Virus record (IMG/VR): IMGVR_UViG_2563366942_000011 | DNA: 18,053 nt | Origin: a virus | Lineage: Duplodnaviria; Heunggongvirae; Uroviricota; Caudoviricetes | Strand: one strand, 5' to 3' | In this document: in pieces, positions 1 through 18,053 of the stretch | Layout of the letters: every line of letters starts with the position of its first letter | Position numbering within the stretch: position 1 is the first letter of the stretch | Position numbers and translations under genes: made by a program | Notes under the pieces: model-generated | Told to the model about the DNA's origin: nothing | The model's input: the letters and a program-made list of their open reading frames with translations, nothing else | Databases searched by the model: none

Positions 1-1143
1 CTATGCTGTTTTGATATCTACGATAATCCAGTCTTTACCACGATCATCATTGTATCGGTCGGTCATTTTTCTGGATTTATGACCTAACAACTTTTGCGTA
101 TCCAGACCCTGTTCCCGATATAACCGTTCTGACAGAGATCGCTGCTCATGAAATGTGGGCGCAGTTCCTGGCTCCCATTTTATGCCACATTTTTCCCTGG
201 CCTTTTTAAAAGCCGTTGTAAGAGTATTTGCAGACACCTGGTCTCCTCTGTTTGCTTGAGAGGTAGTGTGACGGTAATGGACCAGATATTTACTAACAAC
301 AGCATCCCTGCACTGAGATATAACTTCACGAAGGGTAATATTCAGAGCATCGCATTTCAGGTTAAGCGGAATAGCAAGTTTTGAACCGGTTTTTTCCTGA
401 GTAATGTGCAACATGTCGTCCCAGATATCAGAGAATTTCAAATTGCAGATATCGCCTAAACGTTGTCCAGTGACAAGAGCAAGTAGCATCCCGCATTTTA
501 AATAGGGCTGCCGTCTGCTTACGCTGTCAAATATTGCCTGCCATTCGGGCAGTGATAATCTTTGGCGGTTTACTCGATTTCGCGGTTGTTTTGTTGCCTG
601 CGCTGGGTTAAATCCTGGCGGAACATGTCCTGCGTGTTGTGCTTCTTTGAAGACGTCGATCAACACCATTCTCACGACTTGCGCCATCCTGTTATGACCT
701 TCAGCCTTTACAGCATCAATTATTTCGGCAATATCAAGTGCGGTAATATCCTTGAGGTGTTGCATTCCACAATGCTCACGGAAAAGACGAATGGGTTTGC
801 CTTTTTGCCGATAGGAGTTGGGTCTTAGTTCATTATGTTGCAGCCTGTCCTCCTGGATAGAAATATATTTATCAAGCCATTCTGTCACCGTAATGTCTGA
901 GCGCCTGCCTTTCATTCTTTCTAGACGCTCATTGACGCTTAATATTTGTCGGGTACGTTGTTCAGCAATAATGGTATTTGCTTCAGTAGCAACTTGTTTT
1001 GCTTCATTCTCATCAGTTCCTAAGCTATGAAAACGACCGGATAGTGGATGTTTGTATTGCCAATATACCTTTCCGGTTCGCTTATCTAATTTGCAATATA
1101 AATTGGGTATAGAGATTTTGTGAGATCGGGGTCTAGCAGCCAT
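1..1143 (-). CDS. int: Phage integrase, tyrosine recombinase (lambda Int family)
   Basis: 380-aa ORF; C-terminal region (HEQRSLSERLYREQ...LLGHKSRKMTDRYNDDRGKDW) matches the lambda Int catalytic tail as I recall it; start ATG at 1143 overlaps the original xis 3' end. Confidence 0.95.
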   Translation of the reverse strand: MAARPRSHKISIPNLYCKLDKRTGKVYWQYKHPLSGRFHSLGTDENEAKQVATEANTIIAEQRTRQILSVNERLERMKGRRSDITVTEWLDKYISIQEDRLQHNELRPNSYRQKGKPIRLFREHCGMQHLKDITALDIAEIIDAVKAEGHNRMAQVVRMVLIDVFKEAQHAGHVPPGFNPAQATKQPRNRVNRQRLSLPEWQAIFDSVSRRQPYLKCGMLLALVTGQRLGDICNLKFSDIWDDMLHITQEKTGSKLAIPLNLKCDALNITLREVISQCRDAVVSKYLVHYRHTTSQANRGDQVSANTLTTAFKKAREKCGIKWEPGTAPTFHEQRSLSERLYREQGLDTQKLLGHKSRKMTDRYNDDRGKDWIIVDIKTA

Positions 1144-1209
1144 CAGCGATTATCCGTTGGAGTTTTGGGTTTGCGTTTATTGGGAGTTGCGGTTCTGCAA
1201 GCGTTCCTA

Positions 1210-1218
1210 CAAAACGGG
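1210..1218. repeat. IS1 target-site duplication, left copy (CAAAACGGG)
   Basis: Identical 9-mer at 1210-1218 and 1987-1995 directly flanking the IS1 ends. Confidence 0.95.
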
Positions 1219-1233
1219 GGTAATGACTCCAAC

Positions 1234-1737
1234 TTATTGATAGTGTTTTATGTTCAGATAATGCCCGATGACTTTGTCATGCAGCTCCACCGATTTTGAG
1301 AACGACAGCGACTTCCGTCCCAGCCGTGCCAGGTGCTGCCTCAGATTCAGGTTATGCCGCTCAATTCGCTGCGTATATCGCTTGCTGATTACGTGCAGCT
1401 TTCCCTTCAGGCGGGATTCATACAGCGGCCAGCCATCCGTCATCCATATCACCACGTCAAAGGGTGACAGCAGGCTCATAAGACGCCCCAGCGTCGCCAT
1501 AGTGCGTTCACCGAATACGTGCGCAACAACCGTCTTCCGGAGACTGTCATACGCGTAAAACAGCCAGCGCTGGCGCGATTTAGCCCCGACATAGCCCCAC
1601 TGTTCGTCCATTTCCGCGCAGACGATGACGTCACTGCCCGGCTGTATGCGCGAGGTTACCGACTGCGGCCTGAGTTTTTTAAGTGACGTAAAATCGTGTT
1701 GAGGCCAACGCCCATAATGCGGGCAGTTGCCCGGCAT
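1234..1737 (-). CDS. insB: IS1 InsB' frame (expressed as InsAB' transposase by -1 frameshift)
   Basis: 167-aa ORF matching IS1 InsB; overlaps insA in the -1 frame at the A6C slippery run. Confidence 0.93.
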
Positions 1738-1931
1738 CCAACGCCATTCATGGCCATATCAATGATTTTCTGGTGCGTACCGGGTTGAGAAGCAGTGTAA
1801 GTGAACTGCAGTTGCCATGTTTTACGGCAGTGAGAGCAGAGATAGCGCTGATGTCCGGCGGTGCTTTTGCCGTTACGCACCACCCCGTCAGTAGCTGAAC
1901 AGGAGGGACAGCTGATAGAAACAGAAGCCAC
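1656..1931 (-). CDS. insA: IS1 InsA (transposition inhibitor / N-terminal part of transposase)
   Basis: 91-aa [42 protein letters not shown]..., the InsA zinc-finger sequence. Confidence 0.95.
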
Positions 1932-1986
1932 TGGAGCACCTCAAAAACACCATCATACACTAAATCAGTAAGTTGGCAGCATCACC

Positions 1987-1995
1987 CAAAACGGG
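1987..1995. repeat. IS1 target-site duplication, right copy (CAAAACGGG)
   Basis: Identical 9-mer at 1210-1218 and 1987-1995 directly flanking the IS1 ends. Confidence 0.95.
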
Positions 1996-2285
1996 AATTT
2001 CGGTCAATCATCCAGTAGCGACCAACTTTTATAGCGGGTGGGGCCATCATTTTCCCTTGCGCGTATTTTTTCAGAACTCGCTCACTTGGTGCTAAGTCCC
2101 CAAATTCTTCTTTAGCCCAGTCCTGTAAAGTGATTAGTCGAGACATTTGTCCTCCTCTTAGCTGCTGAGGGAGTTTGTGACCGATATATCTGACATGATA
2201 TTAAGCTCATGGCAGGTACATCTCTTGACTGGTCATAGAGATAAATTTAATGCTGAGAAATGCAGTATTGAATTTATCAATTTTT

Positions 2286-2525
2286 CTATTTCCTGCGTAT
2301 GGCACGTAACTTCTTAATGTGTTCTGCTGTTTCGATCTCTTCAGCTATCCGATCTGCGTCAGCTTTATTCACAGGTTCAAAGTCATGATTAAAGCGGAAC
2401 ATGCTGGCGATACATGTTCTGCCTTTTCGGATGTAGTGAACTTTGTTGTGAGTGGAACGCAGGATTTTGCAGGGAGTGCCGTGGTGGTCGACGTACCAGG
2501 TGTTAGGGTAAATCACTCTGAACAT
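2286..2525 (-). CDS. Hypothetical small protein (79 aa) of the int-proximal accessory region
   Basis: ORF with ATG at 2525 preceded by an AAGG RBS; same strand as the pL operon; no family recognised. Confidence 0.6.
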   Translation of the reverse strand: MFRVIYPNTWYVDHHGTPCKILRSTHNKVHYIRKGRTCIASMFRFNHDFEPVNKADADRIAEEIETAEHIKKLRAIRRK

Positions 2526-2550
2526 TCTTGACCTTGTGTTGTGCGGATTG

Positions 2551-2835
2551 TTATTCAGTGCCGATATTTACCTTTATCGCGTATACCTTTACCGGTTTAT
2601 CACCGAAGTGCGGATGTGTGATTGTCTTCACTTCATATCCGTCATACGGAACATCAACTCTGCGGCTGGAATCGTCGCGCTTCGGATATCCCTTTGTGAT
2701 AATCAGGCGGTCATGCTTACGGTTAACGAGGCGCTTTTTCCAGTAGTCATTACACAGGCGATACTCTTCCGTTTTCTCTCCGCGAATCATGGCATCGAAG
2801 TATTCACCTTTAACGGCAAGTTGCAGGTTAGCCAC
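2551..2835 (-). CDS. ASCH/DUF3850-like small protein
   Basis: GTG start at 2835 six nt after AGGAG; N-terminal ...GEYFDAMIRGEKTEEYR... resembles the ASCH-type motif. The track ORF extends to 2919, but that extension overlaps the upstream gene. Confidence 0.55.
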   Translation of the reverse strand: MANLQLAVKGEYFDAMIRGEKTEEYRLCNDYWKKRLVNRKHDRLIITKGYPKRDDSSRRVDVPYDGYEVKTITHPHFGDKPVKVYAIKVNIGTE

Positions 2836-3568
2836 GGTTAACTCCTTGCTGTGTGGCGTCGAGTAATAAATCCCACAACCGCTGAGAGCAATTTCCGCAT
2901 GTACAGCGTTGACCCACAACGTTTATCGCGTTGCTGATTTCCGGCGTTACCTGTTTAGGAACCATAACCCAACCATCCGGAGTTACCGGAAGCGAGAACG
3001 GCAGCACATCTCTGTGAACAAGTTTTTGCTGTGACAGGTTATCCAGAACTTTCTGTACTGCTGCATCACCGAATACACCAAGCGCATCTGCCATAACTCC
3101 TACAACCTGATAAGCCTCAGCGCATACCGTGGATAAACCATCCGGAATTACCGGAGAGTTGCCGGGTTCTTTAATGTGCAAGCGAGGCTCACCATCTTTT
3201 GGCTCAGGCCACTGGCGCTCCATGTTGATCTTCAATTTATCTTCCATAGCAACGGTAATTTCAGCATCGCTGATGCCAGCACGGCGCTGTGCATCCCACA
3301 ACAGAAACTGCATATCAGCCCACTCGCTAAGATCGTCTGGTTCGGCTGCGGCTTCCAGTGCCTCTTTTGAGAGGTGTTTCAGTGGACCAATGGGGCCAAC
3401 GCAGCCAAATGTGGAGTCAGACCATTTGGCATGCTCGTGGCGAATCTGTTCGCGTTCCAGTGATGCCAGTGCAATTCGTGCTAGTTCCATTTGTTCGCCA
3501 CGAGTAAGCCCGTTTTCAAGCGGATTTTTAATGAACAATTCAATACGTTCTTTGGTAATAGTGGTCAT
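2828..3568 (-). CDS. Putative dATP/dGTP pyrophosphohydrolase-like protein (DUF550-type N-terminal domain) with C-terminal module
   Basis: 246-aa ORF; N-terminal MTTITKERIELF...GEQMELARIALASLEREQIRHEHAKW resembles the DUF550/MazG-like phage family as I recall it; ATGA overlap with the upstream gene. Confidence 0.65.
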   Translation of the reverse strand: MTTITKERIELFIKNPLENGLTRGEQMELARIALASLEREQIRHEHAKWSDSTFGCVGPIGPLKHLSKEALEAAAEPDDLSEWADMQFLLWDAQRRAGISDAEITVAMEDKLKINMERQWPEPKDGEPRLHIKEPGNSPVIPDGLSTVCAEAYQVVGVMADALGVFGDAAVQKVLDNLSQQKLVHRDVLPFSLPVTPDGWVMVPKQVTPEISNAINVVGQRCTCGNCSQRLWDLLLDATQQGVNRG

Positions 3569-3774
3569 GTGTTAATCCTCAAAACTTTATGCCCGGGCGC
3601 AAAAGTACGTGTTTTGTCTTTGCTTATTCGCCACCCGTCTTTACGGGCCTCTTTTGCACAACCAGACCATGACTTACCGATATACTCACCGAAGTCTGGC
3701 ACTGGATATACACCTTCCGTACACTGGCGACAATCACAATAGAGATGCATGGTGTAACTTGCGGCAATAGCCAT
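3565..3774 (-). CDS. Small Cys-rich protein (69 aa), putative zinc-binding
   Basis: ATG at 3774 lies 1 nt after the stop of the 202-aa ORF; product MAIAASYTMHLYCDCRQCTEG... with a CxC..C cluster; stop overlaps the next start (ATGA). Confidence 0.6.
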   Translation of the reverse strand: MAIAASYTMHLYCDCRQCTEGVYPVPDFGEYIGKSWSGCAKEARKDGWRISKDKTRTFAPGHKVLRINT

Positions 3775-3775
3775 A

Positions 3776-4384
3776 TCACTCTCTTTTTCCCTGAAGCATG
3801 GCAGCGTGGCAGGCATCCTCTACGCCCTTAACTGCATCTGCGCAGTAGTTATAGCGATTGCATTCCACTAACTTCTGCCTGAGATTTTCAATTGCTTGCG
3901 CGACATCAGCCTGTATTACAGGAACTGGCGGAACGGCTGTCTGCTGCTCTCGAACGTCATTAGTCGCTATCGGTTCTGCTGCCAACTGACTGGCATATTT
4001 GTTAATGGTAACGATAAGCTCTTGCTCAGCCTCATCCAGACAATCACCGATACCTCGCCTGTCGCCGTCAAAATCATCGAAATCAGCACGAACTCTGGCA
4101 AATTTCAGGATTGCGGACAACACCTCACCAGGAATTACCGGAGAGTTGGTTGACGTTTCCGAAATTTCCCGAAAATTATTGGTTGACGAATTCGCGTTTT
4201 CCCGAAAGTTTCCGGCATGAAGCATAGCCGCGCGGCAGGCGTTCCAGCCTCTCACCTCTGCAATAGCGGCAACAGCATCGACCGCGTACATGCTAAGAGG
4301 GTTAGGCATTGGTTTTTCTTCAGGTACTACTGGCACTGGCTTGGCATATATAGCGGCTGAACATACCAACCCTTTGATAACCAA
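3776..4384 (-). CDS. ea22-family modular protein, linker plus C-terminal module (start uncertain; possibly the frameshifted 3' part of one gene with 4327-4581)
   Basis: Frame opens at TTG 4384 straight after an in-frame stop; contains the linker AKPVPVVPEE and later NSPVIPGE; first ATG is at 4309 (MPNPLSMY...). Confidence 0.55.
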   Translation of the reverse strand: MVIKGLVCSAAIYAKPVPVVPEEKPMPNPLSMYAVDAVAAIAEVRGWNACRAAMLHAGNFRENANSSTNNFREISETSTNSPVIPGEVLSAILKFARVRADFDDFDGDRRGIGDCLDEAEQELIVTINKYASQLAAEPIATNDVREQQTAVPPVPVIQADVAQAIENLRQKLVECNRYNYCADAVKGVEDACHAAMLQGKRE

Positions 4385-4581
4385 CTGTCAGCAATGTTTT
4401 TACTCCTCGTTATTGCCGGAATACCTAAGCCATTGTCTGAATGCAGCCATGCCACCGGATTCTCTTCCAGCGATGCCAGAGCAATTTCATAAGCCCGGCG
4501 CTCAACATTGTCTCGCACATCCAAACTGCTGATACGCTCTTTGATTTCTTTAATCAGTTCTTTGTCGGTAAAAGTGCTCAT
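4327..4581 (-). CDS. ea22-family N-terminal module (85 aa), possibly the 5' part of a frameshifted gene
   Basis: ATG at 4581 lies 1 nt after the ea22-like stop; MSTFTDKELIKEIKERISSLDVRDNVERRAYEIALASLEENP...; overlaps the next frame by 58 nt. Confidence 0.5.
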   Translation of the reverse strand: MSTFTDKELIKEIKERISSLDVRDNVERRAYEIALASLEENPVAWLHSDNGLGIPAITRSKNIADSWLSKGWYVQPLYMPSQCQ

Positions 4582-4582
4582 A

Positions 4583-5347
4583 TCAATCTCCATTGGTATC
4601 AATGTTTACAGCCTGACAAGACTCTTTGAGCACCCAGTCAATAGCGTCTTTCCATGCCTCTGTTTCGACTGGTGGATTTTCACGCTTAACCTGTTCATAG
4701 AAGCGCACTGCTTTAACCAGTCCTTCCGGTACTACTGGTGATGGCTGTTTAGCTTCTAAATCAGCAATTCTGTCAACCACGGCATCGACAGCATCTGAAA
4801 AGCCGAACCAGTTGCTCCACTCCGGCTCATCCCCGGTTGCTGCAAAGTACATATCTGCTAAAGCAGATTCAGCATGGTCACGCTCGTTAATGAGTTGCTC
4901 TTCGCTTTTCTCCAGTTCAGCAATACGCTTACCCCCATCCGAGATAACACCTTCGTAATACTCACGCTGCTCGTTGAGTTTTGATTTTGTCTCCTCAAGC
5001 TCAACTCTCAGCTTCCCAACAGTAAGAGCAATATCCTCGTTCTCCTGGTCGCGGCGTTTTATGTATTGCTGGTTTCTTTCCCGTTCATCCAGCAGTGCCA
5101 GCACAGTAGCCGGATTGGCTGCGGCGATGAATTCAGCATTGGCCTGCTGTTCCATTTGGAAATCTTCATCGAAACCGCTTTCTGGATGCGCTCCTTCAAT
5201 TCTGCAAATGGGAATATATCCAGCAACTTCACGATGAATTAGCGCATAATCACCATCAAATCGGCTCTCTCCATATTCGAGCGACCACTCACCACACGTT
5301 GCTTTTTCTGCCGCTTCACGCAGTGCCTGATAGTTAATTTCGCTCAC
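4583..5347 (-). CDS. ea22: Ea22-like protein
   Basis: GTG start at 5347 overlapping the orf73 stop; product begins (V)SEINYQALREAAE and contains LLDERERNQQYIKRRDQENEDIALTVGKLRVELEE...NEQREYYEGVISDG, matching lambda Ea22 as recalled; divergent ends. Confidence 0.8.
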   Translation of the reverse strand: MSEINYQALREAAEKATCGEWSLEYGESRFDGDYALIHREVAGYIPICRIEGAHPESGFDEDFQMEQQANAEFIAAANPATVLALLDERERNQQYIKRRDQENEDIALTVGKLRVELEETKSKLNEQREYYEGVISDGGKRIAELEKSEEQLINERDHAESALADMYFAATGDEPEWSNWFGFSDAVDAVVDRIADLEAKQPSPVVPEGLVKAVRFYEQVKRENPPVETEAWKDAIDWVLKESCQAVNIDTNGD

Positions 5348-5565
5348 TTCGAACCTCTCTGTTTACTGATAAGCTCCAGATCCTCCTGGCAACTTGCACA
5401 AGTCCGACAACCCTGAACGACCAGGCGTCTTCGTTCATCTATGGGATCGCCACACTCACAACAATGAGTGGCGGATATAGTCTGGTAGTTCAGACGACGC
5501 ATTTTTATTGCTGTATTGCGCTGTAATTCTTCAATTTCTGATGCTGAATCAATGATGTCCGCCAT
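5344..5565 (-). CDS. orf73: DksA/TraR-family C4 zinc-finger protein (lambda Orf73-like)
   Basis: 73-aa ORF with CCECGDPIDERRR...CRTCASC, two CxxC pairs typical of TraR/DksA; same position as lambda orf73. Confidence 0.8.
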   Translation of the reverse strand: MADIIDSASEIEELQRNTAIKMRRLNYQTISATHCCECGDPIDERRRLVVQGCRTCASCQEDLELISKQRGSK

Positions 5566-5611
5566 CTTTCATTAATCCCTGAATTGTTGGTTAATACGCT
5601 TGAGGGTGAAT

Positions 5612-5641
5612 GCGAATAATAAAAAAGGAGCCTGTAGCTCC
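5612..5641 (-). terminator. Intrinsic terminator-like hairpin inside the pL operon (minus strand)
   Basis: Minus strand reads GGAGCTACAGGCTCC followed by TTTTTTATTATT; between the orf61-like gene and orf73. Confidence 0.5.
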
Positions 5642-5663
5642 CTGATGATTTTGCTTTTCATGT

Positions 5664-5945
5664 TCACCGTTCCTTAAAGACGCCGTTTAACATGCCGATC
5701 GCCAGGCTTAAATGAGTCGGTGTGAATCCCATCAGCGTTACCGTTTCGCGGTGCTTCTTTAGTACGCTACGGCAAATGTCATCGACGTTTTTATCCGGAA
5801 ACTGCTGTCTGGCTTTTTTGATTTCAGAATTAGCCTGACGGGCAATGCTGCGAAGGGCGTTTTCTTGCTGAGGTGTCACTGAACAAGCCCCATGTCGGCA
5901 AGCATAAGCACACAGAATATGAAGCCCGCTGCCAGAAAAATGCAT
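5664..5945 (-). CDS. Lambda orf61-like small protein (start uncertain)
   Basis: Open frame whose C-terminal two-thirds (VTPQQENALRSIARQANSEIKKARQQFPDK...GMLNGVFKER) is lambda-region-like; true start may be internal (GTG at VTPQQ). Confidence 0.6.
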   Translation of the reverse strand: MHFSGSGLHILCAYACRHGACSVTPQQENALRSIARQANSEIKKARQQFPDKNVDDICRSVLKKHRETVTLMGFTPTHLSLAIGMLNGVFKER

Positions 5946-5955
5946 TCAGTGGTTG

Positions 5956-6147
5956 TCATACCTGGTCTCTCTCATCTGCTTCTGCTTTCGCCACCATCAT
6001 TTCCAGCTTTTGTGAAAGGGATGTGGCTAACGTATGAAATTCTTCGTCTGTTTCTACTGGTATTGGCACAAACCTGACTCCAATTTGAGCAAGGCTATGT
6101 GCCATCTCAATACTCGTTCTTAACTCAACAGGAGATGCTTTGTGCAT
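5956..6147 (-). CDS. orf63: Lambda Orf63-like protein
   Basis: 63-aa [40 protein letters not shown]... in the lambda orf63 position. Confidence 0.8.
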   Translation of the reverse strand: MHKASPVELRTSIEMAHSLAQIGVRFVPIPVETDEEFHTLATSLSQKLEMMVAKAEADERDQV

Positions 6148-6302
6148 ACCGCCTCCCGTTTATTATTTATCTTCTCAGCCAGCCGCTGTGCTTTCAGTGG
6201 ATTTCTGATAACAGAAAGGCCGGGAAATACCCAGCCTCGCTTTGTAACGGAGTAGACGAAAGTGATCGCGCCTACCCGGATATTATCGTGAGGATGCGTC
6301 AT
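6120..6302 (-). CDS. orf60a: Lambda Orf60a-like protein
   Basis: [43 protein letters not shown]...; ATG at 6302 overlaps the exo stop (ATGA). Confidence 0.8.
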
Positions 6303-6979
6303 CGCCATTGCTCCCCAAATACAAAACTAATTTCAGCCAGTGCCTCGTCCATTTTTTCGATGAACTCCGGCACCATCTCGTCAAAACTCGCCATGTACTT
6401 TTCATCCCGCTCAACCACGACATAATGCAGTCCTTCACGCTTCATACGCGGGTCATAGTTGGCAAAGTACCAGGCATCTTTTCGCGTCACCCACATGCTG
6501 TACTGCACCTGGGCCATGTAAGCCGATTTTATGGCCTCGAAACCACCGAGCCGGAACTTCATGAAATCCCGGGAGGTAAACGGGCATTTCAGCTCAAGGC
6601 CGTTGCCGTCACTGCATAAACCATCGGGAGAGCAGGCGGTGCGCATACTTTCGTCGCGATAGATGATCGGGGATTCAGTAACATTCACGCCGGAAGTAAA
6701 CTCAAACAGGGCTCTGGCGTCGTTCTCGTACTGTTTTCCCCAAGCCAGCGCCTTAGCGTTAACTTCCGGAGCCACACCGGTGCAAACCTCAGCAAGCAGG
6801 GTGTGGAAGTAGGACATTTTCATGTCAGGCCATTTCTTTCCGGAGCGGGGTTTTGCTATCACGTTGTGAACTTCTGAAGCGGTGATGACGCCGAGCCGTA
6901 ATTTGTGCCATGCATCATCCCCCTGTTCGACAGCTCTCACGTCGATCCCGGTACGCTGCAGGATAATGTCCGGTGTCAT
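6299..6979 (-). CDS. exo: Lambda exonuclease (Red alpha)
   Basis: 226-aa [68 protein letters not shown]..., matching lambda Exo as recalled. Confidence 0.97.
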
Positions 6980-7761
6980 GCTGCCACCTTCTGCTCAGTG
7001 GCTTTCTGTTTCAGGAATCCAAGAGCTTTCACTGCTTCGGTCTGTGTCAGTTCTGACGATGCGCGAATGTCGCGGCGAAATATCTGGGAACAGAGCGGCA
7101 ATAAGTCGTCATCCCATGTTTTATCCAGGGCGATCAGCAGAGTGTTAATCTCCTGCATGGTTTCATCGTTAACCGGAGTGATGTCGCGTTCCGGCTGACG
7201 TTCTGCAGTGTATGCGGTATTTTCGACAATGCGCTCGGCTTCATCCTTGTCATAGATACCAGCAAATCCGAAGGCGAGACGGGCACACTGAATCATGGCT
7301 TTATGCCGTAACATCCGTTTGGGATGCGACTGCCACGGCCCCGTGATTTCTCTGCCTTCGCGGGTTTTGAATGGTTCGCGGCGGCATTCATCCATCCACT
7401 CGGTAACGCAGATCGGATGATTGCGGTCTTTGCGGTAAATCCGGCATGTACATGATTCATTGTCCTGCTCAAAGTCCATACCATCAAACTGCTGGTTTTC
7501 ATTGATGATGCGGGACCAGCCATCAACGCCCACCACCGGAACAATGCCGTTCTGCTTATCAGGGAAGGCGTAAATTTCTTTCGTCCACGGATTAAGGCCG
7601 TACTGGTTGGCGACGATCAACAATGCGATGAACTGCGCATCGCTGGCATCACCTTTAAATGCCGTCTGGCGAAGAGTGGTGATCAGTTCCTGTGGGTCGA
7701 CAGAATCCATGCCGACACGTTCAGCCAGCTTCCCTGCCAGCGTTGCGAGTGCTGTACTCAT
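6976..7761 (-). CDS. bet: Single-strand annealing protein Bet (Red beta)
   Basis: 261-aa [69 protein letters not shown]..., matching lambda Bet almost residue-for-residue as recalled. Confidence 0.97.
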
Positions 7762-7766
7762 CCGTT

Positions 7767-8063
7767 TTATACCTCTGAATCAATATCAGCCTGATGGTGA
7801 GCAATGGTTTCAACTATGTACCGGATGTGTTCTGCCATGCGCTCCTGAAACTCAACATCGTCATCAAACGCACGGGTAATGGCTTTTTTGCTGGCCCCGT
7901 GGCGTTGTAAATGATCGATGCATAGCGATTCAAACAGGTGCTGGGGCAGGCCTTTTTCCATGTCGTCTGCCAGTTCTGCCTCTTTCTCTTCACGGGCGAT
8001 CTGCTGGTAGTGACGCGCCCAGCTCTGAGCCTCAAGACGATCCTGAATGTAATAAGCGTTCAT
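7767..8063 (-). CDS. gam: Gam, RecBCD inhibitor (short 98-aa form)
   Basis: [60 protein letters not shown]...; the upstream ATG at 8184 is in a different frame. Confidence 0.95.
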
Positions 8064-8138
8064 GGCTGAACTCCTGAAAATGGCTGTGAAAATATCGCCC
8101 GCGAAATGCCAGGCTGATTAGGAAAACAGGAAAGGGGG

Positions 8139-8282
8139 TTAGTGAATGCTTTTGCTTGATCTCAGTTTCAGTATTAATATCCATTTTTTATAAGCGTCGA
8201 CGGCCTCACGAAACATCTTTTCATCGCCAATAAAAGTGGCGATAGTGAATTTAGTCTGGATAGCCATAATTGTTTGATCCAT
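8139..8282 (-). CDS. kil: Kil (host cell-division inhibitor), 47 aa
   Basis: [47 protein letters not shown] from ATG 8282. The 89-aa track ORF is this gene with a spurious 5' extension that overlaps cIII in another frame. Confidence 0.85.
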
Positions 8283-8415
8283 TTTTTGGGACTCCTGGCT
8301 GATTAAGTATGTCGATAAGGCGTTTCCATCCGTCACGTAATTTACGGGTGATTCGTTCAAGTAAAGATTCGGAAGGGCAGCCAGCAACAGGCCACCCTGC
8401 AATGGCATATTGCAT
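8251..8415 (-). CDS. cIII: CIII (FtsH/HflB inhibitor that stabilises CII), 54 aa
   Basis: Hand translation from ATG 8415: [54 protein letters not shown]; too short for the ORF track; overlaps kil by 32 nt as in lambda. Confidence 0.9.
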   Translation of the reverse strand: MQYAIAGWPVAGCPSESLLERITRKLRDGWKRLIDILNQPGVPKNGSNNYGYPD

Positions 8416-8487
8416 GGTGTGCTCCTTATTTATACATAACGAAAAACGCCTCGAGTGAAGCGTAATTGGTATGCGGTAACGCCGCGC

Positions 8488-8856
8488 TCAGGCGGCCTTG
8501 ATAGTCATATCATCTGAATCAAATATTCCTGATGTATCGATATCGGTAATTCTTATTCCTTCACTACCATCCATTGGAGGCCATCCTTCCTGACCATTTC
8601 CATCATTCCAGTCGAACTCACACACAACACCATATGCATTTAAGTCGCTTGAAATTGCTATAAGCAGAGCATGTTGCGCCAGCATGATTAATACAGCATT
8701 TAATACAGAGCCGTGTTTATTGAGTCGGTATTCAGAGTCTGACCAGAAATTATTAATCTGGTGAAGTTTTTCCTCTGTCATTACGTCATGGTCAATTTCA
8801 ATTTCTATTGATGCTTTCCAGTCGTAATCAATGATGTATTTTTTGATGTTTGACAT
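8488..8856 (-). CDS. ea10: Ea10-like protein
   Basis: 122-aa ORF MSNIKKYIIDYDWKASIEIEIDHD... in the lambda ea10 position. Confidence 0.85.
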   Translation of the reverse strand: MSNIKKYIIDYDWKASIEIEIDHDVMTEEKLHQINNFWSDSEYRLNKHGSVLNAVLIMLAQHALLIAISSDLNAYGVVCEFDWNDGNGQEGWPPMDGSEGIRITDIDTSGIFDSDDMTIKAA

Positions 8857-8873
8857 CTATTCATATCCTCATA

Positions 8874-8902
8874 GATAAAAAATCGCCCTCACACTGGAGG
8901 GC
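8874..8902 (-). terminator. Terminator-like hairpin between ral and ea10 (minus strand)
   Basis: Minus strand reads GCCCTCCAGTGTGAGGGC followed by GATTTTTTATC. Confidence 0.45.
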
Positions 8903-9038
8903 AAAGAAGATTTCCAATAATCAGAACAAGTCGGCTCCTGTTTAGTTACGAGCGATATTGCTCCGTGTATTCACTCGTTGGAATGAATACACAGTGCAGT
9001 GTTTATTCTGTTATTTATGCCAAAAATAAAGGCCACTA

Positions 9039-9239
9039 TCAGGCAGCTTTGTTGTTCTGTTTACCAAGTTCTCTGGCAATCATTGCCGTCGTTCGTATTG
9101 CCCATTTATCGACATATTTCCCATCTTCCATTACAGGAAACATTTCTTCAGGCTTAACCATGCATTCCGATTGCAGCTTGCATCCATTGCATCGTTTGAA
9201 TTGTCCACACCATTGATTTGTATCAATAGTCGTAGTCAT
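9039..9239 (-). CDS. ral: Ral (restriction alleviation)
   Basis: 66-aa ORF MTTTIDTNQWCGQFKRCNGCKLQSECMVKPEEMF... in the lambda ral position. Confidence 0.88.
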   Translation of the reverse strand: MTTTIDTNQWCGQFKRCNGCKLQSECMVKPEEMFPVMEDGKYVDKWAIRTTAMIARELGKQNNKAA

Positions 9240-9309
9240 ACGGATAGTCCTGGTATTGTTCCATCACATCTTGAGGATGCTCTTCGAACTCTTCAAATTC
9301 TTCTTCCAT
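9223..9309 (-). CDS. Small acidic ORF (28 aa), lambda orf28-like
   Basis: MEEEFEEFEEHPQDVMEQYQDYPYDYDY; overlaps the ral start by 17 nt; below the ORF-track length cutoff. Confidence 0.4.
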   Translation of the reverse strand: MEEEFEEFEEHPQDVMEQYQDYPYDYDY

Positions 9310-9479
9310 ATATCACCTTAAATAGTGGATTGCGGTAGTAAAGATTGTGCCTGTCTTTTAACCACATCAGGCTCGGTGGTTCTCGTGTACCCCTACAACG
9401 AGAAATCGGATAAACTCTATTCACCCCTACAGAGAGCAAAAGAGAAACGCCGATGAACAACTCATGGTGGTAGGAACTA

Positions 9480-10034
9480 ATGCATTTTTTCCTGCAAGGA
9501 ATGACACTTAAACAGTTGATTCATATGCTAATCATCCTGATCATATTGATTATTGTTATGCCGGTAAGCGTAAAAGAATGGATAAACCTGCATAATCCAG
9601 AAATCCTTCCTCATTACTGGATGTATTACATCCTGTTGTTTTGCGTTAGCTATGTGCTTAACGGCGTTGTTAATTCCGCTTATCACGCTGTGACTGAAAG
9701 AATTGAGGTATTCGCTGCTCAGAAGCGCAAATCTAAAGAAGAAAAATATGTGCAAGATTTGTTTGATTCGTTAACTCTTGGAGAAAGAGCGTATTTGGCA
9801 TTCGCTGTAGCCGCTAATAACCAGCTACAAACGGAAAAGGGCGCTCATGAATCAATTTCATTGCTCAAAAAAGGACTCCTCGTTCGAAGGCCTCCTGCTG
9901 TTGGATATCCTGATACCGACCGTTTCGTTATCCCTGAAAGCTATAGACATGAGTGCTACATTAGGTTTGCCGGGAAGGCAGACAGCCTTATGGATGAACT
10001 TATCGCTCAGGATAAGCATGGCAAAAACAAGTAA
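9480..10034 (+). CDS. sieB: Superinfection exclusion protein B (SieB-like, membrane)
   Basis: 184-aa plus-strand ORF with a hydrophobic N-terminus (LIHMLIILIILIIVMPV...), convergent with N as sieB is in lambda and Rac. Confidence 0.8.
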   Translation: MHFFLQGMTLKQLIHMLIILIILIIVMPVSVKEWINLHNPEILPHYWMYYILLFCVSYVLNGVVNSAYHAVTERIEVFAAQKRKSKEEKYVQDLFDSLTLGERAYLAFAVAANNQLQTEKGAHESISLLKKGLLVRRPPAVGYPDTDRFVIPESYRHECYIRFAGKADSLMDELIAQDKHGKNK

Positions 10035-10050
10035 TTAGCAAATGAATTTA

Positions 10051-10323
10051 TCATCTCGCCGTCAGTTGTTTTGATTTCCGGTAGCCTGCCGCGTAAAGAG
10101 CTACGTTCGGAAGACAAGTTGAACCTTCATATTTTCTGGTCAACGTTGTCAGAGTTATCACTTCTGCTCTCATTGCTGGTTTGAGCTTGCATTGCAAGAC
10201 CACTCGTGAAGGGGGTGGCCTGTGTAGCTTGTCGGAGCTGATCGCCTCCTGACTTTGCAGATTTGCGCGACGAGCTCTACGGCGAGAAGCTGCGGTGCCT
10301 TTAAATTCTGTTTTTCTGGACAT
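10051..10323 (-). CDS. N: N-family transcription antiterminator (non-lambda; C-terminus resembles P22 gp24 as recalled)
   Basis: ATG at 10323 behind a GGAGGA RBS; 90 aa beginning MSRKTEFKGTAASRRRARRANLQ (arginine-rich motif) and ending ...VALYAAGYRKSKQLTAR. The 114-aa track ORF is a 5' over-extension. Confidence 0.75.
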   Translation of the reverse strand: MSRKTEFKGTAASRRRARRANLQSQEAISSDKLHRPPPSRVVLQCKLKPAMRAEVITLTTLTRKYEGSTCLPNVALYAAGYRKSKQLTAR

Positions 10324-10421
10324 GGATTCCTCCCGAATAAACTTTGGCGATGCAATCTCGAAGCTCCTCCTGAGACGGTTGCTTCGGCATTGCATCCCAC
10401 AGCTTATGTGGTTGGGTGATC

Positions 10422-10466
10422 TGGCTTTTCAGCCACGTAGTCGAGAGTCGACGTTGTTTAAAGAGC
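10422..10466 (-). promoter_or_regulatory. nutL: nutL: boxA (GCTCTTTAAACAACG) + spacer hairpin + boxB (TGGCTGAAAAGCCA)
   Basis: Minus strand reads GGCTCTTTAAACAACGTCGACTCTCGACTACGTGGCTGAAAAGCCAG about 100 nt upstream of N; same architecture as the nutR candidate. Confidence 0.6.
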
Positions 10467-10499
10467 CTGCCAGTCTGTTCCATTTGGCTTCCAGCGTCC

Positions 10500-10560
10500 T
10501 GCTGACGGTTAAATAGTACGATATGTACTTTACAAGATCAATACAATTTGTTGTAAGTTG
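10500..10560 (-). promoter_or_regulatory. pL/oL region: candidate -35 TTGATC, -10 TACTAT and palindromic operators
   Basis: AGTAC-N5-GTACT at 10515-10529 overlapping the putative spacer and -10; ACAA-N4-TTGT at about 10543-10554. Confidence 0.4.
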
Positions 10561-10724
10561 GCGTGGTTTTTTATAACGCTTTGTATTTAATAGTGTTGTT
10601 TTTTAGCGTGGATGTATTGCCTCGGCGATGTAAGGAGAGATCAGAATTGCGTGGTTTAGTGGGTTGCATCTATTTATTTTTCAATAAATATAATTGGTTA
10701 TGTGTTTTTAGGTGGGCGAACGTG

Positions 10725-10753
10725 AGGCAAAGAAAACCCGGCGCTGAGGCCGG
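10725..10753 (-). terminator. Intrinsic terminator ending the cI / two-gene cassette transcript (t-imm analogue)
   Basis: Minus strand reads CCCGGCCTCAGCGCCGGG followed by TTTTCTTTG, just downstream of the 250-aa gene stop. Confidence 0.6.
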
Positions 10754-10759
10754 GTTGTA

Positions 10760-11512
10760 TTATGCTGCAAGTCTCTTAACCCAAGTCTCTCTTTTGGAGA
10801 ATGGTAGAACTTGGCTTGATTCATGGAAGAGTAAGGAGAGTTGTTGCATTTGATCACCAATTGCTTCGCTGTCTATAACAACAAATCTGTTGTTATACTC
10901 CTCACTTGAAGCTTTAAGATCAATTAGTTTCCCAAGCAATGAGTAAGCACTATTCCAGCTTCCTCCGTGTTTCACGCTTGATGTAAAAACGTATTTAGGT
11001 ATGTCGGTTTTTATTGTTACAGGGACGGTAATTTGATGTCCACTCAAGCCATATACGTTTTCACGAAGAGAAAGTGCGTCTCTAAGCTCTGTGTGATATA
11101 GATAATCAATAACCATACTTTCAAACTTTTCAGCTTGAACTGGCTGATACCAGTCTAACGACAAAGTTGATGCGAGTATACCAGCTCTAATTATGTTCGA
11201 TGTAATCGCACCGACATCCTTTTCTGTTGCCCAAGCAATGATTTCTCCTCGAGCATTGAGTTCTGCGCCTTCTTTAAGCAGTAATTGTCGTATCTCATCA
11301 AGTCGTTTTTTGGTAAGCGAGATCCCTCTTGCCTCCATATTCATTAAGGCATCGCATCTGTCACTAACTAAATACCTACCATTGACTTCACGGATAAAGG
11401 CACCGACATGCTCTCCATCATCACAGTAAGTGAATGGACTGATAATTCTCAAGGTCTTGCCTATTGGATGGCATTCGAAACCTAGTTGTGAGATCACTGT
11501 TGAGCACATCAT
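10760..11512 (-). CDS. Uncharacterised 250-aa protein, distal gene of a two-gene cassette at the rexAB-equivalent locus
   Basis: ATG ATG start overlaps the upstream stop (ATGA); no long hydrophobic segments; AT-rich relative to flanks; no known family recognised. Confidence 0.8.
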   Translation of the reverse strand: MMCSTVISQLGFECHPIGKTLRIISPFTYCDDGEHVGAFIREVNGRYLVSDRCDALMNMEARGISLTKKRLDEIRQLLLKEGAELNARGEIIAWATEKDVGAITSNIIRAGILASTLSLDWYQPVQAEKFESMVIDYLYHTELRDALSLRENVYGLSGHQITVPVTIKTDIPKYVFTSSVKHGGSWNSAYSLLGKLIDLKASSEEYNNRFVVIDSEAIGDQMQQLSLLFHESSQVLPFSKRETWVKRLAA

Positions 11513-12066
11513 ATTCCAAACCCCATTTGCCCCGACTCATCTTCAAGCGGTAAAGGTATTCTCCCAGAGTAAGTTATGTTCAGATGTTTACAGAAGTAAT
11601 TCCAATACCCTACCAGGTCATCTGGGTTTATGTCATCTTCGATTGGAAACGCTATTCTATCACTATAGTATCCAGCTTCTTCATAGTATACATGGTAGTG
11701 AGCACCGTAAATGATATCTTGGTACTTCGGATGATCGACCTTGTAACTATTCGTGTGTTTGTCAAAGTGATAGGTATCTACCGCGAAAACCCTCTTGTTA
11801 TGATAGAAAGCAATAATATTTATTTTAGGGTAAGAAATCGGGTCATCAGGTTCTGAATCCTGATCTGGTTTCCATTTCAGTTCAAACTTTAGCCCTTGTA
11901 TAGGTATACAATCCTCATCCAAGGGGATGATATGGGCTTGTAGCCACATATCAGAGCGACTTGGTTTCTGTTTCCATTTAACGCCAGAAAAGTTAACTAT
12001 TTTTTTACAATAAAGTACTTTATCAACTTCTACTTGGCTTGGCTGATAATCATCTATTTTTGCCAA
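11509..12066 (-). CDS. Uncharacterised 185-aa protein, proximal gene of a two-gene cassette at the rexAB-equivalent locus
   Basis: Frame opens at TTG 12066 straight after an in-frame stop, 40 nt downstream of the cI stop; aromatic/His-rich stretch DHPKYQDIIYGAHYHVYYEEAGYY; AT-rich. Confidence 0.75.
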   Translation of the reverse strand: MAKIDDYQPSQVEVDKVLYCKKIVNFSGVKWKQKPSRSDMWLQAHIIPLDEDCIPIQGLKFELKWKPDQDSEPDDPISYPKINIIAFYHNKRVFAVDTYHFDKHTNSYKVDHPKYQDIIYGAHYHVYYEEAGYYSDRIAFPIEDDINPDDLVGYWNYFCKHLNITYSGRIPLPLEDESGQMGFGI

Positions 12067-12105
12067 TGTTTACCGCCCTGTAAATTGTAGATAAAAGTGG
12101 TTTCA

Positions 12106-12765
12106 TCACCCAAACGTCTCTTCAGGCCATTGGCTGGCGATAACTTTCCCCACAACGGAACAACTCTCATTGCATGGGATCATTGGGTATTGTGGGTTTA
12201 GTGGCTGTAGAAACACCTGACCGCTATCCCTGATCAGTTTCTTGAAGGTAAATTCATCACCACCAAGTCTGGCTATGCAGAAATCGCCGGGCTCAACAGC
12301 TTGCTCAGGGTCAACCAGAATTAACATCCCGTCAGGAAAGCTGGGTTTGGAACCTGTTGGTGCGGTCATTGAGTTACCTTCAACCTCAAGCCAGAATGCA
12401 GAGTCACTGGCTTTTTTGGTTGTGCTTACCAATCTCTCCGCATCGCCTTTGGTAAAGGTTCTGAGTTCTGGAGAGAACATCCCAGCCTGAACATGAGAAA
12501 AAACAGGGTACTCATATTGTTTTTTAACTGGGGCCGATGAGTATTCGCCAACAGGTGAAAATGTCCCGTCGTGGTTGAATGATATGTTATCAATACCAAG
12601 GTATTTAAACACCACACCAATATCACTAAGAGATGGATGACGAGATCCGCGCAACCAGTGTCCAATCCCACCCTGCGTCATACCTAGCTCTTCGGCTAAC
12701 TTCTCTTGAGTTATGCCGAGCTCTTTCATTCTGGATCTAGCCAGTTCATACCATTTCATTTTCAT
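12106..12765 (-). CDS. cI: CI repressor, hybrid: non-lambda HTH (XRE-type) N-terminal domain with lambda-type C-terminal domain
   Basis: C-terminal ~135 aa ([29 protein letters not shown]...[10 protein letters not shown]) match lambda CI CTD as recalled; N-terminal [40 protein letters not shown] is a different HTH. Start chosen at the ATG with an AAGGA RBS; the track's 5' extension is probably not translated. Confidence 0.88.
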
Positions 12766-12875
12766 GTCCTTATTATTACGCTCTGTACTGGAACCATCCA
12801 TGCACAATGTGTATTTTTACTTGTATTCGCAAAGTACATATTGTATTTTTTATTCGTGTTTACTATGGAGGGCAT
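12766..12875. promoter_or_regulatory. oR region with divergent pRM/pR candidates and operator-like repeats
   Basis: 110-bp cI-cro intergenic region; AGTACATATTGTATT at 12833-12847 is a degenerate copy of the oL palindrome; additional TGTA/TACA half-sites. Confidence 0.45.
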
Positions 12876-13091
12876 ATGAGCAACCTACGAAAATATCGAG
12901 AGTCACTGAATATCTCTCAAACAACACTTGCTAAGGCAGTTGGATGCACACAGGGAGCTATCGGACATTGGGAATCTGGTCGTCGCTTCCCAGACCTTAA
13001 AACATGCCGTGCTCTTGTTGCGTGCCTAAACAAGTTAGGCGCAAAAGTCAGTCTTGATGACGTGTTCCCGCCGGAACACAAAGCCGCTTAA
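12876..13091 (+). CDS. cro: Cro-like repressor (XRE-type HTH)
   Basis: ATG at 12876 behind a GGAGGG RBS; 71 aa MSNLRKYRESLNISQTTLAKAVGCTQGAIGHWESGRR...; its recognition-helix region resembles that of cI (TQGGIGHW vs TQGAIGHW). Confidence 0.82.
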   Translation: MSNLRKYRESLNISQTTLAKAVGCTQGAIGHWESGRRFPDLKTCRALVACLNKLGAKVSLDDVFPPEHKAA

Positions 13092-13101
13092 TAAGCGGAT
13101 C

Positions 13102-13147
13102 CGCTCTTTGTAACAACGGACATTCGTCCTACGTCGCTGAAAAGCGA
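13102..13147 (+). promoter_or_regulatory. nutR: nutR: boxA (CGCTCTTTGTAACAACG) + spacer hairpin (GGACATTCGTCC) + boxB (TCGCTGAAAAGCGA)
   Basis: Immediately downstream of the cro stop; same architecture as nutL, including the TACGT element before boxB and the GAAAA loop. Confidence 0.6.
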
Positions 13148-13232
13148 GTTCCAAGATATCTGACCAACTAAGGCCATATGCGTTTCCACGCATACCTTTC
13201 AACTAACTATTCACTATTGGAAATCTTAAGAA

Positions 13233-13529
13233 ATGGAAAGAACAAGTTACAGCAAACTATCACAGCGTGACGTTGATCGCGCAGAAACAGATTTACTTAT
13301 CAATCTGTCAGCTATTACCCAGCGCGGTCTGGCAAAGATGATTGGCTGTCATGAATCGAAGATAAGCAGAACGGACTGGAGATTTATTGCTTCGGTCTTG
13401 TGTGCTTTCGGAATGGCATCAGACATCAGTCCGATTAGCAGGGCTTTTAAGTATGCGCTTGATGGACTCACCAATAAAAAACGCCCGGCGGCAACCGAGC
13501 GTTCTGAACAAATCCAGATGGAATTCTGA
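13233..13529 (+). CDS. cII: CII transcriptional activator, hybrid (non-lambda N-terminal part, lambda-identical C-terminus)
   Basis: 98-aa ORF ending ...LTNKKRPAATERSEQIQMEF, identical to the lambda CII tail as recalled; N-terminal two-thirds differ. Confidence 0.85.
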   Translation: MERTSYSKLSQRDVDRAETDLLINLSAITQRGLAKMIGCHESKISRTDWRFIASVLCAFGMASDISPISRAFKYALDGLTNKKRPAATERSEQIQMEF

Positions 13530-13551
13530 GGTCATTACTGGATCAATCCAC
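13474..13551 (-). ncRNA. oop: OOP antisense RNA (antisense to the cII 3' end)
   Basis: Plus strand AATAAAAAACGCCCGGCGGCAACCGAGCGTTCTGAACAAATCCAGATGGAATTCTGAGGTCATTACTGGATCAATCCAC is, a few substitutions aside, the reverse complement of lambda OOP RNA as recalled, including the GCCGCCGGGCG-U6 terminator. Confidence 0.7.
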
Positions 13552-13561
13552 AGGAGTCATT

Positions 13562-14461
13562 ATGACAAATACAGCAAAAATACTCAACTTCTGCAGAGGT
13601 AACTTTGCCAAACAGGAGCGTAATGTGGCAGATCTCGATGATGGTTACGCCAGACTATCAAATATGCTGCTTGAGGCTTATTCAGGCGCAGATCTGACCA
13701 AGCGACAGTTTAAAGTGCTGCTTGCCATTCTGCGTAAAACCTATGGATGGAATAAACCAATGGACAGAATCACCGATTCTCAACTTAGCGAGATTACAAA
13801 GTTACCCGTCAAACGGTGCAATGAAGCCAAGTTAGAACTCGTCAGAATGAATATTATCAAGCAGCAAGGCGGCATGTTTGGACCAAATAAAAACATCTCA
13901 GAATGGTGTATCCCTCAAAACGAGGGAAAATCCCCTAAAACGAGGGATAAAACATCCCTCAAATTGGGGGATTGCTATCCCTCAAAACAGGGGGACACAA
14001 AAAACACTATTACAAAAGAAAAAAGAAAAGATTATTCGTCAGAGAATTCTGGCGAATCCTCTGACCAGCCAGAAAACGACCTTTCTGTGGTGAAACCGGA
14101 TGCTGCAATTCAGAGCGGCAGCAAGTGGGGGACAGCAGAAGACCTGACCGCCGCAGAATGGATGTTTGACATGGTGAAGACCATCGCGCCATCAGCCAGA
14201 AAACCGAATTTTGCAGGGTGGGCTAACGATATCCGCCTGATGCGTGAACGTGACGGACGTAACCATCGCGACATGTGTGTACTGTTCCGCTGGGCATGCC
14301 AGGACAACTTCTGGTCCGGTAACGTGCTGAGCCCGGCCAAACTCCGCGACAAGTGGACCCAGCTCGAAATCAACCGTAACAAGCAACAGGCAGGTGTGAC
14401 AGCCTGCAAACCAAAACTCGACCTGACAAACACTGACTGGATTTACGGGGTGGATTTATGA
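13562..14461 (+). CDS. O: Replication initiator O
   Basis: 299-aa ORF MTNTAKILNFCRGNFAKQERNVADLDDGYARLSNMLLEAYSGADLTKRQFKVLLAILRKTYGW..., near-identical to lambda O as recalled; contains the ori iterons. Confidence 0.97.
   Translation: MTNTAKILNFCRGNFAKQERNVADLDDGYARLSNMLLEAYSGADLTKRQFKVLLAILRKTYGWNKPMDRITDSQLSEITKLPVKRCNEAKLELVRMNIIKQQGGMFGPNKNISEWCIPQNEGKSPKTRDKTSLKLGDCYPSKQGDTKNTITKEKRKDYSSENSGESSDQPENDLSVVKPDAAIQSGSKWGTAEDLTAAEWMFDMVKTIAPSARKPNFAGWANDIRLMRERDGRNHRDMCVLFRWACQDNFWSGNVLSPAKLRDKWTQLEINRNKQQAGVTACKPKLDLTNTDWIYGVDL
13909..14040. repeat. Lambda-type replication origin: four ~19-bp iterons plus adjacent A/T-rich segment, inside O
   Basis: TATCCCTCAAAACGAGGGAAA / ATCCCCTAAAACGAGGGATAA / ACATCCCTCAAATTGGGGGAT / CTATCCCTCAAAACAGGGGGACA followed by CAAAAAACACTATTACAAAAGAAAAAAGAAAAG. 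Confidence 0.9.
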
Positions 14462-15159
14462 AAAACATCGCCGCACAGATGGTTAATTTTGACCGTGAGC
14501 AGATGCGTCGGATCGCCAACAACATGCCGGAACAGTACGACGAAAAGCCGCAGGTACAGCAGGTAGCGCAGATCATCAACGGTGTGTTCAGCCAGTTACT
14601 GGCAACTTTCCCGGCGAGTCTGGCTAACCGTGACCAGAACGAACTGAACGAAATCCGCCGCCAGTGGGTTCTGGCTTTCCGGGAAAACGGGATCACCACA
14701 ATGGAACAGGTTAACGCAGGAATGCGCGTAGCCCGTCGGCAGAATCGACCATTTCTGCCATCACCCGGGCAGTTTGTTGCATGGTGCCGGGAAGAAGCAT
14801 CCGTTATCGCCGGACTGCCAAACGTCAGCGAGCTGGTTGATATGGTTTACGAGTATTGCCGGAAGCGAGGCCTGTATCCGGATGCAGAGTCTTATCCGTG
14901 GAAATCGAACGCGCACTACTGGCTGGTTACCAACCTGTACCAGAACATGCGGGCCAATGCGCTGACTGACGCGGAATTACGACGCAAGGCTGCCGATGAA
15001 CTGACCTGTATGACAGCGCGAATTAACCGTGGTGAGACGATACCTGAACCAGTAAAACAACTTCCTGTCATGGGCGGCAGACCTCTAAATCGTGTTCAGG
15101 CGCTGGCGAAGATCGCAGAAATTAAAGCTAAGTTAGGACTGAAAGGAGCAAGTGTATGA
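14458..15159 (+). CDS. P: Replication protein P (DnaB helicase loader)
   Basis: 233-aa ORF MKNIAAQMVNFDREQMRRIANNMPEQYDEKPQVQQVAQIINGVFSQLLATFPASLANRDQ..., matching lambda P as recalled; ATGA overlap with O. Confidence 0.96.
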   Translation: MKNIAAQMVNFDREQMRRIANNMPEQYDEKPQVQQVAQIINGVFSQLLATFPASLANRDQNELNEIRRQWVLAFRENGITTMEQVNAGMRVARRQNRPFLPSPGQFVAWCREEASVIAGLPNVSELVDMVYEYCRKRGLYPDAESYPWKSNAHYWLVTNLYQNMRANALTDAELRRKAADELTCMTARINRGETIPEPVKQLPVMGGRPLNRVQALAKIAEIKAKLGLKGASV

Positions 15160-15446
15160 CGGGCAAAGAGGCAATTATTCATTACCTGGGGACGCATAAT
15201 AGCTTCTGTGCGCCGGACGTTGCCGCGCTAACAGGCGCAACAGTAACCAGCATAAATCAGGCCGCGGCTAAAATGGCACGGGCAGGTCTTCTGGTTATCG
15301 AAGGTAAGGTCTGGCGAACGGTGTATTACCGGTTTGCTACCAAGGAAGAACGGGAAGGAAAGATGAGCACGAACCTGATTTTTAAGGAGTGTCGCCAGAG
15401 TGCCACGATGAAACGGATATTGGCGGTATATGGAGTTAAAAGATGA
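15156..15446 (+). CDS. ren: Ren (Rex exclusion resistance)
   Basis: 96-aa ORF MTGKEAIIHYLGTHNSFCAPDVAALTGATVTSINQAAAKMARAGLLVIEGKVWRTVYYRF..., matching lambda Ren as recalled. Confidence 0.92.
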   Translation: MTGKEAIIHYLGTHNSFCAPDVAALTGATVTSINQAAAKMARAGLLVIEGKVWRTVYYRFATKEEREGKMSTNLIFKECRQSATMKRILAVYGVKR

Positions 15447-15470
15447 CCATCTACATCACTGAGCTAATAA

Positions 15471-15503
15471 CAGGCCTGCAGGTAATCGCAGGCCTTTTTA
15501 TTT
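15471..15503 (+). terminator. tR2-like intrinsic terminator
   Basis: AGGCCTGC-AGGTAATC-GCAGGCCT hairpin followed by TTTTTATTT, between ren and ninB. Confidence 0.8.
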
Positions 15504-15519
15504 GGGGGAGAGGGAAGTC

Positions 15520-15960
15520 ATGAAAAAACTAACCTTTGAAATTCGATCTCCGGCACATCAGCAAAACGCTATTCACGCAGTACAGCAAATCCTTCCAGAC
15601 CCAACCAAACCAATCGTAGTAACCATTCAGGAACGCAACCGCAGCTTAGACCAAAACAGGAAGCTATGGGCCTGCTTAGGTGACGTCTCTCGTCAGGTTG
15701 AATGGCATGGTCGCTGGCTGGATGCAGAAAGCTGGAAGTGTGTGTTTACCGCAGCATTAAAGCAGCAGGATGTTGTTCCTAACCTTGCCGGGAATGGCTT
15801 TGTGGTAATAGGCCAGTCAACCAGCAGGATGCGTGTAAGCGAATTTGCGGAGCTATTAGAGCTTATACAGGCATTCGGTACAGAGCGTGGCGTTAAGTGG
15901 TCAGACGAAGCGCGACTGGCTCTCGAATGGAAAGCGCGATGGGGAGATCGGGCTGCATGA
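15520..15960 (+). CDS. ninB: NinB (Orf recombination mediator)
   Basis: ATG at 15520 behind a GGGAGAGGGAAG RBS; MKKLTFEIRSPAHQQNAIHAVQQILPDPTKPIVVTIQERNRSLDQNRKLW..., matching lambda NinB as recalled. The track start at TTG 15502 is an over-extension. Confidence 0.93.
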   Translation: MKKLTFEIRSPAHQQNAIHAVQQILPDPTKPIVVTIQERNRSLDQNRKLWACLGDVSRQVEWHGRWLDAESWKCVFTAALKQQDVVPNLAGNGFVVIGQSTSRMRVSEFAELLELIQAFGTERGVKWSDEARLALEWKARWGDRAA

Positions 15961-16484
15961 CTATCAAATCAAATACGCCAGCACACGACAAGGACTGCTG
16001 GCAAACGCCGCTTTGGCTTTTTGATGCACTGGATATTGAGTTTGGATTCTGGCTGGATTCGGCAGCGAGCGACAAAAATGCTCTGTGCGCTCACTGGCTA
16101 ACTGAGGACGACGACGCGCTCAATTCTGAGTGGGTAAGCCACGGTGCAATCTGGAATAACCCACCGTACAGCAATATCAGGCCGTGGGTGGAAAAAGCCG
16201 CTGAGCAGTGTATACAACAGCGACAGACGGTAGTGATGCTTGTGCCAGAGGATATGTCTGTCGGATGGTTCAGCAAGGCTCTGGAGAGTGTTGACGAAGT
16301 TCGTATTATCACTGATGGACGGATTAATTTTATCGAACCATCGACAGGGCTGGAGAAGAAGGGAAACAGCAAAGGCTCCATGCTGCTGATTTGGCGACCG
16401 TTCATCAGTCCTCGACGGATGTTTACTACCGTATCCAAAGCGGCATTGATGGCGATCGGGCAGGGCGTCAGGAGGGCTGCATGA
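15957..16484 (+). CDS. Phage N6-adenine DNA methyltransferase (Dam-like, NPPY motif)
   Basis: Start ATG overlaps the ninB stop (ATGA); product [25 protein letters not shown]...[21 protein letters not shown]...[14 protein letters not shown], typical of the phage Dam-type family. The 195-aa track ORF is an over-extension. Confidence 0.85.
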
Positions 16485-16657
16485 GACGACAGCGACGAAG
16501 CATCACCGACATAATCTGCGAAAACTGCAAATACCTTCCAACGAAACGCTCCAGAAATAAACGCAAGCTAATCCCAAAAGAATCTGACGTAAAAACCTTC
16601 AATTACACAGCCCACCTGTGGGATATCCGGTGGCTAAGATATCGTGCGAGGAAATGA
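16481..16657 (+). CDS. ninE: NinE
   Basis: [58 protein letters not shown]; start overlaps the methyltransferase stop (ATGA). Confidence 0.85.
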
Positions 16658-17001
16658 CAATGGATTATTCACAGTTAAGTGATTTTGAAATTAACAGAAT
16701 GGTAGGAGACATAATTTTTAAAGGCCTTTGGGCAAGTAAACCGGAAACATCAGGGAATAACACCAACAAATGGTATTACGGAAATGCTGATACAACTTTT
16801 GAGCCATTAAATCATTTGCCTGACTACTGCAATGATCCGAGCGCTTCATGGCCGATTATTGAGAAATACAGGATTTCTATCTTAGACCAGTTAACTGAAT
16901 GGTGTGTGGATGCAAAAGGCGTAAGCCCAATATTTGATACCAGACCTCTCCGCGCCGCCATGATTGTCTTTCTCCTGATGCAGGAGGCCAATAATGCTTA
17001 G
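16654..17001 (+). CDS. Hypothetical nin-region protein (115 aa)
   Basis: ATG at 16654 behind a GAGGAA RBS, overlapping the ninE stop; [34 protein letters not shown]...; family not confidently recognised. Confidence 0.65.
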
Positions 17002-17188
17002 CCCATCTCAATCCCTTCAATACCTGAAAGAAAGCATAGAGCGGGCTTCAATGTGCACAGAGTGGATTCTATCTAGGTTTAGCGCATACAGAAGATTGCC
17101 GGTAAAGGGCATGCCAAGCAAGTCGATGCTGCATATGCAAAAGAATGCGCGCTGGAAGGTATGGCGAGAACACAGGTTATGTGGCTGA
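16994..17188 (+). CDS. Small nin-region protein with NinF-like N-terminus (64 aa)
   Basis: ATG behind an AGGAGG RBS; [18 protein letters not shown]... resembles the lambda NinF start as I recall it, then diverges. Confidence 0.5.
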
Positions 17189-17207
17189 AAGAGGGGGTTA
17201 TTAAGGC

Positions 17208-17570
17208 GTGAATACCTACAGCATCACATTACCCTGGCCTCCGAGCAATAATCGCTATTACCGCCATAATCGCGGGCGCACGCACGTCAGCGCAGAGGGG
17301 CAGGCATACCGCGATAACGTCGCCCGAATCATTAAAAACGCAATGCTGGATATCGGCCTGGCTATGCCTGTGAAAATCCGCATTGAGTGCCACATGCCGG
17401 ATCGCCGTCGCCGTGACCTGGATAATCTGCAAAAAGCCGCTTTTGACGCACTCACTAAAGCAGGTTTCTGGCTGGATGATGCTCAGGTCGTTGATTACCG
17501 CGTTGTGAAGATGCCTGTTACCAAAGGTGGGAGGCTGGAACTGACCATCACCGAAATGGGGAATGAATGA
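17208..17570 (+). CDS. rusA: RusA Holliday-junction resolvase
   Basis: 120-aa [103 protein letters not shown]..., matching E. coli DLP12/phage 82 RusA as recalled. Confidence 0.96.
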
Positions 17571-17707
17571 TGTTTGAGTTTAATATGGCAGAACTTCTTC
17601 GCCACCGCTGGGGGCGTCTGCGCTTATATCGTTTCCCCGGTTCTGTTTTGACCGATTACCGAATACTGAAGAATTACGCCAAAACCCTGACAGGAACAGG
17701 AGTATGA
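17567..17707 (+). CDS. ylcG: YlcG-like small protein (46 aa)
   Basis: Hand translation [46 protein letters not shown]; start overlaps the rusA stop; below the ORF-track cutoff. Confidence 0.8.
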
Positions 17708-17792
17708 AGTCAGAGATAACAATCAACTAATACTGTTTTGTTGATTTTTGCTTGTAATTGGCGTTCTGGTCTGATTTTTGTGGAGTAAGTTG

Positions 17793-18053
17793 ATGCGTGA
17801 TATTCAGATGGTTCTTGAGCGTTGGGGTGCGTGGGCGGCTAATAATCATGAAGATGTGACCTGGTCGTCCATTGCCGCCGGTTTTAAGGGATTAATTCCT
17901 TCAAAAGTAAAATCTCGCCCGCAATGTTGTGACGATGACGCGATGATCATTTGCGGGTGCATGGCCCGTCTGAAAAAGAACAACAGCGATTTACACGATT
18001 TATTAGTAGATTATTATGTATGTGGTATGACATTCATGTCACTGGCAAGTAAG
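17793..18053 (+). CDS. Q: Late-gene antiterminator Q (phage 82 / DLP12 QuuD type), 5' partial, runs off window end
   Basis: ATG behind a GGAG RBS; [76 protein letters not shown]...; no stop before the window ends. Confidence 0.85.

Follow-up and report, generated by a model that had tools for sequence, protein, structure and literature searches.

Interruption of the excisionase gene of a phage 21-type prophage by IS1 in Escherichia coli KTE36 and its probable effect on excision

Analysis of the early prophage region of E. coli KTE36 revealed a complete IS1 inserted at codon 53/54 of the excisionase gene xis. This arrangement probably reflects a single, recent and simple IS1 transposition, which left a tail-less Xis stub, would strongly reduce Int-Xis excision by analogy with lambda, and would represent an early stage of prophage decay. 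The window, meaning the whole stretch of 18,053 nucleotides that was analysed, corresponds to the last 18,053 bases of the contig KE136761.1 (600,093 bp; GCA_000407965.1, E. coli KTE36). The contig ends at position 18053, inside the Q antiterminator gene, so that the visible part is the early half of the prophage, while the late genes, attR and any sitABCD genes that KTE36 may have fall outside the view.

The IS1 element and the divided xis gene

Recomputation of coordinates and repeats from the sequence showed that the IS1 is complete, with 768 bp located at 1219..1986 on the minus strand, having IRL at the 1986 end and IRR at the 1219 end, and that it is flanked by two copies of CAAAACGGG, the left one at 1210..1218 and the right one at 1987..1995. 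The identity between the flanks ended at exactly 9 bp on both sides, which is the typical size of an IS1 target-site duplication. Read on the minus strand, the element starts with GGTGATGCTGCCAACTTACTG (left end) and finishes with AAGTTGGAGTCATTACC (right end), and its terminal inverted repeats are imperfect, with 18 of the first 23 bases complementary, the ends matching the IRL and IRR of IS1. The transposase strand runs in the same direction as xis and int and carries insA (1656..1931, minus strand; 91 amino acids, GTG start), with the Pfam domains Zn_ribbon_InsA and HTH_Tnp_IS1, and the insB' frame (1234..1737, minus strand), which contains a DDE domain (Pfam DDE_Tnp_IS1, E-value 5.9e-78). 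A single A6C slippery motif was found in the element (1674-1680, minus strand), and a -1 frameshift at this motif, reconstructed in silico, generated an InsAB' fusion of 232 amino acids. These features agree with the 768 bp and the 232-aa InsAB' described for IS1 (PMC12428005). Among the matches listed, which come from thousands of records, the IS1 portion was approximately 97.5-99.5% identical to annotated IS1A and IS1B copies of E. coli. Length, terminal repeats, the insA/insB' frames with the A6C motif, the 9-bp duplication and the near-identity to known copies all identify the element as IS1, in accordance with the first-pass annotation, which had described a complete 768-bp IS1 with a perfect 9-bp duplication inside xis.

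The xis gene starts at 2146 on the minus strand. Its 5' fragment (1982..2146, minus strand), as read from the sequence, comprises 53 native codons, one glycine codon and a TGA stop placed inside IS1 (1984-1982); the segment 2146..1987 has 160 nt, corresponding to 53 codons plus one nucleotide, and the frame continues into IS1 as G/GG TGA, giving a stub of 54 amino acids (MSRL...NSRFG). It had been proposed that the 53 codons read into IS1 and stop after 8 more; the 53 native codons were recovered, whereas the extension is reduced to a single codon (Gly) before the TGA, the figure of eight being obtained when IS1 is read in frame from its first base (GGT GAT GCT ... TAG). The 3' fragment (1133..1218, minus strand), which was located by tblastn and frame reading, holds codons 54-78 and the stop at 1135-1133; in frame 2 it reads RFVGTLAEPQLPINANPKLQRIIADGC followed by the stop, with codons 52-53 repeated from the duplication, and residues 52-78 of the phage 21 Xis mapped to 1216-1136 with 100% identity. 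As described before, these remaining 25 codons lie beyond IS1 and still overlap int, whose ATG is at 1143, by 11 nt.

The proposed deletion of IS1 and one copy of the repeat in silico generated a continuous open reading frame of 78 codons, whose stop at 1133 lies within int, past its ATG (1143), so that the two genes overlap. The predicted protein was 100% identical to the Xis of phage 21 (M61865, OL657228, UniProt VXIS_BPP21), and more than 25 other phage records contain an identical Xis. Chance was excluded, since the IS1 part matches IS1A/IS1B copies and its removal exactly restores a known protein. The restored Xis scored 26.5 bits against PF07825 (Exc), above the cut-off of 23 bits, and the 54-aa stub alone scored 21.9 bits, just under it. 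The int-xis module of phage 21 (VXIS_BPP21; M61865), ev017 and PhiR57_1 has the same gene order, in which the end of xis likewise overlaps the start of int; however, xis was intact in all 27 phage records with at least 99% identity, while in KTE36 it is split after codon 53.

The KTE36 assembly is a draft and its contig is the only one that spans both IS1 junctions, and these facts would fit an assembly artefact in which an IS1 copy was misplaced in the draft scaffold. Such an error is practically negligible, however, as the identical xis-to-IRL junction occurs in five independent assemblies (ENA, JGI, and Logan), the perfect 9-bp duplication combined with the exact restoration of the reading frame is the signature of real transposition, and the IS1 region contains no Ns.

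The host prophage, its chromosomal site and the age of the insertion

The host prophage is best classified as a phage-21-type lambdoid prophage (Jouyvirus, ev017-like) located beside icd in E. coli KTE36. Phage 21 and e14 are known to use icd as their attachment gene. In L003 it is found 127 bp past the int stop, and homology to the phage extends to approximately 285 bp beyond int. The chromosome beyond int, including attL and icd, was identical to that of E. coli MS 21-1 over 2,782 bp. To the right of IS1, 16 kb showed 99.9% identity, over the full length, to ev017 and PhiR57_1, and 100.0% identity to the MS 21-1 prophage. Once IS1 was removed, the window was colinear with the MS 21-1 prophage over 17,276 bp, with no gaps and four SNPs, namely two synonymous ones, in int and cII, and two missense ones; the comparison with ev017 (NC_049948; Jouyvirus, the genus of phage 21) over 17,276 bp revealed eight mismatches and one gap of 1 bp, in the cI-cro intergenic region. 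No indel relative to MS 21-1 was found in cI, N, O, P, kil, gam/bet/exo or the nin region, which leaves IS1 as the only structural lesion visible in the prophage.

The comparison with the empty site in related strains, as had been recommended, revealed the IS-free allele in MS 21-1, in ev017 and in 1,620 of the 5,426 complete genomes of E. coli (identity of 99% or more in most of them), and the xis region was intact in approximately 1,620 of 1,627 genomes. The allele with IS1 in xis was present in none of the 5,426 complete genomes. The only two full-coverage matches to the IS1-bearing query, EC2341 and AHB24, were discarded as carriers: they share with KTE36 the IS family, the prophage type, the recombination module and the chromosomal site, but their IS1 copies are inserted in int, at two different positions, and their xis is intact. 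Besides, the prophage of EC2341 is far more degraded than that of KTE36, with bet and a replication gene truncated and a second IS1.

The exact stub was recovered on approximately 13-20 contigs, whose sources are KTE36, a single metagenome assembly each from ENA and JGI, and several Logan runs. The contigs carrying it were identical over the compared length, of up to 10 kb, and the xis-to-IRL junction was common to all of them. Because the carrier contigs are identical, the duplication is perfect and the transposase is intact, the data point to IS1 having entered xis once, and recently, and to a single clone as its carrier. The same features, together with the absence of the allele from the 5,426 genomes and the four SNPs that separate the window from its IS-free sister prophage, strengthen the earlier suggestion that the insertion is fairly recent.

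Proteins of 54 amino acids ending in ...SRFV, which belong to the same cluster, were also considered as a second IS site and rejected, as they proved to be mostly partial sequences at contig ends plus one genuine nonsense allele. This allele, G55*, results from a GGA-to-TGA change at xis codon 55 and was carried by two contigs from metagenomes; in one of these, int is truncated as well.

Predicted effects on Xis, Int and excision

The fold of the restored Xis was modelled with AlphaFold2 from 11 orthologues, with moderate confidence (mean pLDDT 69). The model showed beta strands at residues 4-6, 38-41, and 44-48, alpha helices at 7-18 and 22-30, a low-confidence linker at 53-60 (pLDDT below 50) and a helix at 68-75. 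The best five matches of the model in the PDB were all Xis of lambda or HK022, with probability of 0.97-1.0, RMSD of 2.1-2.5 Å over 44-47 columns and TM scores of 0.50-0.71 (target-normalised); the Foldseek E-values were weak (0.02-0.1) because the domain is small. A phmmer search of the phage 21 Xis against PDB sequences returned no Xis, only chance matches to Ig proteins, and the link to lambda Xis was therefore drawn from Pfam and from the fold search. Within the moderate confidence of the model, the restored Xis is predicted to have the winged-helix fold of lambda Xis.

The amino acid identity between the phage 21 and lambda Xis is low (about 21-23%), and the break corresponds to residue 56 of lambda Xis in a global pairwise alignment and to approximately residue 49 according to the Pfam end-points. 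Under either alignment, the model has the break, which follows residue 53, falling where the DNA-binding domain gives way to the tail. The 54-aa stub would thus retain the predicted winged-helix DNA-binding domain, while the insertion removes the linker and the C-terminal helix (residues 54-78). Alignment of orthologues of the tail from five other genera (Salmonella, Citrobacter, Trabulsiella, Mangrovibacter, and Cronobacter) revealed invariant positions at G55, L57, A66, P68, R72, I73, I74, D76, and G77.

In lambda, Xis 1-55 was used as a DNA-binding construct for crystallography (PMC7145599), the last 18 residues are missing in crystal structures, and the C-terminus of X1-bound Xis faces the N-terminal domain of Int at P2, which is consistent with cooperative binding (PMC4880445). 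C-terminal truncation of lambda Xis (Xis 1-55; Numrych et al., 1992, cited in PMC4880445) falls at the same boundary between the winged helix and the flexible tail. Truncated there, lambda Xis still binds DNA but is without the portion turned towards Int at P2, and the KTE36 stub would be alike by position. On the other hand, compared with lambda Xis, the tail of phage 21 Xis is longer, is not basic and has a predicted helix at 68-75, in addition to the low overall identity.

Transferred to KTE36, the lambda data suggest that the tail-less Xis would still bind attR and that, without the tail, it could neither help Int to occupy the arm site nor build the excisive intasome, so that Int-Xis excision would be strongly reduced, probably not to zero. 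As the rest of the visible prophage is intact, SOS induction should nevertheless set off its replication in situ and kill the host, with few phages released. Since the stub should bind attR yet fail to recruit Int, strong impairment of excision can be soundly inferred from the analogy and is plausible, and it may be leaky. The prophage had been described as probably locked in place, and this lock may leak, as prophages of O157 Sakai with a defective Xis still gave circles. Sp4 and Sp14 of this strain are, like the KTE36 prophage, lambdoid elements in which Int is present and a functional Xis is apparently missing (PMC2669165). They offer a guide to the behaviour to be expected in KTE36, but differ in that their Xis lacks the DNA-binding motif and that they bear many other prophage defects, while KTE36 keeps the predicted domain and loses the tail.

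According to a reading that we regard as rather unlikely, though of some weight, function is leaky to the point that the stub, or Int alone with host IHF and Fis, still supports excision to a degree that leaves the prophage unlocked in practice, and the only effect of IS1 is a lower phage yield. The stub does keep the whole predicted domain for DNA binding and bending, and Sp4 and Sp14, with an intact Int and a defective Xis, formed circles after mitomycin C treatment (PMC2669165), which the authors took to mean that excision can proceed with integrase alone (PMC2669165; similar in PMC6908951). Against it, the Xis tail is strongly conserved among orthologues, the lambda tail faces the N-terminal domain of Int at P2, consistent with cooperative binding (PMC4880445), and the circles of Sp14 occurred at a significantly lower level (PMC2669165). 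Strong reduction of Int-Xis excision thus remains the preferred reading.

No second xis was found in the 18,053-nt window nor in the full genome of ev017, which carries one xis only. The first-pass annotation had named a second intact xis elsewhere in the prophage as a finding that would contradict its proposal, and the window contains none; the late half of the prophage lies outside the window. The late half, the attR side or the rest of the genome may hold further defects or encode a compatible Xis that acts in trans.

The int gene (1..1143, minus strand) encodes a tyrosine integrase of 380 amino acids, of the phage 21/icd type, with the Pfam domains Arm-DNA-bind_1 and Phage_integrase. The protein is intact, with all six residues of the lambda catalytic set (R-K-H-R-H-Y) aligned and conserved; it is identical to the Int of MS 21-1 and has four amino acid substitutions relative to the old phage 21 record M61865. 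By its domain content, with an arm-DNA-binding domain present, it is assigned to the heterobivalent integrases. With IS1 and the duplication, the distance from int to the preceding genes grows by 777 bp, and the overlap of the complete xis with int is lost, which corroborates the earlier description of an intact Int separated by IS1 from the genes upstream.

A promoter-like site was found inside IRL (1952..1979, minus strand) by consensus match only, and no other such match occurs from the xis start to int; its position is that of the weak IS1 promoter, PIS1, which overlaps IRL (PMC12428005). No intrinsic terminator was detected on the transcribed strand, and no outward hybrid promoter was detected at the IS1-int junction, so that constitutive expression of int is not indicated. 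Likewise, no match to a CII-type pI promoter (TTGC-N6-TTGC) was found near 2100-2300, the overall count of the motif being below chance. The N protein suppresses the polarity of IS elements, and N-antiterminated transcripts from pL probably continue to supply Int, though perhaps less of it, since translational coupling with xis would be lost. Around 1977, Pilacinski, Zissler and Szybalski reportedly found that IS2 in lambda xis led to constitutive int expression (int-c mutants). These mutants, a classical precedent, would resemble KTE36 in that a lambdoid phage has its xis, which lies upstream of int, interrupted by an IS, with a different IS; a literature search for them retrieved nothing relevant.

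The stub might also act as a dominant-negative "anti-excisionase", occupying attR without recruiting Int and thereby actively holding a Sit-type prophage in the chromosome, and we consider this very improbable. If it were true, the stub, together with Int derived from pL or from IS1 read-through, would retain the prophage even when the Xis of a related phage is supplied in trans.

Prophage decay and the question of domestication

The insertion had also been interpreted as domesticating the neighbouring accessory genes, and this part was not supported, as the other visible genes match a deposited phage genome and nothing points to selection for the allele. The comparison with MS 21-1 revealed no loss of lethal lytic functions (regulation and replication) in the visible early half. 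Since cI, N, O, P, kil and the nin/Q-side genes are essentially identical to those of a deposited phage genome, induction should still kill the host, and "regional replication" has been described after prophage induction (PMC2669165). The allele is thus probably an early step of prophage decay, neutral or mildly beneficial to the host, rather than a finished domestication.

The complete genome of ev017 carries as cargo sitABCD, an OmpC-like porin and bor, and this cargo element is of the "PAI-icd" Sit/Iss type tabulated for many ExPEC strains; such icd-inserted Sit/Iss islands are common in ExPEC and of varied sizes, down to remnants of 12 kb (PMC7545054). It is conceivable, on this account, that the insertion was selected for fixing a beneficial cargo prophage of this type, and the independent lesions that affect this module (two genomes with IS1 in int, and xis G55*) and the occurrence of the IS1-in-xis allele in several independent samples would also be in line with such adaptive grounding. 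It is improbable, however, as these lesions are very rare (approximately 1,620 of 1,627 xis regions are intact, and the allele occurs in 0 of 5,426 genomes) and have come about in different ways, the carriers are all identical, representing a single clone, neither recurrence nor a sweep is evident, and an excision block leaves the lethality of induction, given the intact cI, N, O, P, and kil. An early step of prophage decay is therefore retained as the explanation.

The components of the arrangement, namely IS1, the phage 21 Xis, icd-integrated Sit prophages and IS-mediated prophage decay, are already known, and disruption of prophage recombination genes by IS elements is well documented; the KTE36 allele adds one more example of such events and reveals no new mechanism. 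Its importance is modest. It illustrates the very first step of prophage decay, ahead of any other lesion, and its main use is that the prophages of KTE36 and MS 21-1, which differ by IS1 and four SNPs over 17.3 kb, constitute a clean natural pair for measuring the effect of the loss of the Xis tail on excision, on phage yield and on the retention of a clinically common family of icd-inserted prophages, whose complete relative, ev017, carries sitABCD. In addition, the 54-aa stub of E. coli KTE36 is deposited at NCBI as EOU93669.1 with the simple label "excisionase", and this annotation merits correction.

Disrupted xis and int alleles in related prophages

Analysis of other contigs carrying short xis products revealed an independent nonsense allele of this gene, in which codon 55 is changed from GGA to TGA. 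The allele is present in two metagenome contigs (L016, positions 1134-1298, and L018, positions 916-1080), and its product has 54 amino acids, ending in ...SRFV. In L016, the int gene downstream of the nonsense xis is likewise shortened, to 252 amino acids. Four further short contigs (L013-L015 and L017) terminate exactly at xis codons 54-55; a break in the assembly graph at this polymorphic site is the probable reason.

The icd prophages of E. coli EC2341 and AHB24 each carry one IS1 within int, and not in xis, at two different positions; the corresponding regions lie at 6017-6714 of the EC2341 locus (L001) and at 6016-6713 of the AHB24 locus (L002). Elsewhere, the EC2341 icd prophage shows extensive degradation, and another copy of IS1 is present in it. 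In addition, ATCC 25922/Seattle 1946 and its relatives (genome matches H99-H107) have an insertion of ISEc52 (IS3 family), of approximately 2.5 kb, in the same prophage. This element, which lies somewhere in the region matching window positions 1996-18053, is a further independent IS insertion into this prophage.

The flank beyond int and the arrangement of icd

Directly past the int stop codon, at approximately 12147-12431 of the KTE36 contig locus (L003), KTE36 and MS 21-1 show a 13-bp offset compared to the deposited Jouyvirus phage genome ev017. The offset was seen as overlapping exact matches to ev017, a pattern which suggests a short tandem duplication or an indel near attL. As it is common to both lysogens, it has no link to IS1. 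In the old phage 21 int-xis record (GenBank M61865), an icd pseudogene fragment is annotated upstream of xis, at 537-700; the lysogens, by contrast, have icd on the far side of int.

End of the source contig

The source contig ends at window position 18053, within the gene of the Q antiterminator (quuD in MS 21-1), likely because the Q/ompC-like/lysis region is repeated among the lambdoid prophages of the genome. The visible part of the KTE36 prophage therefore does not extend to its late genes, its sitABCD cargo or attR.

The cI-cro intergenic region and the genes between N and cI

In the cI-cro intergenic region, ev017 has one additional T at window position 12845 compared to both KTE36 and MS 21-1. 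This position presumably falls in the operator/promoter region, and the extra T could have a bearing on the plaque or induction phenotype of the phage.

The slot between N and cI, which in lambda is filled by rexAB, is occupied in the KTE36 prophage by two overlapping genes on the minus strand (window 10760-12066), encoding proteins of 250 and 185 amino acids. Pfam analysis of this pair returned DUF1828 and a weak match to DUF6978, while PADLOC returned the candidate defence systems PDC-M24B (E = 4.7e-10) and PDC-M24A (E = 4.8e-4). The two genes may represent a prophage-encoded defence pair.

Follow-up and report, generated by a model that had tools for sequence, protein, structure and literature searches.

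The window analysed here, an 18,053-nt stretch of DNA, contains the ea region, situated between xis/int and exo, of a lambdoid prophage of E. coli that is identical to phage ev017. Several of its genes are built of modules joined by short proline-rich segments (Table 1). In the 246-aa protein, one such segment (linker copy A) stands between a DUF550 domain and a middle module, and another (L2) separates the middle module DGLSTVCAEAYQ...LPFSLPVTPDGW from a C-terminal 'WVMVPKQVTPE' module. Most homologues of this protein are 98-99% identical to it over 82% of the query, which by estimate reaches to about the PDGW residues. The neighbouring ORFs of 91 and 202 aa resemble a single multi-module gene that a 1-nt frame change near 4346-4353 has broken in two: the 91-aa ORF, which holds the N-terminal module, does not share its frame with the 202-aa ORF, and the AKPVPVVPEE segment comes just downstream of the break. 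The homologous stretch of another locus (L067) reads through in a single frame, and protein P0006 carries the N-terminal and AVDAVAAIAEVRG modules in a single chain, joined across the related linker PMPVVPEE. In the Ead/Ea22-like protein, the PSPVVPEG linker precedes a C-terminal 'LVKAVRFYEQ' module.

Table 1. Genes, linkers and other junction segments of the region, in window coordinates.
Feature	Position	Strand	Remarks
Gene for 246-aa multi-module protein	2828..3568	-	N-helix / DUF550 / linker / middle module / linker / C-module
Linker L2	2969..2995	-	TCG CTT CCG GTA ACT CCG GAT GGT TGG = S-L-P-V-T-P-D-G-W
Middle module cassette	2969..3163	-	Bounded by linker A and linker L2
Linker core copy A	3134..3163	-	GGC AAC TCT CCG GTA ATT CCG GAT GGT TTA = G-N-S-P-V-I-P-D-G-L; holds the 18-mer at 3144-3161
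'IALASLE' segment, copy 1	3455..3476	-	Beyond the five segments of the original prediction; 20/22 identical to 4465-4486
Two overlapping ORFs	3776..4602	-	91 aa at 4327-4602; 202 aa at 3776-4384
Proline-rich linker	3911..3937	-	A-V-P-P-V-P-V-I-Q; inside the 202-aa ORF; one breakpoint, HSP low end 3918
Linker core copy B	4124..4150	-	ACC AAC TCT CCG GTA ATT CCT GGT GAG = T-N-S-P-V-I-P-G-E; in the 202-aa ORF; holds the 18-mer at 4131-4148
'ACRAAMLH/Q' junction motif	4218..4240	-	Beyond the five segments; 20/23 identical to 3792-3814; HSP low ends 4218-4221
Second-family linker	4316..4345	-	GCC AAG CCA GTG CCA GTA GTA CCT GAA GAA = A-K-P-V-P-V-V-P-E-E
'IALASLE' segment, copy 2	4465..4486	-	In the 91-aa ORF
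Ead/Ea22-like gene, 254 aa	4583..5347	-	Carries the PSPVVPEG linker
Second-family linker of the Ead/Ea22 protein	4721..4744	-	CCA TCA CCA GTA GTA CCG GAA GGA = P-S-P-V-V-P-E-G
exo (YqaJ family), bet (RecT family), gam	6299..8063	-	The phage's own recombination system

Two of the linkers share an exact 18-mer, GGAATTACCGGAGAGTTG, found in two copies on the plus strand of the window (3144-3161 and 4131-4148). Its chance expectation is 0.01, and none of 200 shuffles contained two matches; the repeat extends to 21/23 identity between 3139-3161 and 4126-4148. Read on the minus strand, the 18-mer encodes NSPVIP in the 246-aa DUF550 protein (...PGNSPVIPDGL...) and in the 202-aa ORF (...STNSPVIPGEV...), which confirms the claim of the original prediction that the same hexapeptide is encoded in two different genes. 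That prediction located the second copy correctly and the first 2 nt off, at 3146-3163; the related versions it listed are all present, at coordinates slightly shifted from those in Table 1. Within the surrounding 3.1-kb region, four direct pairs have at least 20/24 matches (0.02 in shuffles) and 17 pairs have at least 17/23 (2.8 in shuffles, with a shuffle maximum of 7). Taken alone within the window, the diverged linker copies are thus only partly significant, and comparative data confirm their placement in two recurrent linker families. The copies with 17/23 matches lie singly in a range that shuffles sometimes reach, as would be expected if the similarity were a biologically meaningless chance or compositional repeat. 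However, this reading has virtually no probability and was rejected on the expectation for the 18-mer, the shuffles, including the excess of pairs with at least 20/24 matches, and the presence of the exact 18-mer, in frame and at module junctions, in at least 120 viral contigs.

The five segments had been described as near-identical recurring linkers; they do recur, but as two DNA families plus variants. The main family has the core GGC AAC TCT CCG GTR ATT CCG GAT GGT TGG, encoding GNSPVIPDGW, which L2 matches at 21 of 27 positions in the sequence comparison. The second family reads CCA GCG CCG GTA GTG CCG GAx, encoding PAPVVPD/E; as the hinge P(A/V/S)PVVP(D/E) it occurs with nearly fixed codons in 34 distinct contexts at loci that had not been selected for it. 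Very many Enterobacterales prophage genes have one or other hinge with almost the same nucleotides. The 28-30-mer of the main core recurs unchanged in phages of Salmonella, Escherichia and Klebsiella, and it was also found across about 20 Enterobacterales species.

Conservation of the main core reaches the level of individual codons. When synonymous positions were left free in a scan that returned 118 occurrences, AAC was used in 113 of the 118, followed by CCG in 111, ATT in 112, the second CCG in 103, GAT in 102 and GGT in 103, and TCT accounted for 113 of 115 Ser codons. The only split codon is that for Val (GTA 60, GTG 53). Where paired sequences share an amino acid, they also share its codon at a frequency of about 0.8-0.97 in the hinge, 0.46 at the Val codon and 0.3-0.65 in most of the flanking codons, a few of which score higher. 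Outside the core, information content drops to about zero within 6 nt on the upstream side and within 3-6 nt on the downstream side. Linkage begins only at -4 for the upstream module and only at about +22 to +27 for the downstream one. Neither flank is linked to the central GTA/GTG polymorphism (0.58, 0.53, 0.55), the pattern expected of exchanges that resolve to either side of it.

The modules that flank the hinges have no DNA similarity to each other, and the core of about 28 nt between them is nearly invariant. Among IMG/VR contigs, 175 in-frame occurrences of the main core connect at least 55 upstream with at least 57 downstream DNA clusters in 115 combinations; 20 pairs of upstream clusters share at least two downstream clusters, so that all four combinations are present. 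The core marks a module boundary, following the end of the Pfam DUF550 domain (dATP/dGTP pyrophosphohydrolase; residue 137 of the 246-aa protein) and preceding the start of DUF551 (GWISCSERMP). Among DUF550 proteins, presence or absence of the middle cassette and a DUF551 or W..VP tail likewise occur in all four combinations, and one locus (L117) contains exactly window positions 2969-3163, at 100% identity, between N-terminal and C-terminal neighbours that both differ. At copy B, the N-side cluster N1 is found with 13 different C-side partners; the AKPVPVVPEE linker follows at least five different upstream modules, and in L067 the module upstream of PSPVVPEG has another C-module attached to it. 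Both sides of the core thus have many partners, in line with the prediction that these segments sit where N-terminal modules meet differing C-terminal ones.

Breakpoints were mapped by blastn of window positions 2200-5800 against 190 IMG/VR loci and tallying of HSP ends. These fell at 2969 (17), 2990 (7), 3134-3136 (14), 3163-3165 (5), 4146-4152 (6), 4339-4341 (9) and 4726-4730 (7), as well as at gene boundaries. The 17 HSPs (98-99% identity) that end in L2 stop exactly at 2969, and relatives go on from there into DUF551. The ends at 3134-3136 and 3163-3165 flank copy A, those at 4146-4152 belong to copy B, and those at 4339-4341 and 4726-4730 belong to AKPVPVVPEE and PSPVVPEG, the latter with a further end at 4746 in exo-anchored loci. 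Other junctions lie at repeats beyond the five segments. HSPs end at 3455-3462 and at 3476 in the first 'IALASLE' copy, the protein alignment shows N-terminal swaps at this motif, and one locus (L024) switches from window position 3476 to 4465, that is, between the two copies. Low ends at 3944 are just outside the proline-rich linker of the 202-aa ORF. Many further breakpoints are found elsewhere, both at gene boundaries and within the coiled coil of Ea22 (4900-5310). As for the 'ACRAAMLH/Q' motif, many of the modules located before the main core in other genomes have ...AAMLQG at their end.

Two of the samples were chosen by the linker sequence itself, for which the exo-anchored and E. coli samples control only partly. 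The exo-anchored sample comprised 80 loci, with a near-identical exo gene as the sole criterion. Its nine intragenic endpoints between 2828 and 4800 (2969, 3136, 3457, 3476, 3918, 4220, 4339, 4460 and 4746) are all in or at most 5 nt from a short repeated or proline-rich segment. Of its 16 endpoint positions in this interval, 8 lie in predefined within-window repeat segments (binomial P = 0.0016), and four lie in the five segments of the original prediction (P = 0.048). Matches sampled across complete E. coli genomes gave endpoints at 2969, 4220, about 4333, about 4460 and 4724. Places resembling the ea region number 2 per genome at the median and 12 at most, and recombination partners are therefore available. 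The prediction would have been refuted by breakpoints lying apart from the repeats; instead, breakpoints coincided with the segments in the 190-locus, exo-anchored and E. coli samples. Together with partner swapping, this supports the view that the micro-homologies are plausible crossover points for modular shuffling, with the crossover mechanism itself proposed from these patterns.

The hinges mark the places at which phage protein domains are shuffled and probably act as in-frame crossover points. The repeated segments are the DNA for proline-rich interdomain hinges of multi-module accessory (ea-region) proteins. When two phages or prophages meet in one cell, the 23-30 nt of hinge identity would be the sole homology inside these genes, and a crossover within it would give a fusion whose N-terminal module comes from one gene and whose C-terminal module comes from the other. 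Because the hinge is read in a constant frame, the product is automatically in frame, with its joint at a domain boundary. Repeated hinge crossovers would generate combinatorial architectures and keep the hinge DNA homogenised. From the observed conservation, combinatorics and breakpoint coincidence we infer that homology-dependent crossover within these 23-30-nt micro-homologies is the most likely mechanism, catalysed by the phage Red system (Exo/Bet) and/or RecA. The whole explanation, in which hinge DNA supplies the homology for in-frame domain exchange in ea-region proteins, is considered likely, with appreciable room for doubt.

The Exo, Bet and Gam proteins encoded in the window are a candidate catalyst for exchange at such short homologies. 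The shortest segments reported to pair efficiently measure 23-27 bp with Red-beta and 31-34 bp with RecA (PMC3945230); the core, close in length to the Red-beta value, is at the lower limit of this range. GTA and GTG alleles share no unbroken identity longer than about 14-15 nt, which means that crossovers must be infrequent. The Rad52-like recombinases Red-beta, RecT and Erf carry out relaxed, or homeologous, recombination (Martinsohn 2008, PMC2327257; De Paepe 2014, PMC3945230). Studies of this process provide an enzymology for short or diverged homology, and the window has exo, bet and gam; however, those studies concern diverged homologous genes over hundreds of bp, whereas the hinge is an island of about 28 nt between unrelated sequences. 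The hybrid linker NSPVTPDGW resembles a crossover between linker A and L2, but NSPV-TPDGW is one transition from the core (ATT to ACT, a single T-to-C difference) and so offers no proof of an intra-linker crossover. E. coli locus H52, considered for a comparison of parent and recombinant, was set aside as a truncated prophage remnant.

Alternatively, illegitimate recombination could make joints at random, with selection retaining those at domain boundaries that preserve a needed hinge peptide and DNA identity arising as a by-product. Illegitimate recombination is the prevailing model for phage mosaicism (PMC3233612; PMC2327257), and it accommodates the breakpoints that lie at gene boundaries without an obvious repeat. 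It also fits the PSPVVPEG junction, where relatives have different proline-rich linkers and the break lies at the PEG edge; with different linker DNA, micro-homology is weak there and cannot explain every junction. However, selection on the peptide leaves unexplained the near-fixed use of non-preferred codons such as the TCT of the hinge Ser. Random joints should also carry variable flanks, whereas conservation stops within a few nt on both sides across the 115 combinations, and the two sides of the hinge vary independently. This account is therefore judged improbable for the hinges.

The fixation of synonymous sites could instead reflect a recent single origin or selection on a predicted hairpin. 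The main core is quasi-palindromic, and its predicted hairpin surpasses 99.6% of synonymous recodings in stability. The 30-nt consensus is predicted to fold as ..(((((.(((((.....))))).))))). at -14.1 kcal/mol with RNA parameters (z = -3.8), a stability equalled by none of 200 shuffles and by only 260 of 73,728 synonymous recodings (0.35%). In this fold, every conserved third-codon position is paired with a second-codon position in the opposite arm, and the single freely variable site lies in the loop. The core might therefore be a structured nucleic-acid site, an ssDNA or mRNA hairpin conserved because nucleases or recombinases act on it or because replication or translation pauses there, with the structure targeting exchange as in attC or template switching. 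This is rated somewhat less probable still than random joining. Other linker types act as junctions without unusual folding (percentiles of 10%, 11%, 55% and 80%), the contrast between stem and loop depends on three unpaired synonymous sites and on variants that are not mutually independent, the main core is not known to be accompanied by any recombinase or nuclease gene, and it is always coding and in frame. A more elaborate proposal, equally doubtful, is that the core is an evolved 'domain-shuffling joint', a codon-fixed quasi-palindrome whose hairpin would provoke exchange through fork pausing and template switching or a structure-specific nuclease, and which would be kept by second-order selection for in-frame recombination of accessory or anti-host effector domains. 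If true, the core would correspond, within protein-coding sequence, to an integron attC site or to phase-compatible exon shuffling.

Crossover at hinge homology, the favoured explanation, has a proposed precedent in lambdoid phages. Short conserved boundary ('linker') sequences belong to the modular theory of these phages, as reportedly set out by Susskind and Botstein in 1978 and by Clark and colleagues in 2001 (phage HK620). As summarised in PMC3233612, these linkers are located between genes. Like the hinges, they are short DNA segments conserved at module boundaries whose neighbours differ, and they are proposed as sites of homologous recombination (PMC2327257; PMC3233612). Unlike them, the hinges are intragenic, interdomain and fixed in frame, connect at least 55 x 57 kinds of module in several genera, and have the domain rather than the gene as their unit. 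Three features of a boundary linker, namely DNA conservation with non-homologous flanks, a position at module boundaries and coinciding mosaic breakpoints, are found at the hinges; that recombination starts or resolves inside the sequence has indirect evidence in the unlinked central polymorphism.

In polymorphic toxins, demarcation motifs such as VENN (CdiA) and PxxxxDPxGL (Rhs) divide a constant N-terminal delivery region from interchangeable C-terminal toxin domains, which are followed by a cognate immunity gene, and the DNA of these motifs probably supplies homology for new C-terminal cassettes. The hinges differ in that both sides are variable, the N side as much as the C side, and the proteins are small, cytoplasmic-looking phage early proteins. 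The hinge proteins of the window showed neither toxin-immunity pairing nor a secretion domain, and orphan cassette arrays were likewise absent; Pfam gave no toxin domains, downstream ea genes had no recognisable immunity pairing, and the toxin-motif interpretation was rejected. Integron attC sites are imperfect palindromes of 57-141 bp at cassette boundaries between genes, with arrayed promoterless cassettes and an integron integrase nearby. The main core is likewise quasi-palindromic, but it is about 27 nt long, coding and in frame, it has no integron integrase or cassette array, and the second family has no significant hairpin. An attC site was rejected on the 175 open-frame occurrences inside genes and because the sole integrase of the window is a lambda-type Int. 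A shufflon or invertible segment, which has inverted site copies at its ends and a dedicated recombinase, was likewise discarded, as all copies in the window and 15 of 15 exo-anchored copies are on the coding strand in direct orientation.

Passages of an NMR study of Ea22 (PMC10834534) describe DUF551 as a 'portable domain', report DUF551 and Ea22 C-terminal domains in many protein contexts, and note Ea22 variants with common N-terminal parts and differing C-termini. A word search of the study for 'linker', 'proline' and 'modular' gave no match, and its passages on DUF551 and Ea22 mention neither a conserved hinge nor conservation of hinge DNA. The 'arrangement c/d/e; region IV' repeats in records of Stx phages are Ea22/TraR duplications and not linkers.

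Conserved boundary sequences are already known as a general concept. An intragenic, codon-fixed joint was not found described in the portions covered of the literature on hinge peptides, DUF550/DUF551, conserved linkers, domain shuffling and novel joints, in which Clark et al. 2001 is represented through citing papers. Whether phage mosaicism arises by homologous exchange at conserved linkers or by random illegitimate joints followed by selection is a long-standing question, and the hinge is a concrete, widespread and experimentally tractable case for the conserved-linker model, one in which protein domains and not whole genes are exchanged. Since the core can be recoded synonymously, peptide, DNA identity and hairpin are separable, and the debate becomes directly testable. 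The hinge may also be of use as a natural in-frame recombineering joint. When ea/nin-region proteins (DUF550, DUF551, Ead/Ea22 and many unnamed modules) are annotated or clustered, the hinges should be taken as domain boundaries. An AlphaFold2 model from a 24-sequence alignment places the hinges in predicted non-helical stretches, a weak observation at a mean pLDDT of 37.

The window corresponds to the left arm of a lambdoid prophage of E. coli. Phage ev017 (NC_049948) and PhiR57_1 match it with 100% identity over positions 2500-5600, and at least 80% of positions 2200-5800 is covered by a place in each of 82 complete E. coli genomes. The gene order, running from int to exo, bet and gam, puts the linker segments within the ea (early-left accessory) region, which is hypervariable. 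An IS1 element separates int from the xis-like gene. Among otherwise identical E. coli prophages, many align over only 96% of the window, as would be expected if they lack this IS1.

Genes, linker segments and additional junctions
Feature	Position	Strand	Remarks
int	1-1143	minus	
IS1 insertion	about 1200-1960		insA and insB ORFs; Pfam IS1 transposase and InsA domains
xis-like ORF		minus	
DUF4222 gene		minus	
ASCH-like ORF		minus	
246-aa DUF550 fusion protein	2828-3568	minus	dATP/dGTP pyrophosphohydrolase
83-aa ORF		minus	
202-aa ORF	3776-4384	minus	
91-aa ORF	4327-4602	minus	
Ead/Ea22-like gene	4583-5347	minus	
TraR/DksA zinc-finger gene		minus	
exo, bet, gam		minus	
SLPVTPDGW	2969-2995		linker
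AKPVPVVPEE	4316-4345		linker
PSPVVPEG	4721-4744		linker
IALASLE	3455-3476 and 4465-4486		junction motif, absent from original prediction
ACRAAMLQ (ACxAAMLQ)	3792-3814 and 4218-4240		junction motif, absent from original prediction
PPVPVIQ linker (AVPPVPVIQ)	3911-3937		junction, absent from original prediction

Within the window, the 18-mer GGAATTACCGGAGAGTTG, which codes for NSPVIP, occurs exactly twice, at 3144-3161 and 4131-4148; 0.01 copies are expected by chance, and none of 200 shuffles contained two. The original prediction had recognized both copies but set the first 2 nt too high, at 3146-3163. The encoded contexts are PGNSPVIPDGL in the 246-aa protein and STNSPVIPGEV in the 202-aa ORF, and identity around the repeat reaches 21/23. 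The three related linkers it had proposed were all found, and the DNA of the AKPVPVVPEE and PSPVVPEG segments is identical at 20/24 positions. The region is enriched in short direct repeats, with four pairs of at least 20/24 matches (0.02 in shuffles) and 17 pairs of at least 17/23 (2.8 in shuffles). A 33-nt sequence is imperfectly duplicated in tandem (4146-4177 and 4179-4210, 78% identical; NFRENANSSTN / NFREISETSTN) and adjoins the second linker copy on its upstream side; no other upstream module has as many downstream partners as this NFRE module (13).

When positions 2200-5800 were compared by blastn with 190 loci selected by the linker sequence itself, HSP ends gathered at the linker edges: 2969 (17), 2990 (7), 3134-3136 (14), 3163-3165 (5), 4146-4152 (6), 4339-4341 (9) and 4726-4730 (7). 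Gene boundaries also gathered ends (2834-2846, 3568-3583, 3787, 4581 and 5346-5348). Seventeen loci that are 98-99% identical over DUF550 and the middle module (2969-3163) change abruptly to DUF551 at 2969, and one locus (L117) carries 2969-3163 at 100% identity with the two linkers as exact bounds, its N-terminal and C-terminal modules both differing from those of the window. Because these loci were selected by linker, the test was repeated on 80 loci picked only by a near-identical exo gene. Here, all nine intragenic endpoint positions between 2828 and 4800 (2969, 3136, 3457, 3476, 3918, 4220, 4339, 4460 and 4746) lie inside a short repeated or proline-rich segment or at most 5 nt from one. 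Half of the 16 endpoint positions in that interval fall in segments predefined from repeats within the window (P = 0.0016), and 4 of the 16 in the five segments originally proposed as crossover points (P = 0.048), which supports the predicted coincidence. The same endpoints recurred in a spread sample of matches from a complete E. coli genome search.

The IALASLE, ACxAAMLQ and AVPPVPVIQ segments likewise lie where similarity breaks off and modules are swapped. At the 3ʹ end of the 246-aa gene (2828-2846), unrelated C-terminal modules share a terminal ...(PLPEPPQE)VNRG-stop, which, with the HSP ends clustered at 2834-2846, suggests a putative conserved boundary segment at the end of this gene and the start of the next. 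In the exo-anchored sample, Exo is 98-100% identical in 80/80 loci and each ea-region module of the window occurs in only 1-10, a pattern that shows fast turnover of the ea block relative to the neighbouring recombination genes.

The hinge joins many modules. A scan placed the exact 18-mer in at least 120 IMG/VR contigs, flanked among the matches listed by dozens of unrelated left and right sequences. When the 150 nt to either side of each of 175 in-frame occurrences were clustered, 55 DNA clusters resulted for the upstream (N-terminal) side and 57 for the downstream (C-terminal) side, in 115 combinations, and 20 pairs of upstream clusters had at least two downstream clusters in common, a four-gamete pattern. 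Downstream modules include DUF551 (GWISCSERMPE...), the 'W..VP.EPT..M' family, and the window's middle (DGLSTVCAEAYQ...) and GEVLSAILKFARV modules, among others; those on the upstream side include DUF550, the window's NFRE repeat module and modules with ...CRAAMLQG at their end. Among DUF550 proteins, the middle cassette can be present or missing and the tail can be DUF551 or W..VP; all four combinations were found. Homologues of the 246-aa protein mostly match it at 98-99% identity across 82% of its length, by estimate up to about the PDGW residues, and then carry DUF551; the window's C-terminal module is a rare variant among them.

Codon usage was scanned with AAYWSNCCNGTNATHCCNGANGG, in which synonymous positions are free, avoiding the bias of an exact-string search. 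Among 118 occurrences, the codons are AAC (113), TCT (113 of 115 Ser codons), CCG (111), ATT (112), CCG (103), GAT (102) and GGT (103); the Val codon alone is split (GTA 60, GTG 53). Where two occurrences have the same amino acid, they also agree in codon in approximately 80-97% of comparisons within the hinge (46% at Val) and in 30-65% at most flanking codons, a few being higher. When each flank combination is counted once, the conserved block reads GGC AAC TCT CCG GTR ATT CCG GAT GGT TGG, and information content falls to about 0 within 6 nt upstream and 3-6 nt downstream. Association with the upstream module starts only at position -4 and with the downstream module only at about +22 to +27, and neither flank is linked to the GTA/GTG polymorphism at the centre (0.58, 0.53, 0.55).

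The literature poses two alternatives for such junctions: homologous exchange within the linker, or random joints subsequently filtered by selection (PMC3233612; PMC2327257). Exchange inside the hinge fits the data better than selection-filtered random joints, given the variation on both sides, the abrupt limits of conservation and the fixed synonymous sites. We infer that such exchange would be homology-dependent, the homology step and the responsible enzyme being putative. Exo, Bet and Gam are all phage-encoded, and the core is close in length to the reported minimal efficient pairing segment of Red-beta (23-27 bp; RecA, 31-34 bp; PMC3945230). Potential partners exist: E. coli genomes contain up to 12 regions similar to the window's (median 2).

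The 30-nt consensus core (3134-3163) is also a quasi-palindrome with a predicted hairpin (5+5 bp, -14.1 kcal/mol, z = -3.8, 0/200 shuffles as stable), and of the 73,728 synonymous recodings of GNSPVIPDGW only 0.35% are at least as stable. Each conserved third-codon position is paired with a second-codon position of the opposite arm, and the sole freely polymorphic synonymous site is in the loop. Since other linker types fold unremarkably (percentiles 10-80%) and the core variants are not mutually independent, this predicted hairpin is a lead rather than a result.

Short conserved boundary sequences serving homologous exchange are an old concept (PMC2327257; PMC3233612, citing earlier work), and we classify the hinge as linker-mediated modular exchange that, unlike the classic form, acts at the level of protein domains. 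DUF551 has been termed a 'portable domain' in an Ea22 NMR paper (PMC10834534). The literature searched, which included few subscription papers, contained no account of this particular intragenic codon-fixed hinge or its combinatorial use.

A second hinge, P(A/V/S)PVVP(D/E), appeared in 34 distinct contexts in loci selected without regard to it, mostly as CCA GCG CCG GTA GTG CCG GAx, and links many downstream modules to DUF550, Ea22 and numerous further upstream ones. The window's KPVPVVPEE and PSPVVPEG are variant members. Relatives with the PSPVVPEG downstream module have other proline-rich linkers (PVPLTPEG, QPAPEG, PVPVVSEG), and DNA micro-homology at this junction is therefore weak. The 91-aa and 202-aa ORFs overlap in different frames, with a TATATAT run at about 4346-4353. 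One compared locus (L067) reads GWYVQPLYIAKPVPVVP in a single frame with one additional base (CTATACATAGCC vs the window's CTATATATGCC); thus, the window, ev017 and PhiR57_1 seem to carry a 1-nt frameshift splitting a multi-module gene.

The hinge has a broad host range. Phages isolated from Salmonella, Escherichia and Klebsiella contain the exact 28-30-mer. A 23-mer pattern with the third positions of Val, Pro and Asp/Glu free occurred in 26 contigs from about 20 species (Enterobacter, Klebsiella, Trabulsiella, Shimwellia, Hafnia, Brenneria, Erwinia and others), all Enterobacterales except one Chryseobacterium assembly, which is probably contaminated. That contig (L196, Chryseobacterium sp. 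18061) encodes the same peptide context as a Scandinavium hiltneri locus (L205), and the match looks like assembly contamination or a very recent transfer.

Follow-up and report, generated by a model that had tools for sequence, protein, structure and literature searches.

Two overlapping reading frames in the exo-xis region of a lambda-like prophage as probable halves of one frameshifted mosaic gene

Is the region downstream of an ea22-like gene in a lambda-like E. coli prophage occupied by two small overlapping genes, or by a single gene that has lost its reading frame? This is the question raised by positions 3776-4602 of the window, by which we mean the whole stretch of 18,053 nucleotides analyzed here (IMG/VR virus record IMGVR_UViG_2563366942_000011). 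A sequence-only reading of this DNA had proposed a single ancestral ea22-type gene with a 1-nt indel near 4330-4390, and public annotations of the allele are in conflict: it is a pseudogene in the RefSeq bacterial genomes and two genes, one of them named "Ea22", in the phages ev017 and PhiR57_1.

The window corresponds to the early-left (pL) arm of the prophage, which is integrated at icd, and the locus lies in the exo-xis region on the minus strand. In gene order, read on this strand, bet and exo (exo at 6299-6979) come first and are followed by DUF1317/DUF1382 homologues, a TraR-like gene (5344-5565), an intact Ead/Ea22-like gene of 254 aa (4583-5347; Pfam PF13935, E = 4e-40, 138 bits), the locus under study, a gene of 69 or 83 aa directly behind it (3565-3816), a gene for a 246-aa protein with a dATP/dGTP pyrophosphohydrolase domain (2828-3568; Pfam PF04447) and finally ASCH, DUF4222, xis and int (int at 1-1143). 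The lambda cIII thermoregulator RNA at 8370-8428 on the minus strand (Rfam RF01804, 88.5 bits) confirms the lambda-type layout of the pL operon.

The first of the two frames, ORF A (4327-4581, minus strand), runs from ATG 4581 to TAG 4329-4327 and encodes 84 aa. GGAG is present 7 nt upstream of its ATG, and the stop codon of the ea22-like gene overlaps its start region (TGAtATG). The second frame, ORF B, lies at -1 with respect to ORF A and ends with TGA 3778-3776. Taken mechanically it is open from TTG 4384, two codons past an in-frame TGA at 4390-4388, and overlaps ORF A by 58 nt; the part that would make up the rest of a single gene (3776-4344, minus strand) holds the linker, a cassette and the C-terminal helical modules in 189 codons followed by the TGA. 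From 4345 frame B reads AKPVPVVPEE (more fully ...AIYAKPVPVVPEEKPMPNPL...), and the neighbouring Ead/Ea22 protein contains ...AKQPSPVVPEG.... The in-frame candidate starts of ORF B are 4384, 4336, 4309 and 4291, of which ATG 4309 is situated 17 nt past the ORF A stop TAG 4327. No Shine-Dalgarno match was found at any of these four starts, where the anti-SD duplex energies are +1.3 to -1.0 kcal/mol as compared with -4.9 to -8.0 kcal/mol for accepted starts in the same operon. The sequence-only reading had the coordinates of both ORFs, TTG 4384, the 58-nt overlap, the linker and ATG 4309 correct on recheck, and the energies bear out its remark that the second frame lacks a good ATG with a ribosome binding site. 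The plus strand of 3776-4602 contains only short unsupported ORFs, promoter-like matches in this interval are at chance level, no Rfam match was obtained, and terminator-like matches are slightly above chance (4 found, 1.4 expected).

Downstream of ORF B, annotations of the gene at 3565-3816 (minus strand) differ in the start that is used. A start at ATG 3774, which is coupled to the stop of ORF B (TGAtATG), gives a product of 69 aa that matches phrog_926 over positions 1-68 of 69; ATG 3816 gives 83 aa and a 41-nt overlap with ORF B. The SD scores of ATG 3774 and ATG 3816 are comparable (-5.1 and -5.9 kcal/mol, respectively), and the start is ambiguous. The next gene, at 2828-3568 (minus strand), is one continuous ORF of 246 aa, consisting of a leader 'MTTITKER...ARIALASLE', the PF04447 domain and Pro-rich-linked tail modules. 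For the identical sequence in CFT073 and ATCC 25922, PGAP gives a partial 'pseudogene' and a shorter CDS, a split that seems to be an artefact of annotation to which the shared leader module has given rise.

Homologues across the break and the missing base

With one base re-inserted, the repaired product of 268 aa was searched in a protein collection of 5.8 billion clusters. It is covered to 97-100%, at 70-92% identity, by more than 100 single-chain proteins, most of them annotated as DUF551 domain-containing, and its matches to single-chain proteins extend over 100% of the fusion (E = 2e-155). The protein alignment is continuous across the break, so that the comparison with intact homologues, which had been proposed as a check, yields one continuous protein that spans both ORFs. 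The same picture emerges from phrog_5117, a phage family of unknown function with 125 profile positions: ORF A accounts for positions 1-83 (E = 1e-21) and ORF B for positions 84-122 (E = 8e-10), so that the profile is split over two frames instead of matching contiguously in one polypeptide, which is the signature of a frameshifted member. Together, the end-to-end match of the repaired fusion and the continuation of phrog_5117 from ORF A into ORF B put the relation far beyond chance. The ORF B part also matches phrog_14306. Apart from annotations of the very same allele, no homologue begins independently at the linker or at ATG 4309, and the homologues thus do not present the two ORFs as independent genes with their own starts, an observation that would have spoken against the proposal. 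A homologue in strain XH992 (L010), taken for a second split gene, turned out to have a continuous ORF, the split being a PGAP annotation artefact.

The best match is WP_021528523.1 (P0001), an intact protein of 259 aa from a prophage of E. coli HVH 109 (L013) that has the same gene order as the window (TraR-Ea22-gene-...-xis-int) and is likewise located next to icd. This prophage is identical to the window over 6044-4332 but for a one-base gap, and over 4254-1987 but for one SNP at 3674. ORF A consists of 78 authentic residues (MSTFTDKELIKEIK...WYVQPLY), six out-of-frame residues (MPSQCQ) and the TAG; the 78 residues are 100% identical to residues 1-78 of P0001, and the ORF B part is 99-100% identical to the corresponding parts of the intact P0001 and P0003. 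That a prophage with identical flanks carries the gene intact argues that the two ORFs are the halves of one gene.

DNA alignments with L005, L006, L007, L008 and L013 place the lesion at 4345-4346 (minus strand): between 4346 (T) and 4345 (G), where a TATATA run ends, the window is short of one A. The in-frame homologues have CTATATATAGCCAAG (LYIAK) at this position and the window CTATATAT-GCCAAG, i.e. the ancestral CTA TAT ATA GCC has become CTA TAT AT GCC. In the longer alignment the homologues read CAG CCG CTA TAT ATA GCC AAG CCA GTG CC in one frame (CAGCCGCTATATATAGCCAAGCCAGTGCC, QPLYIAKPVP), and the window reads CAG CCG CTA TAT AT- GCC AAG CCA GTG CC. Since the window lacks an A that is present in the in-frame homologues, the lesion is a 1-nt deletion, and it falls within the interval in which an indel had been proposed. 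The site is not a homopolymer, and the deletion is the sole gap in 1,714 nt otherwise identical to L013. The N-module homologues L005-L008 adjoin yfdR in CPS-53-like prophages and continue into various C-terminal modules.

Judging from these alignments, the broken state of the window is derived relative to all diverged homologues. The HVH 109 prophage itself could be a convertant that repaired its frame from a CPS-53-type donor, in which case the deletion would still lie 6 nt from the mosaic joint described below. In-frame homologues spanning the break, an identified indel and the intact sibling P0001 are the hallmarks of a frameshifted pseudogene, and we consider it very probable that ORF A and ORF B are halves of a single 268-codon mosaic accessory gene. 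The exact lesion and the intact sibling WP_021528523.1 settle the annotation conflict in favour of one broken gene. The frameshift as such is ordinary and recent, and RefSeq has the locus flagged as a pseudogene.

The mosaic joint beside the deletion

Homology to the N-type parent ends at 4332-4320 and homology to the C-type parent begins at 4341-4339, which places the crossover in the octamer CCAGTGCC (4339-4332, minus strand), 8 nt of the Pro-rich linker that are common to both parental types. Next to the octamer the window carries a 77-nt cassette (4255-4331, minus strand; VVPEEKPMPNPLSMYAVDAVAAIAEVR), which differs from the 51-nt cassette VVPDARPTLNNGIVGFDE of HVH 109 and has its right border at GGCTGGAACGCCTGCCG (GWNACR). 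The same 77-nt cassette is located behind the Ead/Ea22 coiled coil in L011 and behind other N-modules in L003, L004, L009 and L010. The relatives of the C-part read TA(C/T) GCC GCC CCT CCA GTG CCA GTA GTA CCT GAA GAA (YAAPPVPVVPEE), which stands in frame behind other N-modules in Ss-VASD gp11, ASO78B gp079, L009, L010 and P0003/L014, and in L011 in frame behind a genuine Ead/Ea22 coiled coil.

The deletion is found 6 nt upstream of the octamer and, because GCCAAG has been kept, inside the N-parent sequence. An out-of-register crossover between the parental linkers was considered and rejected: both parents have 12 nt between TAT and the octamer, and with this equal spacing and the N-parent GCCAAG retained a separate loss of 1 nt is needed. 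Outside the swapped cassette there are two differences between the window and L013 in approximately 3,980 nt, one of which is the deletion, and we estimate the chance of its falling as close as 6 nt to the cassette edge at roughly 0.015. On the basis of this proximity, it is probable that a single recombination or gene-conversion event gave rise to both the joint and the deletion. In such an event the N-module of one parental type would have met the cassette of another and lost 1 nt there, for which patchy repair of a heteroduplex with indel loops is a possible route. No intact copy of the exact chimera was found in the E. coli complete genomes, the 5.8-billion-cluster protein collection, IMG/VR or the metagenomes, and every full-length match of the repaired chimera to the E. 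coli complete genomes was 118/119. The chimera may therefore have been created already broken, that is, it may never have existed in an unbroken form.

Short Pro-rich peptides recur at the module borders of three adjacent genes (4583-5347, 3776-4581 and 2828-3568, all on the minus strand). The recurring peptides are PVVPE, NSPVIPGE/NSPVIPDG, PPVPV and LPVTPDGW. Their positions are those at which homology to other phages breaks off, and they apparently serve as joints for recombination. Module ends repeatedly carry a GWNACRAAML / ACHAAML motif. With a frameshift 6 nt from a joint, the locus illustrates neatly, on a small scale, the reshuffling of exo-xis accessory genes at short Pro-rich linkers. 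Its importance is chiefly for annotation; of mild interest besides are the 6-nt distance to the linker joint and the lack of any intact copy of the chimera.

Spread of the allele, its consequence and rival readings

Among 5,426 complete E. coli genomes, 89-90 match the interval 3700-4700 with 100% identity, CFT073, ABU 83972, ATCC 25922 and clone D being among them, and the allele is also identical in the isolated phages ev017 and PhiR57_1. With a search pattern that allowed 0 or 1 extra base, the 41-nt frameshifted form was detected in a further 4 IMG/VR and 12 metagenome contigs, which are 99.9-100% identical to the window over 3776-4602; the extra-base version in this context was seen neither among these contigs nor in the E. 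coli complete genomes. As all copies are 99.9-100% identical, the allele is very young, and its youth is the only reason why the downstream frame has stayed open; among copies this similar the open frame gives no evidence of selection. Since two isolated phages carry the broken allele, the gene is dispensable for phage growth. The persistence of the allele in a successful lineage and in viable phages is compatible with neutrality, and also with a split that is tolerated or useful.

The same prophage decays differently in different hosts. In the window the excisionase gene is interrupted by an IS1 of 768 bp (1219-1986; InsA and InsB recognized by Pfam), which lies between the two copies of its target-site duplication CAAAACGGG (1210-1218 and 1987-1995), and this prophage copy is probably excision-defective from the IS1 in xis, a gene that is intact in the sibling prophages L013 (HVH 109) and ATCC 25922, unlike in the window. 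In CFT073 (L001, 485-2736) ISEc10 of the IS21 family interrupts the adjacent ea22 gene and a second element, of the IS3 family, is located at xis, and in ATCC 25922 (L031, 1284-2453) ISEc52 lies in the DUF1382 gene. The window is free of the CFT073 and ATCC 25922 insertions.

As the alignment shows, the loss of the A puts the gene out of frame directly behind its N-terminal module. Translation from ATG 4581 would then yield the 84-aa product (the 78 authentic residues and MPSQCQ) and end at TAG 4327, and the 189 downstream codons, being in the -1 frame and without a ribosome binding site of their own, would most likely be untranslated, judging by the missing SD, or be translated in traces by re-initiation at ATG 4309. 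Re-initiation at this ATG after termination at 4327 could be conceived of but is unsupported. An AlphaFold2 model of the intact P0001 from an alignment of 54 sequences was poor (mean pLDDT 47.6) and of moderate confidence in the N-module (residues 1-78) only, with residues 1-77 predicted as a compact helix-helix-strand-strand-helix-strand unit (block-mean pLDDT 58-81) followed by a disordered linker. With the predicted N-module ending at residue 77, the truncation would fall at a domain boundary, and the truncated N-module might remain able to fold. In biological terms little probably follows from the break, because the gene is dispensable.

The location of the break at a predicted domain boundary is also what a functional fission would call for, in which an 84-aa N-module protein and a C-terminal protein of 171-177 aa are made by termination-reinitiation at ATG 4309 or ATG 4291. 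The phage records do list two genes (ev017 gp38/gp37 and two PhiR57_1 CDSs), phrog_14306 is made up of proteins starting at MPNPL, ATG 4309 follows TAG 4327 closely in a tightly coupled operon with stop/start overlaps between neighbours, and the allele is present in viable phages and 90 genomes. However, neither 4309 nor 4291 is preceded by an SD, no diverged homologue starts at either position while all diverged relatives are single chains, there is no PHROG for a stand-alone N-module of about 80 aa, and all copies are identical, so that no sign of selection on either piece after the split is visible. We therefore regard a functional fission as unlikely. A related and equally doubtful suggestion combines the fission with the history of the joint: the chimera would have been born broken by mutagenic linker recombination, and the split then tolerated or even useful, with a free 84-aa N-module and a re-initiated C-terminal protein. 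If this were true, both mutagenic linker recombination and the fission of domains would have been caught in the act here, in an accessory gene of a phage.

A full-length protein could be obtained from the present sequence by programmed -1 ribosomal frameshifting in the 58-nt overlap, for instance at the heptamer A_AAG_GGT (4375-4369), with a recoded product that would span ...QPLY/AKPVP or ...SKGLVCSAAIYAKP. ORF B is in the required -1 frame and open across the whole overlap, and the heptamer, as read from the sequence, has the shape X_XXY_YYZ in the correct phase. Nevertheless, homologues in which no shift is required have the same two codons for K-G (A_AAG_GGC), G_GGN is not known as an efficient A-site slippery triplet, and the predicted fold of the RNA downstream is no more stable than that of shuffled sequence (z = 0.05). 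All diverged homologues and the sibling prophage with identical flanks are in frame, so that the break counts as a derived mutation, not as a site of conserved recoding; neither a break conserved in diverged homologues nor a slippery heptamer with a stable structure is seen here, and we hold programmed frameshifting to be very improbable. It is hardly credible that the gene is really intact, reading TATATAGCC, and that the frameshift is a sequencing or assembly error. Single-base indels are a common assembly artefact, but this one is not in a homopolymer, the same 41-nt string is present in 90 independent complete genomes spanning two decades, in two phages and in 16 contigs, and the extra-base version is never found in this context.

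Relation to ea22, recoded and DUF551 genes

Lambda Ea22 (Ead_Ea22, PF13935) is a pro-lysogenic exo-xis protein with mosaic C-terminal domains, and the mosaicism of ea22 genes is documented (PMC7093339, PMC10834534). The gene studied here is similarly located in the exo-xis early-left region and shares mosaic modules with ea22 genes. One of these is its neighbour in the operon, with a Pro-rich linker (QPSPVVPEG) that resembles its own, and in L011 a true Ead/Ea22 coiled coil is joined via the linker to the cassette that opens ORF B. The gene studied here differs from Ea22 in being without the coiled-coil Ead_Ea22 domain: at E <= 0.1, PF13935 was matched by none of the three sequences searched (ORF A, ORF B and the repaired fusion). 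The designation "ea22-type" given in the sequence-only reading therefore holds loosely, by virtue of the shared linkers and cassettes and the exo-xis position, and is not backed by a profile match. For the repaired protein, sequence searches in Pfam, NCBIfam and the PDB returned no family and no solved relative.

The closest annotated counterparts are the PGAP pseudogenes C_RS30805 (CFT073) and DR76_RS30530 (ATCC 25922), which have the identical sequence, start at the equivalent of window position 4581 and are labelled 'frameshifted; incomplete'. They follow the frame only to about window position 4130, whereas the full broken gene runs to 3776; the phage records, unlike PGAP, annotate two genes. 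Two overlapping ORFs in a 0/-1 relation are likewise found in lambda G/GT, dnaX and the IS3 and IS1 transposases, and an IS1 with such overlapping frames is situated in the same window. Genes with a programmed -1 frameshift differ from the present one, which is without a conserved slippery site or stimulatory structure and has its homologues in frame.

The gene belongs to a mosaic set of exo-xis genes annotated as 'EaA' or 'DUF551 domain-containing', in which modules are swapped at Pro-rich linkers. Its relatives in lambdoid/P22-like phages and CPS-53-like prophages include Ss-VASD gp11 from a Shigella phage, vB_EcoS_ASO78B gp079 and WP_000206746.1 next to yfdR. Like the gene in the window, they have the same N-module, or the same linker, cassette and central helical modules, with 70-92% protein identity over the whole repaired length and the same position in the early-left accessory operon. 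They are in frame, and most of the full-length homologues carry a DUF551 domain (PF04448) C-terminal to the shared region. The window gene is without DUF551, PF04448 giving no match in it, and it ends with ...AAMLQGKRE, as do P0001, P0003 and P0006.

Follow-up and report, generated by a model that had tools for sequence, protein, structure and literature searches.

A patchwork immunity region in a lambdoid prophage at icd, with a putative Sakai-type switch between lambda-like arms

Compared with lambda by sequence alignment, the window analysed here (a stretch of 18,053 nucleotides of viral DNA) is a patchwork of at least seven segments rather than a lambda genome interrupted by one block. The explanation that we hold with high confidence is that a Sakai-type switch, with a CI repressor that was already a chimera, lies between lambdoid arms drawn from a shared pool. 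The window would then represent the early region of a lambdoid prophage that is common and sits at icd; ev207, ev017 and PhiR63_2, 99.9% identical to the window, would be isolates of this phage. Its switch (CI, Cro, OR1-3, OL1-3, N, nutL and nutR) would be of the VT2-Sakai / Stx2 II / 1717 immunity type, flanked on one side by a recombination module (exo to ral) and on the other by a replication module (oop, O, P, ren, ninB), both from a pool that lambda, 434 and 21 have in common. The first-pass annotation had proposed a single swapped-in block ending inside cI and cII; this was borne out only in part, as the cI joint is internal and older, and as N, OL, sieB and the cargo genes are also non-lambda.

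In a blastn comparison with lambda (NC_001416), four segments of the window are lambda-like, 5299-9432 (97.5%), 10635-10756 (90%), 12105-12516 (93.4%) and 13467-15960 (97.2%), and no alignable lambda sequence was found between them. The second and third are islands that break up the non-lambda stretch, one carrying the tImm terminator and the other the C-terminal module of cI. Over just a few bases identity jumps from about 40%, which is what unrelated DNA shows, to 93-97%, far above chance. Each boundary falls where a functional unit begins or ends. From left to right, they lie immediately ahead of sieB (9432/9433), at the stop codon of N (10051), where the tImm hairpin has its base (10756/10757), at the stop codon of cI (12105-12108), where the CI hinge begins (12516/12517) and, within cII, at the 3′ end of oop (13465-13475). 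Column-by-column alignments located the joints with single-base precision, and lambda, 434, 21, HK97, HK022, 1717, 2B8, 2G7b and EC.P3 were the references for the map; such pairwise identities give neither the direction nor the order of the exchanges. The alignment that had been suggested for finding the exact crossover points thus yielded both the cI and the cII joint. The non-lambda region had been said to start at 10051, but this position is only the stop codon of N and lambda identity ends at 9432/9433; because it is lost there, sieB also belongs to the non-lambda part.

That the flanking genes are essentially lambda was confirmed. The left arm (5299..9432, minus strand), with the C-terminus of ea22, exo, bet, gam, kil, cIII, ea10 and ral, corresponds to lambda 30347-34480 and matches 434, 1717, 2B8 and 2G7b at 97-98%. 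The right arm (13467..15960, plus strand), with the cII tail, oop, O, P, ren and ninB, corresponds to lambda 38591-41084 and is 97.6% identical to 434 and, from 13201, 96.2% identical to phage 21. At the protein level, exo, bet, gam, cIII, ea10, ral, O, P, ren and ninB show 96-100% identity to lambda (blastp). Nonetheless, these arms are not lambda-specific, since 434, 21, 1717, 2B8 and 2G7b match them at 97-98%.

Left of cI, sieB (9480..10034, plus strand; Pfam SieB, 2.2e-22) is of the P22/ST104 type; its product gave no significant blastp match to lambda SieB, and Salmonella P22-like phages are about 86% identical in nucleotides over 9059-10114. The N antiterminator (10051..10323, minus strand, 90 aa; Pfam N_peptide, 6e-32) is of the Stx-phage/HK97 type, with 97.8% amino acid identity to 1717, 41% to HK97 and 33% to lambda, this last match being limited to the arginine-rich motif. 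The two nut sites were read from the sequence: nutL (10422..10466, minus strand) has a boxA GCTCTTTAA at 10466-10458 and a boxB-like hairpin TGGCTGAAAAGCCA at 10435-10422, and nutR (13102..13147, plus strand) a boxA CGCTCTTTG at 13102-13110 and a boxB-like hairpin TCGCTGAAAAGCGA at 13134-13147. They have the core GCTGAAAAGC in common, and the boxA region of nutL is 88% identical to nutL of phage 21. The conserved tImm island (minus strand), in which a terminator scan located a hairpin at 10756-10735 followed by a T run, aligns with lambda 35708-35826 and is also present in 1717, 2B8 and 2G7b.

The CI repressor combines parts of different type. Its N-terminal HTH domain (residues 1-81; 12517..12759, minus strand; Pfam HTH_3) has its likely start codon at 12759, with an AAGGA Shine-Dalgarno sequence 7 nt upstream, and is 100% identical to those of 1717 and Stx2 II. 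This DNA-binding domain is not of the lambda type: no lambda nucleotide alignment was found on its side of 12516, and the amino acid identity to the lambda domain is 30% over 50 residues, the HTH fold still being common to both. The C-terminal module (about 12105/12106..12516, minus strand), with the hinge, the Ala-Gly cleavage site and the S24 peptidase/oligomerisation domain (PF00717, 1e-28), covers residues 82-217, equivalent to lambda CI 101-236, and aligns from its first residue with the lambda CI 101-229 fragment in the PDB. A single amino acid change, W129L, separates the two (135/136 identical), and the cleavage site (VQA/GMF) as well as the equivalents of the Ser149/Lys192 dyad are kept, so that the predicted retention of a lambda-type cleavage domain proved right; from this identity we infer that CI undergoes RecA-stimulated autocleavage. 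The joint lies at window 12516/12517 (lambda 37637/37638), between ...SSAPVKKQ and YEYPVFSHV, exactly where the first-pass annotation had placed the switch from a non-lambda HTH to a lambda-type C-terminal domain.

The history of this joint can be read from its divergence. The C-terminal module differs from lambda at 27 of 411 positions (6.6%), 26 of these changes being synonymous, against 117 of 4896 (2.4%) in the arms (Fisher p = 1e-5). Conversely, the whole cI gene is 99-100% identical to those of the Stx phages 1717 and Stx2 II, with 98.7-99% nucleotide identity in a comparison with VT2-Sakai and Stx2 II, and the protein is identical to CI of 1717 and Stx2 II at all 217 residues. Judged by these distances, the lambda-like module is part of the immunity block and not of the lambda-like backbone, and the cI joint therefore goes back to an earlier shuffling of domains and came with this type of repressor. 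CI would be a natural chimera in which a non-lambda HTH domain is fused, at lambda residue 101, to a lambda-type self-cleaving and oligomerising module; the fusion would predate the prophage and be common to all repressors of the VT2-Sakai / Stx2 II / 1717 immunity type.

These data make it very unlikely that the mosaic arose when a lambda genome took up a single immunity block, with one homologous crossover in the cI linker and another in cII. Compared with lambda alone, homology does restart inside cI (12516) and inside cII (13467), but the cI module is 99-100% identical to Stx-phage cI and is further from lambda than the arms are. N, OL, sieB and the cargo genes, which all lie left of cI, are non-lambda, so that cI is not the end of the block; indeed, a crossover in cI alone would split OR from OL and could not end a working immunity exchange. 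Moreover, the integrase of this prophage, which adjoins icd, is not lambda-like, and past ninB blastn found no lambda identity except in ninE, which together indicate that the backbone is not lambda. The linker homology that had been expected at both crossover points is not seen in cI, where the change is abrupt and no flank is in common; in cII it amounts to the 9 nt (13467-13475) shared by the lambda-type and 21-type sequences. The other joints fall at a stop codon or a hairpin base.

Less credible still is a cI gene without recombination, in which the N-terminal domain diverged fast under selection for a new specificity while the C-terminal domain was conserved. The C-terminal module is clearly under strong purifying selection (26 synonymous changes for one non-synonymous) and both N-terminal domains keep the HTH fold, but synonymous divergence in the module is just about 7% and identity falls to the level of unrelated DNA at 12516/12517, with indels; selection on the protein cannot wipe out similarity at synonymous sites to one side of a point and spare it on the other. 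That the assembly fused two co-resident prophages can practically be dismissed: misjoins are often caused by repeats common to lambdoid prophages, and EC.P3 may be one, but the same arrangement recurs at 99.9-100% identity in the genomes of isolated phages and in 185 complete genomes that independent projects produced.

With the preferred reading of a Sakai-type switch, the operators and Cro are also consistent. From the operators annotated as putative in the Stx2 II record and a motif scan, we assigned putative OL1 (10514-10530), OL2 (10539-10555) and OL3 (10572-10588), of which OL1 is identical to the Stx2 II operator and the two others are each one base off, and putative OR3 (12774-12790), OR2 (12800-12816) and OR1 (12832-12848), all identical to Stx2 II putative operators. 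Perfect matches to TACRNNNTGTA occur three times in the 18 kb, all in OL or OR, and no lambda half-site (TATCACCGC-type) with at most two mismatches was found in 10500-10600 or 12770-12850. Cro (12876..13091, plus strand, 71 aa; Pfam HTH_3, 4e-12) is identical to 1717 Cro at 71/71 residues and gave no blastp match to lambda Cro. Altogether, N, the operators, cro and the N-terminal parts of cI and cII are non-lambda, as had been claimed. CI dimers would bind the six 17-bp sites, with their TACRNNNTGTA core, and repress PR and PL, and RecA-stimulated cleavage at the Ala-Gly site would induce the prophage. Centre-to-centre spacings (25 and 33 bp in OL, 32 and 26 bp in OR) are unlike those of lambda, so that lambda-like pairwise cooperativity is only assumed.

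Since the six operators agree with the Stx2 II annotation and lack lambda half-sites, the predicted immunity is Sakai-type and not lambda; with the lambda-type module kept, a non-lambda immunity combined with lambda-type cleavage and oligomerisation is a reasonable prediction. As regards repressor immunity alone, superinfection by Sakai-type Stx2 phages or ev207-like phages should be blocked in the lysogen, whereas lambda, 434 and 21 should still be able to infect it. In gel shifts, lambda CI bound VT2-Sakai operators with a KDapp of 3.7-6.4 uM, against 0.2-0.35 uM for lambda OR1/OL1 (PMC10742460). We read this binding as near non-specific, which leaves a small doubt on complete heteroimmunity.

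To the right of cro, the nutR region (13092-13200) is 98% identical to 1717 and 90% to HK97. cII (13233..13529, plus strand, 98 aa; Pfam Phage_CII PF05269, 7e-34) has a body of the 21/HK97/933W type and a lambda-identical tail of 20 aa, with amino acid identities of 87% to 21, 82% to HK97 and 43% to lambda overall. As had been noted, CII becomes lambda-identical, and it does so from 13467 (LTNKKRPAATERSEQIQMEF). At the cII/oop joint, identity to 1717 ends at 13464, identity to 21 extends to 13475, and identity to 434, like that to lambda, sets in at 13467. A CII-box TTGC-N6-TTGT (TTGCTGTAACTTGT) lies on the minus strand at 13242-13255, in the PRE position; the TTGC-N6-TTGY pattern alone is no rarer than chance in the window, and it is the position that counts. 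The minus-strand element at 13478-13587, which we take to be oop from the lambda map, has a terminator hairpin at 13505-13478, whose T run reaches about 13470, and a promoter-like site at 13587-13559 (terminator and promoter scans). The last 20 codons of cII lie physically in the oop/replication module, hence the change of type within cII at this point, and the tImm and oop terminators both sit at joints. This type of cII is common: in 933W-like phages a single match, at 93.5%, extends over the entire nutR-cII-O stretch.

Only the pair of minus-strand genes that replaces lambda rexA and rexB, which the first-pass annotation had not mentioned, is left unexplained in this region. Cargo gene A (11509..12066, 185 aa) occupies the rexA position and overlaps by 4 nt cargo gene B (10760..11512, 250 aa) in the rexB position; they show no homology to RexA/RexB, blastn giving no lambda alignment over 10757-12104, and have only their position (3′ of cI, upstream of tImm) in common with RexAB. 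Pfam returned DUF1828 (5e-8, gene B) and, below the cut-off, DUF6978. Among the PADLOC PDC-M24 models, B matches the candidate PDC-M24B across its full length (4.7e-10), and A gives just 4.8e-4 over 60 residues. The translationally coupled pair is also found directly 3′ of unrelated CI-type repressors in Aeromonas, Pectobacterium and Thorsellia prophages. We tentatively propose that the cassette may encode a new exclusion or abortive-infection system expressed from the prophage, RexAB-like in position and expression and possibly nuclease-based. Each relative carries its own cargo between the cI stop codon and tImm, and this slot is well worth searching for defence genes.

Apart from this cassette, the immunity region and its joints are already known: identical sequences are public, the joints are old and widely shared, and for them no novel reading survives. 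The region is a textbook case of lambdoid mosaicism in which the boundaries follow the edges of genes, domains and terminators, and it brings nothing new for evolutionary biology. Among complete E. coli genomes, 185 contain 80% or more of the window, and the cI-cro-cII core occurs in 625 of 5426, or about one in nine, including commensal, probiotic and reference strains (among the carriers are APEC O1, Nissle 1917 and ATCC 25922) as well as O157:H7. The core being so widespread, non-Stx carriers may be protected by their repressor from lysogenic conversion by Sakai-type Stx2 phages, the repressor identity having been shown for the Stx2 phages 1717 and Stx2 II only.

The closest known systems are ev207, ev017, PhiR63_2 and PhiR57_1, which are 99.9% identical over 9400-13700, all joints and cargo genes included, and from which the window differs by an IS1 inserted in xis. 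2G7b is a close relative (98.6-98.7% identical outside the rex slot); it and 2B8 carry other cargo in this slot, a hypothetical protein and an NYN-domain protein. The Stx2 phages VT2-Sakai, Stx2 II, 1717 and the PA series have the same cI N-terminal/C-terminal chimera, but another rex-slot gene, neither the sieB nor the ral of the window, an HK97-type cII tail (72-75% over 13467-13529) and, from 13569 on, HK97/P22-type replication genes. Lambda CI (PDB 3bdn, 2ho0, 1f39) shares residues 101-236 except W129L, with the cleavage-site region, the S24 core and the dimer/tetramer interface; the N-terminal domain of the window CI is 20 residues shorter, is without the lambda N-terminal arm and has predicted TACR-N3-TGTA sites at other spacings. 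The imm21 and imm434 hybrids of lambda, and the view that lambdoid phages are built of modules, are reportedly treated by Campbell and Botstein, by Juhala et al. in 2000 and by Degnan et al. in 2007 (Mol Microbiol 64:232). Like these classical hybrids, the window has a heterologous switch between lambda-like recombination and replication genes and a variable slot 3′ of cI. Finally, phage 21 also passes from its own type to the lambda type inside the cII 3′ end/oop region, but there full likeness to lambda begins about 30 nt further to the right; its oop terminator loop is its own, and its CI, Cro and N are unrelated or distant.

The gene order in the window (int, IS1, exo, bet, gam, kil, cIII, ea10, ral, sieB, N, two unknown ORFs, cI, cro, cII, O, P, ren, ninB, methylase and rusA in the ORF list) is that of a lambdoid early region. 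By blastn comparison with lambda, we found two arms, from exo to ral on the left (window 5299-9432, lambda 30347-34480, 97.5%) and from the cII tail to ninB on the right (window 13467-15960, lambda 38591-41084, 97.2%), and, between them, two lambda-like islands: the terminator tImm (window 10635-10756, lambda 35708-35826, 90%) and the C-terminal module of cI (window 12105-12516, lambda 37226-37637, 93.4%). The first-pass annotation had proposed a swapped-in immunity block, with non-lambda N, cro and N-terminal parts of cI and cII, between essentially lambda flanks. This description is accurate: the arm proteins are 96-100% identical to their lambda counterparts, the similarity of N to its lambda counterpart is confined to the surroundings of the arginine-rich motif (33%), CII is 43% identical to lambda CII, and searches of Cro and SieB against lambda proteins returned no significant match. 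However, the two islands inside the block and the replacement of rexA/rexB had been overlooked, and the left limit, placed at 10051, lies too far to the right. Indeed, lambda identity is already lost at 9432/9433 and sieB is therefore foreign too, being of the P22/ST104 type (~86% identical). At the other end, lambda identity stops with ninB (15960) and resumes for ninE only (16488-16654), an N6-adenine methyltransferase taking the place of ninC/ninD.

The switch genes are those of Stx2 phages with Sakai-type immunity. Over its full length, cI is 98.7-99% identical to cI of VT2-Sakai, Stx2 II and the PA-series Stx2 phages, and the CI protein is identical to that of 1717 and Stx2 II at 217/217 positions. 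Cro is identical to 1717 Cro (71/71), and the N proteins of the two are 97.8% identical. Homology to 1717, 2B8 and EC.P3 (PQ657771) begins at the stop codon of the window's N, at 10051. The start of cI is most likely the ATG at 12759 (217 aa), which is favoured by an AAGGA Shine-Dalgarno sequence 7 nt upstream and by the 1717 annotation; the RefSeq start at 12801 falls inside OR2. The Stx2 II record annotates operators identical to the three OR sites and OL1, and OL2 and OL3 depart from its annotation by one base each. All of these sites share the core TACRNNNTGTA, and the three perfect matches to it in 18 kb all lie in OL and OR; by our own arithmetic, the chance of three random positions all falling within ~150 bp of 18 kb is near 6e-7. 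No lambda half-site, with up to 2 mismatches, was found in OL or OR. Measured centre to centre, the operators are 25 and 33 bp apart in OL (10514-10588) and 32 and 26 bp apart in OR (12774-12848); this arrangement lacks mirror symmetry and differs from that of lambda (24/20 and 24/23), despite the lambda cooperativity domain. Both nutL and nutR contain boxA and a common hairpin, GCTGAAAAGC; between the two elements lies an additional small hairpin, GTCGA-GAG-TCGAC in nutL (10440-10452) and GGAC-ATTC-GTCC in nutR (13119-13130).

On the basis of sequence, the switch is predicted to work as follows. CI would occupy OR and OL and repress PR and PL, and SOS-activated RecA would provoke its self-cleavage. 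N would act at its own nut sites, and CII would recognise the TTGC-N6-TTGT box at 13242-13255. It is plausible that cooperativity is exerted through the lambda-type CI module. A lysogen would be expected to be immune to ev207 and Sakai-type phages alone. Lambda CI is reported to bind VT2-Sakai operators at 3.7-6.4 µM only, against 0.2-0.35 µM for lambda OR1/OL1 (PMC10742460), and such micromolar binding is no argument for cross-immunity.

As first proposed, CI turns to lambda type after ...SSAPVKKQ, at YEYPVFSHV. On lambda CI the joint maps to residue 101, and the first residue of the module is also that of the crystallised self-cleaving fragment 101-229; the module holds the Ala111-Gly112 site, Ser149 and Lys192. 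In sliding comparisons, it is 96-100% identical to 1717/Stx2 II and only 88-98% identical to lambda, and it travels with the Sakai-type N-terminal domain. Of its 27 mismatches to lambda in 411 nt, 26 are in synonymous codons and one changes an amino acid (W129L). The arm genes differ from lambda at 117 of 4896 nt (Fisher p = 1e-5), so the module has been separated from lambda for longer than the arms have. The matches of every lambda-immunity phage in the database, HK97, SfI, HK106 and mEp234 included, start at the same cI base because these phages have one cI in common. The cI joint reflects one old event and not a recurrent hot spot. A published classification of Stx-phage CI types leaves the domain chimera undiscussed (PMC8951638).

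EC.P3 was a candidate for another, separate event at the cI joint, its N-terminal domain being identical to that of the window's cI. At EC.P3 2285-2295, ...AAAAAACAA is joined to the G+TGA of the cI stop (...AAAAAACAA/GTGATAGG), exactly the lambda-like module being absent. We rejected this candidate because the junction is seen nowhere else: it was not found in one-genome-per-species representatives or in IMG/VR, nor in 5426 E. coli genomes, where a module of ~409 nt always separates the two halves. We take EC.P3 to be an isolated case, produced by a deletion or by the assembly skipping across a repeat, that provides no evidence for a hot spot. As for a cI without recombination, whose halves would have diverged at different rates, it is excluded by synonymous similarity of ~93% that ends within a few bases at the joint.

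The second joint, in cII, can be delimited by alignment. The window matches 1717 exactly as far as 13464 and phage 21 as far as 13475, and exact agreement with lambda and 434 begins at 13467; the crossover interval is therefore 13465-13475. CII has a body of 21/HK97/HK022 type (87%, 82% aa) and the 20-residue tail of lambda, the switch falling at ...DG/LTNKKRPAATERSEQIQMEF, where the first-pass annotation had located it. A terminator scan revealed a strong minus-strand terminator at 13505-13478, with the joint 3-10 nt past its T run, and a promoter-like site serving it lies at 13587-13559 on the same strand. We take the two to be oop, which on the lambda map overlaps the end of cII with its 3′ part; the cII tail is therefore physically part of the oop-O-P module. 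Other phages break elsewhere, at 13525-13531 or 13569; phage 21 turns lambda-like only ~30 nt further right than the window, and 933W-like phages match the nutR-cII-O stretch whole, in one piece (93.5-96%). Several distinct joints thus occur within the short cII/oop region.

A cargo slot extends from the foot of the tImm hairpin (10756/10757) to the stop codon of cI (12105-12108). While lambda carries rexAB there, the window carries two minus-strand genes (10760-12066) overlapping by 4 nt, A (11509-12066, 185 aa) and B (10760-11512, 250 aa, DUF1828); 1717 has a 173-aa ORF, 2B8 an NYN-domain gene and 2G7b a 283-aa ORF. Relatives of B form ~47 clusters across Enterobacterales and Aeromonas, and different HTH+S24 repressors are immediately followed by the pair in Aeromonas caviae, Pectobacterium carotovorum and Thorsellia kenyensis. 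These prophage repressors are of CI type and unrelated. The product of gene A has an invariant GxHYHVYYEEAG motif, and H123, H125 and E129 are among its invariant residues. AlphaFold models of both proteins are confident (pLDDT 82-84), and fold comparison gave no convincing match for either. PADLOC links the pair weakly to candidate system PDC-M24; nothing usable was found in the literature on DUF1828/PDC-M24. An exclusion function like that of RexAB is no more than a reasonable guess.

Complete E. coli chromosomes carry the entire window at 99.7-100%, and at least 80% of it is present in 185 complete E. coli genomes, including ATCC 25922 and MS 21-1, where the prophage adjoins icd. Of 5426 complete E. 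coli genomes, 625 contain the cI-cro-cII core, APEC O1 and Nissle 1917 among them. The isolated phages ev207, ev017, PhiR63_2 and PhiR57_1 are 99.9% identical to the window over 9400-13700; a literature search on these isolates yielded nothing usable. An IS1 (768 bp, insA/insB, 1219-1986) with a 9-bp target duplication sits in the excisionase gene, which lacks it in the prophage copies of other strains; the window's copy is probably excision-defective. The Rfam scan of the window detected the cIII thermoregulator (Lambda_thermo, 8370-8428, minus strand, 88.5 bits) and no other family.

Each segment and each joint is already present in public phage genomes, and the arrangement is of a known kind and was correctly described. 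The window was also aligned to 434, 21, HK97 and HK022, as proposed in the first-pass annotation. It has the arms alone in common with 434, and with phage 21 it has in common cIII-ral, a 77-nt stretch at nutL and all that lies to the right from 13201. With HK97, whose cI is that of lambda, the common parts are the C-terminal module (94.3%) and nutR-cII (89.8%), and with HK022, cII (87.7%). P22-like phages have sieB/ral in common with the window: in database-wide blastn searches, which covered the phi80 and P22 immunity regions, all that these regions contributed was P22-like sieB/ral (~86%) and a 94-nt, 73% match in c2. Since the arms are matched across the classical phages, they belong to a common pool and are not "lambda".

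Follow-up and report, generated by a model that had tools for sequence, protein, structure and literature searches.

The window, here meaning the whole 18,053-nucleotide stretch of viral DNA that was analysed (IMG/VR record IMGVR_UViG_2563366942_000011), is from a lambdoid phage. Positions 10000-13300 are 99.9% identical to Escherichia phages ev017, ev207 and PhiR57_1, and the N and cI-cro-cII segments are ~96% identical to the Stx2 phages 1717, 2851, Nil2 and YYZ-2008. The genes of the early region are sieB (9480-10034, plus strand), N (10051-10323, minus strand), two accessory genes on the minus strand (10760-11512, with DUF1828, and 11509-12066, with a weak match to DUF6978), cI (12106-12807, minus strand), cro (12876-13091, plus strand) and cII (13233-13529, plus strand), after which O and P follow in the local gene list. 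Both accessory genes lie between cI and pL, the slot held by rexA and rexB (rexAB) in lambda. The pair (10760-12066, minus strand) is probably cargo expressed in the lysogen and ending before pL. A strong hairpin resembling an intrinsic terminator (10735-10756, minus strand; 8 bp, 6 of them G-C, then UUUCUUU) is located 3' of these genes. A full-length match to the cIII thermoregulator family (Rfam RF01804, Lambda_thermo) was found at 8370-8428 on the minus strand (88.5 bits, E = 8.5e-21). It was the sole match in the Rfam scan of the window, which returned no family for nut sites of the layout described below.

The N gene encodes a protein of 90 aa that begins MSRKTEFKGTAASRRRARRANLQ and matches PF25694 (N_peptide, E = 6e-32). 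A Shine-Dalgarno sequence, GGGAGGA (10334-10328, minus strand), is placed 5 nt before the ATG at 10323. The longest N open reading frame opens 24 codons further upstream (10324-10395, minus strand; MQCRSNRL..., 114 aa) and is annotated in this form in some database records. We favour the 90-aa start because of its homology to the start of H-19B N and the distance of 5 nt between the Shine-Dalgarno sequence and the ATG.

The putative pL (10513-10541, minus strand) consists of a -35 element TTGATC, a 17-nt spacer and a -10 element TACTAT, with the operator-like sequence AAAGTACATATCGTA; the putative pR (12821-12849, plus strand) consists of TTGTAT, a 17-nt spacer and TATTTT, with the operator-like sequence AAAGTACATATTGTA. 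An operator-like 15-mer, AAAGTACATATYGTA, is common to the two regions. The leader downstream of pL, CAGCAGGACGC from position 10504, equals the start of the lambda pL leader. At 8/12 to consensus, pL falls under the promoter-scan threshold, and at that threshold the scan listed neither pL nor pR. The candidate pL was therefore placed by leader homology to lambda together with the operator-like element, and the candidate pR by its location between cI and cro together with the same element.

Anatomy of the two nut sites

The phage loads its antitermination protein N at two N-utilisation (nut) sites. nutL was located at 10467-10422 on the minus strand, ~40 nt downstream of the pL-like promoter and ~100 nt upstream of N. 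nutR was located at 13102-13147 on the plus strand, between the cro stop and cII, starting 11 nt past the cro stop codon. The RNA order is the same at both: boxA GCUCUUU, single-stranded ACAAC, a hairpin, single-stranded UACG and boxB. At nutL (all minus strand), boxA GGCUCUUUA (10459-10467) matches the boxA of lambda and P22 (CGCUCUUA and CGCUCUUUA) and the rrnB leader sequence GCUCUUUAACAA. It is followed by the 5' single-stranded flank AACAAC (10453-10458; family consensus ACAAY), the spacer hairpin GUCGA-CUC-UCGAC (10440-10452; 5 bp, 3-nt loop), the 3' single-stranded flank UACG (10436-10439) and boxB UGGCU-GAAA-AGCCA (10422-10435; 5-bp stem, GNRA tetraloop). The corresponding parts of nutR (all plus strand) are boxA CGCUCUUUG (13102-13110), UAACAAC (13111-13117), the spacer hairpin GGAC-AUUC-GUCC (13118-13129; 4 bp, 4-nt loop), UACG (13130-13133) and boxB UCGCU-GAAA-AGCGA (13134-13147; 5-bp stem, GAAA tetraloop). 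The 9-mer boxA and the boxB stem are separated by 23 nt at each site, of which the hairpin takes 12-13. On the transcribed strand the spacer hairpins precede UACGU and lack a U-run, a form that is not that of an intrinsic terminator. The two sites thus have what is found at lambdoid nut sites: positions in the pL leader and between cro and cII in the early sense, a boxA, a covarying GNRA boxB and an adjacent N gene with an arginine-rich motif.

A chance likeness of nutL and nutR was ruled out by pattern counts. GCTCTTT-N1-2-AACAACG has 2 matches in the 18 kb (10452-10466, minus strand, and 13103-13118, plus strand) where 200 shuffles gave an expectation of 0.00; TACGTNGCTGAAAAGCNA, allowing 2 mismatches at most, likewise has 2 in the window (10422-10439, minus strand, and 13130-13147, plus strand) for 0.01 expected by shuffle. 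A third copy of the boxA-like 9-mer CGCTCTTTG is present at 4535-4543 on the plus strand. It was rejected as a boxA: neither hairpin nor boxB lies downstream, and 0.77 matches are expected by chance. Near nutR, a 6-bp hairpin, CCGCUUAAUAAGCGG (13084-13098, plus strand), covers the cro stop codon, its end lying 3 nt before boxA. Its reverse complement was flagged as terminator-like; only some related nutR regions have it, the rest reading AGCAGCAUAAGUAACCC.

The original prediction, made from the letters of the window, had described a layout common to nutL and nutR with an extra hairpin between boxA and boxB. This is borne out by the twofold occurrence of each pattern, the positions, the PF25694 assignment of the N gene and the covariation reported below. 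On re-extraction with strand and coordinates, both strings were recovered from the strands given and their similarity persisted. The predicted intervals carry one flanking base at one or both ends: 10422-10466 for nutL ends at the A closing boxB, and 13102-13147 for nutR begins at the C of CGCUCUUU and ends at the closing A. Folding of both sites placed the spacer hairpin in the predicted minimum-free-energy folds. The boundaries of three elements had to be redrawn. The conserved AACAACG is present at both sites, but its G is the invariant first base of the hairpin and pairs with the C before UACG. In the conserved TACGT, the last T forms a pair with the A that follows boxB, a pair that covaries among relatives (U-A, A-U, C-G, G-C), so that the single-stranded motif is UACG and the boxB stem has 5 bp. 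The boxB loop had been read as GAAAA; by folding and by comparison with relatives it is a GAAA tetraloop of the GNRA type closed by a U-A pair, which leaves four loop nucleotides at both sites rather than the five of the lambda type.

Conservation and covariation of the spacer hairpin

Pattern scans, four against IMG/VR and one against GTDB genomes, yielded ~100 distinct sites with this hairpin architecture from Enterobacterales, in prophages of Escherichia, Citrobacter, Klebsiella, Kluyvera, Enterobacter, Pantoea, Mixta, Erwinia, Rouxiella and Izhakiella. Two of the scans left half of the site free. Without the UACG requirement, [U/C]ACG was found directly 5' of boxB in all matches with a paired boxB and lambdoid context, and was absent from chance matches; one related site reads CACG. 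With boxA and AACAACG as the only requirement, all real sites had the hairpin, then UACG, then a boxB with a GNRA loop, two boxB versions carrying GCAA. ACAAY stands directly 5' of the hairpin in nearly all related sites, even those without a recognisable boxA. Four anchor-matching chance hits from unrelated phyla, taken as a negative control, had stems of just 1-3 bp. One 3.5-kb contig (L455) in a MAG labelled Segatella copri has a site of each type, nutL and nutR, both identical to those of E. coli phages, so that a prophage contig of enterobacterial origin seems to have been mis-binned into this Bacteroidota MAG.

Covariation was counted without regard to pairing, by setting the 4 bases after ACAAY against the 4 before UACG in 26 distinct rows. 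All cells of the spacer helix (100%) were paired, with both-side changes in 3/4 pairs. Slid partner columns were 26-47% paired, and 0/500 column shuffles reached the observed score. Pair 1, the closing G-C, is invariant (26/26 rows). Pair 2 is G-C in 16 rows, A-U in 8 and U-A in 2; pair 3 is A-U (11), U-A (8), C-G (5), G-C (1) or G-U (1); pair 4 is C-G (13), U-A (6), G-C (5), A-U (1) or G-U (1). The spacer helix alone is an unbiased test, boxB pairing having served as an inclusion filter, so that its 100% is by construction. For boxB the covariation evidence is the variety of pair types: the outer two pairs, which covary between nutL and nutR and over relatives, occur as U-A, A-U, C-G and G-C and as C-G, G-C and A-U, respectively.

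At least 12 stems occupy the spacer position (GUCGA, GGAC, GGACA, GGCC, GGCA, GGGC, GGUGA, GGUGC, GAUUCR, GAUUGC, GAAGAU and GAAGGU). At the position of the nutL hairpin, relatives have the loops CUC, AUC, ACUC, ACAC, ACAU and GCAC, and other stems occur there as well. Over the family the stem is 4-6 bp and the loop 3-7 nt, the loop sequence and both lengths being unconstrained. G-U pairs within the spacer stem occur solely in the transcript sense (GGACG/UGUCC, GGGC/GUCC and GGUGAA/UUUACC), which points to selection on the RNA and not on the DNA. The nutL sites with the GAUUCR stem (L001, ~2790-2750, minus strand; also, for example, L018, L039 and L209) have no boxA and carry a conserved GGUGAAnAUACAAC in its place.

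In single-sequence folding the hairpin was part of the minimum-free-energy fold of 39/40 distinct sites, with a median pair probability of 0.98; when the hairpin interiors were shuffled, 2% reached P > 0.5. RNAalifold returned no pairs when run on 35 natural sites in a plain MAFFT alignment. This null is an alignment artefact, because MAFFT misaligned the hairpins, whose length varies, and the 1-nt indel in the loop. MAFFT was accordingly replaced by anchor-defined strings of fixed length (with dummy AAAA/GAAA loops) and by single-sequence folding.

Relation to known N-nut systems

The layout is of the H-19B type, as in the NUT sites of the Shiga-toxin phages H-19B and 933W, and was already known; in the window phage boxA is canonical, boxB has a GNRA tetraloop, and N is short with an arginine-rich motif like that of lambda. 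The window sites have the spacer dyad or hairpin of that type, pairing conserved over sequence, homology and length compensation. In the deposited H-19B sequence (AF034975), nutR reads CGCUAUUUUCACAAU-GGACAUUCGUCC-UACG-UCGCUGACAAAGCGA and nutL reads ...GGUGAAUAUACAAC-GAUUCGAAUAUGAAUC-UACG-GCGCUGACAAAGCGC. The part order, (boxA)-ACAAY-hairpin-UACG-boxB, is the same as in the window. The nutR hairpin and UACGU are identical (GGACAUUCGUCCUACGU), as are 133/146 positions from nutR through the cII start, and the N proteins of the window and of H-19B share 41% identity (E = 2e-22), with the C-terminus LPNVALYAAGYRKSKQLTAR in common. The differences are in the other parts. H-19B boxB has a GACAA pentaloop as in P22 (CGCUGACAAAGCG), whereas the window has the GAAA tetraloop, one loop C fewer. 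The N motif of H-19B is RRRERLKAKA, and window N is short (90 aa) with the lambda-like RRRARRANLQ. H-19B nutR has boxA CGCUAUUUU and its nutL none, whereas a canonical boxA is present at both window sites, and the nutL stem is GAUUCG in H-19B and GUCGA in the window.

H-19B nutR/tR1 has served as template in two studies (PMC3526286 and PMC4499122). In the first of these, H-19B nutR formed two hairpins in the nascent RNA, the spacer and boxB were protected by N with NusA/NusG, and the spacer was the initial Rho contact (PMC3526286). The primary paper on the H-19B spacer element is Neely and Friedman 2000 (Mol Microbiol 38:1074), cited in PMC3526286 and PMC3202840. By analogy, the two-hairpin form and the protection of the spacer would be expected to hold in the window phage too.

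Lambda resembles the window in the genomic positions of its nut sites, boxA GCUCUU, a boxB with a GNRA-type loop closed by U-A, and the N motif RRRxRRAxxQxQ. It differs in its spacer of 8-9 nt without a hairpin and in the 5-nt boxB loop, GAAAA or GAAGA, with one base extruded; window N has no equivalent of Trp18, and its C-terminal part is of another N family. Immediately 5' of its boxA, lambda nutL also has GGUGA, to be compared with GGUGAAnAUACAAC of the boxA-less nutL sites. P22 has an N-like gene 24 protein of the same family with the same C-terminus, boxA CGCUCUUUA and an effective spacer of 11-12 nt, but its spacers lack the hairpin, ACAAY and UACG, and its boxB loops are GACAA or of the GACAAC type. 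The anticipated excess of the boxA-boxB spacing over that of lambda is therefore real (23 nt against 8-9, and 11-12 in P22). The comparison with P22 that had been proposed brought out a similar effective length, though not a second stem-loop. In the E. coli rrn operons, the antitermination leader of rrnB (MG1655, L332 317-328) with boxA GCUCUUUAACAA resembles nutL GCUCUUUAAACAAC (10453-10466, minus strand) and GCUCUUUUAACAAC of its relatives, and the conserved ACAA(Y) may correspond to an rrn-like 3' extension of boxA. The rrn order differs, being boxB-boxA-boxC with the hairpin before boxA; there is no N, and no UACG-boxB downstream.

The arginine-rich motif of window N aligns with lambda RRRERRAEKQ. 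Motifs and loops were compared using window N (10255-10323, minus strand), L001 (2241-2624) and loci L002-L328. Across loci, GAAA and GCAA boxB loops go with the N motifs SRRRARRANLQ, GRRRERRAALQ and SRRRAHRAELQ (lambda-like, without Trp), and GACAA loops with SRRRERLKAKA. One C in the loop is the difference between H-19B boxB and window boxB. One phage (locus L017) has GCAA at nutL and GAAA at nutR. The ACAAY-hairpin-UACG module is the same in the GACAA group and the GAAA/GCAA group. Because both groups keep it, and the P22 relative of N goes without a hairpin, the sequences indicate that the hairpin follows the H-19B/933W N-nut lineage and not the RNA-binding specificity of N, which co-varies with the boxB loop. 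The suggestion that the second stem-loop reflects a different N thus applies to the lineage it marks, but not to how N reads boxB.

Proposed role of the hairpin

The window sites are the nut sites of a lambdoid phage with an H-19B/933W-lineage N-nut module, in which the spacer hairpin probably acts as a structural 'reducer'. The basis for this is the sequence and position of the sites, their conservation and covariation, G-U pairs confined to one strand, and an effective spacing that stays constant. In the family, the total distance between the last base of GCUCUUU and the boxB stem is 23-30 nt, the hairpin takes 12-19 and the remainder is 9-12 (mode 11); counted alike, P22 has 12 nt and lambda 8-9 nt, with a hairpin in neither. 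These lengths fit a hairpin that absorbs variable extra length and leaves the effective spacer constant. In the proposed sequence of events, nutL would be transcribed from pL and nutR from pR, the early promoters. boxA GCUCUUU would serve as the NusB-NusE site, and N would bind boxB through its arginine-rich N-terminus (SRRRARRANLQ). The 4-5-bp hairpin with its invariant closing G-C pair would fold 12-13 of the 23 spacer nt away, leaving ~10-11 nt of single-stranded spacer, the P22/lambda length. boxA-bound NusB/NusE, spacer-bound NusA and boxB-bound N would then assemble on RNA polymerase and render it termination-resistant. In lambda nut RNA, NusA binds solely the spacer (PMC2724277).

The element in H-19B was reportedly named 'reducer' by Neely and Friedman and proposed to draw the flanking sites together, and the spacer hairpin of the window is what we take to be of this type. 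Changing one arm of the H-19B dyad symmetry is said to inactivate NUT and compensating changes to restore it; deletion of the dyad symmetry reportedly had little effect. H-19B N is also reported to require NusA but not NusB, S10 or boxA. The need for host factors may differ in the window phage, because its sites keep a canonical boxA and H-19B nutL does not.

Shortening of the spacer, rather than specific recognition, is the most likely role of the hairpin. A passive shortener does not obviously account for the invariant closing G-C, the near-invariant ACAAY and UACG, and the retention of the hairpin over many genera instead of its deletion. These features would be explained if the hairpin and its flanks formed a specific composite recognition element, whose ACAAY / G-C / UACG junction docks NusA, the central part of N or, at nutR, Rho's first contact, and whose geometry is needed. 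The free variation of the inner stem and loop next to a G-C pair kept in 26/26 rows is in keeping with such an element, as are the retention of ACAAY in boxA-less sites, the persistence of the motif over Escherichia, Klebsiella, Citrobacter, Enterobacter, Pantoea, Mixta, Erwinia and Rouxiella, and the footprints of N with NusA/NusG and of Rho on the identical H-19B nutR spacer (PMC3526286). Yet neither the loop, in sequence or in length (3-7 nt), nor the stem in its length (4-6 bp) is constrained, and flank conservation may simply reflect a NusA-binding spacer. The small effect that deletion of the H-19B dyad is reported to have had also speaks against it, and we regard a recognition element as rather unlikely. 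A broader proposal, that the junction is a lineage-specific docking element and that a natural GNRA boxB, GAAA or GCAA with no base extruded, is read by a lambda-like motif without Trp, would amount to a third mode of N-boxB-NusA assembly, with the single-base indel from GACAA to GAAA switching specificity between co-circulating N types of Stx phages. It is speculative and, on present evidence, unlikely.

Two further readings have much less to recommend them. Both window sites have a competing predicted fold in which boxA GCUCUUU is base-paired to GAAAAGC, the loop and 3' arm of boxB, around the spacer hairpin, and the nut RNA could on this basis be a structural switch that hides both protein-binding elements before N or NusB/NusE arrives. 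The minimum-free-energy prediction gives this fold for both flanked window sites (nutL -14.2, nutR -16.3 kcal/mol) and for the window-type nutL family, with a boxB outer pair probability of 0.02 in the latter, and in nutL (G/G) as in nutR (C/C) of the window the base 5' of boxA equals base 2 of the boxB stem. But boxB is kept in the minimum-free-energy fold of 30/40 distinct related sites, the full folds have weak Z-scores (-1.3 and -1.7), and local boxB folding should win during transcription. Relatives also break the covariation, with CGCUCUUU, AGCUCUUU and UGCUCUUU beside a GGCU boxB and CGCUCUU beside an AGCU boxB, and boxA is missing from many nutR sites and from every nutL site of the H-19B type; a switch is very improbable. 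Pairing of the boxA 5' end with the boxB 3' arm (GGCU/GGCU at nutL, CGCU/CGCU at nutR) was likewise rejected as a family feature, being a matching base without covariation in a family with many boxA-less sites. That the palindromes act as DNA or on the other strand, as the site of a dimeric protein or as an antisense terminator, is hardly credible. The terminator scan did flag plus-strand 10440-10452 (GTCGAGAGTCGAC then GTTGTTTAAA), but it returned 4 sites for 2.7 expected, which is no enrichment; the tail has no T-run, and the nutR equivalent is without one. The stems are wholly different from one site or phage to the next, a variation that the DNA target of a protein would not tolerate, and the G-U pairs become C-A mismatches on the other strand.

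In lambdoid prophages, N-nut modules govern the expression of delayed-early genes and, by an indirect route, of late genes, including toxin expression in Stx phages with the same N type (1717, 2851, Nil2, YYZ-2008 and Stx2a_WGPS). Nut sites of this type are unmarked in the H-19B, Nil2 and lambda/P22 database regions examined, and their exact anatomy helps annotation. These results leave the current understanding of N antitermination unchanged and add comparative data: natural covariation in support of the H-19B 'reducer' idea, and a clean pairing of the arginine-rich motif of N with the boxB loop.

What the first reader, a model, noticed from the sequence alone, without database searches (positions are those of the whole stretch)
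10725..12105. Unrecognised AT-rich two-gene cassette at the rexA-rexB position, between cI and pL
In lambda the slot between the cI stop and pL/t-imm holds rexA-rexB, an abortive-infection system expressed from the lysogen's pRM transcript. Here it holds two translationally coupled genes (185 aa then 250 aa, ATGA overlap). The first begins 40 nt after the cI stop with no terminator between, and an intrinsic terminator (10725-10753) follows the second. Neither protein looks like RexA or RexB: sizes differ and there are no transmembrane-like hydrophobic segments. Hand-counted 60-nt blocks in the cassette give roughly 35-47% GC, while the flanking cI C-terminal-domain block sampled is about 50% by eye, which suggests a horizontally acquired moron. 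Position, repressor-linked expression and foreign composition are what one expects of a prophage-encoded exclusion/defence module. I could not assign either protein to a known defence family.
Basis: partly seen in the sequence, partly recalled or inferred. Interest (0 to 1): 0.88.

Follow-up and report, generated by a model that had tools for sequence, protein, structure and literature searches.

The report
Untested two-gene defence candidate behind cI
A lambda-like E. coli prophage carries, in the slot where lambda has its rexAB exclusion genes, an unrelated and strictly paired two-gene cassette that two published computer screens already flag as a likely anti-phage defence system, but that nobody appears to have tested.

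Summary
Two overlapping minus-strand genes, A (185 aa, 11509-12066) and B (250 aa, 10760-11512), start 39 nt after the cI stop. No terminator lies between, and a strong terminator follows at 10735-10756.

Neither protein is Rex-like or membrane-bound. The cassette is the most AT-rich 1.3 kb of the window.

The window matches phages ev207, ev017 and PhiR57_1 and a prophage of E. coli Nissle 1917. Phages with the same cI carry other cargo between exactly the same two boundaries, so this is a swappable insert.

In 80 of 80 viral contigs with a B relative, an A relative sits directly upstream. In 79 of 80, a LexA-type repressor precedes the pair, and these repressors fall into 36 types.

B combines a secretion-chaperone-like domain (DUF1828) with a restriction-nuclease-fold domain (DUF1829). 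Its canonical catalytic acids are not conserved. A is a rare beta-rich protein with no structural relative and an invariant Asp/His/Asn cluster.

The pair weakly matches the untested PADLOC candidate PDC-M24. These exact proteins are listed as predicted defence genes in DefensePredictor (Science 2026) but were not among the units tested there.

Verdict: a real and credible repressor-linked defence candidate, already predicted, with no experiment and an unknown mechanism.

The parts
12106..12807 (-). cI-type repressor (HTH_3 + Peptidase_S24). It is the upstream gene of the presumed operon and is context, not cargo.
   Evidence: Pfam Peptidase_S24 E 1.3e-28 and HTH_3 E 2.1e-10. Annotated as cI or LexA-family in PhiR57_1 and ev207.
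12067..12105 (-). 39-nt spacer between the cI stop and the start of gene A. It is the right-hand junction of the swappable cargo.
   Evidence: Sequence read. No terminator-like site here. Homology to the same-cI phages 2G7b and 1717 resumes at 12104 and 12108.
11509..12066 (-). Gene A, 185 aa (RefSeq WP_001062368.1). It is a rare beta-rich protein with no structural relative and an invariant R92, D97, N106, G121, H123, H125 core. It has a conserved, low-confidence C-terminal tail ending in Ser-Gly-Gln. It uses a TTG start.
10760..11512 (-). Gene B, 250 aa (WP_000968518.1). Its N-terminal DUF1828 domain (about 1-116) has a secretion-chaperone/YbjN-like fold. Its C-terminal domain (about 129-250) has a PD-(D/E)XK restriction-endonuclease fold (DUF1829). 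Its start overlaps the stop of A (ATGA).
10735..10756 (-). Intrinsic terminator closing the cI-A-B unit. It is part of the conserved phage backbone and is shared by phages that carry other cargo.
   Evidence: Terminator scan. Fold -19.5 kcal/mol, z -2.5. Homology to 2G7b and 1717 runs up to 10756 and 10757.
10515..10529 (.). Operator-like palindrome AGTAC-N5-GTACT on the oL/pL side. One-mismatch copies lie at 12775-12789 and 12833-12847 on the oR side.
   Evidence: Pattern search: 11 matches against 3.8 expected, with the one perfect copy here. Inverted-repeat pair I1 links 10505-10531 to 12831-12857.
10051..10395 (-). N antiterminator, the first pL gene. It marks the left limit of the cI-N variable slot.
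   Evidence: Pfam N_peptide E 3.9e-32. Annotation in related phages.

Best explanation
This is a prophage-borne, two-protein anti-phage (superinfection exclusion or abortive infection) module that rides in the repressor operon.

**Shown**
- The cargo fills exactly the space between the cI stop codon and a backbone terminator.
- A and B are always adjacent and overlapping.
- The pair always sits directly behind a LexA-type phage repressor, across many immunity types.

**Inferred**
- The pair is transcribed with cI from the maintenance promoter in the lysogen, so both proteins are present before an attacking phage arrives.
- A and B form a complex. The conserved, disordered C-terminal tail of A may dock on B's chaperone-like DUF1828 domain, a fold whose known members bind extended peptides.
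- A phage cue releases or activates an effector activity directed at nucleic acid. This could be B's nuclease-fold domain, which has a non-canonical site, or the invariant Asp/His/Asn cluster of A acting as a metal centre.
- The result blocks the incoming phage or kills the infected cell.

The confidence of 0.6 is for the defence role. The mechanistic steps deserve no more than about 0.3.
For: - **Slot:** the cI-N region is a documented mosaic hotspot holding rexAB and bstA (Owen 2021, PMC8585504). Here the same-cI phages 2G7b and 1717 carry different cargo between identical junctions at 10757 and 12105.
- **Pairing and position:** 80 of 80 IMG/VR loci with a B relative have an A relative directly upstream. 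In 79 of 80, an S24 repressor precedes the pair on the same strand, with a gap of 29-442 nt. These repressors form 36 clusters at 90% identity.
- **Same picture elsewhere:** 8 prophages with six repressor lengths show it, as do 7 species-representative genomes of Enterobacterales.
- **Family links:** B matches PDC-M24B over its full length (E 4.7e-10). A and 8 of 10 of its distant relatives match only PDC-M24A models, at E 2e-4 to 0.04. PDC systems were picked because they are embedded in BREX, DISARM or type I RM loci (Payne 2024 preprint).
- **Independent prediction:** DefensePredictor Table S5 lists these exact proteins as 'Predicted novel defense gene', with log-odds 5.64 (B) and 4.90 (A) against a cutoff of 4. 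Its overall wet-lab validation rate was 45%.
- **Constraint and spread:** dN is 0.14-0.27 with saturated dS. The cassette is in 239 of 5426 complete E. coli genomes, and it is kept in the defective Nissle 1917 prophage.
Against: - No experiment on this pair or on PDC-M24 was found. It is absent from DefensePredictor's tables of tested units.
- A's link to PDC-M24A and DUF6978 is weak: it is below the Pfam cutoff and covers only residues 104-164.
- B's canonical catalytic residues are not conserved. The 'D' position is His159, and the residue two before the invariant Lys173 is Ile here and variable in orthologues. Nuclease activity is therefore not assured.
- A has no informative fold match, so its role is a guess.
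- No RNA data show co-transcription with cI. In other phages the gap to the repressor reaches 442 nt and could hold a separate promoter.
- More than half of the predicted units tested by DefensePredictor gave no phenotype.
Confidence: 0.6

Rival explanations
1. It is a toxin-antitoxin-like addiction module that stabilises the prophage. One protein is a growth-arresting effector and the other neutralises it, with no dedicated anti-phage role.
For: The unit is two small, translationally coupled genes with a nuclease-fold member. It is retained in the defective Nissle 1917 prophage, whose integrase is disrupted. The near-universal GTG or TTG start of A suggests tuned stoichiometry.
Against: No DNA-binding antitoxin-type domain and no known toxin family was detected. 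Both proteins are larger than typical type II pairs. The pair is freely swapped out in phages with the same cI without replacement by another copy. Many toxin-antitoxin modules also act in defence, so this rival overlaps with the main reading.
Confidence: 0.12
2. It is an accessory function that serves the phage itself, not the lysogen. Examples are a counter-defence, anti-restriction or DNA-processing factor used after induction or on infection.
For: It lies in the early-region neighbourhood, next to ral, gam and the recombination genes. It has a nuclease-like fold. Relatives embedded in restriction or BREX loci could in principle be modulators of those systems.
Against: It is oriented and placed to be read with the repressor, not from pL or pR. 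A backbone terminator separates it from the pL operon. The association with repressors holds in 79 of 80 loci. This is the expression logic of lysogen-expressed genes such as rexAB and bstA.
Confidence: 0.1
3. It is a lysogenic-conversion function unrelated to phages, such as host physiology, stress tolerance or colonisation fitness.
For: It is common in commensal and uropathogenic lineages, including Nissle 1917, ABU 83972 and ATCC 11775. bstA was first linked to virulence phenotypes before its defence role was found.
Against: There is no signal peptide or membrane segment and no match to a metabolic or virulence family. Both independent defence-oriented screens flag the family.
Confidence: 0.08
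4. It is a core part of the lysis-lysogeny switch, for example a modulator of repressor cleavage or an anti-repressor.
For: It has an obligate position in the repressor operon.
Against: Phages with a 98-99% identical cI, cro and operator region carry unrelated cargo instead. Conversely, one cassette type is found with several unrelated repressor types. It therefore cannot be matched to a particular immunity system.
Confidence: 0.04

Closest known systems
PADLOC phage defence candidate PDC-M24 (Payne et al. 2024 preprint, cassette CAS_00098)
   Same: Both are two adjacent co-oriented genes, with a small A followed by a B of about 250 aa. The window's B matches the PDC-M24B model end to end (E 4.7e-10). 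Its A, and most A relatives, match only PDC-M24A models.
   Different: The A match is weak (E about 5e-4) and covers only the C-terminal third. The window's A is about 35 aa longer than the model. PDC-M24 was defined from cassettes embedded in BREX, DISARM or type I RM loci, whereas this subfamily is found behind prophage repressors. PDC-M24 is itself untested.
Lambda rexA-rexB
   Same: It occupies the same slot between cI and oL/pL, in the same orientation as cI. It also has two genes, is closed by a terminator before pL, and is dispensable cargo.
   Different: There is no sequence relationship. There is no membrane protein, whereas RexB is described as an ion channel. The sizes and the order of functions differ.
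BstA of Salmonella phage BTP1 (Owen et al. 2021)
   Same: It is a lysogen-expressed abortive-infection gene located directly downstream of the prophage repressor. That synteny is conserved across diverse prophages.
   Different: BstA is a single protein with its own DNA-based self-immunity element (aba). No homology was detected, and no such element has been identified here.
DS-6 / HipAD (DefensePredictor, Science 2026)
   Same: It is a validated two-protein E. coli defence system. Its second protein carries a DUF1829 domain, the same nuclease-clan domain assigned to the C-terminal half of B.
   Different: In DS-6 the partner is a HipA-family kinase and the N-terminal domain of DS-6B is DUF3037, not DUF1828. 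Only one domain is shared.
PD-(D/E)XK nuclease effectors such as Can2/Card1 and type II restriction enzymes (PspGI, NgoMIV, Cfr10I)
   Different: Sequence identity is 7-13%. The canonical Asp and (Asp/Glu)-x-Lys residues are not conserved in the B family. There is no CARF or DNA-recognition domain.

Membership tests
Lambda RexAB | Sequence homology to RexA and RexB | tested here: not met
   No RexA or RexB model matched in Pfam or PADLOC, even at E <= 1.
Lambda RexAB | Second protein is a multi-pass membrane protein | tested here: not met
   Maximum 19-residue hydropathy is 0.45 (A) and 1.19 (B), against 3.03 for SieB.
Lambda RexAB | Located between cI and oL/pL, co-oriented with cI, with a terminator before pL | tested here: met
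   Gene map, terminator and operator-like palindrome. Related phage annotations agree.
PADLOC PDC-M24 | B component matches the PDC-M24B profile | tested here: met
   PDLC04540 E 4.7e-10, residues 2-249 on profile positions 4-254 of 256. PDLC04539 E 1.5e-7.
PADLOC PDC-M24 | A component matches the PDC-M24A profile | tested here: inconclusive
   E 4.8e-4 at 18 bits, covering residues 104-163 only. The hit is consistent: 8 of 10 distant A relatives match only PDC-M24A models, at E 2e-4 to 0.04. The related Pfam family DUF6978 scores 22 bits against a cutoff of 29.6.
PADLOC PDC-M24 | A then B, adjacent on one strand | tested here: met
   4-nt overlap here. The same order holds in 80 of 80 viral loci and 8 of 8 genome loci.
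PADLOC PDC-M24 | Found embedded in BREX, DISARM or type I RM loci (the basis of the candidate call) | tested here: not met
   All loci examined are lambdoid prophage immunity regions. The contexts of more distant relatives could not be fetched.
DUF1828/DUF1829 proteins | N-terminal DUF1828 domain | tested here: met
   Pfam PF08861 at 33.5 bits against a cutoff of 22, residues 26-110.
DUF1828/DUF1829 proteins | C-terminal DUF1829 domain (PD-(D/E)XK clan) | tested here: inconclusive
PD-(D/E)XK nucleases | alpha-beta-beta-beta-alpha-beta core fold | tested here: met
PD-(D/E)XK nucleases | Conserved catalytic Asp and (Asp/Glu)-x-Lys | tested here: not met
   The invariant residues of the domain are H159, K173, D198, R209, D214 and Q224. 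The position two before K173 is Ile here and variable in orthologues, and no invariant acid lies on strands 2 or 3. The register was inferred from secondary structure, not from a superposition.
Validated anti-phage defence system (any) | Experimental reduction of phage plating | not testable with these tools
   No report was found. The pair is absent from DefensePredictor Tables S6-S8, which list tested and validated units.

The most novel reading that the evidence does not exclude
The A-B pair may be a mechanistically new defence system. In this reading a protein with no structural relative (A, with an invariant Asp/His/Asn cluster) works with a fusion of a secretion-chaperone-like domain and a degenerate nuclease fold (B). 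The chaperone-like domain would sense a phage protein or hold A in check through A's conserved tail. If so, the pair could also be the unidentified factor behind the lambdoid-phage resistance of E. coli Nissle 1917. Bury et al. 2018 attributed part of that resistance to prophage 3, which carries this cassette, and left the rest open.
Probability: 0.25. Interest if true: 0.72.

Novelty: new variant of a known kind. Interest (0 to 1): 0.55.

Why it matters
- **A new family for a classic slot.** If the pair defends, it adds a widespread family to the repressor-linked exclusion genes (rexAB, bstA). It is in about 4% of complete E. coli genomes, including the probiotic Nissle 1917, the asymptomatic-bacteriuria strain ABU 83972 and the species type strain.
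- **An unexplained partnership.** One component has no known fold relative, so the pairing is not explained by current systems.
- **Practical relevance.** It bears on phage susceptibility of therapeutic and probiotic strains. It also bears on reading the cI-N slot as a plug-in site where promoterless cargo borrows the repressor transcript and a backbone terminator.
- **Ready for testing.** The 80-of-80 gene pairing and the exact junctions give clean constructs.

Tried and rejected
- **PDB sequence searches.** Profiles of A and B found nothing usable. The broader A profile gave an apparent E 1e-11 to designed Kelch propellers. This is an artefact of six summed weak repeat matches, each with an individual E above 38.
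- **Cupin idea for A.** The H-x-H-x3-E string suggested a cupin-like site, but no cupin appeared among the fold matches and the Glu is not invariant. I dropped this as a claim.
- **Contexts of distant A relatives.** Five attempts returned no confirmed locus in genomes, metagenomes or viral contigs. Whether pairing with B and embedding in restriction loci hold at that distance remains unseen.
- **Alternative cargo.** The proteins carried by phages 2G7b and 1717 gave no Pfam or PADLOC hits.
- **Literature.** Searches for PDC-M24, DUF6978, DUF1828, the phage names and the protein accessions found no functional study.
- **Nissle 1917 'phage repressor'.** I checked whether the clone in Bury et al. 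might have included the cassette. Its primers map to the cII-like gene instead.
- **Own promoter.** The only promoter-like hits near A overlap its start codon, and the count is below the shuffle expectation. They were not taken as evidence.

Full report
**1. What is in the sequence**

The region holds two minus-strand ORFs. Gene A runs 11509-12066 (185 aa, TTG start). Gene B runs 10760-11512 (250 aa). Their stop and start overlap by four bases, ATGA.

Upstream on the same strand is a repressor with HTH_3 and Peptidase_S24 domains (12106-12807). The gap from its stop codon to the start of A is 39 nt. The scan found no terminator-like site there.

Three bases after the B stop lies an 8-bp stem with 6 G-C pairs followed by a T-run (10756-10735). 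It folds at -19.5 kcal/mol, z = -2.5 against shuffles.

Further left come three features:
- an operator-like palindrome, AGTAC-N5-GTACT, at 10515-10529, with near-copies in the cI-cro spacer
- the N antiterminator at 10051-10395
- sieB at 9480-10034

The cassette has 39.6% GC against 46.7% for the window. That is the lowest percentile of 1.3-kb windows, and third-position GC is 34-36% against 45% in cI.

Neither protein has a membrane-like segment. Neither matches Rex models. Against orthologues, dN is 0.14-0.27 with saturated synonymous sites, so both are constrained coding genes.

**2. Where it comes from, and the shape of the slot**

Window 10500-12900 is 100% identical to Escherichia phages ev207, ev017, PhiR57_1 and PhiR63_2. 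In those records the two genes are annotated as hypothetical or DUF1828.

The cassette occurs at 99% identity or more in 239 of 5426 complete E. coli genomes. These include Nissle 1917 (a defective prophage next to icd), ABU 83972 and the type strain ATCC 11775.

Phages 2G7b and 1717 have the same cI, cro and pL region at 93-99% identity. Their homology to the window stops at 10756/10757 and resumes at 12104/12108. In between they carry other genes:
- 2G7b carries a 285-aa protein plus a 163-aa multi-pass membrane protein.
- 1717 carries a 173-aa orphan.

The exchangeable unit therefore runs exactly from the cI stop codon to the top of the terminator stem. The terminator belongs to the backbone, not to the cassette. 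This is a plug-in slot: promoterless cargo sits between a highly expressed gene and a shared terminator.

Conversely, an Stx1 phage carries the same cassette behind a different S24 repressor.

**3. How strict the arrangement is**

- **Prophages:** a 68%-identical A orthologue was traced to eight prophages. In all of them it overlaps a 250-aa DUF1828 gene, follows an S24 repressor (six different lengths) and precedes N or its equivalent.
- **Species-representative genomes:** among 185,579 genomes, the motif scan found eight loci. Seven were in Enterobacterales, and the eighth was a 518-bp contig in an Actinomadura assembly. A was followed by B in each. Where similarity to cI was not detectable, the upstream ORF still had the S24 catalytic motif.
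- **Viral contigs:** in IMG/VR, 80 of 80 loci with a B relative (50-100% identity) had an A relative directly upstream. In 79 of 80 an S24-type repressor preceded the pair on the same strand, at 29-442 nt.
- **Repressor diversity:** those repressors fall into 36 clusters at 90% identity and 20 at 60%. Single cassette types occur with up to five repressor types.

The repressor model was built from repressors found upstream of A elsewhere, so it is tuned to this class. The counts are still unambiguous.

The pair is thus an obligate two-gene unit and an obligate passenger of the repressor operon. It is not tied to any one immunity specificity, which argues against a core role in the lysis-lysogeny switch.

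**4. The proteins**

*B.* The model is confident (pLDDT 84.3) and has two domains.
- A published HHblits annotation of the identical protein assigns DUF1829, in the PD-(D/E)XK clan, to residues 155-241 at 98.8%.

The textbook catalytic residues are not conserved in B. His159 occupies the Asp position. Lys173 is invariant, but the residue two before it is Ile here and varies among orthologues. The other invariant residues of the domain are D198, R209, D214 and Q224.

Nuclease activity is possible but not assured.

The DUF1828 domain has its own invariant polar cluster: D51, D54, N58, E60, R62 and E90.

*A.* This model is also confident (pLDDT 85.9) and is mostly beta.
- It has one match to an uncharacterised viral model.
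- The family is very small: 20 representative clusters among 1.84 billion proteins.
- Across its most distant members the invariant residues are K22, W31, R92, D97, N106, G121, H123, H125, F158 and P173. H104, W155 and Q180 are nearly invariant.
- The Asp/His/Asn cluster lies on neighbouring strands and looks like a metal or catalytic site. That is an inference.
- The last dozen residues are modelled with low confidence yet end in a conserved Ser-Gly-Gln motif, as expected of a tail that orders on a partner.
- A starts with GTG or TTG in 15 of 16 loci inspected, which hints at controlled dosage.

**5. Relation to known systems**

*PADLOC.* PADLOC models match both genes to the two components of one candidate, PDC-M24.
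- B matches end to end (E 4.7e-10).
- A matches weakly (E 4.8e-4, C-terminal third only).
- The A link is consistent. Eight of ten distant A relatives hit PDC-M24A models and nothing else. Six of ten hit the related Pfam family DUF6978, all below its cutoff.

PDC systems were nominated because they are embedded within BREX, DISARM or type I restriction loci, and they are explicitly untested (Payne et al. 2024 preprint).

*DefensePredictor.* Independently, DefensePredictor (Science 2026, PMC13092281) lists these exact proteins in an ECOR-collection assembly as 'Predicted novel defense gene'.
- The log-odds are 5.64 (B) and 4.90 (A), above its cutoff of 4.
- Neither the accessions nor the contig appear in the tables of cloned, tested or validated units, and those tables were stored uncut.
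- That study validated 45% of the units it tested.
- One validated system, DS-6/HipAD, has a DUF1829 domain in its second protein, but with a kinase partner and a different N-terminal domain.

*The slot.* The slot itself is a recognised hotspot that holds rexAB in lambda and bstA in BTP1 (Owen 2021).

I found no functional study of this pair.

**6. Most likely function**

I commit to a lysogen-expressed anti-phage module at about 0.6.

*Shown:* the anatomy, the pairing, the operon position, the exchangeability, the folds, and the two candidate listings.

*Inferred:* read-through transcription from the maintenance promoter, an A-B complex with the tail of A on B's chaperone-like domain, activation by a phage cue, and a nucleic-acid-directed effector step by B's non-canonical nuclease fold or A's His/Asp site. 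The mechanistic details deserve no more than about 0.3.

*Rivals:*
- A toxin-antitoxin-like stabiliser (0.12), which overlaps with abortive infection.
- A phage-serving accessory or counter-defence function (0.10), disfavoured by the orientation and the terminator.
- A conversion trait unrelated to phages (0.08).
- A switch component (0.04), disfavoured by the swapping.

**7. Novelty and score**

The kind is known: defence cargo behind a prophage repressor.

Three things are not known: whether it defends, against what, and how. One partner has no relative of known structure or function.

I rate it a new variant of a known kind, with interest 0.55. It is a clean, well-delimited, widespread candidate in medically relevant strains, but it is neither a surprise to specialists nor backed by a phenotype.

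**8. Limits**

- The contexts of the most distant A relatives could not be retrieved.
- The AlphaFold-database fold library was unavailable.
- No expression data exist for the cassette.

Noticed in passing
window 13187-13556 (cII-like gene 13233-13529, +): The 'phage repressor pr' (EcN1917_1294) of E. coli Nissle 1917 prophage 3 was reported by Bury et al. 2018 to cut lambda and stx phage plating about 200-fold from pUC19. Their qPCR and cloning primers map to the cII-like activator gene of this same immunity region, not to cI.
   Followed up: partly
L003 (phage 2G7b) 1757-3143, the slot equivalent to window 10757-12105: A phage with the same cI carries a 285-aa soluble protein plus a 163-aa multi-pass membrane protein in the slot. 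This is a RexA/RexB-like architecture with no Pfam or PADLOC match. Phage 1717 (L005 2053-2574) carries a 173-aa orphan instead. Both are further untested candidates.
   Followed up: partly
window 12064-12066, and the gene A start in L006-L021: Gene A begins with GTG or TTG in 15 of 16 loci inspected and with ATG once. The upstream Shine-Dalgarno-like sequence is weak, and B starts with ATG overlapping the stop of A. This suggests deliberately low or coupled translation of A.
   Followed up: no
window 9480-10034 (+): A SieB superinfection-exclusion homologue (Pfam E 2.2e-22, with a strongly hydrophobic N-terminus) lies next to N. The immunity-left region therefore carries a second exclusion-type gene.
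   Followed up: no
window 8370-8428 (-): An Rfam Lambda_thermo match (cIII thermoregulator, 88.5 bits against a gathering score of 50) lies at the start of the cIII-like gene.
   Followed up: no
window 10515-10529, 12775-12789, 12833-12847: Palindromes of the form AGTAC-N5-GTACT occur as one perfect copy on the pL side and two one-mismatch copies in the cI-cro spacer. They are likely operator half-site pairs of this immunity type. Only one copy was found on the left, where three would be expected.
   Followed up: partly
L016 5549-5893 and L019 5604-5945: In the Thorsellia and Izhakiella prophages an extra ORF of about 113 aa sits between the repressor and gene A. The Thorsellia ORF looks hydrophobic from its sequence. 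The slot can therefore stack more than one cargo.
   Followed up: no
L022 (518-bp contig in an Actinomadura rugatobispora assembly): A short contig encodes the A-B junction at 64-82% identity to the E. coli proteins. In an actinomycete assembly this is most likely enterobacterial contamination.
   Followed up: no

Follow-up and report, generated by a model that had tools for sequence, protein, structure and literature searches.

The gene at positions 15957–16484 (plus strand) of the window, by which we mean the whole 18,053-nt stretch of DNA analysed, very probably encodes an active, stand-alone, AdoMet-dependent N6-adenine DNA methyltransferase of the HP1 Dam/M.EcoVT2Dam family, this being the best explanation of the evidence as a whole. 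The reading frame runs from an ATG at 15957 to a TGA at 16482–16484, specifies 175 residues, and lies between the recombination mediator gene ninB/orf (15520–15960, plus strand; PF05772, E = 1.1e-54) and ninE (16481–16657, plus strand; PF05322, E = 1.8e-41), so that the preliminary description, which had placed an ORF with an NPPY motif in this slot, is correct to the base. The 115-aa ORF downstream of ninE (16654–17001, plus strand) is ninX (DUF2591; PF10765, E = 8e-17; PHROG 444), and the order of genes in the window is O, P, ren, ninB, methyltransferase, ninE, ninX, rusA and a Q-like gene. The chain of ATGA stop/start overlaps that had been described for ninB, the methyltransferase gene, ninE and the 115-aa ORF is present at all three junctions (15957–15960, 16481–16484 and 16654–16657, respectively). 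Since ATGA overlaps also join O to P, P to ren, and rusA to the next gene, the device characterises the operon as a whole.

The start codon is supported by the homologues. Most of the full-length homologues aligned begin within a few residues of ATG 15957, and eleven begin exactly there; a GTG start at 15897 is thus not supported, and the longer ORF beginning at that codon was rejected on the basis of the homologue N-termini and the ATGA junction. A GGAG Shine–Dalgarno sequence (15943–15946, plus strand) is positioned inside the 3′ end of ninB, 10 nt 5′ of the ATG. One GATC site (15946–15949) overlaps the Shine–Dalgarno region and a second (16454–16457) lies about 30 nt 5′ of the stop codon; there is no evidence for a regulatory meaning of these two sites. 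Antisense ORFs within the gene, for example that at 16091–16438 on the minus strand, are without support and were taken as chance. Among database protein entries P0002, P0024 and P0005, some fuse the methyltransferase to NinE or to other neighbours. The methyltransferase–NinE fusion entries are 233–235 aa long and have 41 and 12 member sequences. Fusions of either kind are probably due to a changed ATGA junction or to errors of assembly or annotation.

Profile searches place the protein unambiguously. Residues 4–169 match positions 1–167 of the 169-position profile PF05869 (E = 3.7e-65; 219.1 bits, cutoff 28.1), and the NCBIfam equivalog TIGR01712, phage N-6-adenine-methyltransferase, is matched with 265.6 bits (cutoff 97.05). 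The protein also matches PHROG 111 (DNA methyltransferase), and its best PADLOC matches are models of the category "orphan methyltransferase". The profile search gave no match to PF02086 (MethyltransfD12), the alpha-class family of E. coli Dam and T4 Dam, and the protein lacks the combination of PF02086 with a target-recognition domain between motifs III and IV that defines membership in that class. E. coli Dam, T4 Dam and DpnM have the same reported GATC target, the same chemistry and a Rossmann-type fold; the window enzyme shares the reported target of the host Dam, not its ancestry. The subfamily that the preliminary description proposed to define by profile search is therefore PF05869/TIGR01712, and its term "Dam-like" holds for the reported target but not for the family, which is that of the HP1 and VT2 phage enzymes rather than PF02086. 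Several enzymes were considered as relatives and rejected: the non-specific adenine methyltransferases Hia5, Hin1523 and Nma1821 (PMC3299994) are related to E. coli Dam and carry DPPY and FxGxG motifs, and M.EcoMIV, the prophage "Dam homolog" of ST131, belongs to PF02086, all of them falling in a different family, while M.EcoGIX ("SAY"/non-specific) is plasmid-borne, single-strand-specific and unrelated to the locus.

An alignment of 37 homologues, extending down to 59% identity, defines the conserved residues of the enzyme. Near the N-terminus, the D-x-W-x-T-P motif formed by D13-C-W-Q-T-P18 (codons at 15993–16010, plus strand) has invariant T17 and P18, while D13, W15 and Q16 are at least 90% conserved; by analogy with gamma-class enzymes, this segment would be motif X-like and would contact the methionine moiety of AdoMet. 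The segment L33-D-S-A-A-S38 (codons at 16053–16070, plus strand), in which L33, D34 and A36 are invariant, corresponds to a motif I-like AdoMet-binding strand and loop, and forms strand 31–34 in the AlphaFold model. The catalytic motif IV, N68-P-P-Y71 (AAC CCA CCG TAC; 16158–16169, plus strand), is invariant in all 37 homologues. Residues invariant down to 59% identity thus include T17, P18, D34, N68–Y71, F125, K139 and G140, among others, and the key residues that the preliminary description had wanted checked by motif alignment are all kept. The DxWxTP and LDxAA motifs are also common to the window protein and HP1 Dam, as seen in this alignment and in a pairwise alignment with HP1 orf13. As expected for the enzyme class, the target adenine would be flipped into the pocket formed by NPPY, where AdoMet, bound by the N-terminal DxWxTP and LDxAA motifs, would donate the methyl group.

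The AlphaFold-predicted structure is confident and shows a small single-domain protein, within the range of about 170–180 aa, with a methyltransferase fold. The nearest folds are those of gamma-class enzymes such as M.TaqI, and the top structural match is PCIF1, an RNA cap adenosine methyltransferase; a search of PDB sequences returned chance-level matches only (E = 0.31 and 0.69), and thus no solved relative by sequence. Because the protein stops where the core fold stops, and because motif I and NPPY are separated by only about 30 residues, an unusually short spacing, the enzyme is predicted to be a bare gamma-type catalytic core with no target-recognition domain. In contrast, M.TaqI, other gamma-class enzymes and PCIF1 have 380–750 residues and carry separate domains for the recognition of DNA or RNA.

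The target is most probably GATC, as suggested by the close identity of the window protein to an assigned enzyme and by secondary citations. Specifically, orf32 of VT2-Sakai, the only annotated methyltransferase of that phage, is identical to the window protein at 174 of 175 positions, the exception being D51, which is A in VT2-Sakai. M.EcoVT2Dam is listed as the orphan methyltransferase of prophage VT2-Sa in PMC6602927, where enzymes were classified against REBASE; the same paper gives GATC for M.EcoVT2Dam homologues, citing Radlinska and Bujnicki 2001, and reports no motif beyond GATC and one other assigned motif in strains that carry two copies. VT-2 and HP1 are named in PMC7556043 among the phages with genes for Dam-like proteins, with the remark that what phage Dam enzymes do "is still not well understood", and a GATC-digestion assay of the DpnI/MboI type is applied there to a phage GATC methyltransferase of the MT-A70 family. 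Digestion assays of this type, however, cannot exclude extra, relaxed targets. Moreover, with the recognition domain missing, a strict 4-bp specificity is mechanistically unexplained, and recognition would have to come from loops of the core. We conjecture that loops such as residues 127–140, which include the invariant K139–G140, contribute, possibly together with oligomerisation or dimerisation. That GATC is read in an unconventional way, by obligate dimerisation or by core loops alone, or that the specificity is looser than a digest-based assignment implies, is a prospect to which we give a small probability.

The composition of the window is unremarkable with respect to this target. GATC occurs 53 times against 70 expected, which is neither notable over- nor under-representation and speaks neither for nor against a restriction-driven role. 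Other 4-bp palindromes, GATC included, are near expectation in the window, whereas CTAG is very rare, with 7 occurrences against about 70 expected from base composition. CTAG avoidance is a known enterobacterial trait.

The closest known systems are M.EcoVT2Dam (VT2-Sakai orf32), 933W orf10 and the gene of phage 434, which have equal length, occupy the same ninB–ninE slot and show the same overlaps as in the window; the backbones differ, that of the window being of an ev017-like Jouyvirus and those of the VT2-Sakai/933W-type relatives being of Stx phages. HP1 Dam (orf13, 173 aa), the founding member of PF05869, is of the same family and size, with 38% identity over 150 residues, and shares the motifs DKD-W-TP, LD-A and NPPYS with the window protein. 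HP1, however, is a P2-like phage, and its dam ends the early operon beside a MazG-like gene rather than lying in a nin region. More distant homologues are found in T1-like phages (Drexlerviridae), such as tonn and tiwna, with 34–35% identity over residues 5–147; the T1-like Dam proteins are longer (profile of about 237 aa) and belong to virulent phages. T1 Dam methylates GATC.

The methyltransferase gene behaves as a cassette of the nin region. It is flanked by an 11-bp direct repeat, GGGCTGCATGA, one copy of which (15950–15960, plus strand) spans the ninB stop and the methyltransferase start, and the other (16474–16484, plus strand) the methyltransferase stop and the ninE start. In lambda an identical GGGCTGCATGA is found at the ninB/ninC junction, and ninC and ninD, which the preliminary description correctly placed between ninB and ninE of lambda, thus occupy the slot after ninB at the same junction; the proteins are unrelated to the methyltransferase, and lambda NinC is annotated as PAPS-reductase-like. 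A weak tblastn match in Chi-like Salmonella phages that is labelled "PAPS reductase" is a 228-aa protein, and the label is doubtful. As a query for empty sites, we used a synthetic sequence of 120 nt consisting of the last 60 nt of ninB and the first 60 nt past the methyltransferase stop. This query matches CUS-3 and JEP4 as one uninterrupted piece with 95.8% identity. In CUS-3, ninB is annotated as directly abutting ninE, and the alignment puts the junction at GGGCGGCATGA (positions 740–760 of the extract). The repeat and the empty sites show that the mosaic nin region may contain or lack the methyltransferase gene, a mobile cassette that, judged by these alignments, is exchanged at a short conserved boundary sequence. 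The earlier word "inserted" can thus be taken literally. The cassette agrees with the known mosaicism of lambdoid phages and introduces no new principle.

The gene is widespread. The protein is 100% identical in phages ev017, ev207 and PhiR57_1, 99.4% identical to 933W orf10 and 98.3% identical to the gene of phage 434, which is annotated as "DNA adenine methyltransferase"; the ninB–ninE slot is where the gene lies in 933W, in VT2-Sakai, in 434 and in every other record inspected. A protein search found a homologue in 2158 phage records, 244 of them at least 95% identical, and the ninB–methyltransferase–ninE arrangement recurs in hundreds of phages. At the DNA level, 1566 of 5426 complete E. 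coli genomes (about 29%) carry the gene, with up to five copies per genome. Carriers include Nissle 1917 and the E. coli type strain, in which PGAP applies the label "phage N-6-adenine-methyltransferase". The feature is therefore an ordinary gene that is already known and routinely annotated in lambda-like E. coli phages.

As a whole, the window shares 99.9% identity with the lambdoid Jouyvirus Escherichia phage ev017. Relative to ev017, a 768-bp IS1 is inserted at 1219–1986, with InsA/InsB on the minus strand, terminal inverted repeats, and a 9-bp target duplication, CAAAACGGG, at 1210–1218 and 1987–1995. The element interrupts the excisionase gene, leaving only the first 53 of the 78 residues of Xis, and the prophage copy is therefore probably excision-defective. 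Two overlapping minus-strand genes (10760–11512 and 11509–12066) lie between N and cI, the position of lambda rexAB. They match the PADLOC candidate defence system PDC-M24 (B, E = 7e-10; A, E = 5e-4) as well as Pfam DUF1828 and DUF6978, and from these matches may form a prophage-encoded defence pair. An early-left gene (2828–3568, minus strand), given as DUF550 in ev017, is now assigned to PF04447, dATP/dGTP pyrophosphohydrolase (E = 8e-42).

The position of the methyltransferase gene suggests how it would be expressed. A tR2-like intrinsic terminator, consisting of a hairpin and a T-run (15472–15503, plus strand), is located between ren and ninB, upstream of the nin chain; the hairpin (15472–15495) has 8 pairs, 6 of them G–C, and is followed by TTTTATTT. 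In 933W, a rho-independent terminator is annotated just after ren; it lies within the ninA homologue and precedes ninB by about 0.9 kb. The genes from ninB onward therefore have the features of a lambdoid nin region, being located between the replication genes and Q, packed by ATGA overlaps and downstream of a tR2-type terminator. In lambda, the nin region beyond tR2 is transcribed from pR in the delayed-early phase after N antitermination. By its position, the gene would likewise be transcribed from pR after N-mediated readthrough of the tR2-like terminator, and ninB, the methyltransferase gene, ninE and ninX would be translated in a coupled manner via their ATGA overlaps. The "coupled early expression" of the preliminary description is in keeping with the ATGA chain, and because the hairpin at 15472–15495 precedes ninB, it is better called delayed-early and probably N-antitermination-dependent. 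Promoter-like matches near the gene are in no excess (7, against 6.8 in shuffled sequence).

The most likely role of the enzyme is to top up GATC methylation on fast-replicating phage DNA left incomplete by the host Dam. Virion DNA of lambda and P22 is under-methylated by host Dam (PMC8022706), and fully methylated progeny genomes would be spared by enzymes that cleave GATC when it is unmethylated. Mismatch repair, replication or the stability of lysogeny may also be affected. As a counterpoint, E. coli hosts already possess Dam, which makes the selective advantage to the phage less obvious. The literature on the nin region together with methyltransferases yielded nothing specific to the role of this gene. 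A different emphasis would put the main role in the lysogen, where the prophage gene, expressed at a low level, would add to the activity of host Dam, stabilise lysogeny or alter host gene expression epigenetically. In its favour, the putative Dam methyltransferase of Stx phage Phi24B was detected in lysogen cultures (PMC3342100), and a passage of the same paper that cites Murphy et al. 2008 states that stable 933W lysogeny needs host Dam. Lysogen cultures, however, contain spontaneously induced cells, and host Dam already methylates GATC; moreover, cro, cII, O, P, ren and the terminator-like hairpin all precede the gene in the pR operon, and the promoter-like matches near it are no commoner than in shuffled sequence. 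We therefore regard a main role in the lysogen as unlikely, and as a weaker alternative to the completion of methylation on replicating phage DNA.

The remaining readings concern what the enzyme does rather than when. A specificity relaxed or broader than GATC, for instance towards many adenine contexts, making the enzyme a broad anti-restriction modifier like the non-specific phage adenine methyltransferases, would fit the absence of a target-recognition domain from the predicted structure; near-non-specific adenine methyltransferases do occur in phages and prophages, namely Hia5 and Hin1523 (PMC3299994) and that of the Serratia prophage OS31 (PMC7556043), and extra targets would be invisible to restriction digests at GATC. 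Yet the non-specific enzymes are of other families, as noted above for Hia5, the VT2-type homologues are assigned GATC in PMC6602927, and the motifs of the two-copy strains speak against further targets, with the proviso that a silent prophage gene would not show; we judge this reading quite improbable. Less probable still is an inactive relic, or an enzyme acting on RNA or protein instead of DNA. The match to the RNA cap enzyme PCIF1 and the short region from motif I to NPPY might point that way, but the catalytic motifs are invariant across genera, the match to TIGR01712 is at equivalog level, an enzyme of almost the same sequence is listed as a DNA methyltransferase, and synonymous codon differences from the VT2-Sakai and 933W genes outnumber non-synonymous ones (8–10 against 1). 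The least probable reading, and in our view a very improbable one, makes the enzyme the methylase of a restriction-modification system with its endonuclease encoded elsewhere. In its favour stand only the general fact that many Type II methyltransferases have partners and two weak, partial PADLOC matches to Type II methyltransferase models. Against it, the gene is joined on either side to a nin gene by a 4-nt overlap, the three-gene arrangement is found in phage after phage, and the best PADLOC models are those of orphan enzymes. In agreement with the preliminary description, we found no restriction-enzyme family among the genes of the window, and the designation "orphan" therefore holds within 18 kb.

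The stand-alone GATC methyltransferase that we favour thus carries little weight as a discovery, and its worth lies in correct annotation. The questions that it raises, what a second GATC methylase does for lambdoid and Shiga-toxin phages in hosts that already possess Dam and how specificity is achieved without a recognition domain, concern the family as a whole rather than this window. If the enzyme were less specific, a very common prophage gene would be a broad anti-restriction factor and not a Dam mimic.
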